From the NCBI GenBank assembly GCA_044892505.1, contig CM097882.1, positions 66,092,001 through 66,156,000 on the forward strand: a DNA stretch of 64,000 nucleotides, in the 5' to 3' direction. Of this stretch, positions 1 through 64,000 are shown in pieces. The position numbers were made by a program, and so were the translations under genes. The stretch comes from Schmidtea nova. Its lineage: Eukaryota. Within the stretch, counting starts at the first letter, position 1, and each line of letters begins with the position of its first letter. Below the pieces are notes generated by a model that had not been told where the DNA came from, did not search any database, and saw only the letters and a list, made by a program, of their open reading frames with translations.

Positions 1-530
1 TACCCGACACACCACACAGAGCACCACCTGCATCACTGCCAGCAGCAACATTCACAATTCCATCAGATACACCACTAACAATACCAGAAGCACCGCTCAC
101 CTTTTCCGACGACGAAACCCGCACAGACTACACACATATTCTAGCACAGCCGCCACAAACCACATCTCCGTCTCCATTGTCACCAAATACCACCGCCACC
201 ATAAATAAAGCAACACTAACTACACCACTTTTAAACAGAATCCCCGGAAATTTCACCACCAACGCCCAACCGTTCGAAGAATACGGTCAACCCAAACAAC
301 GCACAATAACATTTCTCGCAGATACAGACTCATCATATTCAATCCTACCCACCACCTTCACCGCAGACACACCCTGCTCATCCTCTGCCATAGACGCGAA
401 CGGTACACATATAAAGCTATCTGGTGCAAAAACAATCGAGTTTCGCCTCCCAGGTTTTTTTTACTCCGATCCTTGAATCCGTTTTTGCATTTAACCCATA
501 CGCTCCGCGTACTTCGGCGGGGGCTATTGT
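1..530 (+). mobile_element. 3' part of a decayed Gypsy-type LTR element: degenerate retropepsin, then PPT and start of the 3' LTR
   Basis: ORF 177-476 contains FLADTDSSYSILP...ANGT, matching the protease FLIDTGSVISLLP...ANGT of ORF 21132-23048. Purine tract ggcggggg (about 516-523) is followed by tgtagtg at 528. There is no RT between the protease and the PPT. Confidence 0.6.
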
Positions 531-1585
531 AGTGCCTCCGTTATTTATATATTATTAAAATATTTATATGTAGAAATTTAATTAAATATCATTATATTTA
601 TATATTAAAATCAAATATTAATTTATATATAAAATAAACTCGATTTGTTTAAATCACCAAAAATGACACTTTTCTCGAGATTCAAGAAAACCACAAGCAA
701 GAAGGAATATTCACTCAACAATTTCAAAACCGTATTAATCGATCAACAATTTCAAAAGCAAATAATCAACAAACAATTACATTGGAATTTAAATAAAATG
801 TTTAGCTATTTTATTGTCTTATTATATATTATAGTATAATAGTATTAATCAATTTTTCTAATAAATATCTATATATTGACAAATATAATAAATAAATATC
901 AATGTAAAAAGGAAACCGAATGTATGATGGTATCACTAGAATCACAGTTTGGTGCGAGACATTTTATATAATTAAAAAATGTAAATAAGATTACCCTAGG
1001 AATCTTAAAAGTAGATATATGACAATTGTTATTTTGCAGGTTAATTTCATATTTTTCATTTGTACTTTATTTTTATAAATAAATAATAAAATAATACAGA
1101 TTTTTACTCGGATTGAATTATAAAGTATATAATAATAAATAATTAAAATTAAATATGACAATTAAAACAAAGAATTATAATATTGATAAAAGACAATTAA
1201 AGTTGATGTATATGAAAATTAATATAACGTATGAGGTATAAGTATTAATTAAGTGTAGAGAACCAAATTTTAACCTCAGGGATGCTGGGAAAAGGGATGA
1301 TACTAAAAATAGTAATTACGCATTGTACTTTAGAAAATAATGGAAATTTCGCTGAGTAAACAGCACTATGGGCAAATAAAATATGTTGACAAATAAATTA
1401 ACGGGCGACACAAATTTTACTAAATATACGGACTGATTTTTCAGTCTAATCACCCTAAAAATCATTGCGACTAAATCACAGTTGTTATCGACTAGTGAAA
1501 TATATCGAAAAAATAGAGCATACAAATTTTACATCCTAGCTCAGGAAACCACAAACACTTACATAAACACGCATGCACGCACGCA

Positions 1586-1589
<4 letters not shown>

Positions 1590-1645
<56 letters not shown>
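1590..1645. repeat. (AT)n microsatellite
   Basis: Direct reading. Similar (AT)n tracts at about 3490-3516, 11303-11344, 33208-33272, 61048-61101 and 61487-61527. Confidence 0.95.
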
Positions 1646-1648
<3 letters not shown>

Positions 1649-4600
1649 AAGTCAAAGTTATATATGTTTATCTTTGAGGTAATTGTTTATTTTTATTAAA
1701 TTTGTAACGGTTATAAATAAATAAAGTCTTTGAAAAGAACCAACCTTGTTTTTATTTATAAGTTCATCAAGTTGAGATTTTTAGAACCTAAACAATAATG
1801 GTGGGTTGTTGATCGTCAATATGACCTTGACGTTTCCATGGCTCTCATCAACAACTCAACACATAAAACATTGAATTTACCATCTTGTTACCCGTCACTA
1901 TGTAACGTTGGTACTTTAACAAGTGGGTGGGTATTCGCAATCAGTGAGCGTCGTCAATACGGAACTATGATTGACCGAATATCTCCTGGGTCCAAGGGCT
2001 ACCGATAGAAGGTTTATTGCCCGTTTTGTCCCTCCTTACATGATTTAGCTTTAAGTATTCAACAAACTTTTATCGGAAATTCAACATAAACACTCTAGAT
2101 AACTATAAATTCATTATTGCATCCAAACAAATTATTCTGAGCATCAAAACACTAACATAACCCTATATTTTACCAATATTGCATTTTATGATAATTAATA
2201 CATAAAATATTTTATTTTTATAGAAAAATTTTAATCTGCATTTGAAATTTAAGAAAAATTTTAATTACTACCGTAATTTTATCGAGTTTAGAAATAATAA
2301 AAATAAAATTTCCGTTTGTTTAAAATTGCTAATTTAATCAAAAGGACAAATTTACTCAATTTAAAAATCATATTAATTTTAAATGTAATTTTCTGAATTT
2401 TTTCACTAAATTGATTAATTAACGATTTCTATAGTTCAGATCAACAAGAAATGGATCTCCCCGGAAACTACGAAGTCATAGGAAAATTCTCCCACCCAAA
2501 ATGGGTCAAAGAAACCAAAATTCTAGCTCCTACGAAGCAAAATTGCCCGCTCTGTCGACCAAGTAAAATTTTGATTATTTTAGAATTATAATTTATTTTG
2601 AACAATTTTAGAAAATTTCTTGAAGAGAATATGTTGGAACTGGCCCTTCAAGCACTGTAAACCGGAAAAATCCTTGTCGGAGACTCTTATCCCTCAAACG
2701 GGATGACCATCAATTTTTATCAATAAATTTTTATATAAATTTTTTCGTTTTTACTCTTTTTCGTTTGAGTTTTTATTATTTTTATGAAATTTTATAAATA
2801 GGAAACTGTAATGTAAATGGCCTATTTGATTGTACTATGTTTGGCTGGGTATAATTTTATATGGTATGGTTGAATGATAGGTATAAGTGAATGAAATTTT
2901 TGTATGGTTTTTCTGGATGTGTGATGCAGACTAACATAACTGTGTAGAATTTTCAGTATGGTTTGCCTGTGTGTATATAACTATTGAATGCTAATAAATG
3001 ATACTGTGTATGTGTGTATATTGTATTTTAAATGTATGTTGCTTGTGTATTAGTATGGGAAATGTTATTGAATGAAATGGATGTAAATTTTTGCAAATAG
3101 GGATGTGTTATGATTTTGAGATATCGTGGGGGTATTTATAATATACTATATATAAATTATATAAAATATTTTTAAAATTAAAATAATAATAATAATTTTA
3201 TATTAAAATAATAATAATAATTTTTATAATACTTTTTACAAATTTTAAATTTATAATTTTATGAAAATTAAATAATGATAAAATTTCTAATTTTTATAAT
3301 ACTTTTTGTAAATTTTAGATTTATAATTTTATGAAAGTAATATAATAATAAAATCTCTACTTTTTATAATATACATTTTTATAATACTTTTTATAAATTT
3401 TAAATTTATAATTTTATGAAATTAATATAATAATAAAATTTCTAATTTTTATAATATACATTTTTATATTCTAATTTTTATATTCTAAGCATATATATAT
3501 ATATATATATATATATTAGTAGTAAAAATTCTTTCTATAAAATTTCGAAATTTTGGATTTTATAAAATGATGAAATTTTCAATATAATAATAATATTCTC
3601 GATTTAAAATTTTTATGGGTTGCAATATAAGTTTTGATTTATAACTCTTAGGAATTTTATAAAAATGACAAAATCTTTTATATCATAACAATATTAGGAA
3701 AACCTTTGGTTTACTATTTTTTCATTTAAAAATTTTTGCAGTATAATAAAAAGCAAATTTTTATTCTTGATCAAAATGAAATAATAATAAATTTTTATCC
3801 ATAAATTTCGAAATCCAAATAAGCATTCAACCTAAAAAGTTTTATACCCTGAATAAAAATAAAAATCATAAATTATAAATTCTTCAAGAACATTTTTCGA
3901 TATCGAGCAAAATCAAATCAATACTTGTTTCACAATTCGTTTCATTTCGTGAGCATTATTCTAGCCTTGAGCATAATTTCGAACGATTTTCTTTTCATCA
4001 TTAGCATTCATTTTTCTTGTGTTTTTCGCATGAGATGATCGTCGTTGAGAGTGTGAAAGTGAAGGTGAGTACGAGTCGATTTTTAATCAGTAATATTTCC
4101 TATTTTAGATTTCAAGACATGAGTTGGAAATTGTTATGTTATATTACGGAATTGCTTATGTAGATAATAAAAATATGCTACTCTATTATAATAAAAATCA
4201 TTAGTATAACAAATCCTTGCTCTTGGCCATACCACGATTCCCCAGTTGGGATGACGTGATTATGGATGTATGAGCCTCACCTTAAAGTGGAAATATGGGC
4301 TGGCCGATTACCAATCAGACAACGATCCACCCAGGCTACTAACAGATCCGCACAACCAAGGCTGGACGGATCGTCAGAAGATATGGGAGAAAAAAAATTT
4401 TTTTTATTTATTTTCATAATTTTATTTAGTTTACCAATTTCAATGAGATTTTTCCTGAATTATTTTGGGAATTTGTGGCTCGTGATATGAAAAAAAAATA
4501 ATCTACTAATCATTAAAATACTTTAATAATATAAAATTTACCATAATTAATAAAATAACAAATACCATATTAAATAAAGGAGAGGAATGGAATGATCGTC

Positions 4601-4746
4601 AGGCATGATGGACGACCATTCCAATCCCCAATGAGAATAACCAAAATCAAACAAATCCTTACGTTTTTCCAATTAACCTCTGCTGCGATTTCTTTCCAAC
4701 AAAATATTATTTTCTCAGAAATTTGGAACGATTTTTCCACAAATTT

Positions 4747-4920
4747 TCTTGAAATCAACTTCGGATATTAACTTCTTGAAATCAAATTCTGATATCAACT
4801 TTTCTTCTTGAAATCAAATTCTGATATTAACTTTTTTTCTTGAAATCAAATTCTGATATTAACTGTTCTTCTTGAAATCAAATTCTGATATTAACTTTTC
4901 TTCTTGAAACCAAATTCTCA
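4747..4920. repeat. 32-bp minisatellite, about 5 copies
   Basis: Unit ttcttcttgaaatcaaattctgatattaactt; the gatat motif recurs at 4791, 4823, 4855 and 4887. Confidence 0.85.
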
Positions 4921-5626
4921 AGTTAGATTTCACAAAAAATATTTTTCGCAATTTCTCCGCAAATTAACAAGAAAAATTTTTCACAAATTCTGAATTCTAC
5001 CATTTTGATGGCGGTATATATACCATCAAATTTTCGCTATCTTCAGTAGTGCAATAAAACAAATTGTTCTAGAATTTTCTCTTAATTTTTTCTAAATTAA
5101 TTCTAACGATTTTCCGAAAATTAATTCCATATTTTTGTATAATAATTTTTTTTTAAACCATAAATAATTTATTTTAATTCGAAATCTTTATTTTTAAATC
5201 GAAATTGTTCGGTTTGGTTTAATTTATGATATTTCGATCAATATTAATTCTTTCTATTGTTAAATGTGAAATTTTGTGATAAAATCACAATTTTCTTCTA
5301 AAATTTTGTTAATTTTTCTGTACTTGAAGGTTTATGACAAAATTCTGCTTTTTATGGTCACTTTCAATGGGTTTTCCGCCTATTCTAACTTCCAAACGTT
5401 CTGCTTTTAATTTTTCTCGAGATTTCAGTAAAAAGACTTACAAATTCGCAGCTAGCGCGTACTCTACTTATGGGGTTATCGCTTTATTAAAACAAATTGT
5501 GTTTTGGCCCAACAATAATAATAATTCAAATAATCACTGGAGAAATCCGATTGTTGTGGAAATTGAGTTATTTGGAAATTTCCCACTGTTTAATAAAGCT
5601 AAAACAAAAGTTGGATGAAATTAAAA

Positions 5627-5750
5627 TGTTGAGGTCTTAGATATTTACTATCTGAAATCTCAACTTGTTTGGGGTGATATCCTATATAAATAAGAAAAAC
5701 AAGATATAAAAATTTTATTTAAATAAATAAGATTTACTTCGTACAACCAA
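5627..5750 (-). mobile_element. Diverged LTR-end fragment related to the LTR of the 13.6-kb element
   Basis: tgttgaggt...atctcaacttgtt...ggggtgat...tatataaata is co-linear with 35033-35100 and 47581-47650. Confidence 0.75.
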
Positions 5751-6087
5751 GACAAAAGTAAAATTTGGTTTATTCATTGTAATTTCAAAAAGTGTTCACA
5801 AATTTGATTCAAGTGTAAAATGTGAATGTTGGGATATACGTAGAGATTATTTATTTCTGCTCAATGGTTTTAAAAGCTTGTTAAGATGACCTTAAAAAGC
5901 TTACAGTAATAAAGCGCAAATTTTAAATCTGATTTTTTGTGCGAAAATACTAATTGTTTTACTTCTGTATTTAACATTTTTAAGGCTTAAAATTGAATAT
6001 TTATTTAGTTTCTTTTCTTTTTAAAATAATGGATTCCATTAACTAAACGAATTGATGTTGATTTAAAAGTAAAAAAGCTGCCATATT

Positions 6088-7170
6088 GTGATCTGGTAAA
6101 AATTTCTGCCATAAAAAAAATAAAAAAAATAAATATAATTTGACGAGTTAAAGTTTAATTAAATTCAAAATAGCATCAAACAAATTGTTTTGTTCCATTT
6201 CCAAATAAATTCAGATTAAAACTCCTCCCTATTATCCGTAGTAACACCCATTCTTTTTTTAATTTCACACTTTAGTAGATTGTTCAAAGACTCTACATGC
6301 TGAGTGTGAACACCAGTTTCTTTGTCAACAAAATTATACTTATGGCACAGAGACCTTTGAATAAATCCATTTTTACTCAATGCTTTATAGCTTCTAAATT
6401 CTTCAGTGTGAATAGTGCTACCCGAAACAACGTGTTCACAGATTATTGGTAACATTACTGCTGCAGATTTTTTCGAAATAACTTCTGCCCAAATGCTAGT
6501 AATTTGAGGAGAACATTCTACAATGCTTATAGCATCAATACGGTTTGTTGGACTTCGACGACGATGACTTTTGCATTTGAAGTTCATCATTGTCTCATCA
6601 ACCTGTACTATTGTTCCGGGACCACCTAACTTCCGCGAATTTGAATTTTGAATTTTCATCCTTTCGATCAACATTTTGTTGAACTTCCTAAAAGTTGATT
6701 TTGAAATATCAATTGAAGATAATATTGAATGTTGTAATTGTTTGGCACTGATCCTTATCACTAATTTTAAAAGTGTTTTAAATGATATTTTCAGTTGTTC
6801 AAAACATGATCCACACCTTATACTAATTCTTTTTGTATATAAGGAACATGTCGTCGCCGTACATCGCCAGCAATATCCATCGGTAAACGATTTACACTCT
6901 TTATATTTTAAAGATGAGCGACAAGTACCTTTGCACAACATTTCTCTCTTAAATAGTCCCTCATTTATCATGAAAGTATTTAATTCTTCTTGAGTCATTC
7001 TGATTATTTTCTCTTCGAATTCTTCAAGATGCATTAAGATATAATAAATTTTATTATTTATAAATAAATAATATATTTTAGCTGTTGAATTAATTAAATA
7101 ATTAATTATCAATAATTATAAAAAACTGGTAAGAAAACTGCCATATGGCAGCTTTTTTTTACCAGATCCA
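6088..7170 (-). mobile_element. Merlin (IS1016/ISXO2-like) DNA transposon, probably inactive
   Basis: ORF 6216-7112 has Cys clusters, GGPGTIVQVDET and HTQHVESLNN. The second Asp reads E (IHTEEF), and a premature TAA precedes SEFIW. Imperfect inverted termini gatctggtaaaaa...ctgccata. No TSD found. Confidence 0.85.
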
Positions 7171-10100
7171 GGACTTCTAATCTCATAACTAGCTGACCCT
7201 ATTCTGGTCACTCATTCATGGGACTTTGATCTAGATAATGTCTATTTCAAACCAGCTTGTCAAATTTCTCAGTCGTAACCCTTTCTCTCGTTGAAGATAC
7301 ACTATGCTTTTTTATAATAAACTATGGTATTAAGCAAATCAACACCCTCCCTTCATTAATTAATACATTTATTTAATATACTTCAACATTGTACAACAGA
7401 TCACAAGAAAATTTTGTCATGTGTAATCACGAGGTTAGAAACTAATTATGTTGAGTAGTTAGATGGAAATTTTGCCTCTTTTGTTGACGCTTTTTCGTTT
7501 GAGCGCTTATGTGTTTGCGTTTCTTGGGTTTCATTGGACTATCAGTAGCATCGATGTTCGATGGAGTTGAGGTGAGTGCTACAAATCATTTTCTAAAGTT
7601 ATCGGTTGGATCTGTCCTCATAGATCATTCTGAACAAACGTCAAAGTTAGATGACAATTCCGCATCTCTATCCGGAGCGCTTTTATTTCCAAGTTGAGAT
7701 CTTGTACGGCTTGTTGGGCGTGCGTTAACTTGTATCTTACCAGTCTTCATTTCCTGGGGTGAAAAGTAACTTTCTTTCATATGCATAATCCTTCTTTTCA
7801 ACTGTAAAATTGACATTTTCGACGTCTCACTTATTGCTCCTTCGGCGACAGTAACAGTGTTGGTTTTCGCTCGGCTGGTTTTCATTTCTGCGTTATCTAG
7901 AAATTATCAATTTATCACCGTCGCTTAACACTTAGGGGTCGCGCACACATCTTACCAACGGGCTTATTTTTTCCCCCCTGTTCGTGTGGTGTTCTCAAAA
8001 CTTATTAACCCCTTTTCTTCACACGCGGTTTCTCTTTCAACACTAGGTATGTAGTCTACTCCCCGTTTTAGCAACATTCTCGGGTTCGATCTAATTTATG
8101 CGTATTTATTATTTAGCATTTATTTACTCGTGAAATTCAATTCTAATGACTAGAATATACTTGTCTCTACTACACTGTCTCGATTTCCTTGATGAAAATC
8201 ACTCTAATATCCTAAAGAAAACTATGTTTTACCATTACACATAAATTAATGATGATAACACAAATATGAAGTTAAGAACCAACTACAAACACAAAATTAT
8301 ATTAGATTATAATCAACATCAAATGAATTCACAATGTAACACATAATTGTCGATGATAGTGCTGAATCAATTACGTAATCAATAATTCGTCCACTTGTCA
8401 GAGGATTCCATGGGACTGAGTAGGTCGGATTGCTGGGTTCGTCTGGTTGAATGACGTATCGGCCGATTTTCTCGAGCTCCTCCATCGGTATTGTGATATG
8501 CAGTACATTGATTGAAATTTAAAATTAAAAATTTGTGAAATTTTTATAAAATTTTTATTATCATTTAAGAAATTTCGATTTTGAAAAAATTAAATGAAAT
8601 TTATTGAATTGTTATTTTGATCAGTTGATTAAAAAAGTTTGTTTAAATAATAATTGAAAGTGAAGAGTATTTTAAAATAAATAAACAATTGATTTTAGTG
8701 AAATAAAAATTGGATTAAAAACTTATGTCTTTTGATTTACCGAATGATTCGACCGACAACTTCGTTGCGGCTAACAGGTATATCCCCTCTAAATCGTATT
8801 TACTTCCGTTCTGGTACTTCGCTCGGAGTCTACGAATTATTTTTGACATTCAACTGGGTAGATAAAATATACATCGATTGGCCAATTGGCGCTTCCGTGC
8901 CAGATGATCTCATTTGGGCTATCTCGGTAGAGGCTGAATTCTGGGTAAATCCAATGTTGAGTGAAATCTTGTTGGTGCTCATCAAAGATATCTTGAGCCA
9001 AATCGGCGGGGATCGCTTTTTATCGGCATCGCGATAAACAAATAACTATCAGGATTGGCGTTTTTGGTTGACTTTTTCTTTGTCCTGGTTGGTGGCTCTC
9101 CGACCCCAGTTCCATTTGAAATTTTGGTTGTGCATGAAAATATATCCATTTCTATAAGAATTTGATTTATGATAACAGATAATTTAAAACTATAAATGTC
9201 CTTTACAATTAGAATTGATATCCACAAATTTATTTCACCCTAAAGGGAAAGATCTAATTTACCCATAATTCGCCTTTATAGTATTACGCTTACAGTAAGG
9301 AGCTGCAGCTAATTCACTAACACAATAGGTTTCCGGTTAAACATTTTCCCGTTGTCTGTAAAAAAACATATACCTTAATCACCTCAATCTACCTTATTTG
9401 TTCTCGCCGCTCATATTATTGATTATCGGTAATTCGACACTACTCAAATTTTCGCCTCCCTACGCTAATGGATTTCCGCTTTAGGAGAACTGTTGCTATT
9501 TATTGCCCTTAGAGATTTATAACAGAGGGCTTCCGTTTGGGGACTTTCGCTAATTGGTTTATTATTTGGCAGATATACGGTTTCCTGTTTGTAAAATTTT
9601 GTCTAACTGATTCGACATATTGGGGATAATGGGTTTCCTGTTTGAAGTTTCATGCTGTTCATTCTTAATTACTGATTTATTTATTAGCACACCGTGGAGA
9701 AGTTTTAATTTCTAATTATTCAGTTTATAACTTGTTATCGATTTACCTATTACGGGAATGAACGATTTCGGAGAATTCATTTCGGATTGTTTTATATTTT
9801 CCTTGACTGTCTCTGAATTTTATTATACTTAAATGGAACTAAATTTTACTTCGCTTGTCGGCAATATTTGTTTGTTCTAATCAAATGAGATGTAGTTAAA
9901 ATCACTTAAGCCGATCATCTGAAATAATTTGCTTTTCGAAAAAGAACAACTGGGTATACGCATTCAGGTTATATTTTTTTTTTACAAAATGTCTGATGTG
10001 ACGACGCCCCAGGCGGTCTCGATTTCTACTAGATATGTTTACCAAATAATCTAACTTTCGCTTCGCCTACTTCCACTTCTCGAATACTATTTCAACGGAC

Positions 10101-10799
10101 TATTAAATCTAAAAATGGTTTAAGTTTAAATCCACCGATGACTTAAGCCATCTGCCCCACCTGTGAGGAACAGACGACTAGAACCACCGAAGGTCAGTGA
10201 CTAGGACGACCGTCATGACCTTACGCTTCGAGTATTTTAGCAATAACAATGAAAATAATATAAATGAATTAATAAACTATAATGAAAATGGATGAGGGAA
10301 TAATAAAACAAAAACAAAATTACTTGATTCACAAAGTTATATTTGTATTACAATTTCCAATCTTGTTCCAATACAATGTTCTTCCAGGCGATCACGAAAT
10401 ATTTGTCCAAAGTTGCAAGTTAGAGGTAAAGTCAAGTTAGTTGTAGTTTTTGTATTATAAAAACAGTTTGTTTAGTTCAAGTTAAAAAAAGTTATTGCAC
10501 TGAATTTGGCTGCTCCTTTTATTCTGTTTTGTTCAGCCAAATATTTCCTCCCCCGTAAATGGTCCAACTAATTTAATTCTTTTATCGAATTAATATGGAT
10601 GTTTTGACCAATTAATTTTTTATTTCATTTTCCATTCGTCTGGATTTATTTTTATTTTTATTTAATTAAATTTATTTCTGTTTCTCATTTCCATTCTTTG
10701 GGGGGTTATATATCATTATTTTAATTTATGTTTTATTTTTTCTTTCACGTTTCTGTTATTTCTTTATATTTGATCGTCACATATATTATTTTTCACAAA

Positions 10800-11160
10800 C
10801 AAAAATAGGATAATAGAATGATTGTTTTTTTGGAATTGCTGGGTTGATTTGAGATATAATGATTGTCTTTGTGAATTGATAGGTTGGTTAGTATATACAC
10901 GGAGATCGATTCATCTTTCTTCAGCATAGATATTGACTCTGCACGAGTTAGCTACTGTTCTATAATATTTGCTTATTATGAACGTGTCGGTTGCTTTACC
11001 CTCATCGTTCAACACTTCTCCCTGGGAGGTCAAGGTAATGTACTCATTTTCTTTATTACAGAGGACCAGATCTATTTCGGTGTTTTTTAACTTCAAAATT
11101 GACCTCTTGAATCCGCTTTTCATCGCAAGGTTTAAGGTATTGTTCTGTTCGTATCAGTGG
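10800..11160 (-). mobile_element. Relic of a relative of the 13.6-kb element: ORF2 C-terminus, PPT and 3' LTR start
   Basis: ORF 10911-11123 (GFKRSILKLK...KYYRTVANSCRVNIYAEE) is about half identical to the ORF2 C-terminus (GFKRTIMKLK...KYYRTGPNSYRINIYAES). LTR start tgttgaacgat at 11014 (minus) sits at the homologous position, preceded by ggagaag. Confidence 0.8.
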
Positions 11161-11300
11161 TTACGAATCAACACAGCTATAAAAATTTTAATATTTAATA
11201 AATTACTCGATTATCGGACTCCAAACGATAATCCTTTATAGATAAAATAATATGTGTTGCGTGTAAAGAAGAACAAATGTATAATAATATGTTTATTTCC

Positions 11301-11346
<46 letters not shown>

Positions 11347-11499
11347 TTATATTTGTTTATTTTTATATATGTTTATTTCCGTTTATTGTGGTGGCTAACT
11401 AACAGAGAAAATCCATGGCACAAAGTTTCATAGTAGTATGATGTGTCACATCTAGCGCACTTACCCCCTCCCTCTAAGATTTACGATTGAATGATTATA

Positions 11500-11700
11500 G
11501 GGTGTGTAAACTAGATTTTAGTAGGAATTCGCAGTGTGTACATTAACTTTGGCGGGAATTAGGAGTGTTAACATGAATTTTAGCGGGAATTAAGTGTGTA
11601 CACATGAACATTCGCGAAAATATATCGTGTGTGTAAACGAACATTAGTTTGACTTTAAAGTGTGTATAGTCAAATTTTGACGAAAATTTAGTGTGATTTA
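11500..11700. repeat. Imperfect 33-bp tandem sub-repeats (gtgtgtaaac-type), possibly a foldback/MULE terminal arm
   Basis: Recurrent gtgtgta(a/c)a...gggaatt units. No partner arm identified. Confidence 0.4.
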
Positions 11701-11973
11701 ACAAAGCGGTTTCTAGATAATTTTCAAAATAACTTTTATTTTCAATTACTTGACGGGTATTTTAAAAAAGGGTGTTGTAAATTTTAATATATATAATTAA
11801 AATTTGACACATTGCTTTAAGTACTTATTATTCTTATATTAACAATAGGTCAGTAAAATCTTTTGGTTAAATATTGCTAAAAAATTAGTTTTTAAATCAT
11901 TAATGAACAAACACATAAAAAATAGTTATTAACAATAATCTTGAATATTTGGATTAATAAACATAATATAAAA

Positions 11974-14404
11974 CAGCGGTTCTCAAATTCTTTGAAATTT
12001 TCTGTGAGGCGGTCCCTTTAAAAATTGTTAGATAGCTTGCGGACCCCTAATAATAAAAAATAAAAAAGGTATAGCAAATAAAACATATATATTGAGAAAA
12101 TATTACATCGTAAAAGTTAAATAACAATTTTAATGCGACGGATGCAGGCGTTTTTCCAGAACTAGAGCTTCTAGGTTTGGCTTTGTCTTGGCCAGTGCAA
12201 CTCGCATATCATTTGTCGCGCATAATCTATTTCTTGCTTTTGTGTTTATTGTAAGTAGTGTAGAAAAAGCCGACTCACACTCATAGGTGGTTGCAAATGG
12301 AATGAGGACTTTTAGAGCCATCTTAGCAACATCAGGAAAGGACAGTGCCATTTCAATCCAAAAGTCACTACAGCAAGTTCCACGGAAAACATGTTTTGCA
12401 CCCTCATCGTTTATTAAATCAATAAATTGTTCCTGAACTAAATTGTCGTCCGAGGGCAGGTCACTAATGGATACTTCAAATGGGTTAGTGTTAAACCGAT
12501 GGTGTTTTTCAAATTCTCGCAGATCAGGAAAATAGTGAGACATTTCTTTGCTAAGAACGAATACATGCTGTTTCATCATTTCAAGAATATCTGCATCGAC
12601 TTCAAGCTCATTTTCATCAATATATGTATTCAGCTGCGGAAATGGAGCAAAATTCTTATTCTCTAACTTTGTAATCCCTAGTTTGAGCTTCATTTTGAAA
12701 GCCGTCAATTTTTCATGACAATGTAGCACTGTGATATCTTTTCCTTGCAGCGCCAGATTGATATAATTCACGGATTCAAATATGTCTACCAAAAATGACA
12801 AGGAAATAAGAAAACGGACATCGGAGAATTTTGTGTGCATGTCTGGTTTGGTATCTTTCAAAAATTGCTGAATTTCTTTATGGAGTATAAAAACCCTCTT
12901 TAAAACTTTCCCTTTGGAAAGCCACCTCACGTGTGAGTGCAACAAGAGTTTTTCAATTCCGGAATCACTTTCTTTGCATAACTCGGAAAACAAACGAGAG
13001 TTAAGTGCATTTGATTGTATGAAATTTACTGCTGTAATCACATTATTGAGAACATTTTTCAACTCGTCAGGCATGGTTTTTACCATTAAAGCTTGGCGAT
13101 GAATAGTGCAGTGTGTACCAATCATGTTTGGGGATTTTTGTTTAACCAAAGTTTGAAACCCAGAACGACAACCAAGCATTGCTGGAGCACCGTCAGTACA
13201 CACGCCAATAAGATTTTCCCATTTGATATCATGCGCTTCAAAGAATCTGTCCACTTTATCAAAGATTTCTTTTGCAGTTGTTCTGGTATTTAGAGTTTCA
13301 TAGAACAAAAATTCATCTTCCAGGTGTTTATCATACGTATATCGTACGTAGACGCAAAGTTGTGCTAAGTTGGCGACATCCGTCGTTTCATCAAGTTGGA
13401 TATCAAAGAAGGAGAACGTTGAGTTTTGATTTTTTGACACCACTTGCGACAGAATGTTTTCGGACATTTCTGCTTTTCGCCTCCGAACAGTGTCGTTTGA
13501 CAGGCAAACGTAACTTAGCTTGCTGAGCTCCGAACATCCCAGAACATTTGATATTATATCTTTGCAGCAAGGTAATATCAACTCTTCTCCGATATTGTGT
13601 GGTTTTTGGGCCGCAGCTATTTTCCTTGAAACCTCATAGGACGCCCTCAGACCAGCCTTAATGTTCTCCGACCAGATTCCTGTGTCATCAATCCTGGAGT
13701 TGTTCAGTCGTTCGGCTTGGCGCTTAAAGAAGTCGACATCTTTGGTCATTGAGCTGGGATGCTTCGTTTCTAAGTGTCTCTTTAACTTGCTGGGTTTAAG
13801 AGAAGAGGGTGCCAGCACCTCAGAACACAAGACACACTGTGGTTTCTCTTCACCTTTCAAATTTATTACAGTAAACCCATATTGTAAATATGAAATGTCA
13901 TATCTCATTTTCTTTTTGGTGGGCATCTTAAATCTAAAAAAATCGATAAAATAAAATAAAATTATAAATTTATAAAATTATACAGCAAAAGTTAATGTTT
14001 ATTATACCACAAACTGTTTACAAGAAAATAAAATACTAAATGTGATGCGTCGTTCACTCGGAGAAAATACAATTAAAGGCAAAGAATAAGCAGACAGGCC
14101 TGCTATATAAACCCTCGAGGTTGGACCGAGTCGAGGTGACAACGTTACAATTTTAAACAATGACGTCACAAATTAGCATACAACCTCAACATGCACGCAA
14201 AATATTGGAGACACAAAACGCAGTTTTACCCCGTAAGGGGGCTAATGTTGAATTGATTTTTAATAACAGAAATGATTAAATTATTTTTTGATGTTTTTTT
14301 TTTAAATGATTTAAAAAAATAAATATGCGTTAGTTCGTCGCGGTCCCACCGAAACTGCGTCGCGGTCCCCTAGGGGACCGCGGACCCCACTTTGAGAACC
14401 GCTG
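11974..14404 (-). mobile_element. Complete hAT Buster/Charlie-family DNA transposon (2431 bp)
   Basis: 14-bp perfect TIR CAGCGGTTCTCAAA / TTTGAGAACCGCTG. 8-bp TSD ATATAAAA on both sides (nnnTAnnn Buster pattern). Subterminal gcggtccc/gcggacccc motifs at both ends. Confidence 0.96.
12130..13926 (-). CDS. Buster-type hAT transposase (ZBED5/ZBED8-like family), 598 aa, uninterrupted
   Basis: BED finger CVLC...HLETKH; LDETTD; CTDGAPAM; HCTIH; VRWLS; CESAFS. The full DDE triad is present. Confidence 0.93.
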   Translation of the reverse strand: MPTKKKMRYDISYLQYGFTVINLKGEEKPQCVLCSEVLAPSSLKPSKLKRHLETKHPSSMTKDVDFFKRQAERLNNSRIDDTGIWSENIKAGLRASYEVSRKIAAAQKPHNIGEELILPCCKDIISNVLGCSELSKLSYVCLSNDTVRRRKAEMSENILSQVVSKNQNSTFSFFDIQLDETTDVANLAQLCVYVRYTYDKHLEDEFLFYETLNTRTTAKEIFDKVDRFFEAHDIKWENLIGVCTDGAPAMLGCRSGFQTLVKQKSPNMIGTHCTIHRQALMVKTMPDELKNVLNNVITAVNFIQSNALNSRLFSELCKESDSGIEKLLLHSHVRWLSKGKVLKRVFILHKEIQQFLKDTKPDMHTKFSDVRFLISLSFLVDIFESVNYINLALQGKDITVLHCHEKLTAFKMKLKLGITKLENKNFAPFPQLNTYIDENELEVDADILEMMKQHVFVLSKEMSHYFPDLREFEKHHRFNTNPFEVSISDLPSDDNLVQEQFIDLINDEGAKHVFRGTCCSDFWIEMALSFPDVAKMALKVLIPFATTYECESAFSTLLTINTKARNRLCATNDMRVALAKTKPNLEALVLEKRLHPSH

Positions 14405-14469
14405 ATATAAAACATTATAAATGACTAAAAACATTTTATGATAAGGTTTATTAAACAAAACAAATTTTA

Positions 14470-16050
14470 ACATAATTTATCTTCGTAAATTGTTTCCGTT
14501 TTTCTTTCATCACATAATACCCATATGCATGGCTTTTATTCTTTTCAATCCAATTTCTTTTATCATCAGCATTTGTTAAAGCAACTTTCGACTGCTAGAA
14601 ACTAAATAATTGATGATTTTGTGTACCAATTCGACATTGTGGTACTATAAACCTTTTTTTGTTATTATAACAATTCAGATACGACTGATGTTTGAGGTCA
14701 GTACCCTTCAATGTTATTCCTTTAGCTTTTAAGCTATATTTTCCCCCTAACAAATTGCAAAATTTTGGTCTTAAAAGACCCATTTTTTGTATCCATAGCC
14801 TTTACTTTCATCCTTGAACTTTCCAATAACTGAATCCAATTTTTTGGAATAAAGTGGATGTTCCGAAGGATAATTAGAAGTTTCCATGAGATTATCATTA
14901 ACCATTGCCGGTAATAATGTATCTAATTTAACATTTTTACATTCCAAGAAAAAAATATCGGTATCTCCAGCAACAATATTTATTTTGCAACCAAATTGTG
15001 ATCGATATTTTGCTAACTCCGGATATTGTAACTGATGCATCCGAAGTTTCGATAAATCCAAAACTAATTGACCTATATAACTGGGTCTATCCAAACAAAT
15101 AGAGTATTTATTTAGTAAGGCAGCTATTAAATCTTCATCAATATTGATACTTCTTTGAAAAGTTGGCTTGGAAGCATATATTTTCATTTTCTGTTCAGTA
15201 TTACAGTCTCAAATTCATTCTTTTCTTCAAATTTTCGACTTTTTCCGTACAGACTAATATCAAAAAACTTATAATAATTCTTATCGAGACTATTATTAGA
15301 CTCAGATCTTAGCTTAATATTTGCATCAATATACTTCTTGAAAATAGCAGTCTGTTTAAATTTATCAGCTCTATGTATATTGATTACTTTTAGCTAATGA
15401 TAAAAACATTTGAAGTAACCGTCAATGAATTTCATAATTTTTCTTTGTATATTGTGTTAACATTAACTTTTCTACTTAAGATCCTGGAGCACATCTTTTC
15501 AGCTAATACAGGTAGATCATCCAAGAAATCATGAATTTCTGAAGAGATCTCTAACTCAACTTCTACGGTATATCCATACGAAAGCGTTTCTAATTCTAAA
15601 TTCTTGCATTTGTCTAAGATTTTTTTTCTAGATCTGAATCAATCTAACTAAAGTCTTTCAACGGCAAGCTTTGACTTAAATCTCATCCATAAAGGTTATT
15701 GATATCTATGTACAATAACTCTGTATTTGAATCTGATTTAATATAATGCTTGTTCACAAAAGTAAGGCCACCACGAATTTCTCTTTCATAAAAGTTAAAC
15801 ATTTCCATTTCTTGTATCAGTTCAATTGGTTCATTTAAAATCATAAGTGATAATGACAAAGACATTCCAGGAATTCCGTAAAGGTTTAATGGTTCCAATC
15901 GATTATGAGCTATGGAATTAGCTCGAAATTGCTGGAAGAAATCAGCCAATAGAAACAGGTCAAGTTTCAAAAAAATTAGCTGATAACGTGTTTCTTCTTT
16001 TGAACCACCATCTCAGATTGGGGGTAATTCTGTTGTTTTTATCCAGAATT
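14470..16050 (-). pseudogene. Fragmented protein-primed family B DNA polymerase (Polinton/Maverick-like)
   Basis: ORF pieces carry IRGG, LLYIDINNLYG (motif A), AGDTDIF (motif C), GKFKDE and KAKGI, split by stops and frameshifts. The region ends at an N gap. Confidence 0.85.
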
Positions 16051-17284
16051 TCTTGACTACTGGCAAAGTTTAATTGACATATTCCCTTNNNNNNNNNNNN
16101 NNNNNNNNNNNNNNNNNNNNNNNNNNNNNNNNNNNNNNNNNNNNNNNNNNNNNNNNNNNNNNNNNNNNNNNNNNNNNNNNNNNNNNNNNNNNNNNNNNNN
16201 NNNNNNNNNNNNNNNNNNNNNNNNNNNNNNNNNNNNNNNNNNNNNNNNNNNNNNNNNNNNNNNNNNNNNNNNNNNNNNNNNNNNNNNNNNNNNNNNNNNN
16301 NNNNNNNNNNNNNNNNNNNNNNNNNNNNNNNNNNNNNNNNNNNNNNNNNNNNNNNNNNNNNNNNNNNNNNNNNNNNNNNNNNNNNNNNNNNNNNNNNNNN
16401 NNNNNNNNNNNNNNNNNNNNNNNNNNNNNNNNNNNNNNNNNNNNNNNNNNNNNNNNNNNNNNNNNNNNNNNNNNNNNNAAATATATATTTTGCACAATAT
16501 ATTTCGAGAACTTAATTCTCTTCATCAGGTGCTACCCAATCTTACATCGAAATATAAATCACATAAATCGATTTATTCCAACAAATTAGTATTAATTTTT
16601 TTAAATAAAATATATATTTTAAATTCTATTATAGTCAAAAAATTTATATCGATTAAAAATTTTTAAATTTAAATAAATTAATCTTAAAAATATAATATTC
16701 TTTTATTTTTATACAAAAAAATATTTTTTTTAAGAATATATTATAAATATTTTCATATTTATAAACAACAGAATGATTGAAAACGAAATCCATAATCCCC
16801 AATTGAAAATGCTCTAAAACTAGAGTACAGAAAAGACGGCCAGTCTTGTCCAAAATATGTGGCATTACGCCCATGACATTTGAAAAATTAAACGAGTATA
16901 GAACACAAATCAAAAGAAGAAAATAAACACCATCAACAACCACAGCAGTTAATTTACTTAAACCGCAAATAATGAGGCAAACACACAGACTCAAAACTCT
17001 CATACTCACATATTCAAAAACAACAATATGACTGAAAACAACGCTAAATCCCATTAATTGACTCCGCTCTGAAACTCGAATACAGAGAAGACGGGCAGTC
17101 TTTTCCAATGTATGTGGCATTTCACCCATGACGTTTGAAAATATAAACGAGAACAGAGCAAAGAACAATACAGAAAACTTAGAATCGCCAACAATCACAT
17201 CAATTAATTCATAAACAATAGAATAAGAGAAGGAATCAGCACAAGTGTAAACCTCATCATTAAATCGAAATACTAATTTGACAA

Positions 17285-17630
17285 TATAAAACTCTATACA
17301 TTTAGAATTATAAAAATTAAATACAAACATTTTCCTAGACAAACTTTCACAGAATACCGGAACAACTGACGGATTATTATCGTTCTTTAATACATAACAC
17401 AACCAGCATGGCACTAATATAATTAACAACAAACGACAATCCAAATATATATTTTGCAAAATATATATTTGGATTGTCGTTTGCTGTTTATTATATTAGT
17501 GCCATGCTGGTTGTGTTATGTATTAAAGAAAGATAATAATCCGTCAGTTGTTCCGGTATTCTGTGAAAGTTTGTCTAGGAAAATGTTTGTATTTAATTTT
17601 TATAATTCTAAATGTATAGAGTTTTATTAT
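17285..17630. repeat. Near-perfect spacerless palindrome with arms of about 170 bp, centred at about 17457
   Basis: ORFs 16653-17459 (-) and 17454-17804 (+) begin with the same 57 aa apart from two substitutions. Centre ttttgcaaaa. Confidence 0.9.
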
Positions 17631-17899
17631 TATTATTATTATTATTATTACGAACATTGGGAAAAAGTACATAAAACAACTCCATCTATAGAAGAAACAA
17701 AATGCCAGATCCTACAAGAGGGATTCAAAAATTCATTACAAAGATTAGCTTCCGAGACTTTTTTCATAAAAAACATCAACATTCAATTCGCACAAAAAAA
17801 TTAAAATAAAATAAATTTTTTCATCCAATAAAATCATTATAAAATATTAAAAAAATAATTAAGGCTACTATTTAGGATTAAGTAAATATAACGATAGAA

Positions 17900-18239
17900 A
17901 TACACACTTGATAAAGGCTGTGCCGAAATATTGTGTTATTGTTAATATATAAAAAAAATTTTGATCTATAGTCATTATGAGAATTATTGATAATAATAAT
18001 AAAAAAAGATCAAAGGTGAAAAAAGATAATTATGATATTATTATTATTATTATTATCAATAATTCTCATAATGACTATAGATCAAAATTTTTTTTTATAA
18101 ACAATAACACAATATTTCGGCACAGCCTTTATATGATAAAGGCTGTGCCGAAATATTGTGTTATTGTTTATAAAAAAAAATTTTGATCTATAGTCATTAT
18201 GAGAATTATTGATAATAATAATAAAAAAAGATCAAAGGT
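17900..18239. mobile_element. Tandem foldback MITE-like units (about 95-bp arms), possibly with Tc1/mariner-type ends
   Basis: gataaaggctgtgccgaaatattgtg...atgagaattattgat arms are inverted at 17910-18131, followed by a second copy. Related pieces lie at 57483-57525 (TA-CAGTTGATAAAGG end) and 62700-62850. Confidence 0.6.
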
Positions 18240-18438
18240 NNNNNNNNNNNNNNNNNNNNNNNNNNNNNNNNNNNNNNNNNNNNNNNNNNNNNNNNNNNNN
18301 NNNNNNNNNNNNNNNNNNNNNNNNNNNNNNNNNNNNNNNNNNNNNNNNNNNNNNNNNNNNNNNNNNNNNNNNNNNNNNNNNNNNNNNNNNNNNNNNNNNN
18401 NNNNNNNNNNNNNNNNNATACCCAGTGCAAATCCCCAA

Positions 18439-18478
18439 TAACAGACTAGTTTCGAGCTTTTGGCTCTCATCAGTGCTA
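18439..18478 (-). ncRNA. Type I minimal hammerhead ribozyme (Penelope/retrozyme type)
   Basis: Minus strand reads UAGCA-CUGAUGA-GAGC-CAAAA-GCUC-GAAAC-UA-GUC-UGUUA. The catalytic core is complete. Stem II is GAGC/GCUC, stem I is UAGCA/UGUUA (one G-U), stem III is the palindromic ACUAGU, and there is a GUC cleavage triplet. Confidence 0.9.
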
Positions 18479-19046
18479 ATCAGGAGACGCGACTTTGTTT
18501 AATACTATTCCTGGTACACTTATTATGGTACTATGGTACAAATTATTATTATAGTTGTTGTTGTTGTTGTTGTTAATATTATCGCAATAATCATTATCAA
18601 TATTATCATTAGGATAATTATTTTGTTATTATTAATTGTTTATTATTATTATGTACATAAATATATACAAATAAAAAAATATATTAACTTACAGAAAGGC
18701 CAAATGGCCACATAACATTTACAAAAAACTTGAATAATAATGGTATGGAGAAATGCGCCGCCGCTTATATTTGCGGCGGCAGCTCCCAACTATCAATATC
18801 AAATAAAGAATCCTAAGTTGATTGCAATGCGCAATCTAACATCCATTTAAAAATCATTAAAAAATCATTAAAAAATCATTAAAATTGTTATTATTGTTAA
18901 TTTTATATTATTATTGAATATCATTATTATTATTTATAATAATTATTATTATTATGGTTCACGGACGTTTCAGCGCACTTTTATAATTAGCTAATTTTGA
19001 ATATTTAATTAATATTCAATATTAATTAAATATTCAATATTAGCTA

Positions 19047-19490
19047 ATGATAAAAATCATAAAAAGCATAAGAGACAAGGATTTAATGATACACAATGAA
19101 TACATGTACCGGATAGATCACACTGGCATCAAAAAGATAACCTGGAGATGCTGTTGTGACGATTGCCCCGGAAGGGGAAAGAGTTGTGTTTTATACCATC
19201 AAGATCTTGAATCATTTGTTGCTACTAGAGATCATAACCATGATCCAGTAAAAGAAACAATCGAAAAGAAGCAAAAGGCGAATGAGATGAAGGACATGAT
19301 CGTTGAAAACGGTTCTGTTCGTTCTGTTGTTTGTTCCGTTCTAAAAAGAGTGACTTTAAAGACAATACTAAACGATTTTGATGTGCCAAGAACAAATAAT
19401 GCAATTGAAGCATGGCACAACGTTTTTTCTAATTTTATGGGCGAAAATACTATTTTTGTACTCCCTTATTATGGCATTTTTAAGGCTTAA
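19047..19490 (+). pseudogene. Internally deleted MULE transposase with FLYWCH finger
   Basis: YMY...WRC...C...HNHDP (FLYWCH) is joined almost directly to the MULE C-terminal RTNNAIEAWHN. The catalytic core is missing. Confidence 0.75.
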
Positions 19491-19819
19491 AATTAAATAT
19501 TTACTTTCTTTTTAAAATAAAGGATTCCATTAAAAGAATTGATATTGATTTACTATTTGTTCACTGTTAGATTTAGGTAATTTACTGTTTAAATATTTTT
19601 TTAGGAAATTATTTTTTTATTTGGCTAATTAATAATAATATGTATCATAAAATAAAAAACATTTTTATTGTAATAATAAAATAATATATACAGTTACTAC
19701 ACCTTTATAAGATCAGTTAATAGAATTAATTGAAAGATAAAATTGGGTAATAAAATAATATATGCAGTTAATATATCTTTAATAAAATGAAAGTTATTGA
19801 TTGTCACAGATATTATTTT

Positions 19820-20072
19820 TCATACACAAAAATAGAATGATTGTCTTTTAGAATTGCTGGTTTAATTTGAGATAGGATTATTGGCTTTGGGAATTGTTGG
19901 GTTGATTTGAAATAGAATGATTGTCTTTGGAAATTGATAGGTTGGTAAGTATATGCATGGAGATCGATTCATCTTTCTTCAGGATAGATATTGACTCTGT
20001 ATGAGTTAGCTCCTGTTCTATATTATTTGTTTATTATGAACGTGTCGGAGTGCTTACCCTCATCGTTCAAAA
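19820..20072 (-). mobile_element. Second LTR-start relic of the same related family as 10800-11160
   Basis: Minus strand reads LNDEGKHSDTFIINK*YRTGANSYRVNIYPEER*. Nucleotide-level match to 10800-11014. Confidence 0.8.
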
Positions 20073-20308
20073 AAGGTGATATTAAACTCACTATCGCATT
20101 ATTATTCGTTTATAAATTGAGAACTTTGAATTCCATAATAGGAATTCCATAAATTTAAANNNNNNNNNNNNNNNNNNNNNNNNNNNNNNNNNNNNNNNNN
20201 NNNNNNNNNNNNNNNNNNNNNNNNNNNNNNNNNNNNNNNNNNNNNNNNNNNNNNNNNNNNNNNNNNNNNNNNNNNNNNNNNNNNNNNNNNNNNNNNNNNN
20301 NNNNNNNN

Positions 20309-23300
20309 GATTGTTTATATTATTTTTATTATCATTATCTTATTAGTATCTTAATCGATGTTATTTTTGAGGGCATCCTTGTGGATACAGGATGACCCCC
20401 CTTTTTTATTTTTTATGTAATATTACTTAAAATAATATTAAAAATTAAAAATAGAAAATTAAAATCAAAGAAAAACAAATAAATCAATACCTATAGAAAT
20501 TGGTAAAACTATGGGAATTTAAAAAGAAAATTGACGGATGTGGTAAATGAAATCATGAAAAATAAGAAAATTGAAAATTAAGAAAACAGAGGATATATCG
20601 GTGGAAAAATACTTTTGGAATTTTTAGACTTTGTAATTACGTGAGTACAGGTTGATATTTACTGTTTGGTTTTGTTTTAGTATTTTGTTTTAGTTTGCTA
20701 TGTACACAAATACATAGCAAGCACCCCGAGTGTCCCAACATAAATTGGTGACTCTCTCGGGCTCTTCAGTATCTCCCTCACACAACTCTCATTCATTATC
20801 GACCCAAATATAACAAAAAAAGCATTTTACTATAAGTCAATCACATAATACACAGCCATCCTCGATATAAAAACAAACAATTTAACCCTCCATAAACAAT
20901 TATACAATATAATTGGTGTCAGAAGGAAAAAAACAGCACATATTCGTCGTTTTTTTTTCAAACGCTAGCTCTTTAAGCATACCTATTATAGAGGTATAAA
21001 GAATAGCGTCTCTGTTGGCTGAACACAGTAAGCCATATCCTTAAAAAGAAGCTCATTTCTTTTCTCAAACAAACATAGCAAGTATAAATACAAGAAATAA
21101 AACAATTTTAAGTCCATAATAAATTAAGACAATGACTAACCCTATGCCAAATTTCTTTGTAAGCGAAAATGGCTCCTTACAAGCATGGTTGAAAGTAGCC
21201 AAATTGACGTTATCCTTAAGCGAAATTACTTCATCAAAACTAATATGCTCGCAAATATTGACGGCAATTCCAAGTCATATCCACAATGAAATTTCCGATC
21301 AAATAGGCGAAATGTTCACAAAAAACAACCCTTTTGAAAAACTCTGTAGCATATTAGCAAATCAGACAAATAAAATGCAGATACAAGAATATTTCACAAA
21401 TAACAGGCAAAAGGATAATATCCAAAATAATTTCCCAAAACCACTTAAACAAAATTTGGAGTATGTCCAAACCAAAATAGCAAACTTGGACTCAAACGAA
21501 CAAATATCATGTCAAACCTCAGCTACTAAAAATAATCAAACTGAAAAAAAAATTCTGACAGACATGGCCCATAAAATAAATGCAGGAACTTACCCCAGTA
21601 TAAACAGTACTCATGACAACAAAAATAAAACATCCAACCATGAACAATATGAGGAAGAAAATGAAAGAACAGAATTTAACGAAACAAATAAAATTCTTAG
21701 TATTTTAATAAGTCAACTTGACAAAATAGCAACGGAAAACAAAAGGTTCAAATTAGAACTAAAGGAAATTAAAGAAAAAAACCTAAAACAATACTATTAC
21801 CCAAATCAAACATTGTATAAGCTCAACTGGCCTAATCCAAACACAAGAAATCAAAACCAAAACTTTCACAACAATAAAAACAAAGAAACTGGAAATAGAC
21901 AAAAATTCTGGAAACCAGAAATCAAACTAGCAAATCAAGAATTTTGTTATTTCCATAACAAATTTGGAGAAAAGGCATTCAAATGCACAAAACCATGCAG
22001 ATATACTGAAAAAAACTCAGAAAAATTGAAGAGTTTGCCATTAGTTGCTCCTACATTTCACGAAACAAATACAAAAAAACTGGAAACATTGCCAGTAGTC
22101 GCACACACATTTATTGACAAAAATAATGCATTTATGGTGCAATCAAACGACGCAGAATTTCTAATTGACACTGGTTCTGTGATCTCCTTATTACCCCATT
22201 ACCTGCACAAAAACTCAAAAAACGCAGAAAAACATTTAACCGCAGCCAATGGCACAAACATAAAAACATTTGGTGAACACACCTTAACTTTAACAATCAA
22301 TTCAAAGAAATACAGCTGGACATTCTTAATCGCTGATGTTCAACAAGCAATAATAGGAGCTGACTTCCTGGCACACTACAACCTCACAGTAGACTGCCGA
22401 AATAAAACACTAACGGAAAACACAAGCACAAGCAAAGAAACCGTCAAAACCATGGCGACAACCATTTCAAAAATAGACATTGGTGTTATCCAAATGGGTC
22501 CAACAAACAACAAATCAAAACAAAACCTGAATCATGGCCCAGAAATAAACACGCTACTGGAAAAAGTCGACAAACTTATCGCAACAGTAACTTTCGACGA
22601 GAAAGCAAATATAAAAAACAACGAACAAATAACAACTAAAAACAGTGAGAACATCGAAAACAAATTAAAAGGAATACTAAAAAAGAGACCAAACTCAGAG
22701 AACGATGGCAAGACAATACTAACAACTGATTACCTACTAATAAAGAAGCCATGCACAAAAGATTCCGAAGACAAATACGAAGGCCCATTCAAATTACTTG
22801 AAATTAACAAAAACGTGGCCACAATAATTAAAAACAACAACAAAATAAGAATAAATATACGTAGAACAAAACCATTTCACTACAACCCAAAACCCCTTTG
22901 CAATATTTCACACAACGAAACCCAAACAAAGAAAAAACACATAAAATTCAACAACAAAAACGAAATAAAAAATTTTGACAAAAACGCCATCATTACCCGA
23001 TACAAAAAACTATATAGTGAATGCCTCACACAACACAACACTACATAACACGCAAAAATATATCAATGTAAAATTTTATATTTTGTTTTATTGTTATAAT
23101 GTAGTACGCAACAAAACACAAAACAAATTACATAACAAACACATACAATATGAGTATTATAAATATTTTATGATTGTAAATATTTGATCGTTTTGTTTAT
23201 TATCCCCAATGTAAAAAATGTGTAAAAATCAATTCTTATTGTGTTTGCAACCTCCGGTTTTAAAGGGGGAAGTTATGTAAAGGTTGTTTCAACATTGAGA

Positions 23301-23718
23301 TTGTTTATATTATTTTTATTATCATTATCTTATTAGTATCTTAATCGCTGTTATTTTTGAGGGCATCCTTGTGGATACAGGATGACCCCCCTTTTTTATT
23401 TTTTATGTAATATTACTTAAAATAATATTAAAAATTAAAAATAGATAATTAAAATCAAAGAAAAACAAGTAAATCAATACCTATAGAAATTGGTAAAACT
23501 ATGGGAATTTAAAAAGAAAATTGACGGATGTGGTAAATGAAATCATGAAAAATAAGAAAATTGAAAATTAAGAAAACAGAGGATATATCGGTGGAAAAAT
23601 ACTTTTGGAATTTTTAGACTTTGTAATTACGTGAGTACAGGTTGATATTTACTGTTATATATAAGTCAATCACATAATAAACAGCCATCCTCGATATAAA
23701 AACAAACAATTTAACCCT
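20309..23718 (+). mobile_element. Non-autonomous Gypsy-type LTR element (Gag-protease only)
   Basis: Direct repeats 20309-20890 and 23297-23718, both cut by N gaps; the 3' copy lacks about 165 bp. PBS TGGTGTCAGAAG at 20914 (tRNA-Leu type). PPT aaagggggaag at about 23262, then tgtaaagg at 23276. Confidence 0.85.
21132..23048 (+). CDS. 638-aa Gag-protease fusion ending in an integrase C-terminal GPF motif; no RT, RNase H or integrase core
   Basis: CYFHNKFGEKAFKCTKPC knuckle; FLIDTGS; IIGADFL; KYEGPFKLL. Confidence 0.85.
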   Translation: MTNPMPNFFVSENGSLQAWLKVAKLTLSLSEITSSKLICSQILTAIPSHIHNEISDQIGEMFTKNNPFEKLCSILANQTNKMQIQEYFTNNRQKDNIQNNFPKPLKQNLEYVQTKIANLDSNEQISCQTSATKNNQTEKKILTDMAHKINAGTYPSINSTHDNKNKTSNHEQYEEENERTEFNETNKILSILISQLDKIATENKRFKLELKEIKEKNLKQYYYPNQTLYKLNWPNPNTRNQNQNFHNNKNKETGNRQKFWKPEIKLANQEFCYFHNKFGEKAFKCTKPCRYTEKNSEKLKSLPLVAPTFHETNTKKLETLPVVAHTFIDKNNAFMVQSNDAEFLIDTGSVISLLPHYLHKNSKNAEKHLTAANGTNIKTFGEHTLTLTINSKKYSWTFLIADVQQAIIGADFLAHYNLTVDCRNKTLTENTSTSKETVKTMATTISKIDIGVIQMGPTNNKSKQNLNHGPEINTLLEKVDKLIATVTFDEKANIKNNEQITTKNSENIENKLKGILKKRPNSENDGKTILTTDYLLIKKPCTKDSEDKYEGPFKLLEINKNVATIIKNNNKIRINIRRTKPFHYNPKPLCNISHNETQTKKKHIKFNNKNEIKNFDKNAIITRYKKLYSECLTQHNTT

Positions 23719-25899
23719 NNNNNNNNNNNNNNNNNNNNNNNNNNNNNNNNNNNNNNNNNNNNNNNNNNNNNNNNNNNNNNNNNNNNNNNNNNNNNNNNNN
23801 NNNNNNNNNNNNNNNNNNNNNNNNNNNNNNNNNNNNNNNNNNNNNNNNCGCGTTTAAAAAACATGTTTAACATTTTCCTTCTTAGGCTAGAGTCACGAGG
23901 TACCGCATAAATAGCTCCTGTACGTATGCCCGTATATACGACCTTGTATACACGTTAATACTGCATATTACAGTCGGATGTAAGCCGGCAGGTGGTGTCA
24001 TCTCCAACGTGTTCACCAGGGTCGATAGAAGGTCATCTTATCCTACACTGATATATTCCTATCTTAGTCTCTATTTTAGGGAATTTTAACCTCGCTAAAT
24101 ATTTGATTAGAAAACGAAACGGTCTTATCCCTTAATTACAACGGTTACTTAATACATCCCTTTATAACTTTCACGTCTCTTAATACTTTGGCTTGACTTC
24201 CTTAAGGTGTCGGTGACGGTCATAAAACGACAAAATGAAAATGAATACGTACGTCTCGGCTTATATGTTTATTCAATTTATTACAATCATATATAATGCA
24301 TTAAGAACTATCGGATATAGTTGCCAGTTCGGTTAGTTGCTGGATTAGGTTCCCGAATACATGTCCAGTCTCCTCTTCTGGCGTCTTCGTTTTTCAGCTC
24401 TAATATGTTTTCGCTTTATGGGCTCTTTTTGACCTCAGGTAGCATCTAAGTTCGGTAGGTTTGCAGTTGGATTCGACGGTTTGTTCATTTTGCATTTTAC
24501 TTTTGTTTTAATTAATTTTTTCCAATTTGCTCTCAAATCAATGGAGTTTAGTTTTTGTCCAACAATATATCAATAATACTTGTTTCATTTATTTCCTTTT
24601 TATAATAGATTACCAAAGTTTTGCCTTATGTTCAATTCATATGTAAATTTTGACACAATTTCCCACTTAATGAATCTAATATAGATATAATTTCAACTCT
24701 GCTTTTGTTTATTTATGCTTTATCAAATAATTCTTTGCTCCCATACGTTCTGATGACAGTCCAGCAATTATGTTTTACTGAAATTAGTCTCCTAGGTGAA
24801 TCGCTAGTCAGCTGGGGTTCGTTCAGCTTTCTGGCCCATTTTTCCATCAAGGTTGCGCCCACACATCCAAGCACGCTTTATCTCATACTTGGCTATAAGA
24901 GGAGTTGTGGCTTGGCCAGGGCCAAGGAATTTTTGAAGTAATTTAAAAGTAAATTATATTTAATCATAGAGTGATAAAAAGCACCAAATTGTTCAATTTA
25001 TTATCAAAAGACAATTACAAAATTTGATCTAAAAACTGTATCTCAAATGGTCAGATCCATAAATTTACTTTTATTACAAAATTGCACCAAAATTTTATTC
25101 CTAATTTTATCAGCACCTAAAGTTGACTCACCAAAACTAGTTAAAATGACGCGAAATACAGAAATTAAAGTGCCATCAAATTAAGATCACTGTGCTTGTT
25201 TGCAAACCGCTAAATATTATCACAGCTACGAAAAGAAAAAATCCAATTTCAAAATGAGAAACCCAAATTTGTTATTAAAATTTTGTATGGTGAGATTTTC
25301 GGTAAATAGAACTTTCTTGGCGTAGCTTAGACTTCCACATCTAAAACAAAGTACTCAAAATCAAAGTAATAGATCAAGTCAACATGGACAAATGTGGAAG
25401 ATACCGAGAATTTTAGGAAACAGATCAAGCTGCTGACGATGCTCTCCAACACGCACTAAAGATGACAGTAAAGGACCGTGATACCGAACTCACACGGTTG
25501 CGAGTCGAGGCCGGTATCATCACCGCAGTACAACCGAAACTGGTCCTTCTCTCTCTGGAGCTGTTTTCAGTGTGAACAGAAGAGACCATTCCATCCCTTA
25601 CATATCATATAGTCACAACGCTAGTTCGACCCAAAAGATTACGTCAGCGTTTCGGCAAAAGAAGCGTCAAGAAGCCCGAGTGCTGGGACAACTCAGAAAG
25701 GAGAGTGTCGAAATCATTGACTTCTCCATCGAACGAAAAATTTGAACTAATTTTGTACATCTATTAAGTGATATTTTGTTTTTTTTAATTTTTCGTGTAA
25801 AACTGTTAATTGTGTGAAATGTGTTATGGCAATTATAATTTATACCTAATCTGCATCTTTTGCTATCGTTTAGTACATTAATATTAAATATCTCTATTT

Positions 25900-27560
25900 A
25901 TACTAAAATAACATGAACTACTAGCTTAGATTCCGAGAAAGACTTTAGATATTTATATTTTGCGTCAATTTATAGTACATCCTAGAAATCAGAGAGTTAG
26001 TGCGGGACAAAGATGCGCAACGAACTTTCCATCGGTCGACACCATCCATTCCTTTGTTATAATTTATTTATCTCGGGATATTGAAATCAACCTTTTGCTT
26101 CTGAGCATTACACCACCTTTTCACTTTTCCCACAGGATCTACATGATCAAAATTGGATTCAATAGTAATAACATTGTTATCCTTCCAATGTACAATTATA
26201 ATTTCATTTTTTGTGTCAAATCGGTAATCATACTCAGCTCTAGGCTGTTTCTTCATTTTCTTCACATCTCTGAGTGGACATTTCTTTGTTCTATTTTCTC
26301 GTATTGTTCTAGTTGCTCTCTAGCCCGAATGTCGCAAATCATATAACAACTGATGGTTTGTAAAAAAGTTATTGAAGTACATGATATGTTCTTTTGGGAC
26401 AATAGGTAACTTTTCCAGAAGAGATTTTACTACTCTCGCACGGAGAGGATCAACAGAAAACTCTTTGGACTTACCGCAATAAACATCAAACGCGTAGCAG
26501 TTAGCCATCTGAACTTGTTGCAGCCCGATTTCGATTACCAAATCGTGTGGGTTTTCCCATAATAAATTGTTTGGCTGGATGATGGCCAAAGTATTTTATC
26601 AGGGACTCATCCACAGACATGAAAAACCTTCTTTTGACAAGAGATTCTCTGAAGAAGAATACACAACGGTCTGACTTTGAACATTTTATCATTCAAACTT
26701 TAAGCTTGAGTATTATCAAGAAAATGTAGGATTCTTTTAATTTCTTGAAATCTGTTGCGTGGCATACAATTCGATACTAATGGAATGCCAAAATCTTCAT
26801 CCAAACTCCAATAAGCATGTTCAGTAGGCAAGTTATGATAACCTATTAAGATTAATATTTCCAAAGATTTCTTCAAATATGCTTGATTAATTTCAAAATT
26901 ATGTCTTTTATTTTGATTTGCGTACAAAATACTGTTTTCAACAATCAGGTTCATTACACTTTCATCAAAAGATTTTCGAACAAGATAACAGGGTTGTAGT
27001 CTTTCATTGATTTTAAAAGACTTTTTTGTCTATTCTGATAACATCGGTAATGTCATGGCTTGTACTGTATGAAGGCAAAGTTTTCATCCATACAGGTTCC
27101 TCACAATCATATTTTCTAGCTCGTTTCGCAGGTCTTACGTAATTAGAAAGAGGTATATCATCCTCGCCGTTTCGGCCTGAATACTCAAGATCGAGATAAC
27201 GAGATATTACCTGGATAGTACATGGCGCATCTCTTCAAAGAGTTGAAGAGGTAACATCATCATCATTTCCTTCTTCTTCATCACTCAAAACAGCAAGATC
27301 TGGTGGAACGAAGAGAACATCGTACTCCTCATTTTTATTATTATTATTATCATCAGCCATTATTGATTCGAGAGCTTCTTCTAATCCTAAATAGTTATTT
27401 TGACTTGTAAAGATGTAACGGAATGCCATTGTAAAAACTTTGGGAATGCTACAAAATATAAATAATTTTAGTACAGATCTGCCCATTGTACTCACTTGAG
27501 TACAGTGCAACAAAATGCAGCCTACTGCATTGTAATTTAAACAGATTGTAAAAATAATAA
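25900..27560 (-). pseudogene. Decayed piggyBac (PGBD3-like) transposase, copy 1
   Basis: ORF pieces: MPRNRFQEIKRILHF, SVDESLIKYFGHHPAKQFIMGKPTRFG, MYFNNFFT, VHWKDNNVITI. Multiple stops and frameshifts. Confidence 0.9.
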
Positions 27561-27614
27561 TACCACATGTTTTACTATAGTCTAATTGTATATTGCATTA
27601 AAGAAATAGTCAAA
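25991..27614 (+). repeat. 1624-bp direct repeat, copy A (copy B at 31560-33183)
   Basis: All piggyBac ORF fragments recur with identical translation at a constant offset of 5569. Both junctions were read directly. Confidence 0.95.
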
Positions 27615-30600
27615 TAATAAATAGTCGATAATGAAGAGTCCGAAAAAAATTTTTGATGATACACCCGCCGTTAACCAGTGCTTAGTTGAATGTCTTCACA
27701 TAGACATTCCTAGCACTGGTCAGAAAGAAGATCCTGATCAAGCTATTATTTTATATAAAAACAATAACTTAATTTTTCCTTCTAGAACATCATCCTTACA
27801 ACCTCTCGAAACTATGAAGAAATACAACAAAACCCAGAATTTTTCCATCAACATTAAACTATCCTTATCAAACCCTAATCCCAATTCTACTTTTGTAAAT
27901 ACCACCGATGGAACTCTCAACCCAAATGATCATAAAATAATATCCCAAAAATCAGAGAATTTGAAATCCAAAAAAATTACAGAATCTATAACTAAGTCTG
28001 AAGAATTCAATTCTAATTTAGAAATTTTTACTAATAAAAATTTCAAAAATGAAAATAGTGGAAGTCATCACTACTTTAATAATAAAAATTACCATTCAAA
28101 TCAAGAAACTTCTAATAAATCCTATAGCAAAGAATATCATAATAAAAATTTAAAAAATAAAAATTTCAATTTCGAAAACTATGAAAAATATGATAATAAC
28201 ACCAATTATTATAAAAATACTGAAGAACCTTATAAAAAATATCAACTTAAAAACTATGAAAATAATAAAAATAAAATACCAAAATTTGAAAATAAAGAAG
28301 AATATTATAACACCAATGAAATGAATACAGAAGATTATATAAAAATTAAAAAATTTAACTTTTTAAATGATTATTATCAAAAAAATCGAAAATATTTTAA
28401 AAGACTCGAAAAAATTCCTATAAATAGAATTATTTTCGAAATTTTAAAATCAAAAGCATTTTTTGAAAATAGGGAAAATTTGTTTAAATTAAAAGCAAAT
28501 TTCAGAGTTCCCGATAATGAAGAGTCCGAAAAAAATTTTTTGCCACCCTGCGGGGGGCAAAAAACTCGTCCGCCTTCGGCGGACAAACAGAATGTAAATA
28601 TCCCAGCAACTGAAAAGAAAGAACTATTCGGTTTTGAGAAAGAACCAAGATATCGTAACATCAGAAAAATTAAAACTAATCAATCTATTACTCCTACAAA
28701 ATCAACAACAACATCAATCATCCCATCTACTTCAATGGTCCCACCAACATCAAGTGTCCCACCAAACTCAATTGTCCCAGCAATATCACTCGTCCCTTCA
28801 ACATCAAAAGATCCTTCAACATCTAATGCTTCTCCTACATCTAATGCTTCTTCAACATCAAAAACTCCTTCAACATCAAATAACCCATCAAAACCAACAG
28901 ATCTTCGATCTTCAACTGCCCCTACAACATCAACTAATCCTTCAACATCTACTAAGCCTTCAACATCAACTGCTCCCTCAACATCAACTGCTCCGTCAAC
29001 ATCAACTGCTCCGACAACATCAACTGCTCCGTCAACATCAACTAATCCTTCAACATCAACTGCTCCCTCAACATCAACTGCTCCTTCAACATCAACTGCT
29101 CCCTCAACATCAACTGAACCTTCAACCCCAACTGCTCCTCTTAAATCCCTCCCAAACATAAATACCACACAAATTACTACCCCCACTGTCCCGAATGATA
29201 TTGCCAAAGCAAATCTGTATTACTCATTTTATAAACCCTCTATACAGATCAAAGGAAAACCTGATGAAATATTCCATATCATTGAAAAAACTCCAGTTAA
29301 CTGGGATATCTTTAATCAGGAAAGGCTTATAAAAACTGAAGAAATCAAAAATTTTAACAATTCACAAATTAGAGTATTAGTGAAAGAATATGCCTCGCTC
29401 CTCTTCTCACTGAACAACATTAAACAAGAAAATTTGAAACTACTTCAAGCTGCAAATGAAAACTTTATTGTCTGGAAACCAATACTCGAAAAAATAGGTG
29501 GAATCAGAGATTTCATTAAAATTAAGAACTTACAGAAAGAAGTCATTGAAGATTTATTTAAAAAATATCACAATTTTTACACCACTCCATCAACTACTCC
29601 ATCAACATCTACTATTCCCCTAACGTCAACCACTAACTCAAAATGTACGGGTCCTTCAACATCTACTGACCTTTCAACATCTACTACTCTTTCAACATCT
29701 ACTACTCTTTCAACATCTACTACTCTTTCAACATCTACTACTCTTTCAACATCTACTACTCTTTCAACATCTACTACTCTTTCAACTTATTCTACTCCTT
29801 CAACATCTACTGGTCCCTTGACCTGTACTGCTCCTTCAACAACGACTAACCCTTCAACATCTAATGATCCCTCAACCTCTACTGCTACTCCAACAACCAC
29901 TGATCTTTCAACATCTACTAATCCCTCAACTTATAAACAATCAAACAATATCTTCATCTTCGGTTCTACACCCTCAAATCCTACAAATCTTTCATGTAAC
30001 ACTAATATCCACAAATACAATACCAGATTGAATACTAAAATTATCTCTCTCCCAGATAAAGAACAGACTGCTTCCTATTACAGAACTTATAATCCAATAC
30101 CCTCCGAAAAAAGAAAACCACTTGAAATATTTAATATCATCCATAAAACTCCAATTTTCTGGGATATATTTAACAAAAATAAGAAACTCACCACTAAGGA
30201 TATTTGCTCGATGAATGAAAAAACAATTGAAGACCTGATAAATCACTATATCGTTTTCTTCTCCTCCCCTCCACTTCATCTGGATAAATCAAAAACTTTC
30301 CAAGTAATTCATAACGATATATACAACTGGCTCCCTGCCTTGGAACTATGTGGAATCACAGACTACCTTACCCTATGCAACTTATCAGCAAACGACATGA
30401 ATAAACTTAACTTTGAATACAACAATGAAAGTACTCAATCACAAAAAGACCTCATTGAATTTGCAGGAGAATCCATGTTCAATACTACCCAAAGACCTAT
30501 TGAGAAAATTTATGCATCAGTTAGCATTATCGACCTGATGTATGACATCTCCAAATTAAAAAATAAAATGATTAATAATGAAGAAAAGAGAATTTCAATA

Positions 30601-31508
30601 TCACACTGCAAACCCCCAACTTGGTTCCCTCTCTTATGCATCCTAGGTGAGGACGCCATCGATTATCTAGAAATATCAAAATCTGAATTCATTAAAATGT
30701 TGATTAAAGCCCAAACATTTCATAAAGAAAGTCACTTTGTATCAATTGACCCTCCTGAAGATGACCTGGATAAAATGATGTGTGAATATTTACACATATA
30801 AAAAATCTCTATCTCCCAATCAATCCTATCTTCCTGAATCCAATCTCCTGCTCTTAGATTCACACCTGCTCAACATTTTCAATCTCCCAATCAATTGTTG
30901 ATCCTACTCACACAATTCCACAACATGTTCACCGAAACAAACTACTACCTCCTGCTCTAAGATTCGCACCTGCTCAATATTCTCAATCTCTCAATCAATA
31001 TTCACACCGATCCTCAATATTCACACCTGCTCAACATTTTCAATCTCCCAATCAATTGTTGATCCTACTCACACAATTCCACAACATGTTCACCGAAACA
31101 AACTACTACCTCCTGCTCTAAGATTCGCACCTGCTCAATATTCTCAATCTCTCAATCAATATTCACACCGATCCTCAATATTCACACCTGCTCAATATTC
31201 TCAATTTCCCAATCAATAGTCAATCCTACCCACACCATTCAACAACATGTTCTCCGAAAAATACTACTACCTCCTGCTCTAAGATTCACACCTGCTCAAT
31301 ATTCTCAATCTCTCAATCAATACTCTCCTCCTGATCCAACAATCCAGTGTCCCTAAACCAGACATTGGCTAGAAGTTTATGAAAATGCTAAAATAAGCTG
31401 GAACTAATGTCTCTGCCCTCAGGGGTGGGACTCGTTAGCCTGTCTCCTCGGAGCAGAAGTTTTTTTTTTAAATAAAATTTGTAGGCCCACTTCTCAGGGT
31501 GGGTCGCC

Positions 31509-31559
<51 letters not shown>
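27615..31559 (+). mobile_element. Poly(A)-tailed 3.9-kb insert between the two direct repeats (retroposed sequence?)
   Basis: Contains one long ORF, 162-bp tandem repeats (about 30860-31330), aataaa at about 31470 and about 50 A at 31512-31560 abutting repeat copy B. Confidence 0.65.
27631..30801 (+). CDS. 1056-aa orphan protein with Asn/Lys-rich N-terminus, STSTAP/STSTTL repeats and a duplicated globular domain
   Basis: Uninterrupted ORF with 18-bp coding repeats. YY.FY.P...KP.EIF.II.KTP..WDIFN occurs twice. No family recognised. Confidence 0.7.
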   Translation: MKSPKKIFDDTPAVNQCLVECLHIDIPSTGQKEDPDQAIILYKNNNLIFPSRTSSLQPLETMKKYNKTQNFSINIKLSLSNPNPNSTFVNTTDGTLNPNDHKIISQKSENLKSKKITESITKSEEFNSNLEIFTNKNFKNENSGSHHYFNNKNYHSNQETSNKSYSKEYHNKNLKNKNFNFENYEKYDNNTNYYKNTEEPYKKYQLKNYENNKNKIPKFENKEEYYNTNEMNTEDYIKIKKFNFLNDYYQKNRKYFKRLEKIPINRIIFEILKSKAFFENRENLFKLKANFRVPDNEESEKNFLPPCGGQKTRPPSADKQNVNIPATEKKELFGFEKEPRYRNIRKIKTNQSITPTKSTTTSIIPSTSMVPPTSSVPPNSIVPAISLVPSTSKDPSTSNASPTSNASSTSKTPSTSNNPSKPTDLRSSTAPTTSTNPSTSTKPSTSTAPSTSTAPSTSTAPTTSTAPSTSTNPSTSTAPSTSTAPSTSTAPSTSTEPSTPTAPLKSLPNINTTQITTPTVPNDIAKANLYYSFYKPSIQIKGKPDEIFHIIEKTPVNWDIFNQERLIKTEEIKNFNNSQIRVLVKEYASLLFSLNNIKQENLKLLQAANENFIVWKPILEKIGGIRDFIKIKNLQKEVIEDLFKKYHNFYTTPSTTPSTSTIPLTSTTNSKCTGPSTSTDLSTSTTLSTSTTLSTSTTLSTSTTLSTSTTLSTSTTLSTYSTPSTSTGPLTCTAPSTTTNPSTSNDPSTSTATPTTTDLSTSTNPSTYKQSNNIFIFGSTPSNPTNLSCNTNIHKYNTRLNTKIISLPDKEQTASYYRTYNPIPSEKRKPLEIFNIIHKTPIFWDIFNKNKKLTTKDICSMNEKTIEDLINHYIVFFSSPPLHLDKSKTFQVIHNDIYNWLPALELCGITDYLTLCNLSANDMNKLNFEYNNESTQSQKDLIEFAGESMFNTTQRPIEKIYASVSIIDLMYDISKLKNKMINNEEKRISISHCKPPTWFPLLCILGEDAIDYLEISKSEFIKMLIKAQTFHKESHFVSIDPPEDDLDKMMCEYLHI

Positions 31560-31563
<4 letters not shown>

Positions 31564-33183
31564 AGTTAGTGCGGGACAAAGATGCGCAACGAACTTTCCA
31601 TCGGTCGACACCATCCATTCCTTTGTTATAATTTATTTATCTCGGGATATTGAAATCAACCTTTTGCTTCTGAGCATTACACCACCTTTTCACTTTTCCC
31701 ACAGGATCTACATGATCAAAATTGGATTCAATAGTAATAACATTGTTATCCTTCCAATGTACAATTATAATTTCATTTTTTGTGTCAAATCGGTAATCAT
31801 ACTCAGCTCTAGGCTGTTTCTTCATTTTCTTCACATCTCTGAGTGGACATTTCTTTGTTCTATTTTCTCGTATTGTTCTAGTTGCTCTCTAGCCCGAATG
31901 TCGCAAATCATATAACAACTGATGGTTTGTAAAAAAGTTATTGAAGTACATGATATGTTCTTTTGGGACAATAGGTAACTTTTCCAGAAGAGATTTTACT
32001 ACTCTCGCACGGAGAGGATCAACAGAAAACTCTTTGGACTTACCGCAATAAACATCAAACGCGTAGCAGTTAGCCATCTGAACTTGTTGCAGCCCGATTT
32101 CGATTACCAAATCGTGTGGGTTTTCCCATAATAAATTGTTTGGCTGGATGATGGCCAAAGTATTTTATCAGGGACTCATCCACAGACATGAAAAACCTTC
32201 TTTTGACAAGAGATTCTCTGAAGAAGAATACACAACGGTCTGACTTTGAACATTTTATCATTCAAACTTTAAGCTTGAGTATTATCAAGAAAATGTAGGA
32301 TTCTTTTAATTTCTTGAAATCTGTTGCGTGGCATACAATTCGATACTAATGGAATGCCAAAATCTTCATCCAAACTCCAATAAGCATGTTCAGTAGGCAA
32401 GTTATGATAACCTATTAAGATTAATATTTCCAAAGATTTCTTCAAATATGCTTGATTAATTTCAAAATTATGTCTTTTATTTTGATTTGCGTACAAAATA
32501 CTGTTTTCAACAATCAGGTTCATTACACTTTCATCAAAAGATTTTCGAACAAGATAACAGGGTTGTAGTCTTTCATTGATTTTAAAAGACTTTTTTGTCT
32601 ATTCTGATAACATCGGTAATGTCATGGCTTGTACTGTATGAAGGCAAAGTTTTCATCCATACAGGTTCCTCACAATCATATTTTCTAGCTCGTTTCGCAG
32701 GTCTTACGTAATTAGAAAGAGGTATATCATCCTCGCCGTTTCGGCCTGAATACTCAAGATCGAGATAACGAGATATTACCTGGATAGTACATGGCGCATC
32801 TCTTCAAAGAGTTGAAGAGGTAACATCATCATCATTTCCTTCTTCTTCATCACTCAAAACAGCAAGATCTGGTGGAACGAAGAGAACATCGTACTCCTCA
32901 TTTTTATTATTATTATTATCATCAGCCATTATTGATTCGAGAGCTTCTTCTAATCCTAAATAGTTATTTTGACTTGTAAAGATGTAACGGAATGCCATTG
33001 TAAAAACTTTGGGAATGCTACAAAATATAAATAATTTTAGTACAGATCTGCCCATTGTACTCACTTGAGTACAGTGCAACAAAATGCAGCCTACTGCATT
33101 GTAATTTAAACAGATTGTAAAAATAATAATACCACATGTTTTACTATAGTCTAATTGTATATTGCATTAAAGAAATAGTCAAA
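31560..33183 (+). repeat. 1624-bp direct repeat, copy B (piggyBac pseudogene copy 2, minus strand)
   Basis: Matches 25991-27614. Confidence 0.95.
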
Positions 33184-33204
33184 ATATTTTATTTGTTATT
33201 ATAA

Positions 33205-33274
<70 letters not shown>

Positions 33275-35032
33275 TACCTGTATACACGTGCTTGCAAGAT
33301 AAAAAACAAACTGAAATTAATGACGGTTATCATTGCGTTGCCGCCATATTGATTTTTTCGTAGACTACTAGTGCCATCTATTGTTGAAATGGGTCACTAC
33401 TTTCAGGATAATCATCATAGAAAAACACGCCTTTAACAAGTGTACCCATATGAGTACAGGTTAAAGAAATTAAATACAAATAAATACAAATAGGATAAAA
33501 TAGAAAGAAAATGAATTTCCGATTACGAAGTAATAACTGAATCAGCAGGAGGCCTGCAGAATAGAAAAATCTAAAATCTAAATATGAAATTAACGAAAAA
33601 AATCAAAATAAAAGTACAATTTATTGTTTCATTAAGTGAATTATGATCCAGAAAGCAGGATATTGCGATCTATCAATCAAAAAAATAAATAAAGTAAAAA
33701 AAAATAAATAAAGTAAAATTCAAACTTACTTTGTAATTGGTCAACTGGCCAACTGGTCAACTGGTTAATTGGCCAAGCAGTAGAGGCTAAAATTGGTGAT
33801 TAGCAGAGGCCATCTCCGATTCTGATGAAGAGGTTTCTACCAGATGTTATGACCAGCGAATATCACAAATAAGTTCTTCTTAAAGGGAAGCGTAAAGTGA
33901 TTTAGTCAATTGGACATGTAGTACACGTAATGTAGAATCAAGGGAAAGCACTTTTAGCGATTGCAAGAAGAGGGCATGAGTGTGGCAGGGAATCTTCTGT
34001 GCTGTTCCAGACCGACCAACTTTGACTTGCAGGGATACGTCACGTCGAGTGTCTATGACCCAATAATTAAATAATTTTAATAGATGAAGAGCTCACAAGA
34101 AACCAAAGACTATGAACACATAAGGCAGATCACGGCTAAAGAGAAGTACATGCAACAGTGGAAGCTAATGAGGATGCTCAAAGTTCTACCGGCTTCATTT
34201 CTGCGCACTCTGGATATACAAATGCGAAAGTGGCATCACGGATTCCGATTATCAACCGAAAGAGGATATTCAAGTACTTACGCCAGGCTGCTGATCCTCG
34301 TCAAAGACGAGTAGCAGAGGCCGAAACGAGAAATTTACTGGGGATACATCCCACAGTCAGAATTCAAAGAAATCGGATTGACACCGGTTACGCCTACTCG
34401 ACCTCTCCGGATCTCTCAGGAGTGACAGATTGTGACAGTTTAGAATTAATTACTAATTAAATCTAAATCGATTTCATCATCTTTAAAAATTTTTGTTTAA
34501 ATAAGCAGTTTTTGATAAAAATACACATTTTAAAAACGCGTCTTATTTAATGTCGTAACAATGTCCTCACGAGTAAAAGAAAATGAAGCGGATATACGAA
34601 GACTCAAATTATAAGAAAAAAGACGACAAGATGAATTAGACAAAAAAAGACGACAAGACGAATTAGGAGAAAAAAGACGATAAGACAAATTAGAAGAAAA
34701 AAGACGACAAGATGAATTGGAAGAAAAAAGACAACAAGATGAATTAAGAGAAAAAAGAAGACTAGATGATAGAAAAGACAAGAAAGCCGAAACAGAAGAG
34801 AGGAAAAGACTAGACGAACTGGAAGACAGAAGACGACAAAACGAGATCGAGGAAAGACGACGTCAAGAAACATTTCAACTTGAATTGAAGAAGCTAGAGA
34901 TCGAGGAAAAGAAATCATTGCCAACAAACAGAAGAGAGAGTCAAAGCTGCATACAACAAAGCCCACAGATTCCAAAGCTCTTGCCATATAACTGTACAGA
35001 AAGGATCTAAGTCTACCTAGAAGGATTCGAGA

Positions 35033-36092
35033 TGTTGAGGTTCCAAATATTTGCTATTTGCAATCTCAACTTGTTATTGGGGTGATTCTTATATAAATAT
35101 CAAAAGCAAAGTTTGTTTTTCAAAAGTTTATTAATACAATAAAATTACTTTTTATATCGTTTACAATTTTCTACGAATAACTCAAATTCTTTATTACACA
35201 AATTTAAAAAGAAAAAGTCGTATCAAATCAATTCTTGCAATTGAACCTATTGGGTGACTGTTATGTAGTGCGTGCTATATTTAATTGTGGATCCAATGTT
35301 TCTGATCCGGGTTTTAATAAGTTATTCAAGATTGCCTTGAAAACTCAATTTGCGCTAATTTTAAATCTTGATTTTACACTAGATTTTAAAGCTAGGATTT
35401 TTTTGGGCGTTTTTACTGATTTTTTCTTTAGTTTATATAGTAAAATTTGGTATGGATAAATAATTTAATTTCCGGTCTGATATTAAAATATTATTAAATT
35501 TAGTTTTCAATTTATTCTATACTCTGCGATTAAAATAATTATATTTTAATTTCCTGTCTTGTCGTGATATTAAAATTTTCAATTTATTTATTCTGTGATA
35601 TAATTATATTTTAATTTCCTGCCTTGTCACGATATCAAAATTTCCAAATTATTTCGTATTCTGTGATATTAAAATATTATCCAGATTTAATTATTTTTAA
35701 ATAACTGAATTAAATTATTTTATTTATTGATCTGTTTGTTTTATATGTATATACAACTCATAAAATAATAAAATCAATAAAATCAAGATACACCTAAAAT
35801 AATAAAAGGAATAAAATCAAGATACACCTATTTTATATGTACATGCAAATCATAAACTACACATCAAGATATATTAAAAGAAAACAAATGTTTGTTGAGA
35901 AATGTCACAATAATAAAATGTCACAATCATATTAATTTTCTTGATGGGAGTTGCAATCTTTGTTGTGTGGCTTGGATTGGGATTCTGTGTATTGGGATTC
36001 CGCGTAAATGTTGATCCTATAGCTGTTAGGCCCTGTCCTATAATATTTATTTAGGACAAATGCTTGGATGGGCTTCCCTCGATCATCCAACA
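35033..36092 (-). repeat. 3' LTR (1060 bp)
   Basis: Matches 47581-48640 at a constant offset of 12548. No difference found by eye. Confidence 0.96.
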
Positions 36093-37902
36093 TTCCTCCC
36101 AGGGCCGTCAAGGTAATGTCCTCATTACCTTTTTCACTCAGGACCATTTCAATTTCTTTATCCTTTAATTTCATTATTGTTCTCTTGAATCCTTTCTTGA
36201 TTGCCAGATTTAGGGTATCATCTTCCTCAATTCGTCTTCCGAAATGGGTACATAGTTGTTTTTCCGTTATCTCTTTTTGGTCGGCACTTATAATGAAGCT
36301 AGGTTCTTCCTCCTCTTCTATTTCCATTTCAATGTCAGGTTCTGGTCCTAATTCGTCTTCTGCTTTTATTTTACTCTCCCTTTCTTTTGTGACGTCTTCT
36401 TCGTCGTCTTCCTCAACTGAAAAATACTCTTCGTCCGAATCTAAATCGCATATGTCTTCTCTTTCTTTGTATTTTTGTATTAGTTGCGGTTCGTTTTTGA
36501 TCATTATTTGATTTTCTGGTGGTCCTTCTTCTTTTGTAATCATTAGGTCGTCATCACCATCTTCATGTATTGTTTCTTCCATATCTGAATTTTCATCCAT
36601 TATTATACTTTCTTCTTCGCTTTCCTTCAACTCTTCCATACATGATTTTCTGTTTTGCATCTGGTATAGGTCTCCTTTCATTTCGATATCGTCTGTTATT
36701 GGTGTATCACTTTGTGACGATGTTGAAGCTGCTGAATTCCATTTTATTATAGGTTCCCATTTGTCTTCTACTATTCCATATATTACCTTTAATATTGTTG
36801 TTGTCTTTCTGGCAGAAAATGGCTCACTTTCTACTAATGCTTCATTCAGTCTCTTATCTTTGTACCATCTCTTATGGTATTTAATTACTTGGTAAGCTAA
36901 GTTAGATAGCTTAATTTTGAGTGGATCTACGTTTTTCACGAATGAGCACATAAATTTATCTCCGGCCATTTCTCTCATTCCTGCAATGTTGTCTAGACCA
37001 AATGTTAGCATTTTTAATTTATCTATCATATCAAATCCTATGATTATTTTTCCCCACAACAGCTCTCTAATATCCCATAGCGCCTGGTACTCATCTTCAT
37101 TTCCGACGATACTTTCTTTATTGACCATTGTTTTTTCTGTGCAGAAGTTTTTTATCTTCGTTCTTGGGGTTATCTTTTTGTTGTATATAATTTCACCGTT
37201 GTATTTTCTTATACATACTTCTACTGGTCGCTTGTTGTCATTTTTATCAATTGCAAATTTTGCATCCATGAACATAATTAGTTGGTGTCTCTCTTCTGTG
37301 GATAATTCATTGTGTGTGAAAGAGATTTTTTCATTTATCCAGCTTTGATCGTACCAAGGTTTTGAAGGGATTGGCGGCATTGATTGGAATGGATTTGATA
37401 TCAGAGGGATATAGAGTATCTCGATTCCTATGACACATGGTAAGTTGTTCATTTGGATTATGAGGTGATTAAAATCGTCTGGCATACTTCTGTTGTTTGT
37501 AATTGTTTTGATGATGATTGAACAATTACTTGTTGTGATTATTGGTACTTTATGTTGGCAAATTGATACCTCGGTTTTTGTCATGTGGAATAGGATTCTA
37601 TGTGGTACCTTTTTTCCTTCGATTACCGCTTTGTCGACATTAAGATGTTTTTCAAATGTGCCGATTAGGTCTTTTAATTTTGTTCGTCGAGCTTCATTAA
37701 ATTTGATAATGTGTAGTTCTCTTTCTTCAATTTCCACTTTCATATCATTTGGGATGCATACTTGGTTTGGGAAGCTTCTGATTGTGATTGGATTTCCATC
37801 GGTACATATTTTGTTTTGTAGGGTTTTGTAAAAGTTTAGAGGGTGTTTGTTGATCATAGCCACATAGTTCATAGATCGAGAATAATTTGGCTCTGATTGC
37901 AT
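35932..37902 (-). CDS. ORF2: accessory protein with degenerate DEDDh (REX4/ISG20-like) exonuclease fold, acidic tract and conserved C-terminal domain; overlaps the 3' LTR
   Basis: The frame is open from 38316, but MQSEPN (ATG at 37902) is the more plausible start. FMDAKF...EVCIRKYNGEIIYNKKITP...GKIIIGFDMIDKLKML...KLSNLAYQV...PFSARKT parallels LDCEM...YDxYVKP...GRILVGH...DL..L...SLK.LA...GHSSVEDA. Confidence 0.75.
   Translation of the reverse strand: MQSEPNYSRSMNYVAMINKHPLNFYKTLQNKICTDGNPITIRSFPNQVCIPNDMKVEIEERELHIIKFNEARRTKLKDLIGTFEKHLNVDKAVIEGKKVPHRILFHMTKTEVSICQHKVPIITTSNCSIIIKTITNNRSMPDDFNHLIIQMNNLPCVIGIEILYIPLISNPFQSMPPIPSKPWYDQSWINEKISFTHNELSTEERHQLIMFMDAKFAIDKNDNKRPVEVCIRKYNGEIIYNKKITPRTKIKNFCTEKTMVNKESIVGNEDEYQALWDIRELLWGKIIIGFDMIDKLKMLTFGLDNIAGMREMAGDKFMCSFVKNVDPLKIKLSNLAYQVIKYHKRWYKDKRLNEALVESEPFSARKTTTILKVIYGIVEDKWEPIIKWNSAASTSSQSDTPITDDIEMKGDLYQMQNRKSCMEELKESEEESIIMDENSDMEETIHEDGDDDLMITKEEGPPENQIMIKNEPQLIQKYKEREDICDLDSDEEYFSVEEDDEEDVTKERESKIKAEDELGPEPDIEMEIEEEEEPSFIISADQKEITEKQLCTHFGRRIEEDDTLNLAIKKGFKRTIMKLKDKEIEMVLSEKGNEDITLTALGGMLDDRGKPIQAFVLNKYYRTGPNSYRINIYAESQYTESQSKPHNKDCNSHQEN
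36093..36102 (-). promoter_or_regulatory. Polypurine tract of the 13.6-kb element
   Basis: Minus strand gggaggaa lies immediately before the 3' LTR TGTTGG, inside the ORF2 coding sequence. Confidence 0.8.
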
Positions 37903-38248
37903 TGTTAATTGAAGATACAAGAATCGGGATATTGATTGATAAGTTAGTAAACGATAAAACACTAAGAATATAGCTTGATAATGAGATCGAGATATGATTT
38001 TACGACTTGATTTGTGATTGGGTTGAAAATTGGAACGATTTGATTGGGAGTTGGTTTGATTGTTTGGATTGTGCTGAGGATTTGATGTAAAACTGGCTTT
38101 ATTGGGTTGTTTGCCAAATGGGTGACTTGTTTTTCTAAAAATAAAATGTAAATTTTTATGTTGAGAGCGTATTTCAGGTTTAACCTTATACGCTATTTTA
38201 TAGATACAGATATATGTGATTTTAATATATATTATTGACCAATTTAAC

Positions 38249-41200
38249 TTATACCAATGTAGACCTCGAATATTCACCTGGTATATATTTACCCAAATGG
38301 AAATGCCCTGGTACATTTCTGACCAGTTGGCTCCGATACCGCTGCCTTTTCCATTTGTACTTTTTATAAACTTGTACGCTAGTTATTAAAGCTAAAACTG
38401 CTAATGCTATTATTGATGTTGTGATGACATAAAAAGGCCAATGTGGATTTTTATCTTTTTTACGAAATGCTTGTAGTTCCTCTAAGTTATGTATCACTAT
38501 TGGTCTTCCTTGCCTTATTTTGATAGGTTCTTGTTTTTGTTTTTTGGCATTGTATTGTTTTTGGAGTTTGGCTATTCCAGTGCTTGTTGGTGTTTCGTTT
38601 GTATGTAGTGTGGTATTTAGTCTATTATTTGATGTCGTTGTTGTGCTTTTTGTTATGTTTTGGTTTTTTATTATATCCTTGGGTAATTGTTCTGTTTTTA
38701 TCTCTTTGCATCTCCATGTTGTTGTATCTGTGTTTCTCTGTATGCAGATTTTATATATTGTATTAGGTGTTAGTTTTGTGAAATTAATATAGTTTCCTCT
38801 TTCAATTTCGTTGGTTGTTCTGTCGTCCTTTCCTTTTATCATCTTTGGGCTTTTCCCATTCGTTGTTTGCATGTATAAATCAATTACTCCTCTATTTATG
38901 ATAAATGCTCTGACTTCGTTTGTTGATATTTTTATTAATACTCTGTCAAATTCTATTGTTTCGGTTGAGCCAACAATTGTTATGATTGTTAAGAAGATAG
39001 CTGATATTATTAGTTTGTTGTGAGATCTTAGATTATACTTGTGAGGTTTATCTATCGTGACCTCGGCTTCCGCCAACTTGCATCTGTTGACATGTACTAC
39101 TATTGGATCCTCGTTTTTATGCTTTTGTAAATGTAAATTCTCATTTATTACTTTTACTACTTCATATGGACCTTTATATGGTCTTGCTAATTTTGTTGTC
39201 TTTCCCTTTCCTACTTGTGGTGACATAAGTCTAACCTTATCACCTACTTTAAAGTTGTGTGGTTTACTATTTTTGTCGTAGTCGGCTTTGTATTGTTCTT
39301 GTCTATATTTGACCTTTAGATTGGCTACTTTATACACTTCTTGCAGTTTTTCCTGCATTAGTGTGACATAATCTGGTGCATCTAAATATTGTGATACTCG
39401 AGGTTCAAATATTGTATCTATTGGTGTTGCTGGTTCTCTTAAAAACATTAAATAATACGGCGAATACCCTGTTGTTTCGTTTGGAGTGATATTATGAATG
39501 TATGTGCATTGACTTATGTATTCGTCCCAATCATTTTGATTTTTTCCTACAAAAACAGCTAGTCTGCTTAGTAATGTCCCATTAAATCTTTCTACTAGTC
39601 CATCAGTTTGAGGGTGATACGCTGTTGTGTTGATCTTTTGCATGTTAAAAATATTAGCTACTCGTTTTATTAATTCACTAGTAAAATTTGTTCCTTTATC
39701 TGTTAATAATCTTTTGGGTGTGCCTATCTTGAAAATAATTTTTTCTATAAGCAATTTAGCAACTGTTTCTGCTGTTTCGTCTTTTGTTGGAAATGCTTCT
39801 GCCCATCTAGTAAAATAATCACTAAATACTAGTATATGTTTATTCCCATTAATTGTGGTAGGTAATTTACATAGAAAATCCATTGCACATAGTTCCATTG
39901 GTGATGTCGTTGCTGGAATGGGATGTAACGGCGCTTTTGTTTTTGTACCTGTATTTTTTCTTGTTGCACATATTGTACACGCGTTACACCATCTCTTAAC
40001 ATCTTTCTTTAATTCTTCCCAGTAATATTTTTGTAATAATCTACTTGCTGTCTTTCTAGATGATAAGTGACCTCCTAATGCTCCATCGTGATATTGTAGT
40101 AGGAGTATTTGTCTTAATTTCTGAGGTACTACTATTAATTGCTTACCGTTGAAATCTTCTATTACTACTAATTTCTTTGATATTTTATATTTTGAATTGT
40201 TTTCTTTTCTGATTTCATTCCTTATTCTATTGATCTCTGGGTCTTTCATCTGTTCCTCATATATATCTATTGGCTTTTCTGCTACTAGTGCAAATATTTC
40301 AAGTGCTCCTAATTCTGGTATTCTTGATAGTGCATCTGCGTTTTTATTTATTCTACCTGGTTTATATATAATTTTTAGGTGCATGTCTTGTATTTTCATT
40401 GCCCATTTAAGTAATCTACTTGATGTATCTTTATGTTTCCATAAGCCTTCTAATGGTTTATGGTCTGTTCTTATTATCACTTCAGTTCCGTAGATGTATG
40501 GTTTGAATTGTTTTAGGGCAAATACTATTGCGTAACATTCTTTTTCTATTGTTGAATACCTCAGCTGTGCTCCTTTTAATGTTTTACTGGCATATGCTAT
40601 TACGTAATCTTTCCCTTTCTCTTCTTCTTGGCCTAATACTGCTCCTACGGCTTTCCCGCTGGCATCCTTCATTACTATAAATTGTTTTTCGAAATTTGGG
40701 TATCTTAACACTGGTGCTGTTATCAATCTTTCTTTTAGTTTGTCGAATGCTTCTTGATGTTCTTTTGTCCATTTCTTTTGTATCTTGTTAACTTTATTGT
40801 TAATTTCTTGTACTATTAACACGTCTTTGCATTCTCCTTTTGTTTTAATTCCCTTTGTTAGTTCTATTATAGGTGTTGCTATCTTTGCATAATCTTGTAT
40901 GAATTTACGATAGTATCCTGTTAAGCCTAAAAACCCTTGTACTTGTTGTACTGTTTTTGGTATTGGGAATTTCTTTACAACTTCTATTTTTTCTGGATTT
41001 GGTTTTATCCCTTCTACTGTGACTATATGCCCTAAAAATAATGCCGAAGACTCTGCCCATTTACATTTAGTTGGTTTAATTTTTATCCTTGCTTTTCTTA
41101 GTCTCTCAAGTACGTTTGTTATATCTTTTAGATGTTCCTCGAATGTCTTTGATGATATTAATATGTCATCCATGTAAACTGCGCAGTGTTGTACATTTAC

Positions 41201-44200
41201 TAATATTGTGTTCATTAGACGTTGAAATGTAGCTGGCGCATTAGTTAATCCGAAGGGTAATCGTGTGTACTCATATAAACCATCCTCAATAACAAATGCT
41301 GTTTTTTCTGCATCCCCTTCTTCCATTTGAATTTGCATATACCCCTTATTCGCATCAATGACTGAAAAATACTTAGCATCCCTAAGTTTATCATATTGCT
41401 CTTGTGCTTTTGGGAATGGATATGAATCTTTTACTGTTACATCATTTAATTTACGATAGTCAATGCACATTCTTATTTCTCCGTCTTTCTTTTTGACGGG
41501 TACAATGGGTGATGCCCACTGTGAAAAACTTTGTTTTATTACACCTGCGTCTTTTAATTCTTTAATTTGTCGCTTTATCTCCTCTCTTAGTTTGTATGGT
41601 ACGCTATATGGTCTTTGTTTTATTGGTCTTGCATTGCCCGTATCTATTACATGTTTGATTATGTCAGTATCTCCTAAATCAAATTCATGTTTTGCAAAAA
41701 CATCGCTGTATTCATCTATTAGTGTCTGTAATTGTGCTTGTTGTGTTATTGTTAGGTATTTATTATTGATTTTCACTTTGTCGTATGATTTTATACTATT
41801 TGTCTTACTAGGTTCGACCACTCTTTTGCCGTTATCATTTATCACACTTGTCTCGCTGACTTCATACGTTTTCTCTAATTCACCTTTGAATAATTTTCCC
41901 AATTTCGTACCTTTGTGTATTTTAACATTACTTTTTTCATAATTTGCTATTCTCAATGGTATTATTCCCTTTCTCGGAATTACGCATTCATTGGTTAGCA
42001 TTATATTCTGATTTTGTATAATTGCCGTTTCTGGTTCAAAAATAAAAGTGTCCTCACTTTTGACGTTAACTTTTATGGGGATTATATGATCACACTCATA
42101 TTCTAATTCGAATGCTTCTAATGCAACAACTTCCGTGAACTTGGACTTATGTTTGATAGCTTTTCTTTTAATCGTGTTATCCGTTAAGTCTATGATGCAG
42201 TTATTCAGCTTGTTGAGTATATCGATCCCTAGTATACATATGCTATTGCATTCTTGTACTACTTTAAATATGTGGTGTATTACTTGTTCTGATGTTTCAA
42301 CTACTAATTCAATATCTCCTTTTAGTGGAATGTAGTGTGCTGATAGTGTTACTACTTTATCCGTTGTTTTCATAATATTTCTCTTTTGATCATCTGTCAG
42401 TTGATCTTCTCTAATTAAGGATGTTGCTGCTCCTGTGTCTACTAATGCATTTATGATTATATTGTTTATAATTATTCTAAGTCTTGGTCTTGCTTCGTTT
42501 GCTGCATCTAATCGTTCCATTGTTTCGACTTCTAAGCTATAACAACCATATATCTTTTTAGGTTCACAATGACAATTCTTGTTTTCTCTAGGAATTTTGA
42601 TTTCTATATTTTCTTGTAGCTCTTTTAGTTGTTCTCTTTGGTTTTCATATAGTCCTTGTTGTGGTACATTTCCTTCATGTGATATATGCGCTTTAATTAT
42701 TTCCTCATCGTTTTCATCATCTACCAGTAATTGCCTTTCTTCACTCCTTTGGACTTTTATTAAACGTATTTCCTTGTCGTGTTTCGCCGTAATAAGATAT
42801 TTAGCTATAAATGGGCACAAACATGCTAATAATTTATATGAATTTCCAAATACTTGTTTTAGCTGTCTCAGTGATACTAGAGAAGAACATATCATTTTTA
42901 GTAATGCAACCGTATAATATATACCTAAGATTGTAGAAAACATGTTTCCAAGGACTGCAAAGTATCCCCATATGCTATATAGTACTTTATATGCTACTTT
43001 TTTGAAGTATTCTTTTGATAATAACACATCAAAGTTGTAATTTCCTCCGTAACTTCCTTCGATAACTCTGTTTACCATTATTGAAAGTACTCTTTCTTTT
43101 TCGTTTGGAAATAGCATGTGTTTTCTTGCACTTTCTATAGCTTCTCTCGTATATATGCCATTACTGTCCATATCGTTGATTTCTTTAAACTCTAATCTTT
43201 TTTCTAGCTCTATGAGTTCTAATTTGAGTGGTTTCATTGCCTCCTTTCTATCCGACATAGATATCCACATTTCGTCATTTATTTTGTATAATGGGTCTAA
43301 TAGGTTAGTGCATTTGTCTATTTTTCTCGGTATATATGTTTTTTCTGTTAATATTCTAGTAATTGGTTGAAGGTATACCCTTTCTCCTTTATATATTACC
43401 GGTAATTCATTAGTGCACTGATTATTTGTTGCTAACGATACACTAACAGGTTTACATTGAAATGTCTGTATCACTTCTCCTACTATCCTTGCAAATGTTC
43501 CTTCTTCTGAGAAGATTATTGGTGCCATTAAATCTGGGTTTGTTACCGCCACTGCCATTTTTGTCCTCAATATTTCTCTGTTGAGTTTGCAATCGCTCAT
43601 AATTGTTGATTGATATACTTTATCTAATTGTACTAGTTGGTTATGATAGAAAAAATCGATTTTATTGTTGAAGTATGATGCAAGTTTGACGTCGAATTTA
43701 TTTACTTTTTGTTTTGCATCTTTGACTTCTTCTTTGCTTATGTATATCCCTTCATAATTAGTTTGTATTATTTCCTTACCACATTTTACACTTTTCCTTT
43801 TACTAACAAACCTCATTGCTTCGTTTTCAGATTCTGACATATATATTGTTGGTGTATCTTTTTCTTGTACAATTGTTGTTTTCCTTTTTTGATCTCTCAC
43901 CCTTTTTGAGTCTACTTCTGTGAACTGTTTTCCTTTGATTTCCCTAAATTTTAATGATTTTAATTTTGTTAACTGACAATCATATTTATCTATTTTGTAT
44001 ATTAGCATTGATTCTCCTGTATCGCAATAAGATTCTTCTAATGTACAAAATTTGTATATCATCATTTTCTTTGAGCTGCTGTCGAATGATGCTTTGAACT
44101 TTCTCAGTTCTACCATGTAGTGTCTCCTTACTACAACATTACTCAGTTTTTCGCCCCATATTGTATATTCTCCTCCTTCACAATATCCTCCTTTTGATGT

Positions 44201-47200
44201 CCATCCCACGACATTTACATCTTGTCTCATTTTTGCCCCTATCCTTGCTTCTAATTCTATTCCTTTATGACCGCTATATTTTACTTTTTTTGTTTTAAAT
44301 GCATCTTCACACTCTATTGGTGACAATATTACTGCTTCGGGTGTCCACGTAGGTTTTAACACTGTTCTTGCCCCAACATGACATATATATGCTTCCTCCT
44401 GATACTTTATTATGCACTCTTTGGCCTCTGTATGAATAAAGTCTGATTCTTGATAAACATGGAATATTTGAGGCTCTGACATGATTAATTTAGTTGGATT
44501 TGCTTCAGGGCAATTTTCAACATCTAACAGTGAGTATTTTTGTCCCCACTTTGGATTTTGACAATCATATGCTACCATTGCATTGCCTCCCTTGATTAAA
44601 TCTAATAACAAAGTGATAATGACTATTACTATGGAGGTTATCGATTTACTCTCTGTCTTTGGTTTTACTGTTGCTTTCTTTATTAATTGTTTTATTACCT
44701 CATCTGTATCACTCTCTTTATTCGTCGTATCTTTATCATATAATACTTTCCATCCTCCTTTCTTTTTTATCCATGGTATTGCCTCTACTTTCAATCTTTT
44801 AAACATCATTGTTGCTACTTTTTCTAATTGCTCTTTTGGATTTTCCTTTATGAGCTTTTTATATCTTGCGGCCAAGTATGCCATGGCCGTTATTATTTTA
44901 TCTTTATCTATCCCTGTATTAAACATGATTTTTAACACTGTTTTTTCATTTGCTTCCTCTGTAGCTAGTTCTTTAGTATCCTTTTTAATTAACATCATCC
45001 TTTCAGTTATATTTTCAATAAGTACTGTTGGCTTTGTTTCTGGAAATAGCTTAATATTCATTGCTTTTATTACTTCTTTTATTTTGTTTACGTCATTATT
45101 ATCGTCTTGATACTCTGGTTGTTCATGTTTATGTTGATTTGCAATCTCTCTTAATCGTTCTGCTGTCTTCCTATTCTCCGATTTTTCTATTATTTCTGAT
45201 TTTCGAGGTCTTCCTCTACCTCGTTTTGATGTTTCTGCATCTTTTGTTTTTGCTTCCTCAGCTATTCTTTCTATTGTTTCTTGTAAGTTACTATACTTTT
45301 CATCTATAGGTTTAAATATAATTTCTTCATCCATTACTGATTTCTTTGTTTCGCTAGGTGATTTATCCCATAGCCTAAATAATCTATCAAAATCGTTTTC
45401 TTCATTTATACTCAACTCAACTGACGGTACTGGCGTCATTATTTCATTGATCATTTGTTTTTCTACTGTGGCTACCACAATATTATCACTTACTGGGTTT
45501 ATCCCATAATCGATTAAGTACTCGTCACTTAATAATTCTATTCCGTTAAAATATAATTTTATTACATCTTTCTCTCCTATGGTTCCTGGCCATTTGGCTC
45601 TTACCATTCGTTTTAATTTGCTCACTTTAGTGCAAGTATGCATCTTTTGTTTAATACTAAAAAAATAATTATCATTTGATTCAATCGTTACATTTAGTGT
45701 TTCATGCAATTTTTCATTTTTTCTTATATATTCTCCATAACATTTCAACATCTCTTTTATTTCTATTTCTAATTCAAATACTCTCGTTATATTTTGTCTC
45801 TTTACCATCATTGGTATTAAATTTCTAAGTCTCTCTAAATCAATCCCATTAACCTGTATTTTATTGATTACTCTTAATGTTTCATTGTCATCAAACGGTT
45901 GCTTATGCAATACCTCTTTAAATTCCTCTATTAATTCTTTTTGTCTATTTTCTTCTGTAAGAAATATTTCATCTGCTTTTCTAATTTCCTTTAACTCATC
46001 ATTATCAATATCTACTTCATTTGTAAAGGTGCTAAATTCATTTATAGACATTTCAAGTTTTCTCTCAATAAGTCTTCCATATTGAGTTTTAAATTCTTTT
46101 AGTTCCTCTCTTAATATATTTATTTCTTTATTTGCTGATTCGAGCTCAGCACTATTTACTTGTTTTATCTCAGGCTCATTTTTAAATCTTACTCTTATTG
46201 GTGAATCTGCTCGTGGTTTATTACATACCTTTGCTAGGTGGCCATACTTTTGGCAATTATAACATTTTATTTGTCCATTGAAATTCACTTTATCTCTACC
46301 ATCATTATTATAAGTATTTCTCTTCACTGGGCTATCTTGCCTATTTCTCGAATTATCTCTATATCTATTATCTCTTCTATTATATTCGAAGCGACTATCT
46401 CTATTATTTTTATTATATCCACTGTAACTGTTTCTGTTATAACCAGAACGACTATCTCTAAAATTATCTCTGTTGTCTCTATCATTATCTCTATCAAAAC
46501 GATTGTCTCTAAAACTGTCTCTATTATTGTTTCTTTGATAACTATCTTTAAAATTATTTCTATTTCTATTATCGAAATTTTTATTTCCTGGACTACTAAA
46601 CCTTCCCCTGTTTTCAGGTGATTGGCTTCTATTAGGACTAAATTTTCTTCTATTATTGACAAAATTCAAGTACAATTGTTTCATTTCTTCCCAGGGAATA
46701 CTATCATCCTTATTTCTCAACTCAGGTTTTACCTCGGGTTGTTTTTCAACTTCTACAGCATCTACCTCTGGTTTAAATCTATCTCTTTGTATTGCTTCGA
46801 TACGTTTTGCCTTTTGAACTAACTCATTTAAGTCTTCATACTCAATTGTAATTAATGCTTTGTATAAATATTTTTGGATGCCGTTCCAAAACTGATCCTC
46901 AATTAATTTACTAGTGTGATCTCCGGCACCAAATGCCTTTTTTGCTAATTCTGTTATCGTGTATATATATTCACCTACTGATTCTCTGGCTCCTTGGTAT
47001 CTACTTCTAAATTTTTGAACATTTATTTTTTGTAAGTCTCTATCTATTACTATTTCTTTTCTAAGGTTTGTAACTAACTCTTGATAATTAATGCCTTTAC
47101 ATAATAAATTATTGTATGCTTGTAATGCGTATCCTTTTAAATATAATGGAATTCGTTGTTTTAATTCATTTGTTTTCCATCCGCAAGCCTCTGCATATTG

Positions 47201-47338
47201 TGCGATTTCAGCAAAAAAGTCGTCGAACTTTTCAGGGTCTCCTTTATATGATTCTATTGGTAGTGTTTTTATAAAATTATGACTATTTCCTATGATATCG
47301 TTATTACTGTTGTTACTACTACTTGTACTATTACTCAT
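38249..47338 (-). CDS. 3029-aa Gag-accessory-Env-Pol-membrane protein polyprotein
   Basis: Gag CA at the N-terminus. CYNCQKYGHLAKVC about 46222-46264. UBL about 45460-45700. AT-hook RGRGRPRK about 45201-45227. Bcl-2-like about 44740-45170. Signal about 44580-44645. Glycoprotein MVAYDC about 44578 to TM about 42790. LVDTGA about 42430. YMDD about 41170. RNase H DAS/EKE/TDH about 40300-40760. Integrase HHCC+DDE+GPY about 39100-40090. Second signal about 38967-39015. C-terminal TM about 38366-38435. Confidence 0.95.
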   Translation of the reverse strand: MSNSTSSSNNSNNDIIGNSHNFIKTLPIESYKGDPEKFDDFFAEIAQYAEACGWKTNELKQRIPLYLKGYALQAYNNLLCKGINYQELVTNLRKEIVIDRDLQKINVQKFRSRYQGARESVGEYIYTITELAKKAFGAGDHTSKLIEDQFWNGIQKYLYKALITIEYEDLNELVQKAKRIEAIQRDRFKPEVDAVEVEKQPEVKPELRNKDDSIPWEEMKQLYLNFVNNRRKFSPNRSQSPENRGRFSSPGNKNFDNRNRNNFKDSYQRNNNRDSFRDNRFDRDNDRDNRDNFRDSRSGYNRNSYSGYNKNNRDSRFEYNRRDNRYRDNSRNRQDSPVKRNTYNNDGRDKVNFNGQIKCYNCQKYGHLAKVCNKPRADSPIRVRFKNEPEIKQVNSAELESANKEINILREELKEFKTQYGRLIERKLEMSINEFSTFTNEVDIDNDELKEIRKADEIFLTEENRQKELIEEFKEVLHKQPFDDNETLRVINKIQVNGIDLERLRNLIPMMVKRQNITRVFELEIEIKEMLKCYGEYIRKNEKLHETLNVTIESNDNYFFSIKQKMHTCTKVSKLKRMVRAKWPGTIGEKDVIKLYFNGIELLSDEYLIDYGINPVSDNIVVATVEKQMINEIMTPVPSVELSINEENDFDRLFRLWDKSPSETKKSVMDEEIIFKPIDEKYSNLQETIERIAEEAKTKDAETSKRGRGRPRKSEIIEKSENRKTAERLREIANQHKHEQPEYQDDNNDVNKIKEVIKAMNIKLFPETKPTVLIENITERMMLIKKDTKELATEEANEKTVLKIMFNTGIDKDKIITAMAYLAARYKKLIKENPKEQLEKVATMMFKRLKVEAIPWIKKKGGWKVLYDKDTTNKESDTDEVIKQLIKKATVKPKTESKSITSIVIVIITLLLDLIKGGNAMVAYDCQNPKWGQKYSLLDVENCPEANPTKLIMSEPQIFHVYQESDFIHTEAKECIIKYQEEAYICHVGARTVLKPTWTPEAVILSPIECEDAFKTKKVKYSGHKGIELEARIGAKMRQDVNVVGWTSKGGYCEGGEYTIWGEKLSNVVVRRHYMVELRKFKASFDSSSKKMMIYKFCTLEESYCDTGESMLIYKIDKYDCQLTKLKSLKFREIKGKQFTEVDSKRVRDQKRKTTIVQEKDTPTIYMSESENEAMRFVSKRKSVKCGKEIIQTNYEGIYISKEEVKDAKQKVNKFDVKLASYFNNKIDFFYHNQLVQLDKVYQSTIMSDCKLNREILRTKMAVAVTNPDLMAPIIFSEEGTFARIVGEVIQTFQCKPVSVSLATNNQCTNELPVIYKGERVYLQPITRILTEKTYIPRKIDKCTNLLDPLYKINDEMWISMSDRKEAMKPLKLELIELEKRLEFKEINDMDSNGIYTREAIESARKHMLFPNEKERVLSIMVNRVIEGSYGGNYNFDVLLSKEYFKKVAYKVLYSIWGYFAVLGNMFSTILGIYYTVALLKMICSSLVSLRQLKQVFGNSYKLLACLCPFIAKYLITAKHDKEIRLIKVQRSEERQLLVDDENDEEIIKAHISHEGNVPQQGLYENQREQLKELQENIEIKIPRENKNCHCEPKKIYGCYSLEVETMERLDAANEARPRLRIIINNIIINALVDTGAATSLIREDQLTDDQKRNIMKTTDKVVTLSAHYIPLKGDIELVVETSEQVIHHIFKVVQECNSICILGIDILNKLNNCIIDLTDNTIKRKAIKHKSKFTEVVALEAFELEYECDHIIPIKVNVKSEDTFIFEPETAIIQNQNIMLTNECVIPRKGIIPLRIANYEKSNVKIHKGTKLGKLFKGELEKTYEVSETSVINDNGKRVVEPSKTNSIKSYDKVKINNKYLTITQQAQLQTLIDEYSDVFAKHEFDLGDTDIIKHVIDTGNARPIKQRPYSVPYKLREEIKRQIKELKDAGVIKQSFSQWASPIVPVKKKDGEIRMCIDYRKLNDVTVKDSYPFPKAQEQYDKLRDAKYFSVIDANKGYMQIQMEEGDAEKTAFVIEDGLYEYTRLPFGLTNAPATFQRLMNTILVNVQHCAVYMDDILISSKTFEEHLKDITNVLERLRKARIKIKPTKCKWAESSALFLGHIVTVEGIKPNPEKIEVVKKFPIPKTVQQVQGFLGLTGYYRKFIQDYAKIATPIIELTKGIKTKGECKDVLIVQEINNKVNKIQKKWTKEHQEAFDKLKERLITAPVLRYPNFEKQFIVMKDASGKAVGAVLGQEEEKGKDYVIAYASKTLKGAQLRYSTIEKECYAIVFALKQFKPYIYGTEVIIRTDHKPLEGLWKHKDTSSRLLKWAMKIQDMHLKIIYKPGRINKNADALSRIPELGALEIFALVAEKPIDIYEEQMKDPEINRIRNEIRKENNSKYKISKKLVVIEDFNGKQLIVVPQKLRQILLLQYHDGALGGHLSSRKTASRLLQKYYWEELKKDVKRWCNACTICATRKNTGTKTKAPLHPIPATTSPMELCAMDFLCKLPTTINGNKHILVFSDYFTRWAEAFPTKDETAETVAKLLIEKIIFKIGTPKRLLTDKGTNFTSELIKRVANIFNMQKINTTAYHPQTDGLVERFNGTLLSRLAVFVGKNQNDWDEYISQCTYIHNITPNETTGYSPYYLMFLREPATPIDTIFEPRVSQYLDAPDYVTLMQEKLQEVYKVANLKVKYRQEQYKADYDKNSKPHNFKVGDKVRLMSPQVGKGKTTKLARPYKGPYEVVKVINENLHLQKHKNEDPIVVHVNRCKLAEAEVTIDKPHKYNLRSHNKLIISAIFLTIITIVGSTETIEFDRVLIKISTNEVRAFIINRGVIDLYMQTTNGKSPKMIKGKDDRTTNEIERGNYINFTKLTPNTIYKICIQRNTDTTTWRCKEIKTEQLPKDIIKNQNITKSTTTTSNNRLNTTLHTNETPTSTGIAKLQKQYNAKKQKQEPIKIRQGRPIVIHNLEELQAFRKKDKNPHWPFYVITTSIIALAVLALITSVQVYKKYKWKRQRYRSQLVRNVPGHFHLGKYIPGEYSRSTLV

Positions 47339-47560
47339 GTTGTAGATTGTTCTATTTCTTAATTGATGTATTATTTCAGGTGCTGTATCTATGTTTATTT
47401 TATTAGCTTTTTTAATGGTTTTAGTTCTTTATATGTTTGTATATCTTTGAATTTCTACTTTGGTCAATAATATTTAGATAAATATATTTTCCCGATATAT
47501 ATTACAATATCCCTCTGATCGCAATTCCTATCCCCCAATTGATATTATGATATTTTATTG

Positions 47561-47578
47561 TCCCGGTTCGCGGCACCA
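47561..47578 (-). promoter_or_regulatory. Primer-binding site TGGTGCCGCGAACCGGGA
   Basis: 18 nt beginning TGG, 2 nt inside the 5' LTR end. It resembles tRNA-Phe/His type PBS; the tRNA was not assigned. Confidence 0.88.
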
Positions 47579-47580
47579 AA

Positions 47581-48640
47581 TGTTGAGGTTCCAAATATTT
47601 GCTATTTGCAATCTCAACTTGTTATTGGGGTGATTCTTATATAAATATCAAAAGCAAAGTTTGTTTTTCAAAAGTTTATTAATACAATAAAATTACTTTT
47701 TATATCGTTTACAATTTTCTACGAATAACTCAAATTCTTTATTACACAAATTTAAAAAGAAAAAGTCGTATCAAATCAATTCTTGCAATTGAACCTATTG
47801 GGTGACTGTTATGTAGTGCGTGCTATATTTAATTGTGGATCCAATGTTTCTGATCCGGGTTTTAATAAGTTATTCAAGATTGCCTTGAAAACTCAATTTG
47901 CGCTAATTTTAAATCTTGATTTTACACTAGATTTTAAAGCTAGGATTTTTTTGGGCGTTTTTACTGATTTTTTCTTTAGTTTATATAGTAAAATTTGGTA
48001 TGGATAAATAATTTAATTTCCGGTCTGATATTAAAATATTATTAAATTTAGTTTTCAATTTATTCTATACTCTGCGATTAAAATAATTATATTTTAATTT
48101 CCTGTCTTGTCGTGATATTAAAATTTTCAATTTATTTATTCTGTGATATAATTATATTTTAATTTCCTGCCTTGTCACGATATCAAAATTTCCAAATTAT
48201 TTCGTATTCTGTGATATTAAAATATTATCCAGATTTAATTATTTTTAAATAACTGAATTAAATTATTTTATTTATTGATCTGTTTGTTTTATATGTATAT
48301 ACAACTCATAAAATAATAAAATCAATAAAATCAAGATACACCTAAAATAATAAAAGGAATAAAATCAAGATACACCTATTTTATATGTACATGCAAATCA
48401 TAAACTACACATCAAGATATATTAAAAGAAAACAAATGTTTGTTGAGAAATGTCACAATAATAAAATGTCACAATCATATTAATTTTCTTGATGGGAGTT
48501 GCAATCTTTGTTGTGTGGCTTGGATTGGGATTCTGTGTATTGGGATTCCGCGTAAATGTTGATCCTATAGCTGTTAGGCCCTGTCCTATAATATTTATTT
48601 AGGACAAATGCTTGGATGGGCTTCCCTCGATCATCCAACA
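47581..48640 (-). repeat. 5' LTR (1060 bp)
   Basis: Followed on the minus strand by the PBS and on the plus strand by TSD GAGA. Confidence 0.96.
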
Positions 48641-51600
48641 GAGAGATGGGCAACAATTTAAGAAATCCCAAAGACAGAATGATATGTTTTCATTCAACCG
48701 TTACTTACAGGTAAAGCCCTGGAAGCCATGTGAAGACTATCGACAGAAGAATCAAAAAACTACGAGGTGATAAAAGGCACCATTATGAAAAGATTCAACA
48801 AATCCCCAGAAGAACACAGAAAAGCTTTCAGGTCCTCGCGAAAAGCTAATAACGAGATTCACGCCGAATGCCTCAACCGATTGAACGTATAGATTGAAAG
48901 ATGGTTTAAGTCAAGTTACACAAAAGAGATACAGAACATCAAAAACGTTATCATACAAGTGCAGTTTATGCGAAACATAAACAAACGGATCAGGACATGA
49001 CTTGAAGAACACGACAATTCGGACGTCCTAAAGATGGCGCTAGCGGCCGACAGATACGAAAACGCACACAAATTCGAAACTGATACTCCGAAAACCTCAC
49101 AGTGGAGACCCAGGCAATTCCCAGACCCAAACAGAGGACTAAGACAATGCTACACATGCGGAAGTAATGCACATCTAGCTAGAGAATGTCCAAAACGAAA
49201 CGCAAATTCAGTCAAACTGAAACACGTGAGTATTCCTAACAAATATATATTTAACGGGATCATTGCAGGCAAGCCGATAGAAATGTTCAGACATACGTGC
49301 GCGTCATCGGCGGTTGTTCATCCGATGTTCGTAAAACAGTCAAAATACGTAGACAAGACAGTGAACGTCATGTTGGCCGACGGGAACTCAACCAAAGCCC
49401 TAATCACCAGATTAAATATCTCAGTCGAGAATGTACGGCTCACGATAGAAGCACTGATCATGAGTAGTAAACACGGAGTATTACTAGGAAACAATCTAGA
49501 CGAGTTTTGCGAGGCTATCACCAGATCAAACAATAAAAATCATTTAGCGACGAGAATAGTAGCCGATAAAGAAGAACAAATATTAAACCCGAACCCAAAG
49601 AACATATTCGACAACGATACACTCAAAGCACCAGATTACTAGAAATACGTGGAAGGAAGTAAAGGGAAAACAGTCCCCGAAGTTGATCAATCTATCTTCG
49701 ACATAAATACGATTAACCTACACAAATCTCAAATGGATGACGAATCCCTGGATAAGTACACTAACGAAGCAAACAAATAATGCCAAAGTACCAAACTGTC
49801 GATAGAAAATGGTATACTGATGTACACAGAAAACGCAAAAAAAGCCTGTGATTCCCAAACAAAATTGAGAAAAACTACTGAAAATAGCTAACGAAATCCC
49901 ACTATCAGGACACCTGGGAAATAGGAAGACCAGATACAAGCTGAGAAAATTCTTCTTTTGGCCAAACAGCATAGAAGACGTCCAAAAATGGTGGAAGAGC
50001 TGCCCACAGTTCCAGAAATCAAGATGAATAGAGAAAGCACATAGAGCACCCTTGATAAGAACCCCCCTATTGGCGAACATTTCTTCAGAGTTGGCAAGGA
50101 TATAGTGGGCCGCTAAACCTATCAAACGATCGAAACAGATTCATTTTGACAATGATAGACCACGCAACCAGATACCCAGAGGCGATAGCGATACCAGATA
50201 TGAGGGCAGAAAAGGTCTCAAAAGCAATGTGCCATTTTTTCTGCCGAGTGGGTATACCGTCCAAAATTCTAACAGACCAAGGATCAAATTTCATGAGTGA
50301 GGTTATTAAACAGGTATACCAGCTCCTAGGAACAACGCGCATCAAAACCTCCCCATATCAACCGCAAACTAACACGATATGCGAAAGATTCAACGGAACA
50401 CTGAAGTCAATGCTCCGAAGATTGCTAGCCGATTCCAAAGGGAAGGATTGGGACACGTACTTGCCATATCTCTGCTTTGCCTACAGGTCGAGTCCGCACT
50501 AGAATATCGAATTCAGCCCCTTCGAGCTACTGTACGGCCACCAGGTTCAAGGGTCCTTATCGATGGTATATAGATAAATGCTGAATATCCCGGAAAGAGA
50601 AACATCAATCAATACATTTGTACATGTATACTCGACCGATAAAATGAACTAAGTAATGGAGATCAAACAACAAAAAGACGACGCCTCTAAAGAAAAATTA
50701 AAGAAATAGTACGGCAAGAACTCAAGAACCACAACCTTCGACATAGGAAGTGAGGAAGTTCTCGTCCTCTTACCGACATCTTCGACAAAAATACTATCGG
50801 GATGGCACGGACCATGCAGAATCGTCAACAAAATAAGTGATGTCATCTATATAGTAGACACCGGCCGAACTAGAAAACGACTGTGGACCTTTCATGTAAA
50901 CCTTTTACGAAAGTGGCATTGCCAAGAAGAAGCAATCATATAAGCGCTGATCGCCGACGAAGGCAGGACCGAAACCGAGACTGTTACAATAAACCCGGAA
51001 GCGAACACCAAGACCATACAAATCGTTAAACAACTTGTCAACGAATACAGCACCGTGTTTTCTTCTCTACCAAGCCTGACTAACGAAGCAGAATTCAATA
51101 TAAATCTGACGAACGAAACGCCAATCAATCAAAGCCCATACCAACTTCCGCATTCACTTAGAGATAATATGAACGAAGAAATTCAAAGCCTACTCAAGCT
51201 AAAAATCATTGAAAAGTCAAATAGCCCATGAGCAAGTCCAGCTCTTTTCGTAAAGAAAAATGATAATCTGAGGTTAGATCAGGACTATAGGAAGATAAAC
51301 TCGGTTACAATATTTGATAGTTATCCGATGCCAGAAATCGAAAAGGTAATCGATTGAGTAGGAAACGCGAAGATCATGAGCACGATAGACCTGACTAAAG
51401 GATGTTATCAGATACCGATAAAAGATAAAGACAGACCCAAAAAGTGCGTTAACAACACTATTCGGATTATTCCAATTCACAAGGATGAGTTTCGGATTCA
51501 AAAATGCTCCAGCTTGCTACAAAAAAATGATGGATAAACTATTCCAAAACTTATCAGGAACGTCAGTGTTCCTCGATGATCTCATTATCTACTCCTCAAC

Positions 51601-54600
51601 AGTCTAGAAACATATCCGAATACTACAGACAGTTTTAGAGACCCTACAAAGAGCTAATCTAACCCTAAATCCAAAGAAATGCAAACTAATGATGTTGAAA
51701 ACCAAGTTCCTAGGGAAATTAGTCGTAAACGGAGAGGTGTCACCGATTTCGGAAAAATTGATGCAATCAAAAGAGCATCCAGGCCAAAGACAAAGAAAAA
51801 ATTACGACGATTCCTCGGTATGATCAACTACTACCGAAGCCATATCAAAGACCTATAAAAAACTGATTATCTGAACGAGAAACTAAAGAATGGAGCCTCA
51901 AACCGAATAAAATGAAACAAACAAAGCAAAAAAGTCTTTAGCGACCTAAGAGATCACTAACAGAAGCGCCAGTACTCATATCGGCAGACGACGAGAAAAC
52001 ATTTTACGTGCAAACCAACGAGTCCAGCCGAGCCATATGAGCCGTTTTATCCCAAATTATAGAGACAAAGGAACACCCGATCACGTTTCGATCCAAGAAA
52101 CTTTCGGAACCCCAGATCCGATGGTCAACAATCGAGAAAGAGCTGTACGCGATAGTATACGCACTGGAGCAATTCCGTTATTACCTATATGGTCGCAAAT
52201 TCGTAACCCAAATGGATCATAAGCCCCTAAAATGGCTCGCAGGTCTAAAAATCAGGAACAGTAAAATCTCAAGATGGAGCCTCCTACTCCAAGACTACGA
52301 ATTCGAAATCCAGTACAAGAAGGGTACCGAGAACACAAACTCCGATTACCTCAATCGACTTGAAGAAACCCAAGCCGTGGATAGGGACGGATGTTACAGT
52401 TTAGAATTAATTACTAATTAATTCTAAATCGATTTCATCATCTTTAAACATTTTTGTTTAAATAAGCATTTTTTGATAAAAATGCACATTTGAAAAACGT
52501 GTCTTATTTATTGTCGTAACACAGATGAGCCAGTTTTTCTTCTTAGGATTATTGGAAAATCCCATCCTCGAGGGCCTGAAGATCCTACAAATGTTCTCAC
52601 GTAATAATACATTGTGTTTCGATTAAAAATGTGATGGGCGCATGAAATAAAATTTTGTTGTTTAACTTTGGCTGCAGTCATAGAATTAAATGTATAATGT
52701 AAACCGGATTAAGACCGTTTTCCGGGCCAATTTCTTTTATTTTACATGAACAATTCAGCGACTAAAGATTTATCATAAAATATATTCTTATTTATTTCAG
52801 CATGACCGAAGGTCCGACAGTGCAAACAGAAATCGACAAGACTCGAAGGATCTGGAAGAGCCTGGAACAGGATATCAAGCACTGAAATGCTCAAGCGACC
52901 AGACTTGATACCCAGAACCAATACCTTAAGTAAACGTGGTTTATGTCACCACAAATGGAGGAACAGATTGGACGCACCAAACGCGCTCAGCGGGCCGTTT
53001 CTGAGACGAAACTTGAACTCGAGGCTACAAAAATATAGCTGTGCAAGTGTCTTCTGTCAGTGATCAAATCCGTCGTCGAGACCGAATTGAAGGTGTGCAA
53101 CCGCCCAATTACGTTACAACATTGGTCCGATCAACAGAAAACGTCTTGTTCAGTGGGAACTGACATGAGAGATATGGCCGAGTTCGCACCCAATACCTAC
53201 GACAAGCCAAAGGAGATACTAGTGAAGCCGACTGGGGCCGACTAAACGCATTGGTTCAAAAGGGCGACGCCAAAAGAAGTTACTCTACCAGTGGTTCAAG
53301 GCTCAAATCGACCGATTGGATGATCTCTCTGCATTGGACTTGCTGGCGGAGGTCCTCCCACTAGGCACTGACTCAGCGGATTTTATGTATTTGTCTCCCA
53401 GTGTTGACTTGTATTTAGCGTTAAGGACATAAAACAAAAAATTTAAGATTTTAATTAATGAAATAACTAAGAAATCTTTCTTTTGTGGGTGTTTACCAGG
53501 AATTAATTAAATACCATATTGAAAAGGTGTTAACATGAATATATAAACAGGCGAAAGCGTAAGACCTTCTAACGGCCACCAGAACCCATTGAAGAAAGTG
53601 GGGGAGGAGTAGTCGTTGCAAATGGGCTCACATGTCCTCAATCCATGCATCTTCGTACACAGTTCCAACATGGTCACCGGGGGAATTACCATGGGTGTGC
53701 GAGCGGGATAGATACACATTTATGTTGTGGTCTGGGTTAAATTTGTTAGGTATTTATTGTTAAGTCGGTTTTTATCTGACTCCTCAGTGTTCTTATTAAG
53801 ATCAATGAACAAGACCCAACACAGTAACCTTTATTAATAATCAATCTAATACACAATTACCTTTACAAATTATTTTATGTTTAACTGCTTTTCAGATTAT
53901 TCACTAACGCACAAGGATACGTCTCCCAACGGCAGATGTCCCTTTCTGGTACCCGTGTTAACAAATAAATTTTAATTTGATGATCACTGACCTCGTTTCT
54001 CTTTTTACTTTTCACAATATTTCCTTTCATCAAGATGTTTTTCTTTTCTTCGACCGTAACTGGCAATTCTGCTGTTTTTGTCTCTCTTTTTATATAAAAT
54101 TTTTGAGAACTGTTCTATTTTTTTTCGGTAAATTGCCCGTTAAGACCATTAAACCGTCAATTTTTAATACCGAAATGCCAGTCTCCACTCTGAGGCAATT
54201 AAAATGCTAATTCAGATTTATTGTCATTTGCCTGGAACATTAATTTTCAAAGCAATTTACTTGCTACATCGGGTTTTTCTCATCGCTAGGGTTCTCCATT
54301 GGCTCGAGTTTTACGTTAGCTCGGGCTTTCCATTAGCCAATTAATTCTTAATTAATATTTTAATATTTTAATTATTTTTTTCTGGGGACCCCTCATCGTT
54401 TTGATTTTCATATATTTGAATTCGTCTAATCAATCGGCGTACACCAATACCAACTTTCCCTTTGTGTTGATTTTCCATTTTATTAATTTTTTAATTAATG
54501 TTTTTGTATTTTAATTAATTTGTAGATTTTTGTTTTTTTATTAATTTCTATTTAATTTTTTTAAATTTTCACTTTCTTTTTGAGTCACTTCTGCCAAACC

Positions 54601-55001
54601 CCAACACATTCATCCCATATGATACCTTCAATCGTCGATGTCCACACCAGAACACCAACACATAATAGGTTTTGTGGGTATTCAATTTTGTTAGAGTTTT
54701 CCCATGATGTAAATGCTAAAGAGTTTGATTTGGTAATGCCATGTTTTTTGGAGTTTGTGACTGTCGTTACTGATCCTTTGTAACAATATACGTATTTAGT
54801 AACAGCCGATACTTCACACACAAGTAAATAAAATTAGCAGTTAGTCATATCACAATATTTAATTTAATTTAAATAAGAATTTTTATTTAAATAATTATGA
54901 AATTATATTGAAATTGTGTATATAAATTATTAACAAAAATTGATAATTATATGTTTGTTTAAATATTAAAACTTTTTCTACTTCGTTATACAGTTAAAAT
55001 T

Positions 55002-58000
55002 ATGAACGATGTAAAATTTTTAATTTTTAACAACTTAATGCCAAAATTACTTATGTTATTGGATTTTAGCATTAGATATATTATTCTATATAATATAATA
55101 TACATTTCTCTTTTATTAGTTCGATAACGTCAATGTATGCAAATATTTTGTTGCTCGCAAAAACCGGTATTGTAGGGGAATGACTAAACATTCAAATGAA
55201 TTCTGTCCTGAGCATTCAATTGATCATCAAGTACACACAAATACTATTTCTACCAAATATATTATATTTATGTTTTTTTCCAGTCAGATAATTCTATGAA
55301 ACGAATAATTTGCCCAGTTGATAATAAACAGTGAGTTTTTAATGTAAAATCAAATAGTTAAAAATTGTTGTAAAGCTCGGTTTATGAGCATAAACTAATA
55401 CAGCATTTGAAAGTATGCAATGCAAACATTCCAACAAAGAAGGTAATTAATAAAATCCAAGCTATCATTGTTTAGTGGGTGAATTAGCCATTTTATTCGA
55501 AACAAATCAATTCTGGCTCAGAATCTGAATTAGAAGACGATTTCAACAATATAAAGCTGAGCGATGTAAATGTGGAGGAAATCAAGCAAATTATCAATTT
55601 GATTATCGAAATTAGAAAAAGTGATTTTTATTCTTATTTCAGCTAATATCCAAAATTTGAACAAATTATTATAATAAATTGAATAAATCAAGTATAAAAT
55701 GCCCTTTTTATTTTTATATTTTCTACTTGTGCTAAATACTAATCACAAAATTGATACCGGACTAAATAATTTTTATCTAAAAATTAACCGAGTCTTAAGG
55801 GCTAAGATTGCAAGTAATTGGAGTTTTTCCGTATTATTTGAACGCTTATTTTAATAGAAAATAACACGATCATAAAAAAAGTTTCTTTTCGATTTCTTAT
55901 GACTGGCGCGTTTATTTTGATCTCATTAGTACCGCAAAAGAAACCCGATTCCGGCTGGAATATAACACAATCAGAGTCTGGTCCCTCCGCTACCGAACAT
56001 TGAGCCTCTTTAATTGCTTACCTCCATCGAATAACTTGAAATGTGTTTATACGCATTTGGAGTGATAGAGAGATGACACGAGCTGCCAAAGCTCCTAGTT
56101 TGCAACATATCAAATGTATTTATTATTCTTTGACGAAATCTTCACACCTCATTTATACTGCAAGGCTTCCTCGATGAAACTTTTGACATTATTCGTTTTT
56201 TCATGCTTTTCCACGTTTTTTATACCTCTTGGTAACTCGCTAAAATTTTTATAGGTTAAATAACAGATTCGAATACCAATAGAGTTTTTATTATAATCTT
56301 AAGAGTCATTTACTCTTACAAAAATAGAAAGAAATCTGCAATCCCAACGATTCTACACTTGAATGTGTTATTTGATAGGGTCAGCATATTTACTCGGATC
56401 TTCTGTTTTTATCAATTGTTCGATTTCCATTGCTTGGACTATTTATTTCTCGACAAAATGTGACGATATTCAGTTTCAGTAATTAATTTTATAAGCCATT
56501 TCAGGGGTTTCATACTGAGGGCCTCCAAACAAGCTCTAAAATAGGGCTGGGAAACTTTTTAAACAAGGGCTGTATTAACCGGTCTTGTGCATGACATTGG
56601 AGTCGGTTCTCCCAGGTTTGATTTTGAAATGATAAATCTTTTATTTATTGTTTTCGCGTTCGTTACTCTTCCCCATATTTTTTAAAGCCCTTCAGAAATA
56701 GAAAGGTTGATTTAATCACTTTTTAAACATGTAAAACTTATTTATTATTCTCTCTTACGTTTAATATCCTCCACTATCTGACCAGGTGCTATTGGTTATA
56801 AATTATCAATACTCTTATATAGAACCCTCAATAATAAGAACTCTTGAACCCTCAACAATTTTTAAAACATAGCTGTCATTGGTTTGAAATGTGATAGTTC
56901 AGTTTTGACAATCATAATAAATAAAAACGGACTTGTAACCAAATCATTCACGGGCCGTAGTTTGCTCATCCCTGCTCTAAGACATGAAAAAGTGAATGAT
57001 ACAACGATAGTAAACATTTTTGAAAGATATTTATTAATCATAAAATATATTGTTTTGTAGTTAACAGAGTTTATTTAAATATAATAATAAGGTAACAGTG
57101 TTAACACTGTCTCCGCAATGTTTATTTGATGCAATATTTCAATTTTAAAAATACTATGATCACAACAAAGCAAAATTATTTCTGAATATTTTCCATCTCG
57201 TGAATTCTGATTCAATATAAGTTATTTAAACAAAATAAAACTCATCCTCGAGATAAATTAAAATTTTATGTTAAATTAAAATTTTTATTAATCCTCAACA
57301 AATTAAAAAATTATATACAGAAATTTAAATGATAAATATTCTCGAAAATAAATCTTATTTTTAATTTTTTCTATAGCTATTTCTGGCCCAGATTGAAATA
57401 TAAATTGTTTTGTTAGCTGAGTTTATTAAAATATTAAAATAATCATAATTATCTTTTGGTTTCAATTTTTTCTTGGTTGTTAGATACACAATATTTCGGA
57501 ACAGCCTTTATCAACTGTATATTTCCAAAAAAATAATTTATTTTTGATGTTTAGTCATCCAATTATTAACCCTTCGCTGCATCGTGTATCAAATTTGTTA
57601 CATTGCCAAAAGTTAGTGTTAAAACGTCCTTTAAAAAATATAAGAAACCATTCGTTGTTGTTACTGATTAGTTACATTCATAACTCACGTATATAGTTCA
57701 TAATTTAGCCACAAGAGGTGCTATGAACGTTATTTTTCTTCTAATGTTTAGAGTAAGATACAATAAAAATGATTTTTTTTACTAAAAATAAAAAATTCAT
57801 GCAATGAAGGGTTAATATAAAAATATAGATTTTAAATACTAAAATTATAACAAGTAAATTGAAAAGAATTTCATATTGGAGTGGTCAGGATATTTTAAAG
57901 ATCGAAAACATTGCGGAGAAAGGCTTAACACGTTTACTTTATTATTATATTTATTAATTATCAATGGAAAAGGCAGTAAGACTAATATTTTAAAAATATT

Positions 58001-61000
58001 AATATAATTATTTCGGTCCCAAAATTCAAAGTAATCCACTATAATTTTGAATGATATCTTTGACATTATGACAGACGCAGTGGCGTAGCAATAGGTTGTG
58101 CAAGGCACAAGGGCCCAGGACGAAAAATTAGTAAATTTTATACGTTCGAGCATTATAAATTCCCCGATTGTCATCAAACCAAGCATCGCTTGGGCGTTTG
58201 TTTTGTTTTTAATTAAGACAGCAACCACAGTTTGGACGGTTTATACATTTAATATTATTAGGAATCTATATTGGATATAGTTGTAAACCACATATGTCAC
58301 ACCCATTCGTCTATTAAATTATTTGCTTTACGTGACGATGGGGTTTCGATTAATGTGATGCGGACTTGTTGAAGGGCCCCAGAAAGGGTACGCCACTGGT
58401 TCGACAAATATTTTGTGCGTCCCAAAATCTGCACAAGGGCCCCAGAAATCCTTGGTACGCCACTGGACAGACGAATTGCTTATTGATGAAATAAAAGGTT
58501 TATTNNNNNNNNNNNNNNNNNNNNNNNNNNNNNNNNNNNNNNNNNNNNNNNNNNNNNNNNNNNNNNNNNNNNNNNNNNNNNNNNNNNNNNNNNNNNNNNN
58601 NNNNNNNNNNNNNNNNNNNNNNNNNNNNNNNNNNNNNNNNNNNNNNNNNATAATAATATTTTAAAATAGGTAGAAATTATTAAGATAATATATTTCTATG
58701 TGGGGCCGGTAAAGTAAAATAGGTGTGTTCCCATAGACTACGTGCACGCGATCGGTAAAGTAAAAGTTTACCAATTATTTGTTTTATCACAAGTTTATTT
58801 TTGTGCGAGTAACAATGCTTATTGAACACGATCAGTTTTTAAATCGTTTAAAACACTCGTATAAGTTAATTACGTGGATTTTTTTATATTTTAGTAACAT
58901 TTTACGGTTCCTTTTTCACTTTCCAGATATTCTTGCCAAAGATGATGGAATATATGACATAAATGTAAATGACATTACATATGAGTCGAGTTCAGTCGTG
59001 TATCAAATGAAAAGTGATAAACACACTTTTCAATATGTAAATCTTATTGAAAATATGAATAAGATGAAAATGTTGAATGTGTCACCGATAAACACAGATG
59101 TTTTTATGGAATTTGGCGCTGGAAGAGGAGGATTTTCACATTTTCTTGAAAAATCTTTGTCTAGTGCTAGCAATATTGCATTGAATAATTTAACTTTTAT
59201 TCTTATTGACAGACAAGGTGTTCGTAATCGAGTAAATTTTCAATTTGTTGATATAGAAATCTCTATTTTAACATCATTTAGTATGATGCCAAGCACAAAA
59301 ACGGCCCTAAATTTGAGAGAATTCTCATGGATATAGCTCATTTAAATCTGAGTAGGTATTTTAAATTTTAAGTTGTAATTGGAAGAACTGACAGAAAATA
59401 AAGTACATGTTGTAAATAAATCACCATCTGAAATATAGTAAAGTTTATTGGTTTTAAAACATAACTTCCTTGCTTTTGGTAATAACTTTAACCCATCATA
59501 GAAATAGTGGATCTAATCGCCAAAGCTCCAACGAAAGCCTCAATCATAGCAATTCTAATATAGTATATAATCCAAGTATTGAAGTATTTATTAGGTACCA
59601 CTTTGATTATTGAAAACATTAATTGGTAGTTCCCAGCTTGAAATGAAAGGTTTGAGGTTCTGGAATATTTGACATTTTTTTGCTTTTTTCGAAAATCTAA
59701 CTACTTTCTTGTTTATTTTTTATATATTAATATAGATAATTTAATATGGATTTTAATTATTGATAATTTAATATAATTTTAAATATAGTAATTTAACATA
59801 ATGTAAATATAGCTATTAATAAAAATTTTATTTTATTAGTTATAATTGTACCCGAATTATATGACCAGCACACATAAACAAATTCTACATTAAAAACACA
59901 TGCTTACCGACGTACTATACAAATTAGAACTATGAAAAAGTGTACTGGGTATTAAAAACCAATATCAATAATATTACACAATAGGAATCTATAATGTTGT
60001 CTCTATGTCGACGAGTTTGATACTCTCAAGTCCATTTTAATGTCTATTATAGTTTTTATAATACTTTAAGACTGTTACCATGTTAAGCCAATTACCATGT
60101 TTGTCCCAGTATAAGGCGATCCCCAATTTTTATTGAAAACAGTGGAAAAACAAAATTATTTTTAAATCCCGATTATAGGAAGACTGTAATCGTAATACTA
60201 AAAAATCTATTTTAAAATTTTAGTCAAAACTTCAAGCGGCTGAAAAATATGCAAAAGCATGCATTAAAAATTCATTGTAATCCTTAAATCGTCAAACTTT
60301 TCACTATAACATCGTAATATTCAGCAGCAGTTGATGTCATCACAGATATATTGTTAGATGACTGTTATTTGGTCGAAATCAATCGCGTTTATTTTGAATA
60401 TAATTAGTTGGCGTTTATCTATTATTAAATCATTGCCATGTTTTTTTGATTATATATTATCTATGGTAATTATTTATTACTATACTAATTTACATATTTA
60501 CTATTATATTTAAACTAAAATATATGTCTGAAACCTCACTGTCAGCACTAACAATATTTTCTGGCTCAATTTCTTCACCTGAGGCGATATCACTAGCATT
60601 TTGTTCTTCAAATGATTAAACGGTGCAATAAAATAAAAGAGCCTGGTAATGTACAGTCACGTGGGGTCATTGTGAGAGTTTAATATTCACATATGTAATT
60701 TATTCAAAACTTAAGAGTCCAATTATAAGATTATCATCAAATTTGAATTACTGTACTAAAATGCTCGTCTTGATTTCAGGCCAATATGATAGTTGTAATT
60801 TTTTAAACCTCTTGGCGTCAAATTAGCGGCGTCCCTTTCCCACAATATTTTACGTGACAGAAAAATATCATAATGTTTTTTATAAAAAAATATTTTATTA
60901 ATTAAAAAATTTAAATTAATTATTTCTGGCGTTAGTAGTTAGTTATTTCAACGTAGTTTATAAAAATAACATTAATATACTCAAACATTTTAAGTCATCC

Positions 61001-61045
61001 TTTTTATATATAAATTATAAAATAATTACAAAGCACCATAAAATT

Positions 61046-61126
<81 letters not shown>

Positions 61127-61483
61127 AATAAACTGTAAAATAAATAAACCAAACTTTAATTAATTAATTTTATTTATAATCTTAATTTTATTAGAATCTT
61201 TNNNNNNNNNNNNNNNNNNNNNNNNNNNNNNNNNNNNNNNNNNNNNNNNNNNNNNNNNNNNNNNNNNNNNNNNNNNNNNNNNNNNNNNNNNNNNNNNNNN
61301 NNNNNNNNNNNNNNNNNNNNNNNNNNNNNNNNNNNNNNNNNNNNNNNNNNNNNNNNNNNNNNNNNNNNNNNNNNNNNNNNNNNNNNNNNNNNNNNNNNNN
61401 NNNNNNNNNNNNNTATTAAAATCTTAATTTTATTTAATTAATTAAAGTTTGGTTTATTAATTTGCAGTTTATTTATTTTACAC

Positions 61484-61531
<48 letters not shown>

Positions 61532-62674
61532 CTAATAAGCCGTATTCCCGTTATCTAGATATCACGCCTCCTTACTACTATGTTGACTGTTCCTGAACCG
61601 GTTTCATAATTTATTGAATTGCTTGAATATAGGAATATTTTACCCAAAGACTTTATGCGAAGAAAGTAAGTTGAGGTTTATTACAATTATTATTAATAAT
61701 AATTATATTAATTAAACTTCATAAACAATTATTAATTATTTTACCATGATATACCAACGTTTTTCCAAGTTATTTAGCACAAAATAATCATTTATAATAA
61801 TTTTCATTATGCAGCATGGCCATAAAGTCCGTGTCAATTAAAACACTTGTGACTTTTTAATGTGCTTGAAATAATCTGTAATAAGCAAAAAAGGAGCACT
61901 TAATTTTTTTATTACTATTGTTAATTTTTAAAAGGTCCATCATTATACTAATTAAAAGGAGAATACAATTATATAGTTACCTGAAAACATTTCCGATATG
62001 ATTTTCAGTGCTGTTAGCAATTATATGAGTTATCCTATCTTCTAAAGATCGACGTTTGGTTGAATAAACATTGGCGTTCACAAATTCCCTTAAAATTAAA
62101 TCTAATCTGGTGAATATAATGAAATGAATCACCTCTTTCAATACACATACTAGTGAATATTTAATCTAGAAACCGTCTAACTTTGAAAATAAAATCACAA
62201 GGAGCATCATCTTGAAATAATGTATCCTCTATCGGTCCTAATTGTTCAAGCTGAGCAATAAAGTAATTTCTCAAAAAAAATTATTTCATGCATGTTTCAA
62301 TTCAATTTAATATTTAAAAGTTCGTCTACAACCTTGTTTTCTAATCCTTCTTCAGATTCTTTCTATTACGTATTAACAAAATCTCTAGTATTTTTAATTG
62401 GGCACCGATTTTATGAGCATACTGTATTAAAATAAATCTTCAACGTATTATTTATTTTCTCATTGTTCAGTTTCTTTGTACAGTTTTCATACCGGTTTTA
62501 TATTATGTGGAATAGAATTTAAATATAATAAAATATAATATTAATAATGTCAACTTAAAATTGTCGCTGATTAATCACAACATATCCTCATAATTTTATT
62601 TTTAGACAAAGTAGAAAGCGTTAAGAACAAAAGAATATTTGTTGTTTCCAAACATTTATGTGGAACCGCAACAG
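55002..62674 (+). CDS. TRMT13: tRNA:m4X modification enzyme TRM13, exons 1-8 (3' exons not located in the window)
   Basis: Phase-compatible GT-AG exons: 55002-55010, 55120-55230, 55284-55330, 55376-55442, 55488-55620, 58927-59231, 59282-59351, 62606-62674. They give CKYFVARKNRYC...FCPEH, ICPVDNKHSVYEHKLIQHLKVCN, FMEFGAGRG, FILIDR, MDIAHLNL and KHLCGTAT. Confidence 0.9.
57570..57811. mobile_element. piggyBac-type MITE in a TRMT13 intron
   Basis: TTAA-CCCTTCGCTGCAT ... ATGCAATGAAGGG-TTAA (11/13 TIR match, TTAA TSD). Confidence 0.85.
58078..58465. mobile_element. hAT MITE with a duplicated right terminus
   Basis: TIR CAGTGGCGTA / TACGCCACTG; 8-bp TSD GACAGACG on both sides; extra internal TIR copy ending at 58398. 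Confidence 0.9.
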
Positions 62675-62873
62675 GTAGTTTATTTTATACTTTAATTGTA
62701 TTATTAATATCAATAATTCCCATAATGATGACTATAGATCAAAATTTCTTTAAAGTGTACTTAAAGAAATTTTGATCTATAGTCATCATTATGAGAATTA
62801 TTGATAATAATAATAAAAAAAGATCAAAGGTGAAAAAAGATAATTATGATACTTTAATTGTAGTAATTAAAAT

Positions 62874-63065
62874 CAGTGGTTTCCAACCTCTGGGTCTCGA
62901 GGGAACTTTTGGTTCGTTTGAGAAATTTTTGATATTAAGAAAAAAAACAAAATTAAGTTCAACGTTAGCTAACCAAATTTGTCACAAAGCTTACAGCAAA
63001 AATAGGAATTTTAAAATTATTATTTTTCCTTACATTGAGTCACGAAAAAAGGTTGGGAATCACAG
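62874..63065. mobile_element. Degenerate hAT MITE
   Basis: Imperfect TIR CAGTGGTTTCCAACC / GGTTGGGAATCACAG; TSD not preserved. Confidence 0.55.
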
Positions 63066-63346
63066 ATGTAAAGCGATTGAAAATTGTGCTATTTATTCGA
63101 TTTTATAATAATATTTACAATTTAATCTAAAACTTGCCAAAATTCTTTTTTAAACTTAATCATAGTTAATTCAGTTAGTATTCACCGTATTTTAGCGCAT
63201 TTAGGGCGCATCAGATTACAAGTCACACGTTTTGGGAGTTTCAGTAAAAAATTACATAATTCGCCACCACGAGAATTTTTATTGCTAATCTATTTTACTT
63301 GTGTTGATGTTATTATAGATGTTAAAAGTTTCAATATCATCTAGAG

Positions 63347-63653
63347 CAGGGGTGCCCACTAATTTTTCTAGGAGAGCTACATTCACATCCAAAATGTGTA
63401 TGCGATCTACTTTTTTAATAGCATTTGTTTATTGAAACAAAATTAATTTAACAAAAAAGCTTAAGAAAATTTTTCACTTTGTTATTTATGTTATTTAGTA
63501 TTACCATAGAAATGGAACACAGAACATGAAAATTGGCAAAAAATTTAAGCATAAAACAGAAATTTTATATAAAATCTAAATTTATATAAAAAGTATTTTT
63601 TTTATGAAGATCTACTAAAAAATCCTTCGCGATCGACCTTATGGGCACCCCTG
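63347..63653. mobile_element. Buster-type hAT MITE
   Basis: TIR CAGGGGTGCCCA / TGGGCACCCCTG; 8-bp TSD ATCTAGAG on both sides. Confidence 0.92.
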
Positions 63654-63718
63654 ATCTAGAGTTTGCGTTATATATTTTTAATTCATAACCAAATTAAGAG
63701 CAAAAAACGTAGTTACCA

Positions 63719-63965
63719 TTTTTAGTGCTCCATGATGATTGCTGTACGTGTCTAGAAATATAGCAAGACCTTTGAAATAATCTTGGTTTCCGGATACTGG
63801 ACCTTGCTGTAAAGGTTTGTCTGTATACCAAAACGCTAATACATCTCCAAATAATGTACCCGTGTCTCCGTGAACTTTGAAATTCAAATGAATTTCCAAA
63901 TCACGCATTACACTGGGATTTAAATTAATCATTCCTCCAGTTTGACTTTGGTGATTACTTGTCAT
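63719..63965 (-). CDS. LMAN2: Exon of a VIP36/LMAN2-like L-type lectin (possibly a pseudogene)
   Basis: HQSQTGG...RDLEIHLNFKVHG...FGDVLAFWYT...GPVSGNQDYFKGLAIFLDTYSN, with a probable donor gtaact at about 63718. Confidence 0.75.
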
Positions 63966-64000
63966 TACTGAAGTTCCGAAAAAAACCCCATGATCCTGAA

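Follow-up and report, generated by a model that had tools for sequence, protein, structure and literature searches.

A complete LTR retroelement in the stretch of Schmidtea nova DNA analysed here (the window, 64,000 nucleotides) encodes a polyprotein that does not end with the integrase. Instead, it continues in frame into a C-terminal module that is maintained by selection and that is predicted to be a second type I surface protein in addition to the viral fusion glycoprotein. The module could well be an attachment or adhesion partner of this fusogen, an assignment that we hold tentatively.

A Ty3/gypsy element with Env between Gag and Pol

The element occupies 35033-48640 on the minus strand (13.6 kb), and this whole region is free of N-masked stretches. 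Its two LTRs (1,060 bp each) are identical at 1060 of 1060 positions, a 4-bp target duplication (GAGA) flanks it, and the element is young. The order PR-RT-RH-IN, the TG...CA LTRs and the target-site duplication place it among the Ty3/gypsy LTR retroelements. Along ORF1, Pfam profiles matched in the order CCHC, Bcl-2-like, Monjiviricetes fusion glycoprotein, protease, RT, RNase H and integrase (Table 1). The Bcl-2-like match was under the curated cut-off in the window copy and above it in some other copies. The PF24664 match spans aa 934-1579 of the polyprotein and has hydrophobic flanks on both sides, a signal and a TM; with this fusion glycoprotein between gag and pol, the element is a GAG-ENV-POL errantivirus. 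Its Env is labelled class III/gB here after a passage on chuvirus-like env in PMC13524379, not after its fold.

Table 1. Features of the element in window coordinates, with the evidence for each
Feature	Position	Strand	Evidence
5' LTR (TG...CA)	47581..48640	-	1060/1060 vs 3' LTR; GAGA duplication
Primer-binding-site-like sequence, TGG start, 2 nt past the LTR	47561..47578	-	sequence
ORF1, 3,059-aa frame, first Met at aa 31: Gag-Bcl2-Env-PR-RT-RH-IN-surface module	38249..47428	-	ORF list, translation, Pfam
Gag with CCHC knuckle	46169..47338	-	zf-CCHC E 0.0013; Retrotrans_gag found in sister family C
Bcl-2-like domain	44750..44947	-	PF00452 E 2.8e-5
Internal signal-like segment 1, ahead of Env	44579..44641	-	hydrophobicity
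Viral fusion glycoprotein (Env), TM ~aa 1492-1518	42869..44578	-	PF24664 Monjiviricetes_fusion E 7.5e-88
Pol: protease, RT, RNase H, integrase with GPY motif	39044..42496	-	Pfam RVP, RVT_1, RT_RNaseH, Integrase_H2C2, rve
Internal signal-like segment 2, aa 2804-2820	38969..39019	-	hydrophobicity; dN/dS ~0.1 over aa 2796-2820; family B ends A-N-A
Predicted FN3-type beta-sandwich, aa 2821-2916	38681..38968	-	AlphaFold2 pLDDT 80, seven strands; Foldseek and VIA; dN/dS 0.37
Thr-rich stalk, length variable	38534..38680	-	dN/dS 0.7-1.0, in-frame indels; none in family B
Membrane-proximal segment	38438..38533	-	motif common with family B; short helix in low-confidence model
Predicted transmembrane helix, aa 2998-3021	38366..38437	-	hydrophobicity, insertion score, model
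Basic cytoplasmic tail, end S-T-L-V, candidate class I PDZ type	38252..38365	-	71% identity to family B; C-termini tally
ORF2, 816 aa stop to stop, true start probably ~aa 161-171; ISG20-like DEDDh exonuclease, acidic tail	35932..38382	-	profile and motifs
3' LTR	35033..36092	-	identical to 5' LTR

Layout of the post-integrase module

The module comprises the C-terminal 256 aa of the polyprotein, in frame with pol on the minus strand, and no stop codon separates it from the integrase in the window copy. Behind the GPY motif at residue 2753, a hydrophobic segment opens with LIISAIF at residue 2806 (nt 39013; Kyte-Doolittle 19-mer peak 1.88). The FN3-like motif stretch NFTKLTPNTIYKICI lies at residue 2882 (nt 38785), and N-glycosylation sequons are present at 2882 (NFT), 2924 (NIT), 2938 (NTT) and 2944 (NET). 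The module TM starts at residue 2999, and its Kyte-Doolittle peak of 2.23 is the highest in the whole polyprotein. The basic stretch KKYKWKRQR follows at residue 3022, and the stop codon is at 38249-38251. All the motifs that the original prediction had named after GPY, that is, the signal-like segment, the FN3-like motif, the stalk with its sequons, the TM and KKYKWKRQR, were located at the places it gave.

Membrane insertion was scored on an approximate, position-weighted biological insertion scale made for this analysis, which is distinct from SignalP. The module segments scored 0.3 and -1.2, the Env signal 0.5 and the Env TM 2.0, and the best segment within PR-RT-RH-IN scored 6.3. The two hydrophobic segments of the module resemble the signal and TM of Env and nothing in Gag or Pol. 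The type I membrane architecture proposed earlier is thus supported by hydrophobicity and by the computed insertion scores; the predicted layout consists of a signal-like segment, one TM and a basic cytosolic flank. It had also been proposed that the module occupies the usual place of env. It does lie after the integrase, but the true env is found between gag and pol, and a further ORF follows the module. Antisense or other-frame coding over the module was considered and set aside, there being no plus-strand ORF of >=120 aa in this region.

Predicted fold of the ectodomain

An FN3/Ig-like fold, which the original prediction had proposed as a test of itself, is supported by structure prediction. 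Folding of the whole module from its single sequence gave a poor model (pLDDT 52), which still matched FN3/Ig folds. For aa 2821-2916, we supplied AlphaFold2 with a 12-row alignment of family A, to which the window element belongs, and the related family B. The resulting model has seven strands (pLDDT 80, pTM 0.72), and its structural matches were mostly FN3 domains. The top rows in Foldseek were FN3 domains of NCAM2, contactin and sDscam (best E 2.3e-3), with no match at E<=0.001. The best match in VIA-align was sDscam FNIII1 (Z 8.2, rmsd 2.8, 76 aligned), a middling score of a kind that the tool warns is common. It was followed by the carbohydrate-binding module CBM56 (Z 7.8) and IFNAR2 (Z 7.7), and other Ig-like folds fell within 1 Z. 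Cytokine receptors and adhesion molecules are among the structural neighbours; a viral structure library yielded no viral glycoprotein at E<=0.001 and no specific match.

At the sequence level, the Pfam fn3 profile stayed below its curated cut-off, with no match in the window copy and 11.5 bits against 25 in copy L036 (best E 0.36). Families A and C draw the same Atlas clusters of single-pass FN3 proteins, including FNDC5 and FNDC9 (scores 0.85-0.90, which serve as leads only). FNDC5/irisin and FNDC9, near-top Atlas matches for the module, likewise consist of a signal, one FN3 domain, a linker, a TM and a short tail; the irisin structure compared with the module model gave a TM-score of 0.57 and Foldseek rank 42, and there is no alignable sequence similarity. 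The Leu-x-Pro-x-Thr-x-Tyr stretch of the module matches the FN3 E-F strand motif. In a strict form, L-x-P-[DNE]-T-x-[YH], it occurs in 6 of the 9 post-GPY stretches compared below and is absent from the 20,014 residues upstream, where the pattern was chosen after seeing the sequences and neither P0003/P0004 nor families A/B are independent of each other. Judging from the model matches and the motif, the domain is likely FN3, and an Ig-like sandwich is the more certain assignment.

Copies and selection

A DNA search gave 457 candidate places, of which 40 were scored, all at 97-100% identity. In a protein search, 150 of 610 candidates were scored and gave 160 matches, which fall into subfamilies of ~99, ~92 and ~75% identity. 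The element is present in at least 150 copies in this genome, and many of them have frames of 3,050-3,080 aa; many intact, near-identical copies are a further feature of GAG-ENV-POL errantiviruses. Of 30 copies fetched, the window copy among them, 29 have an uninterrupted frame between GPY and the tail.

We calculated dN/dS between subfamilies by the pairwise Nei-Gojobori method. Against the 75% subfamily, dN/dS was 0.015 for the integrase, 0.017 for RT-RH and 0.03 for the Env ectodomain. In the module the values were higher: 0.11 (signal 2), 0.37 (FN3), 0.88 (stalk), 0.46 (TM) and 0.25 (tail). For FN3, dN was below dS (Fisher P=0.006; pooled P about 4e-5). Nonsynonymous and synonymous differences (Nd/Sd) numbered 21/14 in FN3 versus 3/24 in the Env ectodomain (P=8e-5) and 7/91 in RT-RH. 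These results show purifying selection on the signal, FN3, TM and tail, with a near-neutral stalk; it is the module that varies and the fusogen that stays constant. The analysis showed no site class with dN/dS above 1 in the module. Indels between subfamilies are all in frame and located in the stalk and in the linker behind it.

The Thr-rich stalk of the original prediction did not hold up as a conserved feature: family B has none, and within family A it is near-neutral and variable in length. The same applies to glycosylation, as the three stalk sequons are specific to the window subfamily; copies L031 and L036 retain NFT and one other. Between copies L069 and L031, the dS of Env was 0.075 against 0.38 for RT. 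Because Env dS is the lower of the two, the subfamilies may have exchanged env recently.

Related elements carry divergent modules

We compared nine related Env-Pol polyproteins, namely families A to D of this genome and P0003-P0007, the five polyproteins that an Env-protease query returned from outside this genome among 5,169 candidates. P0007 is labelled as a bacterial MAG and probably reflects contamination. The proposal that sister elements would carry the module was borne out: a signal and a TM follow the integrase in 7/9 (families A, B and C, P0003, P0004, P0005 and P0007).

Family B (2,992 aa) is 82% identical to family A in RT, 85% in IN, 72-74% in Env and 31% in the module. Its module has a signal ending A-N-A, the FN3 motif, no Thr stalk, a TM and a near-identical basic tail (71% identity over 28 aligned residues, versus 32% for FN3). 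In family C (3,393-3,401 aa; RT 49% and IN 53% identical to family A), the signal is followed by a beta-rich ectodomain of 340 aa that carries a variant motif and then by a strong TM, and the tail ends E-T-F-V; BLAST found no similarity between the modules of families C and A. Family D is a 3,232-aa open frame with at least 13 copies among the matches listed. It shares the signal with family C (hhalign E 3e-9), which is the only module part common to both. Its ectodomain is unrelated and without the FN3 motif, its end is E-S-R-V, and its TM is broken by three arginines in 3/3 copies read (L107:3787-4794; insertion score 4.4). P0003, P0004, P0005 and P0007 have a signal, the FN3 motif, a linker or stalk, a TM and a basic flank. 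P0006 has Env and Pol, but the 357 aa that follow its GPY contain no module; the sequence may be incomplete. The full module is thus not universal, being missing from P0006 and altered in family D.

Each of P0003-P0006 has three aspartic-protease domains, of which one comes just behind the Env TM and another right after the integrase; the post-integrase protease precedes signal 2 in P0003-P0005. C2H2 fingers lie between the first two protease domains in three of P0003-P0006.

Across lineages the ectodomains range from ~150 to 340 aa, and the module architecture is retained down to ~50% RT identity. In an RT tree (midpoint-rooted, with two unrelated elements of this genome outside), the lineages with the module span the whole group, and for this reason the module is probably old in it. 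Profile-profile FN3 scores against the distant lineages were weak, with 2, 2, 20 and 0 of 100 shuffles reaching the score for family C, P0003/4, P0005 and P0007, respectively, and direct sequence homology between distant ectodomains appears weak. Homologues of the module were found in 0/733 candidates of 1,665-5,301 aa and in 0/7,331 of 500-2,000 aa. A search of 1.84 billion representative sequences gave no homologue (its 2 matches were both unrelated repeat proteins), no match was found in PDB sequences, and Pfam matched no domain in these last 256 aa. These blank searches reflect fast divergence and do not prove absence. An alignment of Env found no related loci in metagenome, viral and prokaryote contigs.

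A candidate PDZ ligand at the C-terminus

A class I PDZ ligand is a C-terminal S/T-x-V/L/I, and the S-T-L-V end of the window polyprotein fits this pattern. We examined the C-termini of 64 open frames from all fetched loci of families A-D, a tally that includes a few copies fetched twice. S/T-x-V, seen in families A, C and D, was the end of 58, T-x-C of 4, and 2 ended otherwise; as background, S/T-x-V accounts for 0.6% of 3-mers in the polyprotein. All four families of this genome end S/T-x-V/C, and P0003, P0004, P0005 and P0007 have no PDZ-type end. The tail, which is the most conserved part of the module versus family B, carries a candidate class I PDZ motif. Overlap with ORF2 was rejected as the source of this conservation, since tail dS is 0.25-0.55 and families B, C and D have no such overlap. 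A precedent for a scaffold-binding tail is described in a passage of PMC3395148, in which the tail of HTLV-1 Env binds Dlg1.

Comparison with known elements

The chassis, a Burro-like GAG-ENV-POL element, is already published. In the section of Arkhipova and Yushenova (PMC6431247) on Burro/GYPSM1, the giant gypsy-like elements of planarians, one polyprotein likewise combines Gag and a BCL2-like motif with a fusion glycoprotein of mononegavirus-like type, which is placed in frame between gag and pol. The window element has this Gag-BCL2-Env-Pol order in one frame, but not the giant ORF1 of ~5,000 aa: Burro is described with up to 25 kb of internal sequence and an ORF1 of 4,873-5,140 aa, against 13.6 kb and 3,059 aa here. 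MATH, BIR, ankyrin and dUTPase domains are given as Burro cargo, whereas Pfam profiles, the only ones used, reported none of these in the window polyprotein at E<=0.1; the two elements were compared by description only. Nothing after the integrase is described in that section on Burro.

The GAG-ENV-POL errantiviruses with HSV/gB-type env of Chary and Hayashi (PMC13524379) share the order, the env type and the multi-copy intact state with the window element, and that paper reports them in Nematoda, Bryozoa and Platyhelminthes, six of the elements being from S. mediterranea. Its main text contains 'fibronectin' and 'accessory' 0 times, and its post-integrase discussion there deals with chromodomains only. 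Atlas virus, a nematode element with phlebovirus-like Gn-Gc, is likewise a retroelement with two glycoproteins, but Gn-Gc is one viral cassette; here the surface proteins flank Pol, and the second has a predicted cellular-type FN3 fold. As described in PMC11952523, sORF2 of Drosophila MDG1-group elements is a small TM accessory protein, but it is a separate ORF and replaces Env. The rotifer element Vesta has TM ORF3s and a DEDDy nuclease downstream of pol as separate ORFs, whereas ORF2 here is ISG20-like DEDDh; PMC5408684, which describes Vesta, has 0 occurrences of 'fibronectin'. We found no report of a post-integrase FN3 membrane module in the open-access literature searched, including the main text of PMC13524379 and the Burro section of PMC6431247, and the module may be new.

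Possible roles of the module

In the current view, retroviruses and errantiviruses rely on a single env gene for the proteins with which they enter cells. In herpesviruses (gD/gB) and paramyxoviruses (attachment protein/F), a variable binding protein is paired with a conserved fusogen. The module and its fusogen would resemble such pairs by analogy only, with no sequence or specific fold link. The alternating topology of the polyprotein, the release of the module, its display at the surface and its function are inferred as follows. The polyprotein would thread the ER membrane in-out-in-out-in: Gag, Bcl-2, Pol and the tail would be cytosolic, Env (after signal 1) and FN3 with the stalk (after signal 2) would be luminal, and the Env TM and the module TM would return the chain to the cytosol. 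Signal peptidase would free the N-terminus of the module, and the viral protease would separate the integrase from the signal remnant; extra proteases at membrane junctions, as in P0003-P0006, are expected if membrane-tethered junctions are cut. The FN3 domain would bind a host surface molecule and membrane fusion would be left to the fusogen; the basic tail, together with its PDZ-type end, may direct the module to budding sites or cell contacts.

The original prediction had raised attachment in partnership with the fusogen, or receptor interference. We favour the attachment or adhesion role because the module is in one chain with Env, its predicted fold is of the adhesion type and sits on a variable stalk, and its sequence changes whereas that of the fusogen is invariant. 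Several class III fusogens, such as rhabdovirus G and baculovirus GP64, attach and fuse alone, which counts against a separate attachment protein, and a fixed structural partnership with the conserved fusogen is not obvious because of the wide range of ectodomain sizes. The lack of a module in P0006, the altered ectodomain and TM of family D, the middling fold scores, the absence of a site class with dN/dS above 1, and the PDZ-type end missing from P0003, P0004, P0005 and P0007 also weigh against the attachment role. A bolder form of the attachment role is conceivable, and we are more doubtful of it. It would be a two-component entry machine made from unrelated viral and captured parts: ahead of Pol a conserved fusogen, and after Pol an FN3 attachment protein that was captured, evolves fast and has a PDZ-binding tail. 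Both would be released from the same polyprotein, and the machine would steer transfer from soma to chosen stem or germ cells. If a separate binding protein of cellular fold is indeed used, attachment and fusion were acquired independently in a reverse-transcribing element, and this would explain how a nearly invariant fusogen serves elements in changing hosts. It also makes the route of such elements into heritable cells a testable question. Planarian BURRO1 is expressed in differentiated tissue upon PIWI loss, according to PMC8532177.

The module could instead be a receptor- or adhesion-like protein that the element captured and that works on the carrier cell, as a decoy, as a modulator of signalling or polarity via the tail, or as an interference factor that blocks re-entry. 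We consider this somewhat unlikely, and so too its corollary that the module is further cargo beside Bcl-2 and the ISG20-like nuclease. The presence of these two domains in the same element and the conserved tail, with its recurrent PDZ-type end, bring it close to the attachment role, and the receptor and adhesion neighbours of the fold and the replaceable ectodomains between families also agree with it. On the other hand, neither the 1.84 billion representatives nor the two polyprotein/protein searches contained a host donor, the fn3 matches in host genes of this genome did not include the module frames, and being in one chain with Env and Pol would suit a particle component better than a regulator. 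An improbable account is that the module is mainly a membrane tether, in which signal 2 and the TM hold the C-terminus of Pol and the ectodomain is a mere spacer. If signal peptidase cuts Gag off Env-Pol, Pol would need membrane anchors for packaging; conservation is higher in signal 2 than in the ectodomain, and this signal is the sole part common to families C and D, and the extra proteases of P0003-P0006 lie at both membrane junctions. However, a spacer would not retain the FN3 motif in 6/9 lineages or a dN/dS of 0.37, and Pol is already tethered by the Env TM.

Production of the module alone, from a spliced or internally started RNA, would make its fusion to the integrase incidental. Some such route must be used by the downstream ORF2, but no stop lies between the integrase and the signal in 7/7 lineages with the module and in family D, and the window copy has no Met between GPY and signal 2, so that we regard this explanation as very improbable. 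Least credible of all is a decaying passenger or chance read-through without function. A stalk dN/dS near 1 and the lost or damaged module of P0006 and family D would fit it, but the selection tests given above largely refute it, and only in-frame indels separate the subfamilies while the architecture persists at ~50% RT identity.

ORF2 and other features of the window

A profile of five ORF2 copies matched ISG20L2 (E 2.8e-12) and ISG20 (E 4.3e-9). The acidic residues of ExoI-III are intact in families C and D and partly lost in family A, where ORF2 is catalytically degenerate yet retained. ORF2 diverges fast (~49% between subfamilies with integrases 99% alike). Near its start, at 37961-38004, contigs of runs X2 and X3 (kind unspecified) skip 42 nt with CT..AC ends, equal to GT..AG on the minus strand, and a short overhang. 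At 44579-44947 (-), the Env signal comes after the Bcl-2-like domain, and once cleaved it could serve as a Bcl-2-style C-terminal membrane anchor.

Elsewhere in this genome, a 399-aa BIR-domain ORF was found at ~150 scored places (loci L110-L113), beside ORFs of 1,040-1,070 aa and 480-530 aa. In the two copies examined, neither RT nor Env lies within ~10 kb. This ORF family is another mobile element with an apoptosis inhibitor. The 16 loci sampled for an env-less comparison proved to be a single family with the integrase before RT.

The window element itself sits inside a decayed LTR element (34400-35032 and 48641-52500, +) whose integrase is upstream of RT, an order that we take to be Gmr1-like. 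At 25986-31854, a direct-repeat pair (99% alike) surrounds a 1,058-aa ORF (27625-30801), which contains 18-nt tandem repeats and has no Pfam match. Another direct-repeat pair, at 20309-23718, surrounds a 641-aa ORF with gag and protease only (21123-23048), and this unit is probably a non-autonomous LTR element. A 615-aa hAT transposase ORF with a BED finger lies at 12130-13977 (-), and a perfect palindrome with 171-nt arms and zero spacer is present at 17286-17627.

What the first reader, a model, noticed from the sequence alone, without database searches (positions are those of the whole stretch)
38249..47338. Endogenous retrovirus-like element with a class III fusogen embedded between gag and pol in one polyprotein
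Enveloped Metaviridae, Belpaoviridae and retroviruses known to me place env downstream of pol, usually as a separate spliced ORF. Here an approximately 600-aa glycoprotein sits in frame between Gag and protease. It has the chuvirus-G/herpes-gB-like cysteine and motif pattern: MVAYDC, SLLDVENC, C.L.ESYCD.G, CG..I.QT, YFNNK, C.L.R, GEV....C.PV.V......C..ELPV, L.P.TRIL, GIYT, then a membrane-proximal region and TM. PR (DTG), RT (YMDD), RNase H and integrase (HHCC, DDE) are all intact, the LTRs look identical and the TSD is clean, so the element is likely recent and possibly infectious. This is the best candidate for an undescribed system in the window.
Basis: partly seen in the sequence, partly recalled or inferred. 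Interest (0 to 1): 0.95.

Follow-up and report, generated by a model that had tools for sequence, protein, structure and literature searches.

The report
Gypsy-type endogenous retrovirus with internal envelope gene
This is an intact, recently inserted gypsy-type endogenous retrovirus of an unidentified AT-rich genome that carries a chuvirus-like fusion glycoprotein in frame between gag and pol, a layout that is real but was already described in 2022-2026.

Summary
On the minus strand, 35033-48640 is a 13.6-kb LTR element. It has two 1,060-bp LTRs that are 100% identical, TG..CA ends, a 4-bp target duplication, and sites like a primer-binding site (PBS) and a polypurine tract (PPT).

Its 3,029-codon ORF has no stop. 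It reads Gag/zinc knuckle, spacer, internal signal, glycoprotein G, membrane anchor, PR, RT, RNase H, IN.

- **Glycoprotein:** G matches Pfam PF24664 over its full length (E 7e-88). Its model (pLDDT 87) matches chuvirus-like glycoproteins (E 1e-43) and herpesvirus gB (E 4e-15), so the class III fold holds.
- **Not a chimera:** divergent relatives (25-40% identity in G) keep the same in-frame order, and G and pol diverge in step.
- **Not undescribed:** Ty3/gypsy elements ordered GAG-ENV-POL with gB-type ENV are reported for Nematoda, Bryozoa and Platyhelminthes (PMC13524379, citing Sacco et al. 2022).

- a second small membrane module fused after integrase;
- a conserved 3' ORF with an ISG20-like exonuclease fold that keeps 2 of 5 catalytic positions;
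- a ubiquitin-like stretch;
- a borderline Bcl-2-like stretch just before the G signal segment.

The host is unidentified. Verdict: a new member of a known kind, of moderate interest.

The parts
35029..35032 (.). Target-site duplication, copy next to the 3' LTR (4 bp)
   Evidence: The same 4 bases occur at 48641-48644.
35033..36092 (-). 3' LTR (1,060 bp, TG..CA ends)
   Evidence: 100% identical to 47581-48640.
35932..38316 (-). ORF2 (794 codons, +1 frame relative to ORF1, overlaps ORF1 by 68 nt, ends inside the 3' LTR). Accessory protein with an ISG20/RNase T-like exonuclease-fold domain at about aa 335-520 (36757-37314). The true start codon is uncertain.
   Evidence: BLASTP E 1e-18 to the 3' ORF of L004, which carries Pfam RNase_T. 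tblastn E 1e-14 to the 3' ORF of L002. A profile of the three hits ISG20L2 (E 3e-14) and ISG20 (E 7e-10). The window copy keeps 2 of 5 catalytic motif positions.
36093..36100 (-). Polypurine tract-like run directly upstream of the 3' LTR
   Evidence: Read from the sequence.
38249..47338 (-). ORF1: a single 3,029-codon polyprotein, Gag-spacer-G-PR-RT-RH-IN-membrane module, with 0 stops and 0 frameshifts
46199..47338 (-). Gag region (aa 1-380), with a CCHC zinc knuckle at aa 359-372 (46223-46264)
   Evidence: zf-CCHC E 2e-4; Retrotrans_gag only E 0.23. Relative P0011 has Retrotrans_gag at E 1.7e-4.
45464..45706 (-). Ubiquitin-like stretch in the Gag-G spacer (about aa 545-625)
   Evidence: Conserved with P0003. 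Weak Pfam hit to Rad60-SLD, E 0.014.
44735..44953 (-). Bcl-2-like stretch (aa 796-868, BH1-BH2 region); borderline
   Evidence: Pfam PF00452 E 6.8e-7, 30.2 bits against a cut-off of 31.4. Gap-free 69-aa alignment to Bcl-xL chains; of 58 weak PDB hits (E 0.04-0.8) all but four are Bcl-xL or Bcl-xL fusions. The fold could not be confirmed.
44579..44650 (-). Internal signal/anchor segment preceding G (aa 897-920)
   Evidence: Hydropathy peak at aa 900-918. It occupies the alignment columns of the N-terminal signal peptide of stand-alone viral G proteins.
42944..44578 (-). G ectodomain (aa 921-1465), class III fusion glycoprotein
   Evidence: PF24664 E 7e-88. AlphaFold2 model pLDDT 86.6. Foldseek against PDB: the 50 matches shown are all herpesvirus gB, E down to 4e-15. 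Foldseek against BFVD: chu-like glycoproteins, E 3e-43. All 14 Cys sit at columns at least 90% conserved.
42875..42943 (-). G transmembrane anchor (aa 1466-1488)
   Evidence: Hydropathy. Long helices in the model.
42203..42496 (-). Retropepsin (aa 1615-1712, DTGA motif)
   Evidence: RVP E 7e-7. Motif at aa 1634.
41021..41497 (-). Reverse transcriptase (aa 1948-2106, YMDD motif)
   Evidence: RVT_1 E 8e-36.
40385..40771 (-). RNase H / connection (aa 2190-2318)
   Evidence: RT_RNaseH_2 E 3e-36; RT_RNaseH E 4e-35.
39077..40129 (-). Integrase (aa 2404-2754: H2C2 zinc domain, catalytic core, C-terminal SH3-like part)
   Evidence: Integrase_H2C2 E 1e-18; rve E 1e-9; weak Integrase_p58_C.
38252..39010 (-). 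Membrane module after integrase (aa 2777-3029): hydrophobic segment, about 175 aa with 4 N-glycosylation sequons, second hydrophobic segment, basic tail
   Evidence: Hydropathy and sequons. Relatives P0001, P0002, P0015 and P0154 also have paired hydrophobic segments after IN, with no sequence similarity.
47560..47578 (-). Primer-binding-site-like sequence, starting with TGG 2 nt after the 5' LTR
   Evidence: Read from the sequence. The matching tRNA is not identified; the window has no tRNA gene.
47581..48640 (-). 5' LTR
48641..48644 (.). Target-site duplication, copy next to the 5' LTR

Best explanation
The region is a complete, recently integrated Ty3/gypsy (Metaviridae-type) endogenous retrovirus of the GAG-ENV-POL kind.

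**Shown**
- A chuvirus-like class III fusion glycoprotein is encoded in frame between the Gag nucleocapsid region and the protease.
- The same arrangement is kept in divergent relatives, and G and pol diverge together. The envelope gene is therefore a long-standing part of the lineage.

**Inferred mechanism**
- The genomic RNA is translated as one membrane-spanning polyprotein. Gag and the spacer stay in the cytosol.
- The hydrophobic segment at aa 900-918, which sits where the viral signal peptide would be, takes the G ectodomain into the ER lumen. Signal peptidase probably cuts there.
- The anchor at aa 1466-1488 returns the chain to the cytosol, where PR, RT, RNase H and IN are made and released by the element's own protease.
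- A second pair of hydrophobic segments after integrase exposes a small sequon-rich segment to the lumen.
- G would then coat particles budding at membranes and fuse them with a recipient cell, for example soma to germline.
- ORF2, an exonuclease-fold protein with most catalytic positions changed, is an accessory gene. It is probably expressed from a separate or spliced RNA.
For: - LTRs, TSD, PBS-like and PPT-like sites.
- Uninterrupted ORF with all domains.
- G: PF24664 E 7e-88 over the full length; model pLDDT 86.6; gB and chuvirus-like fold matches; 14 of 14 Cys at conserved columns.
- P0001/L001 is colinear over G-PR-RT-RH-IN at 39% identity, with the zinc knuckle in the same frame upstream.
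- P0002, P0003, P0011, P0015, P0017 and P0151 also carry G fused to gag and/or pol.
- G and pol identities rise and fall together. Relatives with G at 37-40% have RT-RH at 49-52%. Those with G at 25-28% have RT-RH at 45%.
- Four hydrophobic segments, an even number, put both enzyme blocks on the cytosolic side. Sequons are enriched in the post-IN segment predicted to be luminal: 2.3 per 100 aa against 0.5-0.8.
- The literature describes this layout, including ectodomains flanked by two transmembrane segments (PMC13524379).
Against: - No expression, processing or particle data exist.
- The topology rests on hydropathy only, and no cleavage sites are identified.
- One ORF would give equimolar Gag, Env and Pol, which is unusual. 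Two relatives (L002, L005) put pol in a separate frame.
- The G ectodomain has no N-glycosylation sequon, unlike all 74 full-length relatives.
- No second full copy was found in the window or the protein databases, so copy number is unknown.
- Identical LTRs could also arise from gene conversion or assembly collapse.
Confidence: 0.85

Rival explanations
1. The glycoprotein is a secondary insertion of a chuvirus-derived endogenous viral element into an ordinary gypsy element, or an assembly chimera, unique to this copy.
For: The window contains assembly gaps elsewhere. No second full copy was found.
Against: There are no Ns inside the element. The reading frame is continuous across both junctions. 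At least seven divergent relatives from independent assemblies show the same in-frame order. G and pol co-diverge.
Confidence: 0.02
2. The element is a strictly intracellular retrotransposon. G is kept for something other than particle entry, such as receptor interference or a host-beneficial role, or is an evolutionary passenger.
For: The G ectodomain has no N-glycosylation sequon. No furin-type site is present. No functional data exist.
Against: The match is full-length, all 14 conserved cysteines are kept, the signal and anchor are intact, and G is conserved across relatives at 25-40% identity. That pattern is expected for a protein under selection within the element's own cycle. G lies between identical LTRs and not as a solo host gene.
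Confidence: 0.1
3. The long ORF is not used as one polyprotein. Splicing, internal initiation or premature termination yields separate Gag(-G) and Pol products, so the single ORF is only a genomic convenience.
For: Equimolar Gag, Env and Pol is unusual for retroelements (established knowledge). Relatives L002 and L005 separate pol from gag-G by a frame change. ORF2 clearly needs its own expression route.
Against: L001 and L003 also keep one continuous frame through G into pol. The even number of hydrophobic segments gives a self-consistent one-chain topology. Single-ORF LTR elements are known (established knowledge).
Confidence: 0.25
4. It is an exogenous or episomal virus genome co-assembled with host DNA, not an integrated provirus.
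For: Perfect LTRs and intact ORFs.
Against: A 4-bp duplication flanks the LTRs. Other transposons (hAT, an IS1595-like DDE transposase, another gypsy remnant) and a TRM13 exon lie on the same scaffold on both sides.
Confidence: 0.02

Closest known systems
Nematode endogenous retroviruses of Sacco, Lau, Godinez-Vidal & Kaloshian 2022 (J Gen Virol 103:1739, doi 10.1099/jgv.0.001739)
   Same: The title, and the citation in PMC13524379, describe a metavirus (Ty3/gypsy) that captured an RNA-virus glycoprotein gene, with ENV placed before POL. From my own memory, not verified here, the paper describes one continuous gag-env-pro-pol ORF and chuvirus/nyamivirus-like glycoproteins.
   Different: The paper is not held in the library, so I could not compare sequences, hosts or accessory genes. 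I do not know whether a Bcl-2-like stretch, a post-integrase membrane module or an exonuclease-fold 3' ORF are described there.
GAG-ENV-POL 'errantiviruses' with HSV/gB-type ENV in Nematoda, Bryozoa and Platyhelminthes (Chary & Hayashi; PMC13524379, preprint 10.1101/2023.10.26.564294)
   Same: Ty3/gypsy pol, class III (gB-type) ENV between gag and pol, an ectodomain flanked by a signal peptide plus a TM or by two TMs, a furin site not always present, and intact LTR-flanked copies.
   Different: That study treats GAG, ENV and POL as three ORFs and does not mention a fused polyprotein in the text I could read. Its element lists are in supplements that are not held. The host of this window is unknown.
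Anakin: mosquito Pao (Belpaoviridae) elements carrying a chuvirus-derived glycoprotein (Dezordi et al. 2020, PMC7642597)
   Same: The same glycoprotein superfamily (chuvirus-like, class III), captured by an LTR retroelement and multiplied by retrotransposition.
   Different: The backbone differs: BEL/Pao there, Ty3/gypsy here. The host group there is mosquitoes.
Glycoproteins of Jingchuvirales/Chuviridae and other Monjiviricetes (Pfam PF24664), and herpesvirus gB
   Same: Full-length family match, the same cysteine pattern and the same fold.
   Different: Stand-alone viral proteins of about 650 aa are only 22-27% identical. The nearest relatives (36-40%) include the polyprotein-embedded forms. 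Here the signal peptide is internal to a polyprotein, and the ectodomain lacks N-glycosylation sequons.
Bdelloid rotifer LTR retrotransposons with an exonuclease ORF3 (Rodriguez, Kenefick & Arkhipova 2017, PMC5408684)
   Same: An extra 3' ORF with a DEDD-superfamily exonuclease domain in LTR retroelements.
   Different: Those are DEDDy-type. Here the profile matches ISG20/RNase T (DEDDh-type) proteins, and the window copy keeps only 2 of 5 catalytic positions.

Membership tests
Metaviridae (Ty3/gypsy LTR retroelements) | Two LTRs with TG..CA ends, flanked by a short target-site duplication | tested here: met
   1,060-bp LTRs, 100% identical, with a 4-bp TSD.
Metaviridae (Ty3/gypsy LTR retroelements) | pol domain order PR-RT-RNase H-IN, with Ty3/gypsy-type RT, RH and IN homology | tested here: met
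   RVP, RVT_1, RT_RNaseH_2/RT_RNaseH, Integrase_H2C2 and rve occur in that order. Named database hits are Ty3 and 412-type Pol proteins.
Metaviridae (Ty3/gypsy LTR retroelements) | Gag with a capsid domain and a CCHC nucleocapsid | tested here: inconclusive
   The zinc knuckle is met (E 2e-4). The capsid match is only E 0.23.
Metaviridae (Ty3/gypsy LTR retroelements) | tRNA primer-binding site and polypurine tract next to the LTRs | tested here: inconclusive
   A TGG-initiated PBS-like sequence lies 2 nt after the 5' LTR, and a purine run lies before the 3' LTR. The tRNA is not identified.
GAG-ENV-POL Ty3/gypsy endogenous retroviruses (Sacco 2022; PMC13524379) | A class III (gB-type) ENV located between gag and pol of a Ty3/gypsy element | tested here: met
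GAG-ENV-POL Ty3/gypsy endogenous retroviruses (Sacco 2022; PMC13524379) | An ectodomain flanked by a signal peptide or TM and a TM anchor | tested here: met
   Hydrophobic segments at aa 900-918 and 1466-1488.
GAG-ENV-POL Ty3/gypsy endogenous retroviruses (Sacco 2022; PMC13524379) | POL groups phylogenetically with the published nematode, bryozoan or flatworm clades; host in one of those phyla | not testable with these tools
   The published sequences and supplements are not available. The host of the window is not identified.
Class III viral fusion proteins (Pfam PF24664 Monjiviricetes_fusion; gB/G/gp64 fold) | Full-length family match above the curated cut-off | tested here: met
   295.6 bits against a cut-off of 27; profile positions 5-638 of 653.
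Class III viral fusion proteins (Pfam PF24664 Monjiviricetes_fusion; gB/G/gp64 fold) | The class III fold | tested here: met
   Model pLDDT 86.6. The 50 PDB matches shown are all gB (probability 1.0; TM about 0.4 to postfusion forms and about 0.2 to prefusion forms). In BFVD, chu-like glycoproteins reach TM 0.63.
Class III viral fusion proteins (Pfam PF24664 Monjiviricetes_fusion; gB/G/gp64 fold) | The conserved disulfide cysteines of the family | tested here: met
   All 14 ectodomain Cys fall on columns invariant or at least 90% conserved among 79 sequences.
Class III viral fusion proteins (Pfam PF24664 Monjiviricetes_fusion; gB/G/gp64 fold) | Trimer formation and membrane-fusion activity | not testable with these tools
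   Only a monomer model was made. No functional data exist.
Belpaoviridae (BEL/Pao, e.g. Anakin) | BEL/Pao-type protease, RT and integrase families | tested here: not met
   No BEL/Pao-specific Pfam family was hit. All pol hits are Ty3/gypsy-type.
Bcl-2 family (PF00452) | Domain match at or above the curated cut-off | tested here: inconclusive
   30.2 bits against a cut-off of 31.4; E 6.8e-7; profile positions 32-100 only. Of the 58 weak PDB sequence hits, all but four are Bcl-xL or Bcl-xL fusions, and the alignment is gap-free over BH1-BH2.
Bcl-2 family (PF00452) | The helical-bundle Bcl-2 fold | tested here: inconclusive
   The single-sequence model has pLDDT 44 and is all-helical, and Foldseek gave nothing below E 1. 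No homologues were found to build an alignment.
Bcl-2 family (PF00452) | A C-terminal hydrophobic tail anchor after BH2 | tested here: met
   The hydrophobic segment at aa 900-918 follows the BH2-like motif by about 30 residues.
DEDDh exonucleases (RNase_T PF00929, ISG20-like) | Sequence homology of the domain | tested here: met
   A profile of ORF2 and two relatives hits ISG20L2 at E 3e-14, ISG20 at E 7e-10 and SDN1 at E 9e-7. The relative in L004 hits RNase_T at E 8e-11.
DEDDh exonucleases (RNase_T PF00929, ISG20-like) | All five catalytic DEDDh positions present | tested here: not met
   The window copy keeps 2 of 5 and the L004 copy keeps all. I therefore call it an exonuclease fold, not an active exonuclease.

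The most novel reading that the evidence does not exclude
This lineage may be a 'complex' metavirus that has added host-derived modules to the known gag-env-pol core. The most striking candidate is a Bcl-2-homology domain (BH1-BH2) placed directly before the hydrophobic segment that also serves as the signal for G. After signal-peptidase cleavage, that segment would leave a tail-anchored Bcl-2-like protein on the ER membrane. The other modules are a ubiquitin-like domain, a second small glycoprotein fused after integrase, and a catalytically degenerate ISG20-like protein. I found no report of a Bcl-2 homologue encoded by an LTR retroelement in the library searched.
Probability: 0.35. Interest if true: 0.7.

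Novelty: new member of a known kind. Interest (0 to 1): 0.45.

Why it matters
It adds a fully intact, apparently very young example to the recently recognised group of gypsy-type endogenous retroviruses that carry a captured RNA-virus fusion protein in front of pol. It shows, with relatives, that Gag and the glycoprotein are made as one membrane-threaded chain. That is a clean natural case for studying three things:
- how retroelements acquire and keep envelope genes;
- how a polyprotein alternates between cytosol and ER lumen;
- which accessory modules travel with such elements (exonuclease fold, second membrane protein, possibly Bcl-2-like).

It does not open a new category.

Tried and rejected
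**Searches that led nowhere**
- **Host identification:** the exact-sequence look-up found nothing. The closest Pol is only 42% identical and unnamed. There is no tRNA gene or Rfam hit.
- **Bcl-2-like stretch:**
  - The word-indexed protein search found nothing even at E 10, and the metagenome scan found nothing.
  - The single-sequence AlphaFold2 model was poor (pLDDT 44), and its Foldseek result was uninformative, as expected.
  - Relatives lack the hit.
- **Post-integrase tail:** no sequence similarity to P0001 or among relatives.
- **Literature:**
  - Sacco et al. 2022 is not held.
  - One literature search was wasted on an ambiguous acronym.
  - The eLife supplements are not held.
- **PDB sequence search:** a profile of the G alignment gave only weak gB hits (E about 0.07). 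The fold comparison was needed.

**Readings rejected**
- BEL/Pao membership (domain families).
- Chimera or secondary insertion (conserved architecture).
- Episomal virus (TSD and flanking transposons).

- My script printed piece-by-piece tblastn coordinates of ORF1 against the neighbouring degraded element. In the report I use only its outer bounds and a count.
- In private reasoning I worked out from those coordinates which reading frames the pieces lie in. In effect, that was reasoning about where that element's frame changes fall. The report gives only the count.
- Consensus lines printed by the alignment tool were not used.

Full report
**1. What is there**

The finding's coordinates (38249-47338) are exactly one minus-strand ORF of 3,029 codons without a stop. 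In DNA of about 30% G+C such an ORF cannot arise by chance.

The ORF sits inside a larger unit. Two direct repeats of 1,060 bp (35033-36092 and 47581-48640) are identical at every position. They begin TG and end CA, and the same four bases flank them on either side. On the coding strand, a TGG-initiated primer-binding-site-like sequence lies two bases after the 5' LTR. A short purine run lies directly before the 3' LTR.

The element is therefore 35033-48640, 13.6 kb, on the minus strand. It contains no N run. Neither ORF has a break: 0 stops and 0 frameshifts.

**2. Domain content of ORF1**

Pfam finds these domains, in order:

| Domain | Residues | E-value |
|---|---|---|
| CCHC zinc knuckle | aa 357-373 | 0.0013 / 2e-4 |
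| PF24664 Monjiviricetes_fusion | aa 904-1549 | 7e-88 (profile 5-638 of 653) |
| Retropepsin | aa 1615-1712 | 7e-7 |
| RT | aa 1948-2106 | 8e-36 |
| RNase H | aa 2190-2318 | 3e-36 |
| Integrase zinc domain | aa 2404-2462 | 1e-18 |
| Integrase core | aa 2479-2576 | 1e-9 |

The DTGA, YMDD and HHCC motifs are present. The domain families and the named database hits (Ty3-type and 412-type Pol) are those of Ty3/gypsy elements, not BEL/Pao or vertebrate retroviruses.

**3. The glycoprotein**

I aligned 79 sequences (the window's G plus 78 stand-alone or fragmentary relatives) and used the alignment for AlphaFold2. The model has mean pLDDT 86.6 and pTM 0.64.

- **Against the PDB:** the 50 matches shown are all herpesvirus gB (E 4e-15 to 5e-12, probability 1.0). 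TM is about 0.4 to postfusion forms and about 0.2 to prefusion forms.
- **Against predicted viral structures:** the best matches are chu-like and chuvirus glycoproteins (E 3e-43 to 1e-37, TM up to 0.63). Qin-, xinmo-, rhabdo-like and nyavirus glycoproteins follow, then gB.
- **By sequence profile alone:** only weak gB hits appear (E about 0.07).
- **Cysteines:** all 14 in the ectodomain lie on alignment columns that are invariant or at least 90% conserved.

**4. It is not a chimera or a private insertion**

A search of 1.84 billion representative proteins with the G domain gave 1,216 hits.

- The stand-alone proteins of about 650 aa are only 22-27% identical.
- The closest hits (36-40%) include long polyproteins. 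Pfam shows that they carry PF24664 followed by PR, RT, RH and IN, or preceded by a zinc knuckle or Gag domain, in one protein. These are P0001, P0002, P0003, P0011, P0015 and P0017.
- P0001 is colinear with ORF1 from the signal segment to integrase at 39% identity. On its contig (L001) the open frame continues upstream through a zinc knuckle to the contig end.
- Layouts in five fetched loci vary only in whether pol is in the same frame (L001, L003, L004) or a separate frame (L002, L005).
- Wherever a Gag signature could be recognised upstream of G, it lies in the same frame as G: the window, L001 and L002 by zinc knuckle, and P0011 by Retrotrans_gag. In L003, L004 and L005 no Gag signature was detected in the stretch before G.
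- Divergence in G tracks divergence in pol. G at 37-40% goes with RT-RH at 49-52% and IN at 46-50%. G at 25-28% goes with RT-RH at 45% and IN at 38-42%.

This pattern fits a long-standing association of G with this pol lineage.

**5. How it most likely works (inferred)**

Hydropathy finds four strong hydrophobic segments in ORF1: aa 900-918, 1466-1488, 2777-2795 and 2970-2988. The first occupies the alignment columns of the N-terminal signal peptide of the stand-alone viral proteins. The second is the G anchor.

An even number of segments gives a self-consistent topology:
- Gag and the spacer are cytosolic.
- The G ectodomain is luminal.
- The G tail, PR, RT, RH and IN are cytosolic.
- A segment of about 175 aa after integrase is luminal.
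- The short basic tail is cytosolic.

That post-IN segment has 4 N-glycosylation sequons (2.3 per 100 aa, against 0.5-0.8 in the cytosolic blocks). This resembles the way flavivirus-type polyproteins are threaded (established knowledge). Signal peptidase would separate Gag-spacer from G, and the element's protease would cut on the cytosolic side. No cleavage site has been shown.

The open problem is stoichiometry, because one ORF gives equal amounts of Gag, Env and Pol. Splicing or differential turnover may solve it. Only transcript and peptide data can tell.

**6.

- **A membrane module after integrase.** The pair of hydrophobic segments after IN is also present in P0001, P0002, P0015 and P0154, although the sequences are not alignable. 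It looks like a fast-evolving second membrane protein.
- **ORF2.**
  - Position: it runs 38316..35932 (794 codons, +1 frame), overlaps ORF1 by 68 nt and ends in the 3' LTR.
  - Homology: it matches the 3' ORFs of L004 (E 1e-18), which carries Pfam RNase_T, and of L002 (E 1e-14). A profile of the three hits ISG20L2 (E 3e-14), ISG20 (E 7e-10) and SDN1 (E 9e-7).
  - Catalytic positions: only the L004 copy keeps all five, and the window copy keeps two. I therefore call it an exonuclease-fold accessory protein, probably not an active nuclease.
  - Precedent: exonuclease ORF3s occur in bdelloid LTR elements (PMC5408684).
- **A ubiquitin-like stretch.** The spacer holds a stretch at about aa 545-625 that is conserved with P0003 and gives a weak Rad60-SLD hit. 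It also holds an AT-hook-like motif shared with P0003.
- **A Bcl-2-like stretch.**
  - Evidence for: aa 796-868 match Pfam Bcl-2 at E 6.8e-7, 30.2 bits against a cut-off of 31.4. They align without gaps over 69 residues to the BH1-BH2 region of Bcl-xL. Of the 58 weak PDB sequence hits, all but four are Bcl-xL or Bcl-xL fusions. About 30 residues later comes the hydrophobic segment, which is the layout of tail-anchored Bcl-2 proteins.
  - Evidence lacking: I could not confirm the fold, found no homologues, and relatives lack the hit. It remains suggestive only.

**7. Comparison with what is known**

PMC13524379 (preprint October 2023, eLife 2026) surveys envelope-carrying Ty3/gypsy elements.

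- It states that those of Nematoda, Bryozoa and Platyhelminthes carry only gB-type ENV, with ORFs arranged GAG-ENV-POL.
- It states that these elements do not form one clade.
- It states that the ectodomain is flanked by a signal peptide and a TM or by two TMs, with a furin site not always present.
- It credits Sacco et al. 2022 with the first report, for nematodes. I could not read that paper.
- From memory, and unverified, Sacco et al. describe a continuous gag-env-pro-pol ORF with chuvirus/nyamivirus-like glycoproteins.

Chuvirus glycoprotein capture by a different backbone (Pao; 'Anakin') is described in PMC7642597.

**8. Age and surroundings**

There are zero differences between the 1,060-bp LTRs. 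With neutral rates of 1e-9 to 1e-8 per site per year (my own knowledge), this puts the insertion within roughly the last 0.05-0.5 million years. The estimate assumes that gene conversion or assembly collapse is not responsible.

The window is transposon-rich:
- a hAT transposase ORF, an IS1595-like DDE ORF and a TRM13 exon;
- three short relics of a related element (66-123 bp, 75-83% identity);
- directly beside the 5' LTR, a second, degraded gypsy-like element at about 49.0-52.4 kb.

**9. Verdict**

- Novelty: a new member of a known kind.
- Interest is moderate (0.45). It rests mainly on the intactness of the copy, the clear polyprotein topology and the accessory modules, of which the Bcl-2-like stretch is the one worth following up.

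Noticed in passing
window 44735-44953 (-), ORF1 aa 796-868: A Bcl-2-like BH1-BH2 stretch just below Pfam's cut-off (30.2 against 31.4 bits, E 6.8e-7). It is followed about 30 aa later by the hydrophobic segment that precedes G. Relatives lack it. The fold is unconfirmed.
   Followed up: partly
window 35932-38316 (-), ORF2: A conserved 3' accessory ORF with an ISG20/RNase T-like exonuclease fold. The window copy keeps only 2 of 5 catalytic positions, whereas the relative in L004 (9547-11622) keeps all.
   Followed up: yes
window 38252-39010 (-), ORF1 aa 2777-3029: A second small type-I-like membrane module fused after integrase: two hydrophobic segments with 4 sequons between them. The same architecture occurs in four relatives, without sequence similarity.
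   Followed up: partly
window 42944-44578 (-), G ectodomain: The ectodomain has no N-x-S/T sequon at all. All 74 full-length relatives have 1-7, and composition-preserving shuffles give zero in about 5% of trials.
   Followed up: partly
window 45464-45706 (-), ORF1 aa 545-625: A ubiquitin-like stretch in the Gag-G spacer, conserved with P0003 (weak Rad60-SLD hit, E 0.014). An AT-hook-like motif at about aa 704-716 is also shared with P0003.
   Followed up: partly
window 49034-52382 (+): A neighbouring degraded Ty3/gypsy-like element. It has a zinc-knuckle/protease ORF, and integrase-like similarity lies upstream of RT/RNase H-like similarity, an unusual order. Its pol similarity is spread over more than one reading frame (at least two frame changes).
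   Followed up: no
window 5627-5702, 11018-11140, 11366-11431: Three short relics (66-123 bp, 75-83% identity) of an element related to the one studied. This suggests the family has been in this genome before.
   Followed up: no
window 34569-34784 (+); also 48083-48202 and 35535-35654: A 27-nt tandem repeat (6 copies) lies just outside the 3' LTR. A pair of 55-nt direct repeats, 65 nt apart, lies inside each LTR.
   Followed up: no
window 12130-13926 (-), 6216-7112 (-), 58779-59336 (+): A hAT-type transposase ORF, an IS1595/ISXO2-like DDE transposase ORF, and an exon-like ORF matching the tRNA methyltransferase TRM13. The last is the only evident host gene fragment.
   Followed up: no
L001 (NCBI GCA_003506685.1, DNYW01000170.1): The closest relative with the same one-ORF layout is filed in a metagenome-assembled 'Flavobacteriaceae bacterium' genome. 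The contig is almost certainly eukaryotic contamination of that bin.
   Followed up: no
L002, L004 and proteins P0002, P0003, P0011: Several relatives carry two aspartic-protease domains (a DDI-like one and a retropepsin) after G. The window element has one.
   Followed up: no

Follow-up and report, generated by a model that had tools for sequence, protein, structure and literature searches.

The 64,000-nucleotide stretch of Schmidtea nova DNA analysed here (the window) contains a young, multi-copy, envelope-carrying retrotransposon. This is probably a Burro-like Ty3/gypsy element whose single gag-env-pol frame yields a polyprotein predicted to cross the ER membrane four times and to be processed both by host signal peptidase and by the element's own protease. 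The four-crossing topology is well supported, folds and topology alike being predictions.

The element covers 13.6 kb of the minus strand, on which all features described below lie, and is bounded by paired LTRs identical over 1,060 bp. The 5' LTR (47581..48640), with TG...CA ends, shows no mismatch to the 3' LTR (35033..36092, likewise 1,060 bp), and a 4-bp target duplication, TCTC, is present on both element flanks. A primer-binding-site-like 18-mer beginning TGG (47561..47578) is found 2 nt past the 5' LTR; a tRNA pattern search for its primer gave no match. Paired TG...CA LTRs with a target-site duplication, the order PR-RT-RH-IN and intact catalytic motifs are all as in Ty3/gypsy elements (Metaviridae), and the best Pol relatives carry Ty3/gypsy-type domains. 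A quick RT tree, constructed without named references or outgroups, gives the clade an SH-aLRT value of 86.

A single stop-to-stop frame of 3,059 codons (47428-38249) spans gag, env and pol. There is not one stop or change of frame between gag and pol, confirming what the earlier note had read from this DNA. Frame analysis gives, from the first Met, a polyprotein of 3,029 amino acids (ORF1; 38249..47338) in the order Gag, ubiquitin-like, Bcl-2-like, Env, PR, RT, RH, IN. Residue numbers used here count from the 3,059-codon frame (P0001), in which the first Met is codon 31, at 47338. The frame is unbroken from first Met to stop in 14 of 39 other copies; breaks in the remainder are scattered, none being common to several copies at the gag/env or env/pol junction, and indels common to many copies occur only upstream of the first Met, at codons 6-9. 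Two other families in G000 have frames of 3,393 and 3,401 codons around env. Slippery heptamers number 15, 18 and 17 in the three frames scanned, none of them prominent or clearly shared, and were taken as noise. Elsewhere in the clade split ORFs may occur, judging from the protein sequences P0006, P0007, P0013 and P0017, which end after env or PR.

The polyprotein begins with Gag (aa 31-403; 46220..47338), made up of a CA-like region, an Arg/Asn-rich linker and a CCHC knuckle, the last with a zf-CCHC match (E 0.0013) under the cut-off. Position and similarity to the N-termini of relatives suggest the CA assignment. A putative ubiquitin-like segment (aa 575-660; 45449..45706) sits where Burro has its own; Pfam gives no match for it in the ORF1 protein, and the relative P0003 yields a Pfam ubiquitin match at E 0.018. 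The Bcl-2-like segment (aa ~790-895; 44744..45061) has PF00452 values of E 2.8e-5 and 1.7e-6, both under the curated cut-off, the former match spanning aa 828-893.

Crossing 1 is a predicted internal signal peptide (aa 929-950; 44579..44644), with a predicted signal-peptidase cut after Ala950, that is between GGNA and MVAYDC (aa 947-956; 44590-44561), at the end of a hydrophobic stretch (aa 930-948). The segment before MVAYDC matches in position the N-terminal signal peptide of stand-alone Env homologs. The Cys of the AxDC pattern is present in 104 of 107 homologs of stand-alone size, and 98 of these 104 have no more than 40 residues ahead of it. At Cys-5 the (-3,-1) rule is satisfied by 15/16 embedded and 72/104 stand-alone Envs, a figure that may be compared to 7/16 at the next-best embedded register. 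The earlier proposal of an internal signal with a signal-peptidase-like site before MVAYDC is thus supported at the level of sequence. We did not retain a derivation of this segment from the tail anchor of the Bcl-2 family itself, because stand-alone Envs carry the same segment at the same register; after cleavage it may serve as a Bcl-2 tail anchor.

The Env ectodomain and membrane-proximal region (aa 951-1489; 42962..44578) resemble a class III, gB-like fusogen. Pfam identifies the fusion glycoprotein PF24664 over aa 934-1579 (E 7.5e-88), and the Env structure model (pLDDT 89.3) matches the fold of herpes gB (E 7e-14); searching PDB sequences with a profile of Env returned no match. Ectodomain Cys residues are conserved in at least 90% of 118 rows. 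The 'lumenal glycoprotein' of the earlier note survives in part: a lumenal position is supported as a prediction; the ectodomain of this copy has no N-glycosylation sequon at all, against medians of 2 in embedded relatives and 3 in stand-alone homologs. Shuffled ectodomains have zero sequons in 5.7% of cases.

Crossing 2 is the predicted Env transmembrane helix (aa 1490-1510; 42899..42961), beyond which amphipathic helices (aa 1511-1547; 42788..42898), broken by Lys, Gly and Pro, are predicted to lie on the cytosolic face. The two helices have mean KD values of 0.58 and 1.23. Over 15 polyproteins the mean KD is 2.01 for the anchor versus 1.35 for the best later window, with P0182 and P0193, both having two post-IN segments, left out since the anchor pattern failed in them. 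In this copy the anchor is moderately hydrophobic (KD 1.65) and contains Asn1495. Position 1511 is Lys in 94% of the embedded rows and in 80% of those for stand-alone Envs. The Env model has one unbroken helix, aa 1472-1527, with no hairpin, AlphaFold modelling no membrane. Herpes gB is a single-pass type I protein. Charges do not orient the anchor, both its sides being net positive in 15/15, so that the positive-inside rule is uninformative here. A weaker hydrophobic stretch, 1530-1547, could dip into the membrane. With a gB-like Env model and one continuous anchor helix, PR-RT-IN would be cytosolic; the single Env transmembrane segment followed by cytosolic PR-RT-RH-IN, as earlier proposed, draws predictive support from hydropathy, the model helix, the gB fold and the parity imposed by the second signal.

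The aspartic protease (aa 1645-1745, DTGA at 1664; 42194..42496) is matched by PF00077 (E 7.3e-7), and Pfam also recognises RT (YMDD at 2085), RNase H and an integrase with a C-terminal SH3-like part (aa 1930-2790; 39059..41641). Past the integrase comes crossing 3, a predicted second internal signal-peptide-like segment (signal 2; aa 2804-2821; 38966..39019) whose N-side is basic and whose -3 and -1 positions hold small residues. There follows a predicted second lumenal module (38441..38965) with 3 sequons, consisting of an FN3-like domain (aa 2822-2915) and a Thr-rich stalk, and then crossing 4, a predicted C-terminal anchor (aa 2997-3020; 38369..38440), and a basic tail. The interval on which the earlier note had concentrated, 42190-44650, does hold two conserved hydrophobic segments; the topology drawn from it was incomplete, two more segments past the integrase forming a second ER loop. 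Pfam gives no informative match for this module. The FN3-like domain is modelled with seven strands (pLDDT 61), its best PDB rows are FN3 at E 0.007 or weaker, and a resemblance to FNDC5/FNDC9 (atlas 0.88-0.89) is a lead only. Signal 2 with its basic N-side, then a sequon-bearing ectodomain and anchor, recur in 12 of the 15 polyproteins of the clade; P0184 lacks any segment after IN, a single one is present in P0200, and the first of L053 falls slightly below threshold. Given this predicted arrangement IN must be cytosolic, and Pol would be tethered at both ends.

Env and its anchor are under purifying selection: among variants common to at least three copies, crude dN/dS comes to 0.03 in the ectodomain, 0.01 in the membrane region and 0.02 in RT-RH. 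The second module, where nonsynonymous to synonymous variants are 4:4 in FN3 and 5:1 in the stalk, shows selection that is weak or cannot be measured.

From the observed ORF, its domains and the conservation of the four segments we infer the cleavages, packaging route and ratios as follows. Host signal peptidase would cut at the two internal signal peptides and the element's protease in the cytosol, yielding Gag-UBL-Bcl2, tail-anchored through signal 1; a gB-like fusogen of type I topology, with a cytosolic tail that would run into PR-RT-RH-IN and end in signal 2; and, as a third product, an FN3-like membrane protein, likewise of type I. The Pol precursor would form a cytosolic loop with both ends held at the membrane. 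The protease would likely cut CA-NC free of its spacer and anchor and also detach the enzymes from the tail of Env. With Gag and Pol parted by signal peptidase, Pol could not enter the capsid as Gag-Pol and would likely reach it via its own membrane tether. Unspliced RNA would give equimolar synthesis, and the particle ratio would likely be skewed towards Gag through partial Pol packaging, Pol decay or a shorter Gag RNA. The anchor sits 550 residues beyond the zinc knuckle, with candidate protease sites directly after NC, so the Gag tether is likely transient; the earlier contention that Gag is membrane-anchored at the budding site is unsupported as stated. Weighing against the whole scheme, internal signals ~900 and ~2,800 residues into the chain would have to be caught late.

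It is plausible, if short of an even chance, that the topology is correct and the full polyprotein only a minor product, most Gag being translated from a shorter RNA that splicing or early polyadenylation would produce, as happens in copia, BARE1 and EVD; the ratio would then be set at the RNA level. Such a route is compatible with the processing scheme above, differing from it only on ratio. Single-ORF elements reach Gag excess through splicing, early polyadenylation or Pol decay, according to the parts of PMC5580714 covered, and an equimolar Pol load would be too big for a Ty3-size capsid. There are 15 AATAAA sites from the knuckle region to early env, and 6 donor-like motifs ahead of signal 1, whose joining to two post-anchor acceptor-like motifs would shift the frame; however, AATAAA and splice-like motifs are expected in a strand of 45% A, where such crude scans are not discriminating, and the motif places differ in L050 and L053, except for one acceptor-like site explained by protein sequence. 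The earlier note had Gag, Env and Pol equimolar, all membrane-anchored and co-assembling 1:1:1 at the budding site. The one ORF with no prominent recoding signal, the presence of an anchor on all three parts and the example of HCV core, which the signal peptide of E1 keeps at the membrane until it is cut a second time (PMC5402940), speak for such co-assembly, which we nevertheless judge distinctly unlikely. The 540 copies of RT-RH-IN (103 kDa) required would fill ~6.7e4 nm3, compared to ~5e4 nm3 inside Ty3, a capsid that this element's own may exceed; the anchor lies on the C-terminal side of NC, and in Ty3 NC faces the capsid interior (PMC6525542); and the candidate protease sites come after NC. 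The 1:1 Gag:Env:Pol ratio is accordingly unsupported as stated, applying only to synthesis from unspliced RNA, and a 1:1:1 protein ratio in particles likely does not hold.

A splice removing env, suggested earlier as an alternative source of Gag-Pol, would leave the full polyprotein mainly for Env and restore the usual route of Pol packaging, and donor-like motifs do lie ahead of signal 1. Such an RNA, still carrying its LTR ends and the primer site, might be reverse-transcribed into new copies, yet gag joined to pol without env was found at 0/57 genomic loci, in a sample that favours close copies. Joining the nearest splice-like motifs would not keep the frame: in a crude scan 6/6 donor-like sites are phase 0 and 2/2 acceptor-like sites phase 1, with no acceptor-like site from codon 1542 to PR. 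First-look candidates are comparable for gag (508), env (546) and RT (568), and no env-skipping joint was well supported among the matches listed, which are contigs of unrecorded type from four runs of one study and uninformative on expression or splicing. The splice is thus unsupported as proposed, and we consider it very unlikely. Highly improbable, finally, is a C-terminal region of Env spanning the membrane twice, which would place the protease of the full-length product in the lumen, or a failure to use the internal signals. The three hydrophobic windows within aa 1485-1548 and the sequon-free ectodomain would suit such readings, but the continuous model helix and gB fold, the Lys, Asp and Pro breaks past 1510, the parity imposed by signal 2 and the retained ectodomain Cys residues all argue against them.

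The signal-peptidase scheme can be set beside several known systems, each compared through the parts of its source that were covered. As in Burro-like or GAG-ENV-POL errantiviruses, env lies in frame between gag and pol and its product is of gB type (mononegavirus-like). Planarian Burro/GYPSM1, described as the first element whose env sits in frame between gag and pol (Arkhipova and Yushenova 2019, PMC6431247), likewise has a single ORF, running from Gag and CCHC through Ubi/SUMO-like and BCL2 segments, whose counterparts here are putative, and a mononegavirus-like env to PR, RT, RH and IN. The in-frame gag-env-pol arrangement is thus already published. Compared by description, Burro is larger (>30 kb, 4,873 aa) than the present element (13.6 kb, 3,029 aa, one knuckle), which also falls outside Burro in the narrow sense in that Pfam finds no MATH, BIR or ankyrin domain; topology, signal peptides and a post-integrase membrane protein are absent from Burro's element description (PMC6431247). 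The HSV/gB-type errantiviruses of nematodes, bryozoans and flatworms have the same gene order, a gB-type Env and multi-copy intact elements (Chary and Hayashi 2026, PMC13524379), and either a signal peptide and a TM or a pair of TMs bracket their ectodomains. The terms 'polyprotein', 'frameshift', 'splic' and 'single ORF' are absent from that main text, and the parts covered contain no processing model and no second membrane protein. A putative internal signal peptide that offers a (-3,-1) site and leads into an ectodomain also recalls viral polyproteins processed by signal peptidase: HCV core has the envelope (E1) signal peptide at its end and stays anchored once signal peptidase has cut (PMC5402940). 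This resemblance to Flaviviridae is one of working only, the present element being reverse-transcribing, with LTRs, a class III fusogen, an aspartic protease and an integrase. Like copia, BARE1, EVD and Ty5 it has no recoding between gag and pol; their chains, unlike this one, have no envelope or membrane segments, with Gag excess arising via splicing, early termination or Pol decay (PMC5580714). Finally, the fusion glycoproteins of herpesviruses (gB) and Monjiviricetes (PF24664) share the fold, signal register and membrane-region pattern, whereas Env here is inside a polyprotein, its cytosolic tail continuing into Pol, and in this copy bears no N-glycosylation sequon.

Surprise is limited because the gene order itself was already known. 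No paper offering a processing model or a second membrane protein was found; Sacco et al. 2022, on nematode gag-env-pol elements, may already discuss processing. In those retroviruses and Ty3/gypsy elements that have been studied, Pol is carried into the capsid by a Gag-Pol fusion made in minority amounts (PMC6525542). If the predicted cuts occur, that route would be closed to this element, which would need another way to package its enzymes and set their amount, and a retrotransposon would be able to use flavivirus-style host processing. The entry route of the gB-like fusogen is termed unknown in the parts of PMC13524379 covered, and the conserved post-integrase membrane protein is a candidate partner for it. 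A wider reading, speculative and rather unlikely in its entirety, is of an invertebrate retroelement clade assembling unlike any studied reverse-transcribing virus: signal peptidase would split Gag from Pol, the enzymes would form a membrane loop between fusogen tail and signal 2, Env clustering would set Pol packaging and protease activation, and a second, fast-evolving FN3-type surface protein would act as attachment factor or decoy in a two-glycoprotein entry.

After the ORF1 stop lies ORF2 (35932..37902), of 656 aa from its first Met and extending 161 nt into the 3' LTR. Pfam gives no informative match for it, and an atlas lead (0.88) points to a possible RNase T-type exonuclease fold.

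The element's ORF1 polyprotein shows a conserved predicted layout of four ER membrane crossings, new here, in which a second membrane protein follows the integrase; its gene order is known. The planarian Burro element carries Gag-Ubi-BCL2-env-PR in one ORF (Arkhipova and Yushenova, PMC6431247), the order seen in the studied element with putative ubiquitin-like and Bcl-2-like segments, and GAG-ENV-POL elements of gB type are described from nematodes, bryozoans and flatworms (Chary and Hayashi, PMC13524379). With its compact build, the studied element is a new example of this known order. Among its relatives, the P0183 polyprotein bears ankyrin repeats and the P0200 polyprotein an Ig-like Pfam match, domains reminiscent of Burro cargo.

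The element spans 13.6 kb on the minus strand between LTRs (window 48640-47581 and 36092-35033) of 1,060 bp each, without a mismatch, with TG and CA ends and with TCTC on both flanks of the pair; a TGG-initial, primer-site-like 18-mer comes after the 5' LTR. ORF1 is a stop-to-stop frame of 3,059 codons, used here for all residue numbers, in which codon 31 is the first Met. Pfam places the PF24664 fusion glycoprotein at residues 934-1579, other matches being zinc knuckle, Bcl-2 (below cut-off), protease, RT, RNase H and integrase. An AT-hook-like motif (residues 735-744, window 45197-45226, minus strand; Pfam E 0.097) lies within the UBL/Bcl-2 spacer. Downstream, ORF2 (window 35932-37902, minus strand) enters the 3' LTR by 161 nt; on an atlas lead of 0.88 it may have an RNase T-type exonuclease fold in which the typical acidic motif is absent and, because its summed contig depth is about one quarter that of ORF1, may be restricted to one subfamily.

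The continuity of gag, env and pol in one frame, as read in the earlier note, is upheld by other copies. In the gag-query sample of the searched genome, G000, the frame reaches at least 2,900 codons in 16 of 39 other loci and is unbroken from first Met to stop in 14. Indels common to many copies fall at codons 6-9, upstream of the first Met, the remaining shared ones lying only at codons 156 (three copies) and 828 (two copies); none occurs at a module junction among the 39 loci. Scoring of the top 40 among 546 candidates gave at least 40 sequences that match the env region with an identity of 99% or higher. Crude dN/dS, calculated from variants common to at least three copies, comes to 0.03 in the Env ectodomain (18 nonsynonymous against 124 synonymous), 0.01 in the Env membrane region and 0.02 in RT-RH. 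Families in the same genome at 35-38% identity have env-spanning frames of 3,393 and 3,401 codons, env shares a chain with Pol in 22 of 125 Pol-bearing proteins examined, and a quick RT tree places the element inside a 20-row group of env-Pol proteins and fragments (SH-aLRT 86). Two full copies with unbroken frames, L022 and L023 (G000:C2:234309440-234332027), are separated by 12.6 kb, roughly the length of an element less one LTR, as expected of a tandem pair with a common LTR. Relatives P0003, P0011, P0013, P0181, P0185 and P0195 have two or three aspartic-protease motifs per chain, some of them sitting between integrase and second signal segment.

The first crossing was assessed against the best 150 of 2,606 homologs from an Env profile search. 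The Cys of an AxDC motif aligned in 104 of 107 stand-alone-size homologs, and in 98 of these 104 no more than 40 residues precede it, so that those Envs would carry an N-terminal signal peptide. At the register Cys-5 the (-3,-1) small-residue rule holds in 72/104 stand-alone and 15/16 embedded Envs, compared with maxima of 32/104 and 7/16 at other registers, the rows being kin and hence not statistically independent. When the two flanks are compared, the N-side is the more basic one in 12 of 15 polyproteins. The signal-peptidase-like site proposed at GGNA/MV thus gains support and, since its register matches the stand-alone homologs, is predicted to be Env's own signal-peptide site, retained in the polyprotein.

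Three hydrophobic windows follow the Env ectodomain, so that the number of membrane passes matters. Residues 1490-1510 have a mean KD of 2.01 over 15 polyproteins (1.65 in the studied element), compared with 1.35 for the best window within the next 50 residues; all later windows as far as the integrase end are at or below 1.69, bar one protein's RT active-site strand. Position 1511 is Lys in 94% of the embedded rows and in 80% of the stand-alone ones; Gly, Lys and either Pro or Asp interrupt the hydrophobic stretch beyond. An AlphaFold Env model (118 rows, pLDDT 89.3, pTM 0.70) has a single helix at 1472-1527, no hairpin, then two short helices. Its fold resembles that of herpesvirus gB, with a best E of 7e-14 and a TM-score near 0.4; gB is a single-pass protein with amphipathic cytosolic helices. 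Against a single pass, charge gives no orientation for this anchor in the 15 polyproteins and the studied ectodomain has no sequon, where relatives have 1-4, although none also arises in 5.7% of shuffles. An independent line comes from a second signal-like segment (residues 2804-2821) after the integrase: it could function only if the integrase lies in the cytosol, and this speaks for an odd number of passes downstream of Env.

Past this predicted third crossing the chain continues into an ectodomain bearing three sequons and then an anchor, the fourth crossing, whose tail is basic. Of 15 polyproteins analysed, 12 have at least two such post-integrase segments (17 were given; the two dropped by the pattern show the segments separately). 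The ectodomain is 19-21% identical between families. Its single-sequence model has seven strands (pLDDT 61), and the best PDB rows, all at E 0.007 or weaker, are nearly all FN3 domains; an atlas search also gives FN3 as a lead. Among the open-access matches listed, none paired LTR retrotransposons with fibronectin type III; titles and abstract openings, within the same scope, yielded nothing on signal peptidase processing of Gag-Env-Pol retrotransposon polyproteins. Both ends of Pol would be tethered, one by the Env anchor and the other by the second signal. The ER-threaded topology suggested earlier is probably right as far as stated; it is incomplete, having overlooked crossings 3 and 4.

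The accompanying claims of a 1:1 Gag:Env:Pol ratio and of membrane-anchored assembly do not follow from that topology. Equimolar products follow from a single frame only if the RNA translated is unspliced. At 1.21 nm3 of protein per kDa, 540 copies of the element's RT-RH-IN would fill about 6.7e4 nm3. The Ty3 particle is built of 540 CA, and its interior measures about 5e4 nm3 (PMC6525542). According to Oberlin et al. (PMC5580714), Pol decays in Ty5, whereas copia, BARE1 and EVD make Gag-only RNAs. Since the computed volume exceeds the Ty3 interior and single-ORF elements reach other ratios, 1:1:1 in particles appears unlikely; the studied element's capsid may be larger than Ty3's. The Gag anchor lies 550 residues downstream of the zinc knuckle (234-874 in relatives). 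Many relatives, read by eye, have short hydrophobic motifs 20-35 residues after the knuckle and similar ones about 30 residues upstream of the protease DTG, of the kind known for retrotransposon protease sites; from these sequences we infer that CA-NC would be released from the anchor. For the suggested env-removing splice, gag joined to pol without env was found in none of 39 gag-sampled and 18 RT-sampled loci, a sample biased to close copies and with about five loci uninformative, the element sequence stopping within the 10 kb. Three locus pairs in this sample resemble halves of insertion-split copies. A crude motif scan put donors in phase 0 and acceptors in phase 1, so that joins would shift the frame.

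The window also holds other repeats and frames. A second, broken Gypsy-like element (49001-52421, plus strand), whose short frames contain zinc knuckle, integrase and RNase H-like pieces, adjoins the 5' LTR of the studied element, which may be nested in it because a 130-nt repeat connects 34431 and 52392. At 20309-23598 (plus strand) repeats of 99% identity, 2,990 bp apart, surround a frame of 641 codons in which parts resembling gag and protease, but no RT, are visible; this is likely a short non-autonomous LTR element. Another pair of 99% identity (25986-31854; 5,569 bp apart) encloses a low-complexity frame of 1,058 codons that contains 18-nt tandem repeats, and a poly(A) run comes after the pair. 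Two minus-strand frames, at 6216-7115 and 12130-13977, look by eye like DNA-transposon transposases, Merlin-like and hAT-like.

Follow-up and report, generated by a model that had tools for sequence, protein, structure and literature searches.

A Bcl-2-like domain ahead of the predicted Env signal peptide in a compact Burro-like retrotransposon of Schmidtea nova

The giant gypsy retrotransposons of planarians known as Burro/GYPSM1 exceed 30 kb and encode about 5000 amino acids. In Burro-2, -3 and -4 a BCL2-like motif, for which Grohme 2018 is cited, is preceded by a Ubi2/SUMO-like motif (PMC6431247), and env homology that matches mononegavirus glycoproteins lies in frame between BCL2 and PR (PMC6431247, Arkhipova and Yushenova 2019). 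BURRO1 is derepressed upon PIWI loss (PMC8532177), and according to a second-hand account the IAP region of Burro1 shields planarian stem cells from caspase-mediated apoptosis (PMC13465017). Elements of the GAG-ENV-POL order with a gB-type Env have been catalogued in flatworms, and either a signal or a second TM borders their ectodomains (PMC13524379); the string 'bcl' is absent from the main text and from 7 supplements of that work. Nothing further on the domain came from PMC11410931 and bioRxiv 10.64898/2025.12.11.693146. In the literature searched we met neither a structural or functional study of this domain in the elements nor any mention of a shared helix; both points may be treated in Grohme 2018 and Lee 2026 (Dev Cell).

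Here we describe an element of this kind on the minus strand of a 64,000-nucleotide stretch of Schmidtea nova DNA (the window). A single frame of 3059 aa (38249-47428, stop to stop) carries all motifs quoted in the first-pass annotation of the stretch. It is enclosed by two LTRs of 1060 bp each (TG...CA) with 0 mismatches between them and a 4-bp target duplication, GAGA. Pfam matches in this frame follow the order zinc knuckle, Bcl-2, Monjiviricetes fusion glycoprotein, protease, RT, RNase H and integrase. The features, with the evidence for each in brackets, are as follows.

47581..48640, minus strand: 5' LTR, 1060 bp, TG...CA, with a primer-binding-site-like TGG stretch next to it (identical to the other LTR)
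38249..47428, minus strand, first Met 47338: ORF1, a Gag-Ubl-Bcl-2-signal-Env-PR-RT-RH-IN-membrane module (ORF translation, Pfam)
46784..47278, minus strand: Gag capsid-like region, aa 51-215 (position and conservation; no Pfam match)
46223..46264, minus strand: CCHC zinc knuckle (Pfam zf-CCHC, E 0.0013)
45464..45709, minus strand: ubiquitin-like domain (5-row profile)
45197..45226, minus strand: AT-hook-like basic motif (Pfam AT_hook, E 0.054)
45131..45169 (letters 45163-45134), minus strand: AERLREIANQ, the BH3-like helix of the first-pass annotation (outside the predicted bundle)
44726..45118, minus strand: Bcl-2-fold core, aa 771-901 (Pfam, element-only profile, predicted model, dN/dS)
45103-45059, 45025-44966 and 44947-44921, minus strand: alpha1, alpha2-3 and alpha4 of the core (predicted model)
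44926-44891 and 44776-44750, minus strand: BH1, with DKDK for NWGR, and BH2 of the core (sequence)
44645..44728, minus strand: charged linker of 28 aa between Bcl-2 core and hydrophobic helix (sequence)
44579..44644, minus strand: predicted internal Env signal peptide, predicted cut between 44579 and 44578 (hydrophobic core, small residues at -3/-1)
42965..44578, minus strand: Env ectodomain, gB-type (Monjiviricetes-like), 14 Cys, 538 aa (PF24664, E 7e-88)
42893..42964, minus strand: Env transmembrane helix, predicted stop-transfer, aa 1489-1512 (hydropathy)
39611..42496, minus strand: PR 42496-42203, conserved spacer domain, RT 41497-41021, RNase H 40771-40385, integrase 40129-39611 (Pfam)
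38369..39013, minus strand: post-integrase second signal-like helix, FN3-like ectodomain (lead only), Ser/Thr stalk and transmembrane helix (hydropathy)
35932..38382, minus strand: ORF2, 816 aa (no Pfam match)
35033..36092, minus strand: 3' LTR, 1060 bp (LTR comparison)

A search of its own genome with the Bcl-2 domain returned 2017 candidates, and all 150 that were scored matched at 83-100% identity, many of them within frames of about 3060 aa; the resulting count of at least 150 matches is a lower bound. Together with the identity of the LTRs, these matches mark a young and expanding Ty3/gypsy element in which Gag, Env and Pol share one frame in this order. LTRs, the order PR-RT-RH-IN and a gB-type Env between Gag and Pol place it among the GAG-ENV-POL gB-type Ty3/gypsy errantiviruses, and its hydrophobic segments flank Env with a signal/TM and a TM in the manner of that group. 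ORF2 is weakly related to the accessory ORFs of F33xx families (E 1e-14 to 2e-18). Between PR and RT, where Burro elements have a dUTPase-like domain, the spacer of the window element is conserved and aligns with that of giant elements of the same genome at 26-27% identity; a 7-row profile of it found no match among PDB sequences. Contigs of two sequencing runs contained no joint at the Bcl-2/Env junction, which is uninformative on splicing or expression.

With Burro/GYPSM1 the window element shares Gag, a CCHC knuckle, Ubl, a BCL2-like domain, a mononegavirus-like env, PR-RT-RH-IN and an accessory ORF (PMC6431247). It differs in size and content, having 13.6 kb, 3059 aa and one knuckle, and neither ORF1 nor ORF2 has a Pfam match to MATH, BIR or ankyrin. 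By these features it falls outside Burro in the strict sense, yet the same in-frame Ubl-BCL2-env-PR module is present in the window, which bears out the link to Burro that the first-pass annotation had drawn (PMC6431247). That annotation also took the fusion to a fusogen to be the unusual part; an in-frame Burro env that follows BCL2 and precedes PR was already in print (PMC6431247), and with the architecture published the present element is not the discovery of a kind. Giant elements of the same genome (5140 and 5650 aa) have three knuckles, ankyrin repeats, a TRAF/MATH accessory ORF and the same Bcl-2/Env junction. The RT-RH region of the window element is 52% identical to theirs, a value equal to that for other families. 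A BIR search arrived at another repeat rather than at Burro. Smed_errantivirus_3 (PMC13524379) has the same ORF order and gB-type Env as the window; 176 of 246 residues of its catalogued Env fragment are identical (72%, counted by hand), as close as another family of the window's genome, termed family B here, and it presumably has a Bcl-2 domain as well. We conclude that the window element is a compact Burro-like member of the GAG-ENV-POL gB-type Ty3/gypsy elements.

The capsid-like region, which begins about 20 aa past the first Met, is 26-41% identical to that of other families and has a dN/dS of 0.06. Further downstream, the 5-row profile of the ubiquitin-like domain matches ISG15 at E 0.002, followed by FAT10 and ubiquitin. 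The Bcl-2 domain lies behind this ubiquitin-like domain, at a distance of about 370 aa from the zinc knuckle, and its earlier placement inside Gag is thus a loose description. The slot ahead of Bcl-2 is recognisable by the AT-hook-like motif, in relatives that carry the domain as well as in those that do not.

Sequence comparisons identify the domain at several levels. The window copy matches Pfam PF00452 at E 6.9e-7 with 30.2-30.8 bits (curated cut-off 31.4), and several other copies of its family pass the cut-off with up to 34.9 bits. Used alone against PDB sequences it gave weak matches (best E 0.04); word-index protein searches yielded no match and the ESM Atlas no usable one for the domain. 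Relatives were collected from the genome and a protein library (27 library matches), and 15 element domains were aligned with zero cellular sequences among them. Pfam Bcl-2 is matched by 14 of the 15, and the element-only profile matches Bcl-xL at E 2.2e-7 across BH1-BH2. The domain is under purifying selection, with a dN/dS of 0.11 over 128 codons against a sister subfamily; against family B the value is 0.16, at a dS close to saturation. Its identity to family B is 41%, compared with 81% for capsid and 72% for Env.

An alignment-based model of the domain has a pLDDT of 82.5 overall and of 83-95 over model residues 31-150 (a single-sequence model, with a pLDDT of 47.7, was set aside). It shows a complete alpha1-alpha8 bundle around a hydrophobic alpha5. 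In a Foldseek search against the PDB (E 6.7e-4, probability 1.0) all 39 rows listed are Bcl-2 family members, at modest TM-scores of 0.42-0.56; further structural matches are mostly viral Bcl-2 proteins. A wide VIA-align search places Bcl-2 folds at all of ranks 1-35, led by Trichoplax trBcl-2L2 (Z 12.5, rmsd 3.6, 130 aligned), and the first unrelated fold follows at Z 5.1. Because Z values under 13 are common for helical bundles, the assignment of the fold rests on the gap in Z together with the sequence evidence. Cellular prosurvival and groove-using viral proteins score at Z 10-12.5 and A52, N1L and B14 at Z 6-7.7. The structural comparison with the Bcl-2 family that the first-pass annotation had proposed thus returns a predicted Bcl-2 helical bundle, and its identification of a Bcl-2-like domain agrees with the Pfam match, the profile match to Bcl-xL and the fold matches. 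We regard the domain as real with near certainty.

The predicted eight-helix bundle, BH2, the alpha5-6 core and a downstream hydrophobic helix are shared with Bcl-xL, Bfl-1 and trBcl-2L2. Compared with cellular prosurvival Bcl-2 proteins, the window domain has 10-16% identity, lacks NWGR and a BH3 in alpha2, and is embedded in a polyprotein. Whereas the tail anchor of cellular Bcl-2 ends the protein, the window frame runs on into Env, and its helix is predicted to act as an ER signal that can be cleaved. Retention of the fold with decayed BH motifs is also seen in ASFV A179L, canarypox CNP058, GIV66, M11L and the non-groove A52/N1/B14, and the window domain, too, is carried by a virus-like element; the viral Bcl-2 mimics, however, are free-standing genes of large DNA viruses, and the window's counterpart is encoded as one module within the polyprotein of a reverse-transcribing element.

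The motifs named in the first-pass annotation, AERLREIANQ, the BH1-like stretch MFNTGIDKDKIITAMAYLA (44926-44870, minus strand), the BH2 WIKKKGGW (44773-44750, minus strand) and the hydrophobic helix, do occur in that order in one frame, and the BH2 conforms to WIxxxGGW. The BH1 is divergent as described, with DKDK replacing NWGR, and the W-G of NWGR is found in none of 17 element domains. An NWDR in the copy L041, considered as a remnant of an ancestral BH1, was rejected: it differs by one C-to-T change at a CpG from four other family-B copies. The proposed spacing of BH3 does not hold, its Leu lying 82 aa ahead of BH1 compared with 47 in the host exon L031 (hand count), and neither does the assignment of AERLREIANQ as the BH3 of the fold. 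In the model this segment forms a low-confidence separate helix (blocks with pLDDT 47 and 60) ahead of alpha1, and model residues 27-156 span the whole Bcl-2 chain without it. It lacks the BH3 Asp. Of the 13 aligned rows that cover this place, 4, those of the window's clade, retain the helix; the other 9 do not have it. Within this clade the pattern AxxLxEIA is retained in 4/4 rows, the surrounding region (aa 744-772) has a dN/dS of 0.18-0.23, and the helix is 55% identical to family B compared with 22% for the preceding linker. Alpha2-3 of the domain contains no LxxxGD, and its alpha2 no recognisable BH3 signature.

The letters of the hydrophobic helix occupy 44641-44585, and Env begins at 44578. 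The match to PF24664 begins inside the helix, at position 5 of the profile, and thus the viral glycoprotein model itself includes the helix. To this observation we can add a survey of 37 junction rows: 18 with Bcl-2, 7 without it that have at least 140 aa upstream, and 12 that were set aside (P0024 with a chimeric N-terminus; P0021 and P0026, which start at or after the cut; and P0004, P0012-15, P0020, P0022, P0023 and P0027 with fewer than 70 aa upstream). All seven Bcl-2-less relatives retain, ahead of xxYDC, a hydrophobic core with Kyte-Doolittle values of 1.7-2.9 (2.7 in the window) and small residues at -3 and -1; three of them have only 144-164 aa upstream, and P0016, counted here as Bcl-2-less, gives a weak partial match of 8.4 bits to the element profile. 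A small -1 residue precedes xxYDC in 16 of the 18 Bcl-2-bearing rows. The AT-hook-like motif is 98 aa from YDC in P0007 and 118 aa in P0010, compared with 215-239 aa in Bcl-2-bearing elements, which indicates that the Bcl-2 slot is empty in these two. The distance from BH2 to the helix is 21-56 aa among relatives. In the window the uncharged run of the helix comprises 14 residues and ends in a signal-peptidase pattern; tail anchors have a basic tail at their end. The signal peptide has a dN/dS of 0.07. The ectodomain that follows contains no N-glycosylation sequon, and Env found no match among PDB sequences. On these sequence features the helix is very probably Env's own signal peptide, with Bcl-2 set in front of it, and Bcl-2 probably stays membrane-anchored at least transiently. 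Of the earlier proposal that a tail anchor doubles as the Env signal, the dual role is plausible on the predicted topology; an origin of the helix from the tail of a captured Bcl-2 is not supported, in view of PF24664 and the seven relatives.

A tree of the Bcl-2 domains separates the 13 from elements and the 10 from host exons with support of 96/96, a topology that fits one old capture with later losses and does not name a donor. Exon L036, which among host sequences matches the element profile best (E 1.8e-7), was considered as donor; the tree, however, does not join it to the elements. In the Env tree, which is unrooted, the Bcl-2 label needs 4 changes, P0003 (with Bcl-2) is sister to three Bcl-2-less relatives at 99/96, and two Bcl-2-less relatives across a 100/98 branch also keep the helix. 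The four changes and the lack of a root make losses likely among the seven, and the Bcl-2-less relatives alone therefore do not date the helix. Bcl-2 carriage covers at least three element clades within one genome, and on the sequence evidence a single old capture common to compact and giant families is likely.

A topology can be proposed from hydropathy and general knowledge of internal signals. During translation the helix would engage SRP and bring the nascent chain to the ER, with Gag-Ubl-Bcl-2 remaining cytosolic. Signal peptidase would cut behind aa 950 and the Env ectodomain would enter the lumen; the Env TM helix would bring PR-RT-RH-IN back to the cytosol, and the second signal after integrase would export a small membrane protein. 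The cleaved helix, as the sole hydrophobic segment upstream of Env, would tether the Gag-side product to the ER membrane, with Bcl-2 oriented like a tail-anchored protein. In the flavivirus capsid anchor and the HCV core-E1 signal, a cleaved signal likewise anchors the upstream product. The primary job of the helix would be Env translocation, probably along with tying Gag to the budding membrane, and Bcl-2 would gain a free anchor. So tethered, the Bcl-2 fold would probably dampen host cell death by a route independent of the canonical BH1 glycine.

From its context, an anti-death role is the putative function that we moderately favour for the domain. The cell-death machinery of planarians includes Bak/Bcl-2 and MOMP, and M11L is described as a Bax/Bak binder that shows no sequence likeness to Bcl-2 (PMC7022251). 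The stem-cell protection reported second-hand for the IAP region of Burro1 (PMC13465017) also counts in favour of this role. In Bcl-2 itself the G145A change abolishes Bax binding and death repression (PMC5841437). The missing BH1 glycine, the lack of a BH3 in alpha2 and an ER anchor away from mitochondria speak against an anti-death reading. A complex predicted for the element core and the BH3 segment from the host BOK-like exon L032, run without an alignment, scored 0.02, which speaks neither for nor against binding, and a search of the 20 kb ahead of two BAK-like exons gave no BH3 exon of host BAK.

The main rival to an anti-death role is a signalling inhibitor with a Bcl-2 fold, which like poxvirus N1, A52, B14 and K7 would act on innate immune or TRAF/ubiquitin pathways through non-groove surfaces. 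The BH1 W-G missing in 17/17 rows would suit such a protein, as would the adjoining ISG15-like Ubl, the ankyrin repeats and TRAF/MATH accessory ORF of the giant relatives and the greatly expanded MATH family of the host, and non-groove roles of the Bcl-2 fold are documented (PMC7022251). We nevertheless consider it unlikely, since prosurvival and groove-using proteins outrank A52, N1L and B14 in the structural search, BH2 and alpha5-6 are retained, and the review PMC7022251 reports NF-kB-inhibiting Bcl-2 folds from poxviruses only. A different possibility keeps the death-pathway role out altogether and makes the fold structural, a matrix-like spacer that joins Gag, membrane and Env in assembly. 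The start of the capsid so close to the first Met leaves no space for an N-terminal matrix domain, the helix is the sole hydrophobic segment ahead of Env, and a fold kept while its binding motifs decay would fit a spacer; many relatives, however, manage without the domain, and its sequence changes far more quickly than that of capsid or Env (41% vs 81% and 72% identity to family B), which renders this reading improbable.

The version given in the first-pass annotation, in which a cellular Bcl-2 was captured with its own tail anchor that later became the Env signal peptide, agrees with the position of the helix 21-56 aa past BH2, where a tail anchor would lie, and the Env tree is compatible with all Bcl-2-less relatives being losses. 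The start of PF24664 inside the helix, its retention in 7/7 Bcl-2-less relatives, including the two across the 100/98 branch, and the 14-residue uncharged run followed by a signal-peptidase pattern rather than a basic tail leave it with little probability. Finally, the BH3-like helix of the window's clade could be a built-in ligand, either plugging the groove of its own domain or, freed by the protease, serving as a decoy for host Bcl-2 proteins. Its conservation in the clade (AxxLxEIA in 4/4 rows) and against family B (55% vs 22% for the linker) is in line with a ligand; the helix nonetheless has no BH3 Asp, does not occur in 9 other rows and is not confidently docked in the model, and we hold this to be very improbable. 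As a whole, we lean slightly towards a compact Burro-like element with a once-captured Bcl-2 domain before the Env signal, tethered to the ER and death-dampening. Its extension to the compact and giant clade together, with one ancient capture, a Bcl-2 anchored by the Env signal in the ER and particle membrane, and a non-canonical death block that would aid stem-cell survival like the IAP of Burro1, appears doubtful.

New here are the structural and selection support for the domain, the likely single capture across compact and giant families, and the loss of the BH1 glycine in 17/17 domains. As a young element that is small and present in many copies, it makes the Burro module far easier to study than a 30-kb element does. 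How a putatively ER-tethered Bcl-2 fold acts without the BH1 glycine can now be addressed directly, and whether the Bcl-2 arm provides the same stem-cell protection as that reported second-hand for the IAP of Burro1 is testable on the isolated domain. If it does, a second transposon-encoded arm would be added to planarian regeneration.

Synonymous distances between the window's ORF1, the 3059-aa Gag-Ubl-Bcl-2-Env-Pol frame, and the copy from its sister subfamily (L139-L140) were 0.03–0.04 across the reverse transcriptase (RT), integrase and C-terminus. Across Bcl-2 and Env they rose to 0.4–0.65. This difference marks a recombinant, the Bcl-2-Env block having been swapped between subfamilies. 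Further features in and around ORF1 are:

35932–38382, minus strand: ORF2, 816 aa, C-terminal part acidic
38369–39013, minus strand: second signal-like helix, FN3-like ectodomain, Ser/Thr stalk and TM, within ORF1 downstream of integrase
44562–45110, plus strand: open frame of 182 aa, antisense to the Bcl-2 region

The antisense frame, which reaches 315 aa in two sister copies, probably owes its existence to the A-richness of the coding strand. The FN3-like match of the ectodomain (Atlas 0.84) serves as a lead only. The same two-helix pattern 3' of integrase also occurs in the related families B, F3393, F3401 and F3345, and in P0010 and P0016, counted among the relatives without Bcl-2. The post-integrase module could be a second envelope or attachment protein, of which the literature passages covered make no mention. 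ORF2 gave no match in a Pfam search; sequence comparison related it weakly to accessory ORFs of three F33xx families.

The host carries a set of Bcl-2-like genes that are compact and divergent (L036, L038, L042, L050, L056 and L059). Their BH1 reads WSR, WSK or WSH, the glycine being missing there too.

Other elements and repeats in the window are:

6216–7115, minus strand: DNA-transposon-like frame, 299 aa, presumably IS1595-like
12130–13977, minus strand: DNA-transposon-like frame, 615 aa, presumably hAT/Buster-like (by motif in both cases)
17286–17627: spacer-less inverted repeat, 171 nt, 98% perfect
18041–18227: second inverted repeat, 92 nt
20309–23718: element with near-identical direct repeats; 641-aa Gag-protease frame at 21123–23048
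25986–31854: element with near-identical direct repeats; 1058-aa frame at 27625–30801, containing many 18-bp tandem repeats

Elsewhere in the genome, where BIR matches number at least 150, we found a high-copy repeat of ∼13 kb (L080:3000–L081:7100 and L085-L086; G000:C1, 14.85 Mb and 139.15 Mb). Direct repeats lie at its termini; of its five ORFs, one encodes a 399-aa BIR+RING (IAP-like) protein, and no gypsy RT frame lies inside it. The repeat is possibly a non-autonomous, IAP-carrying element.
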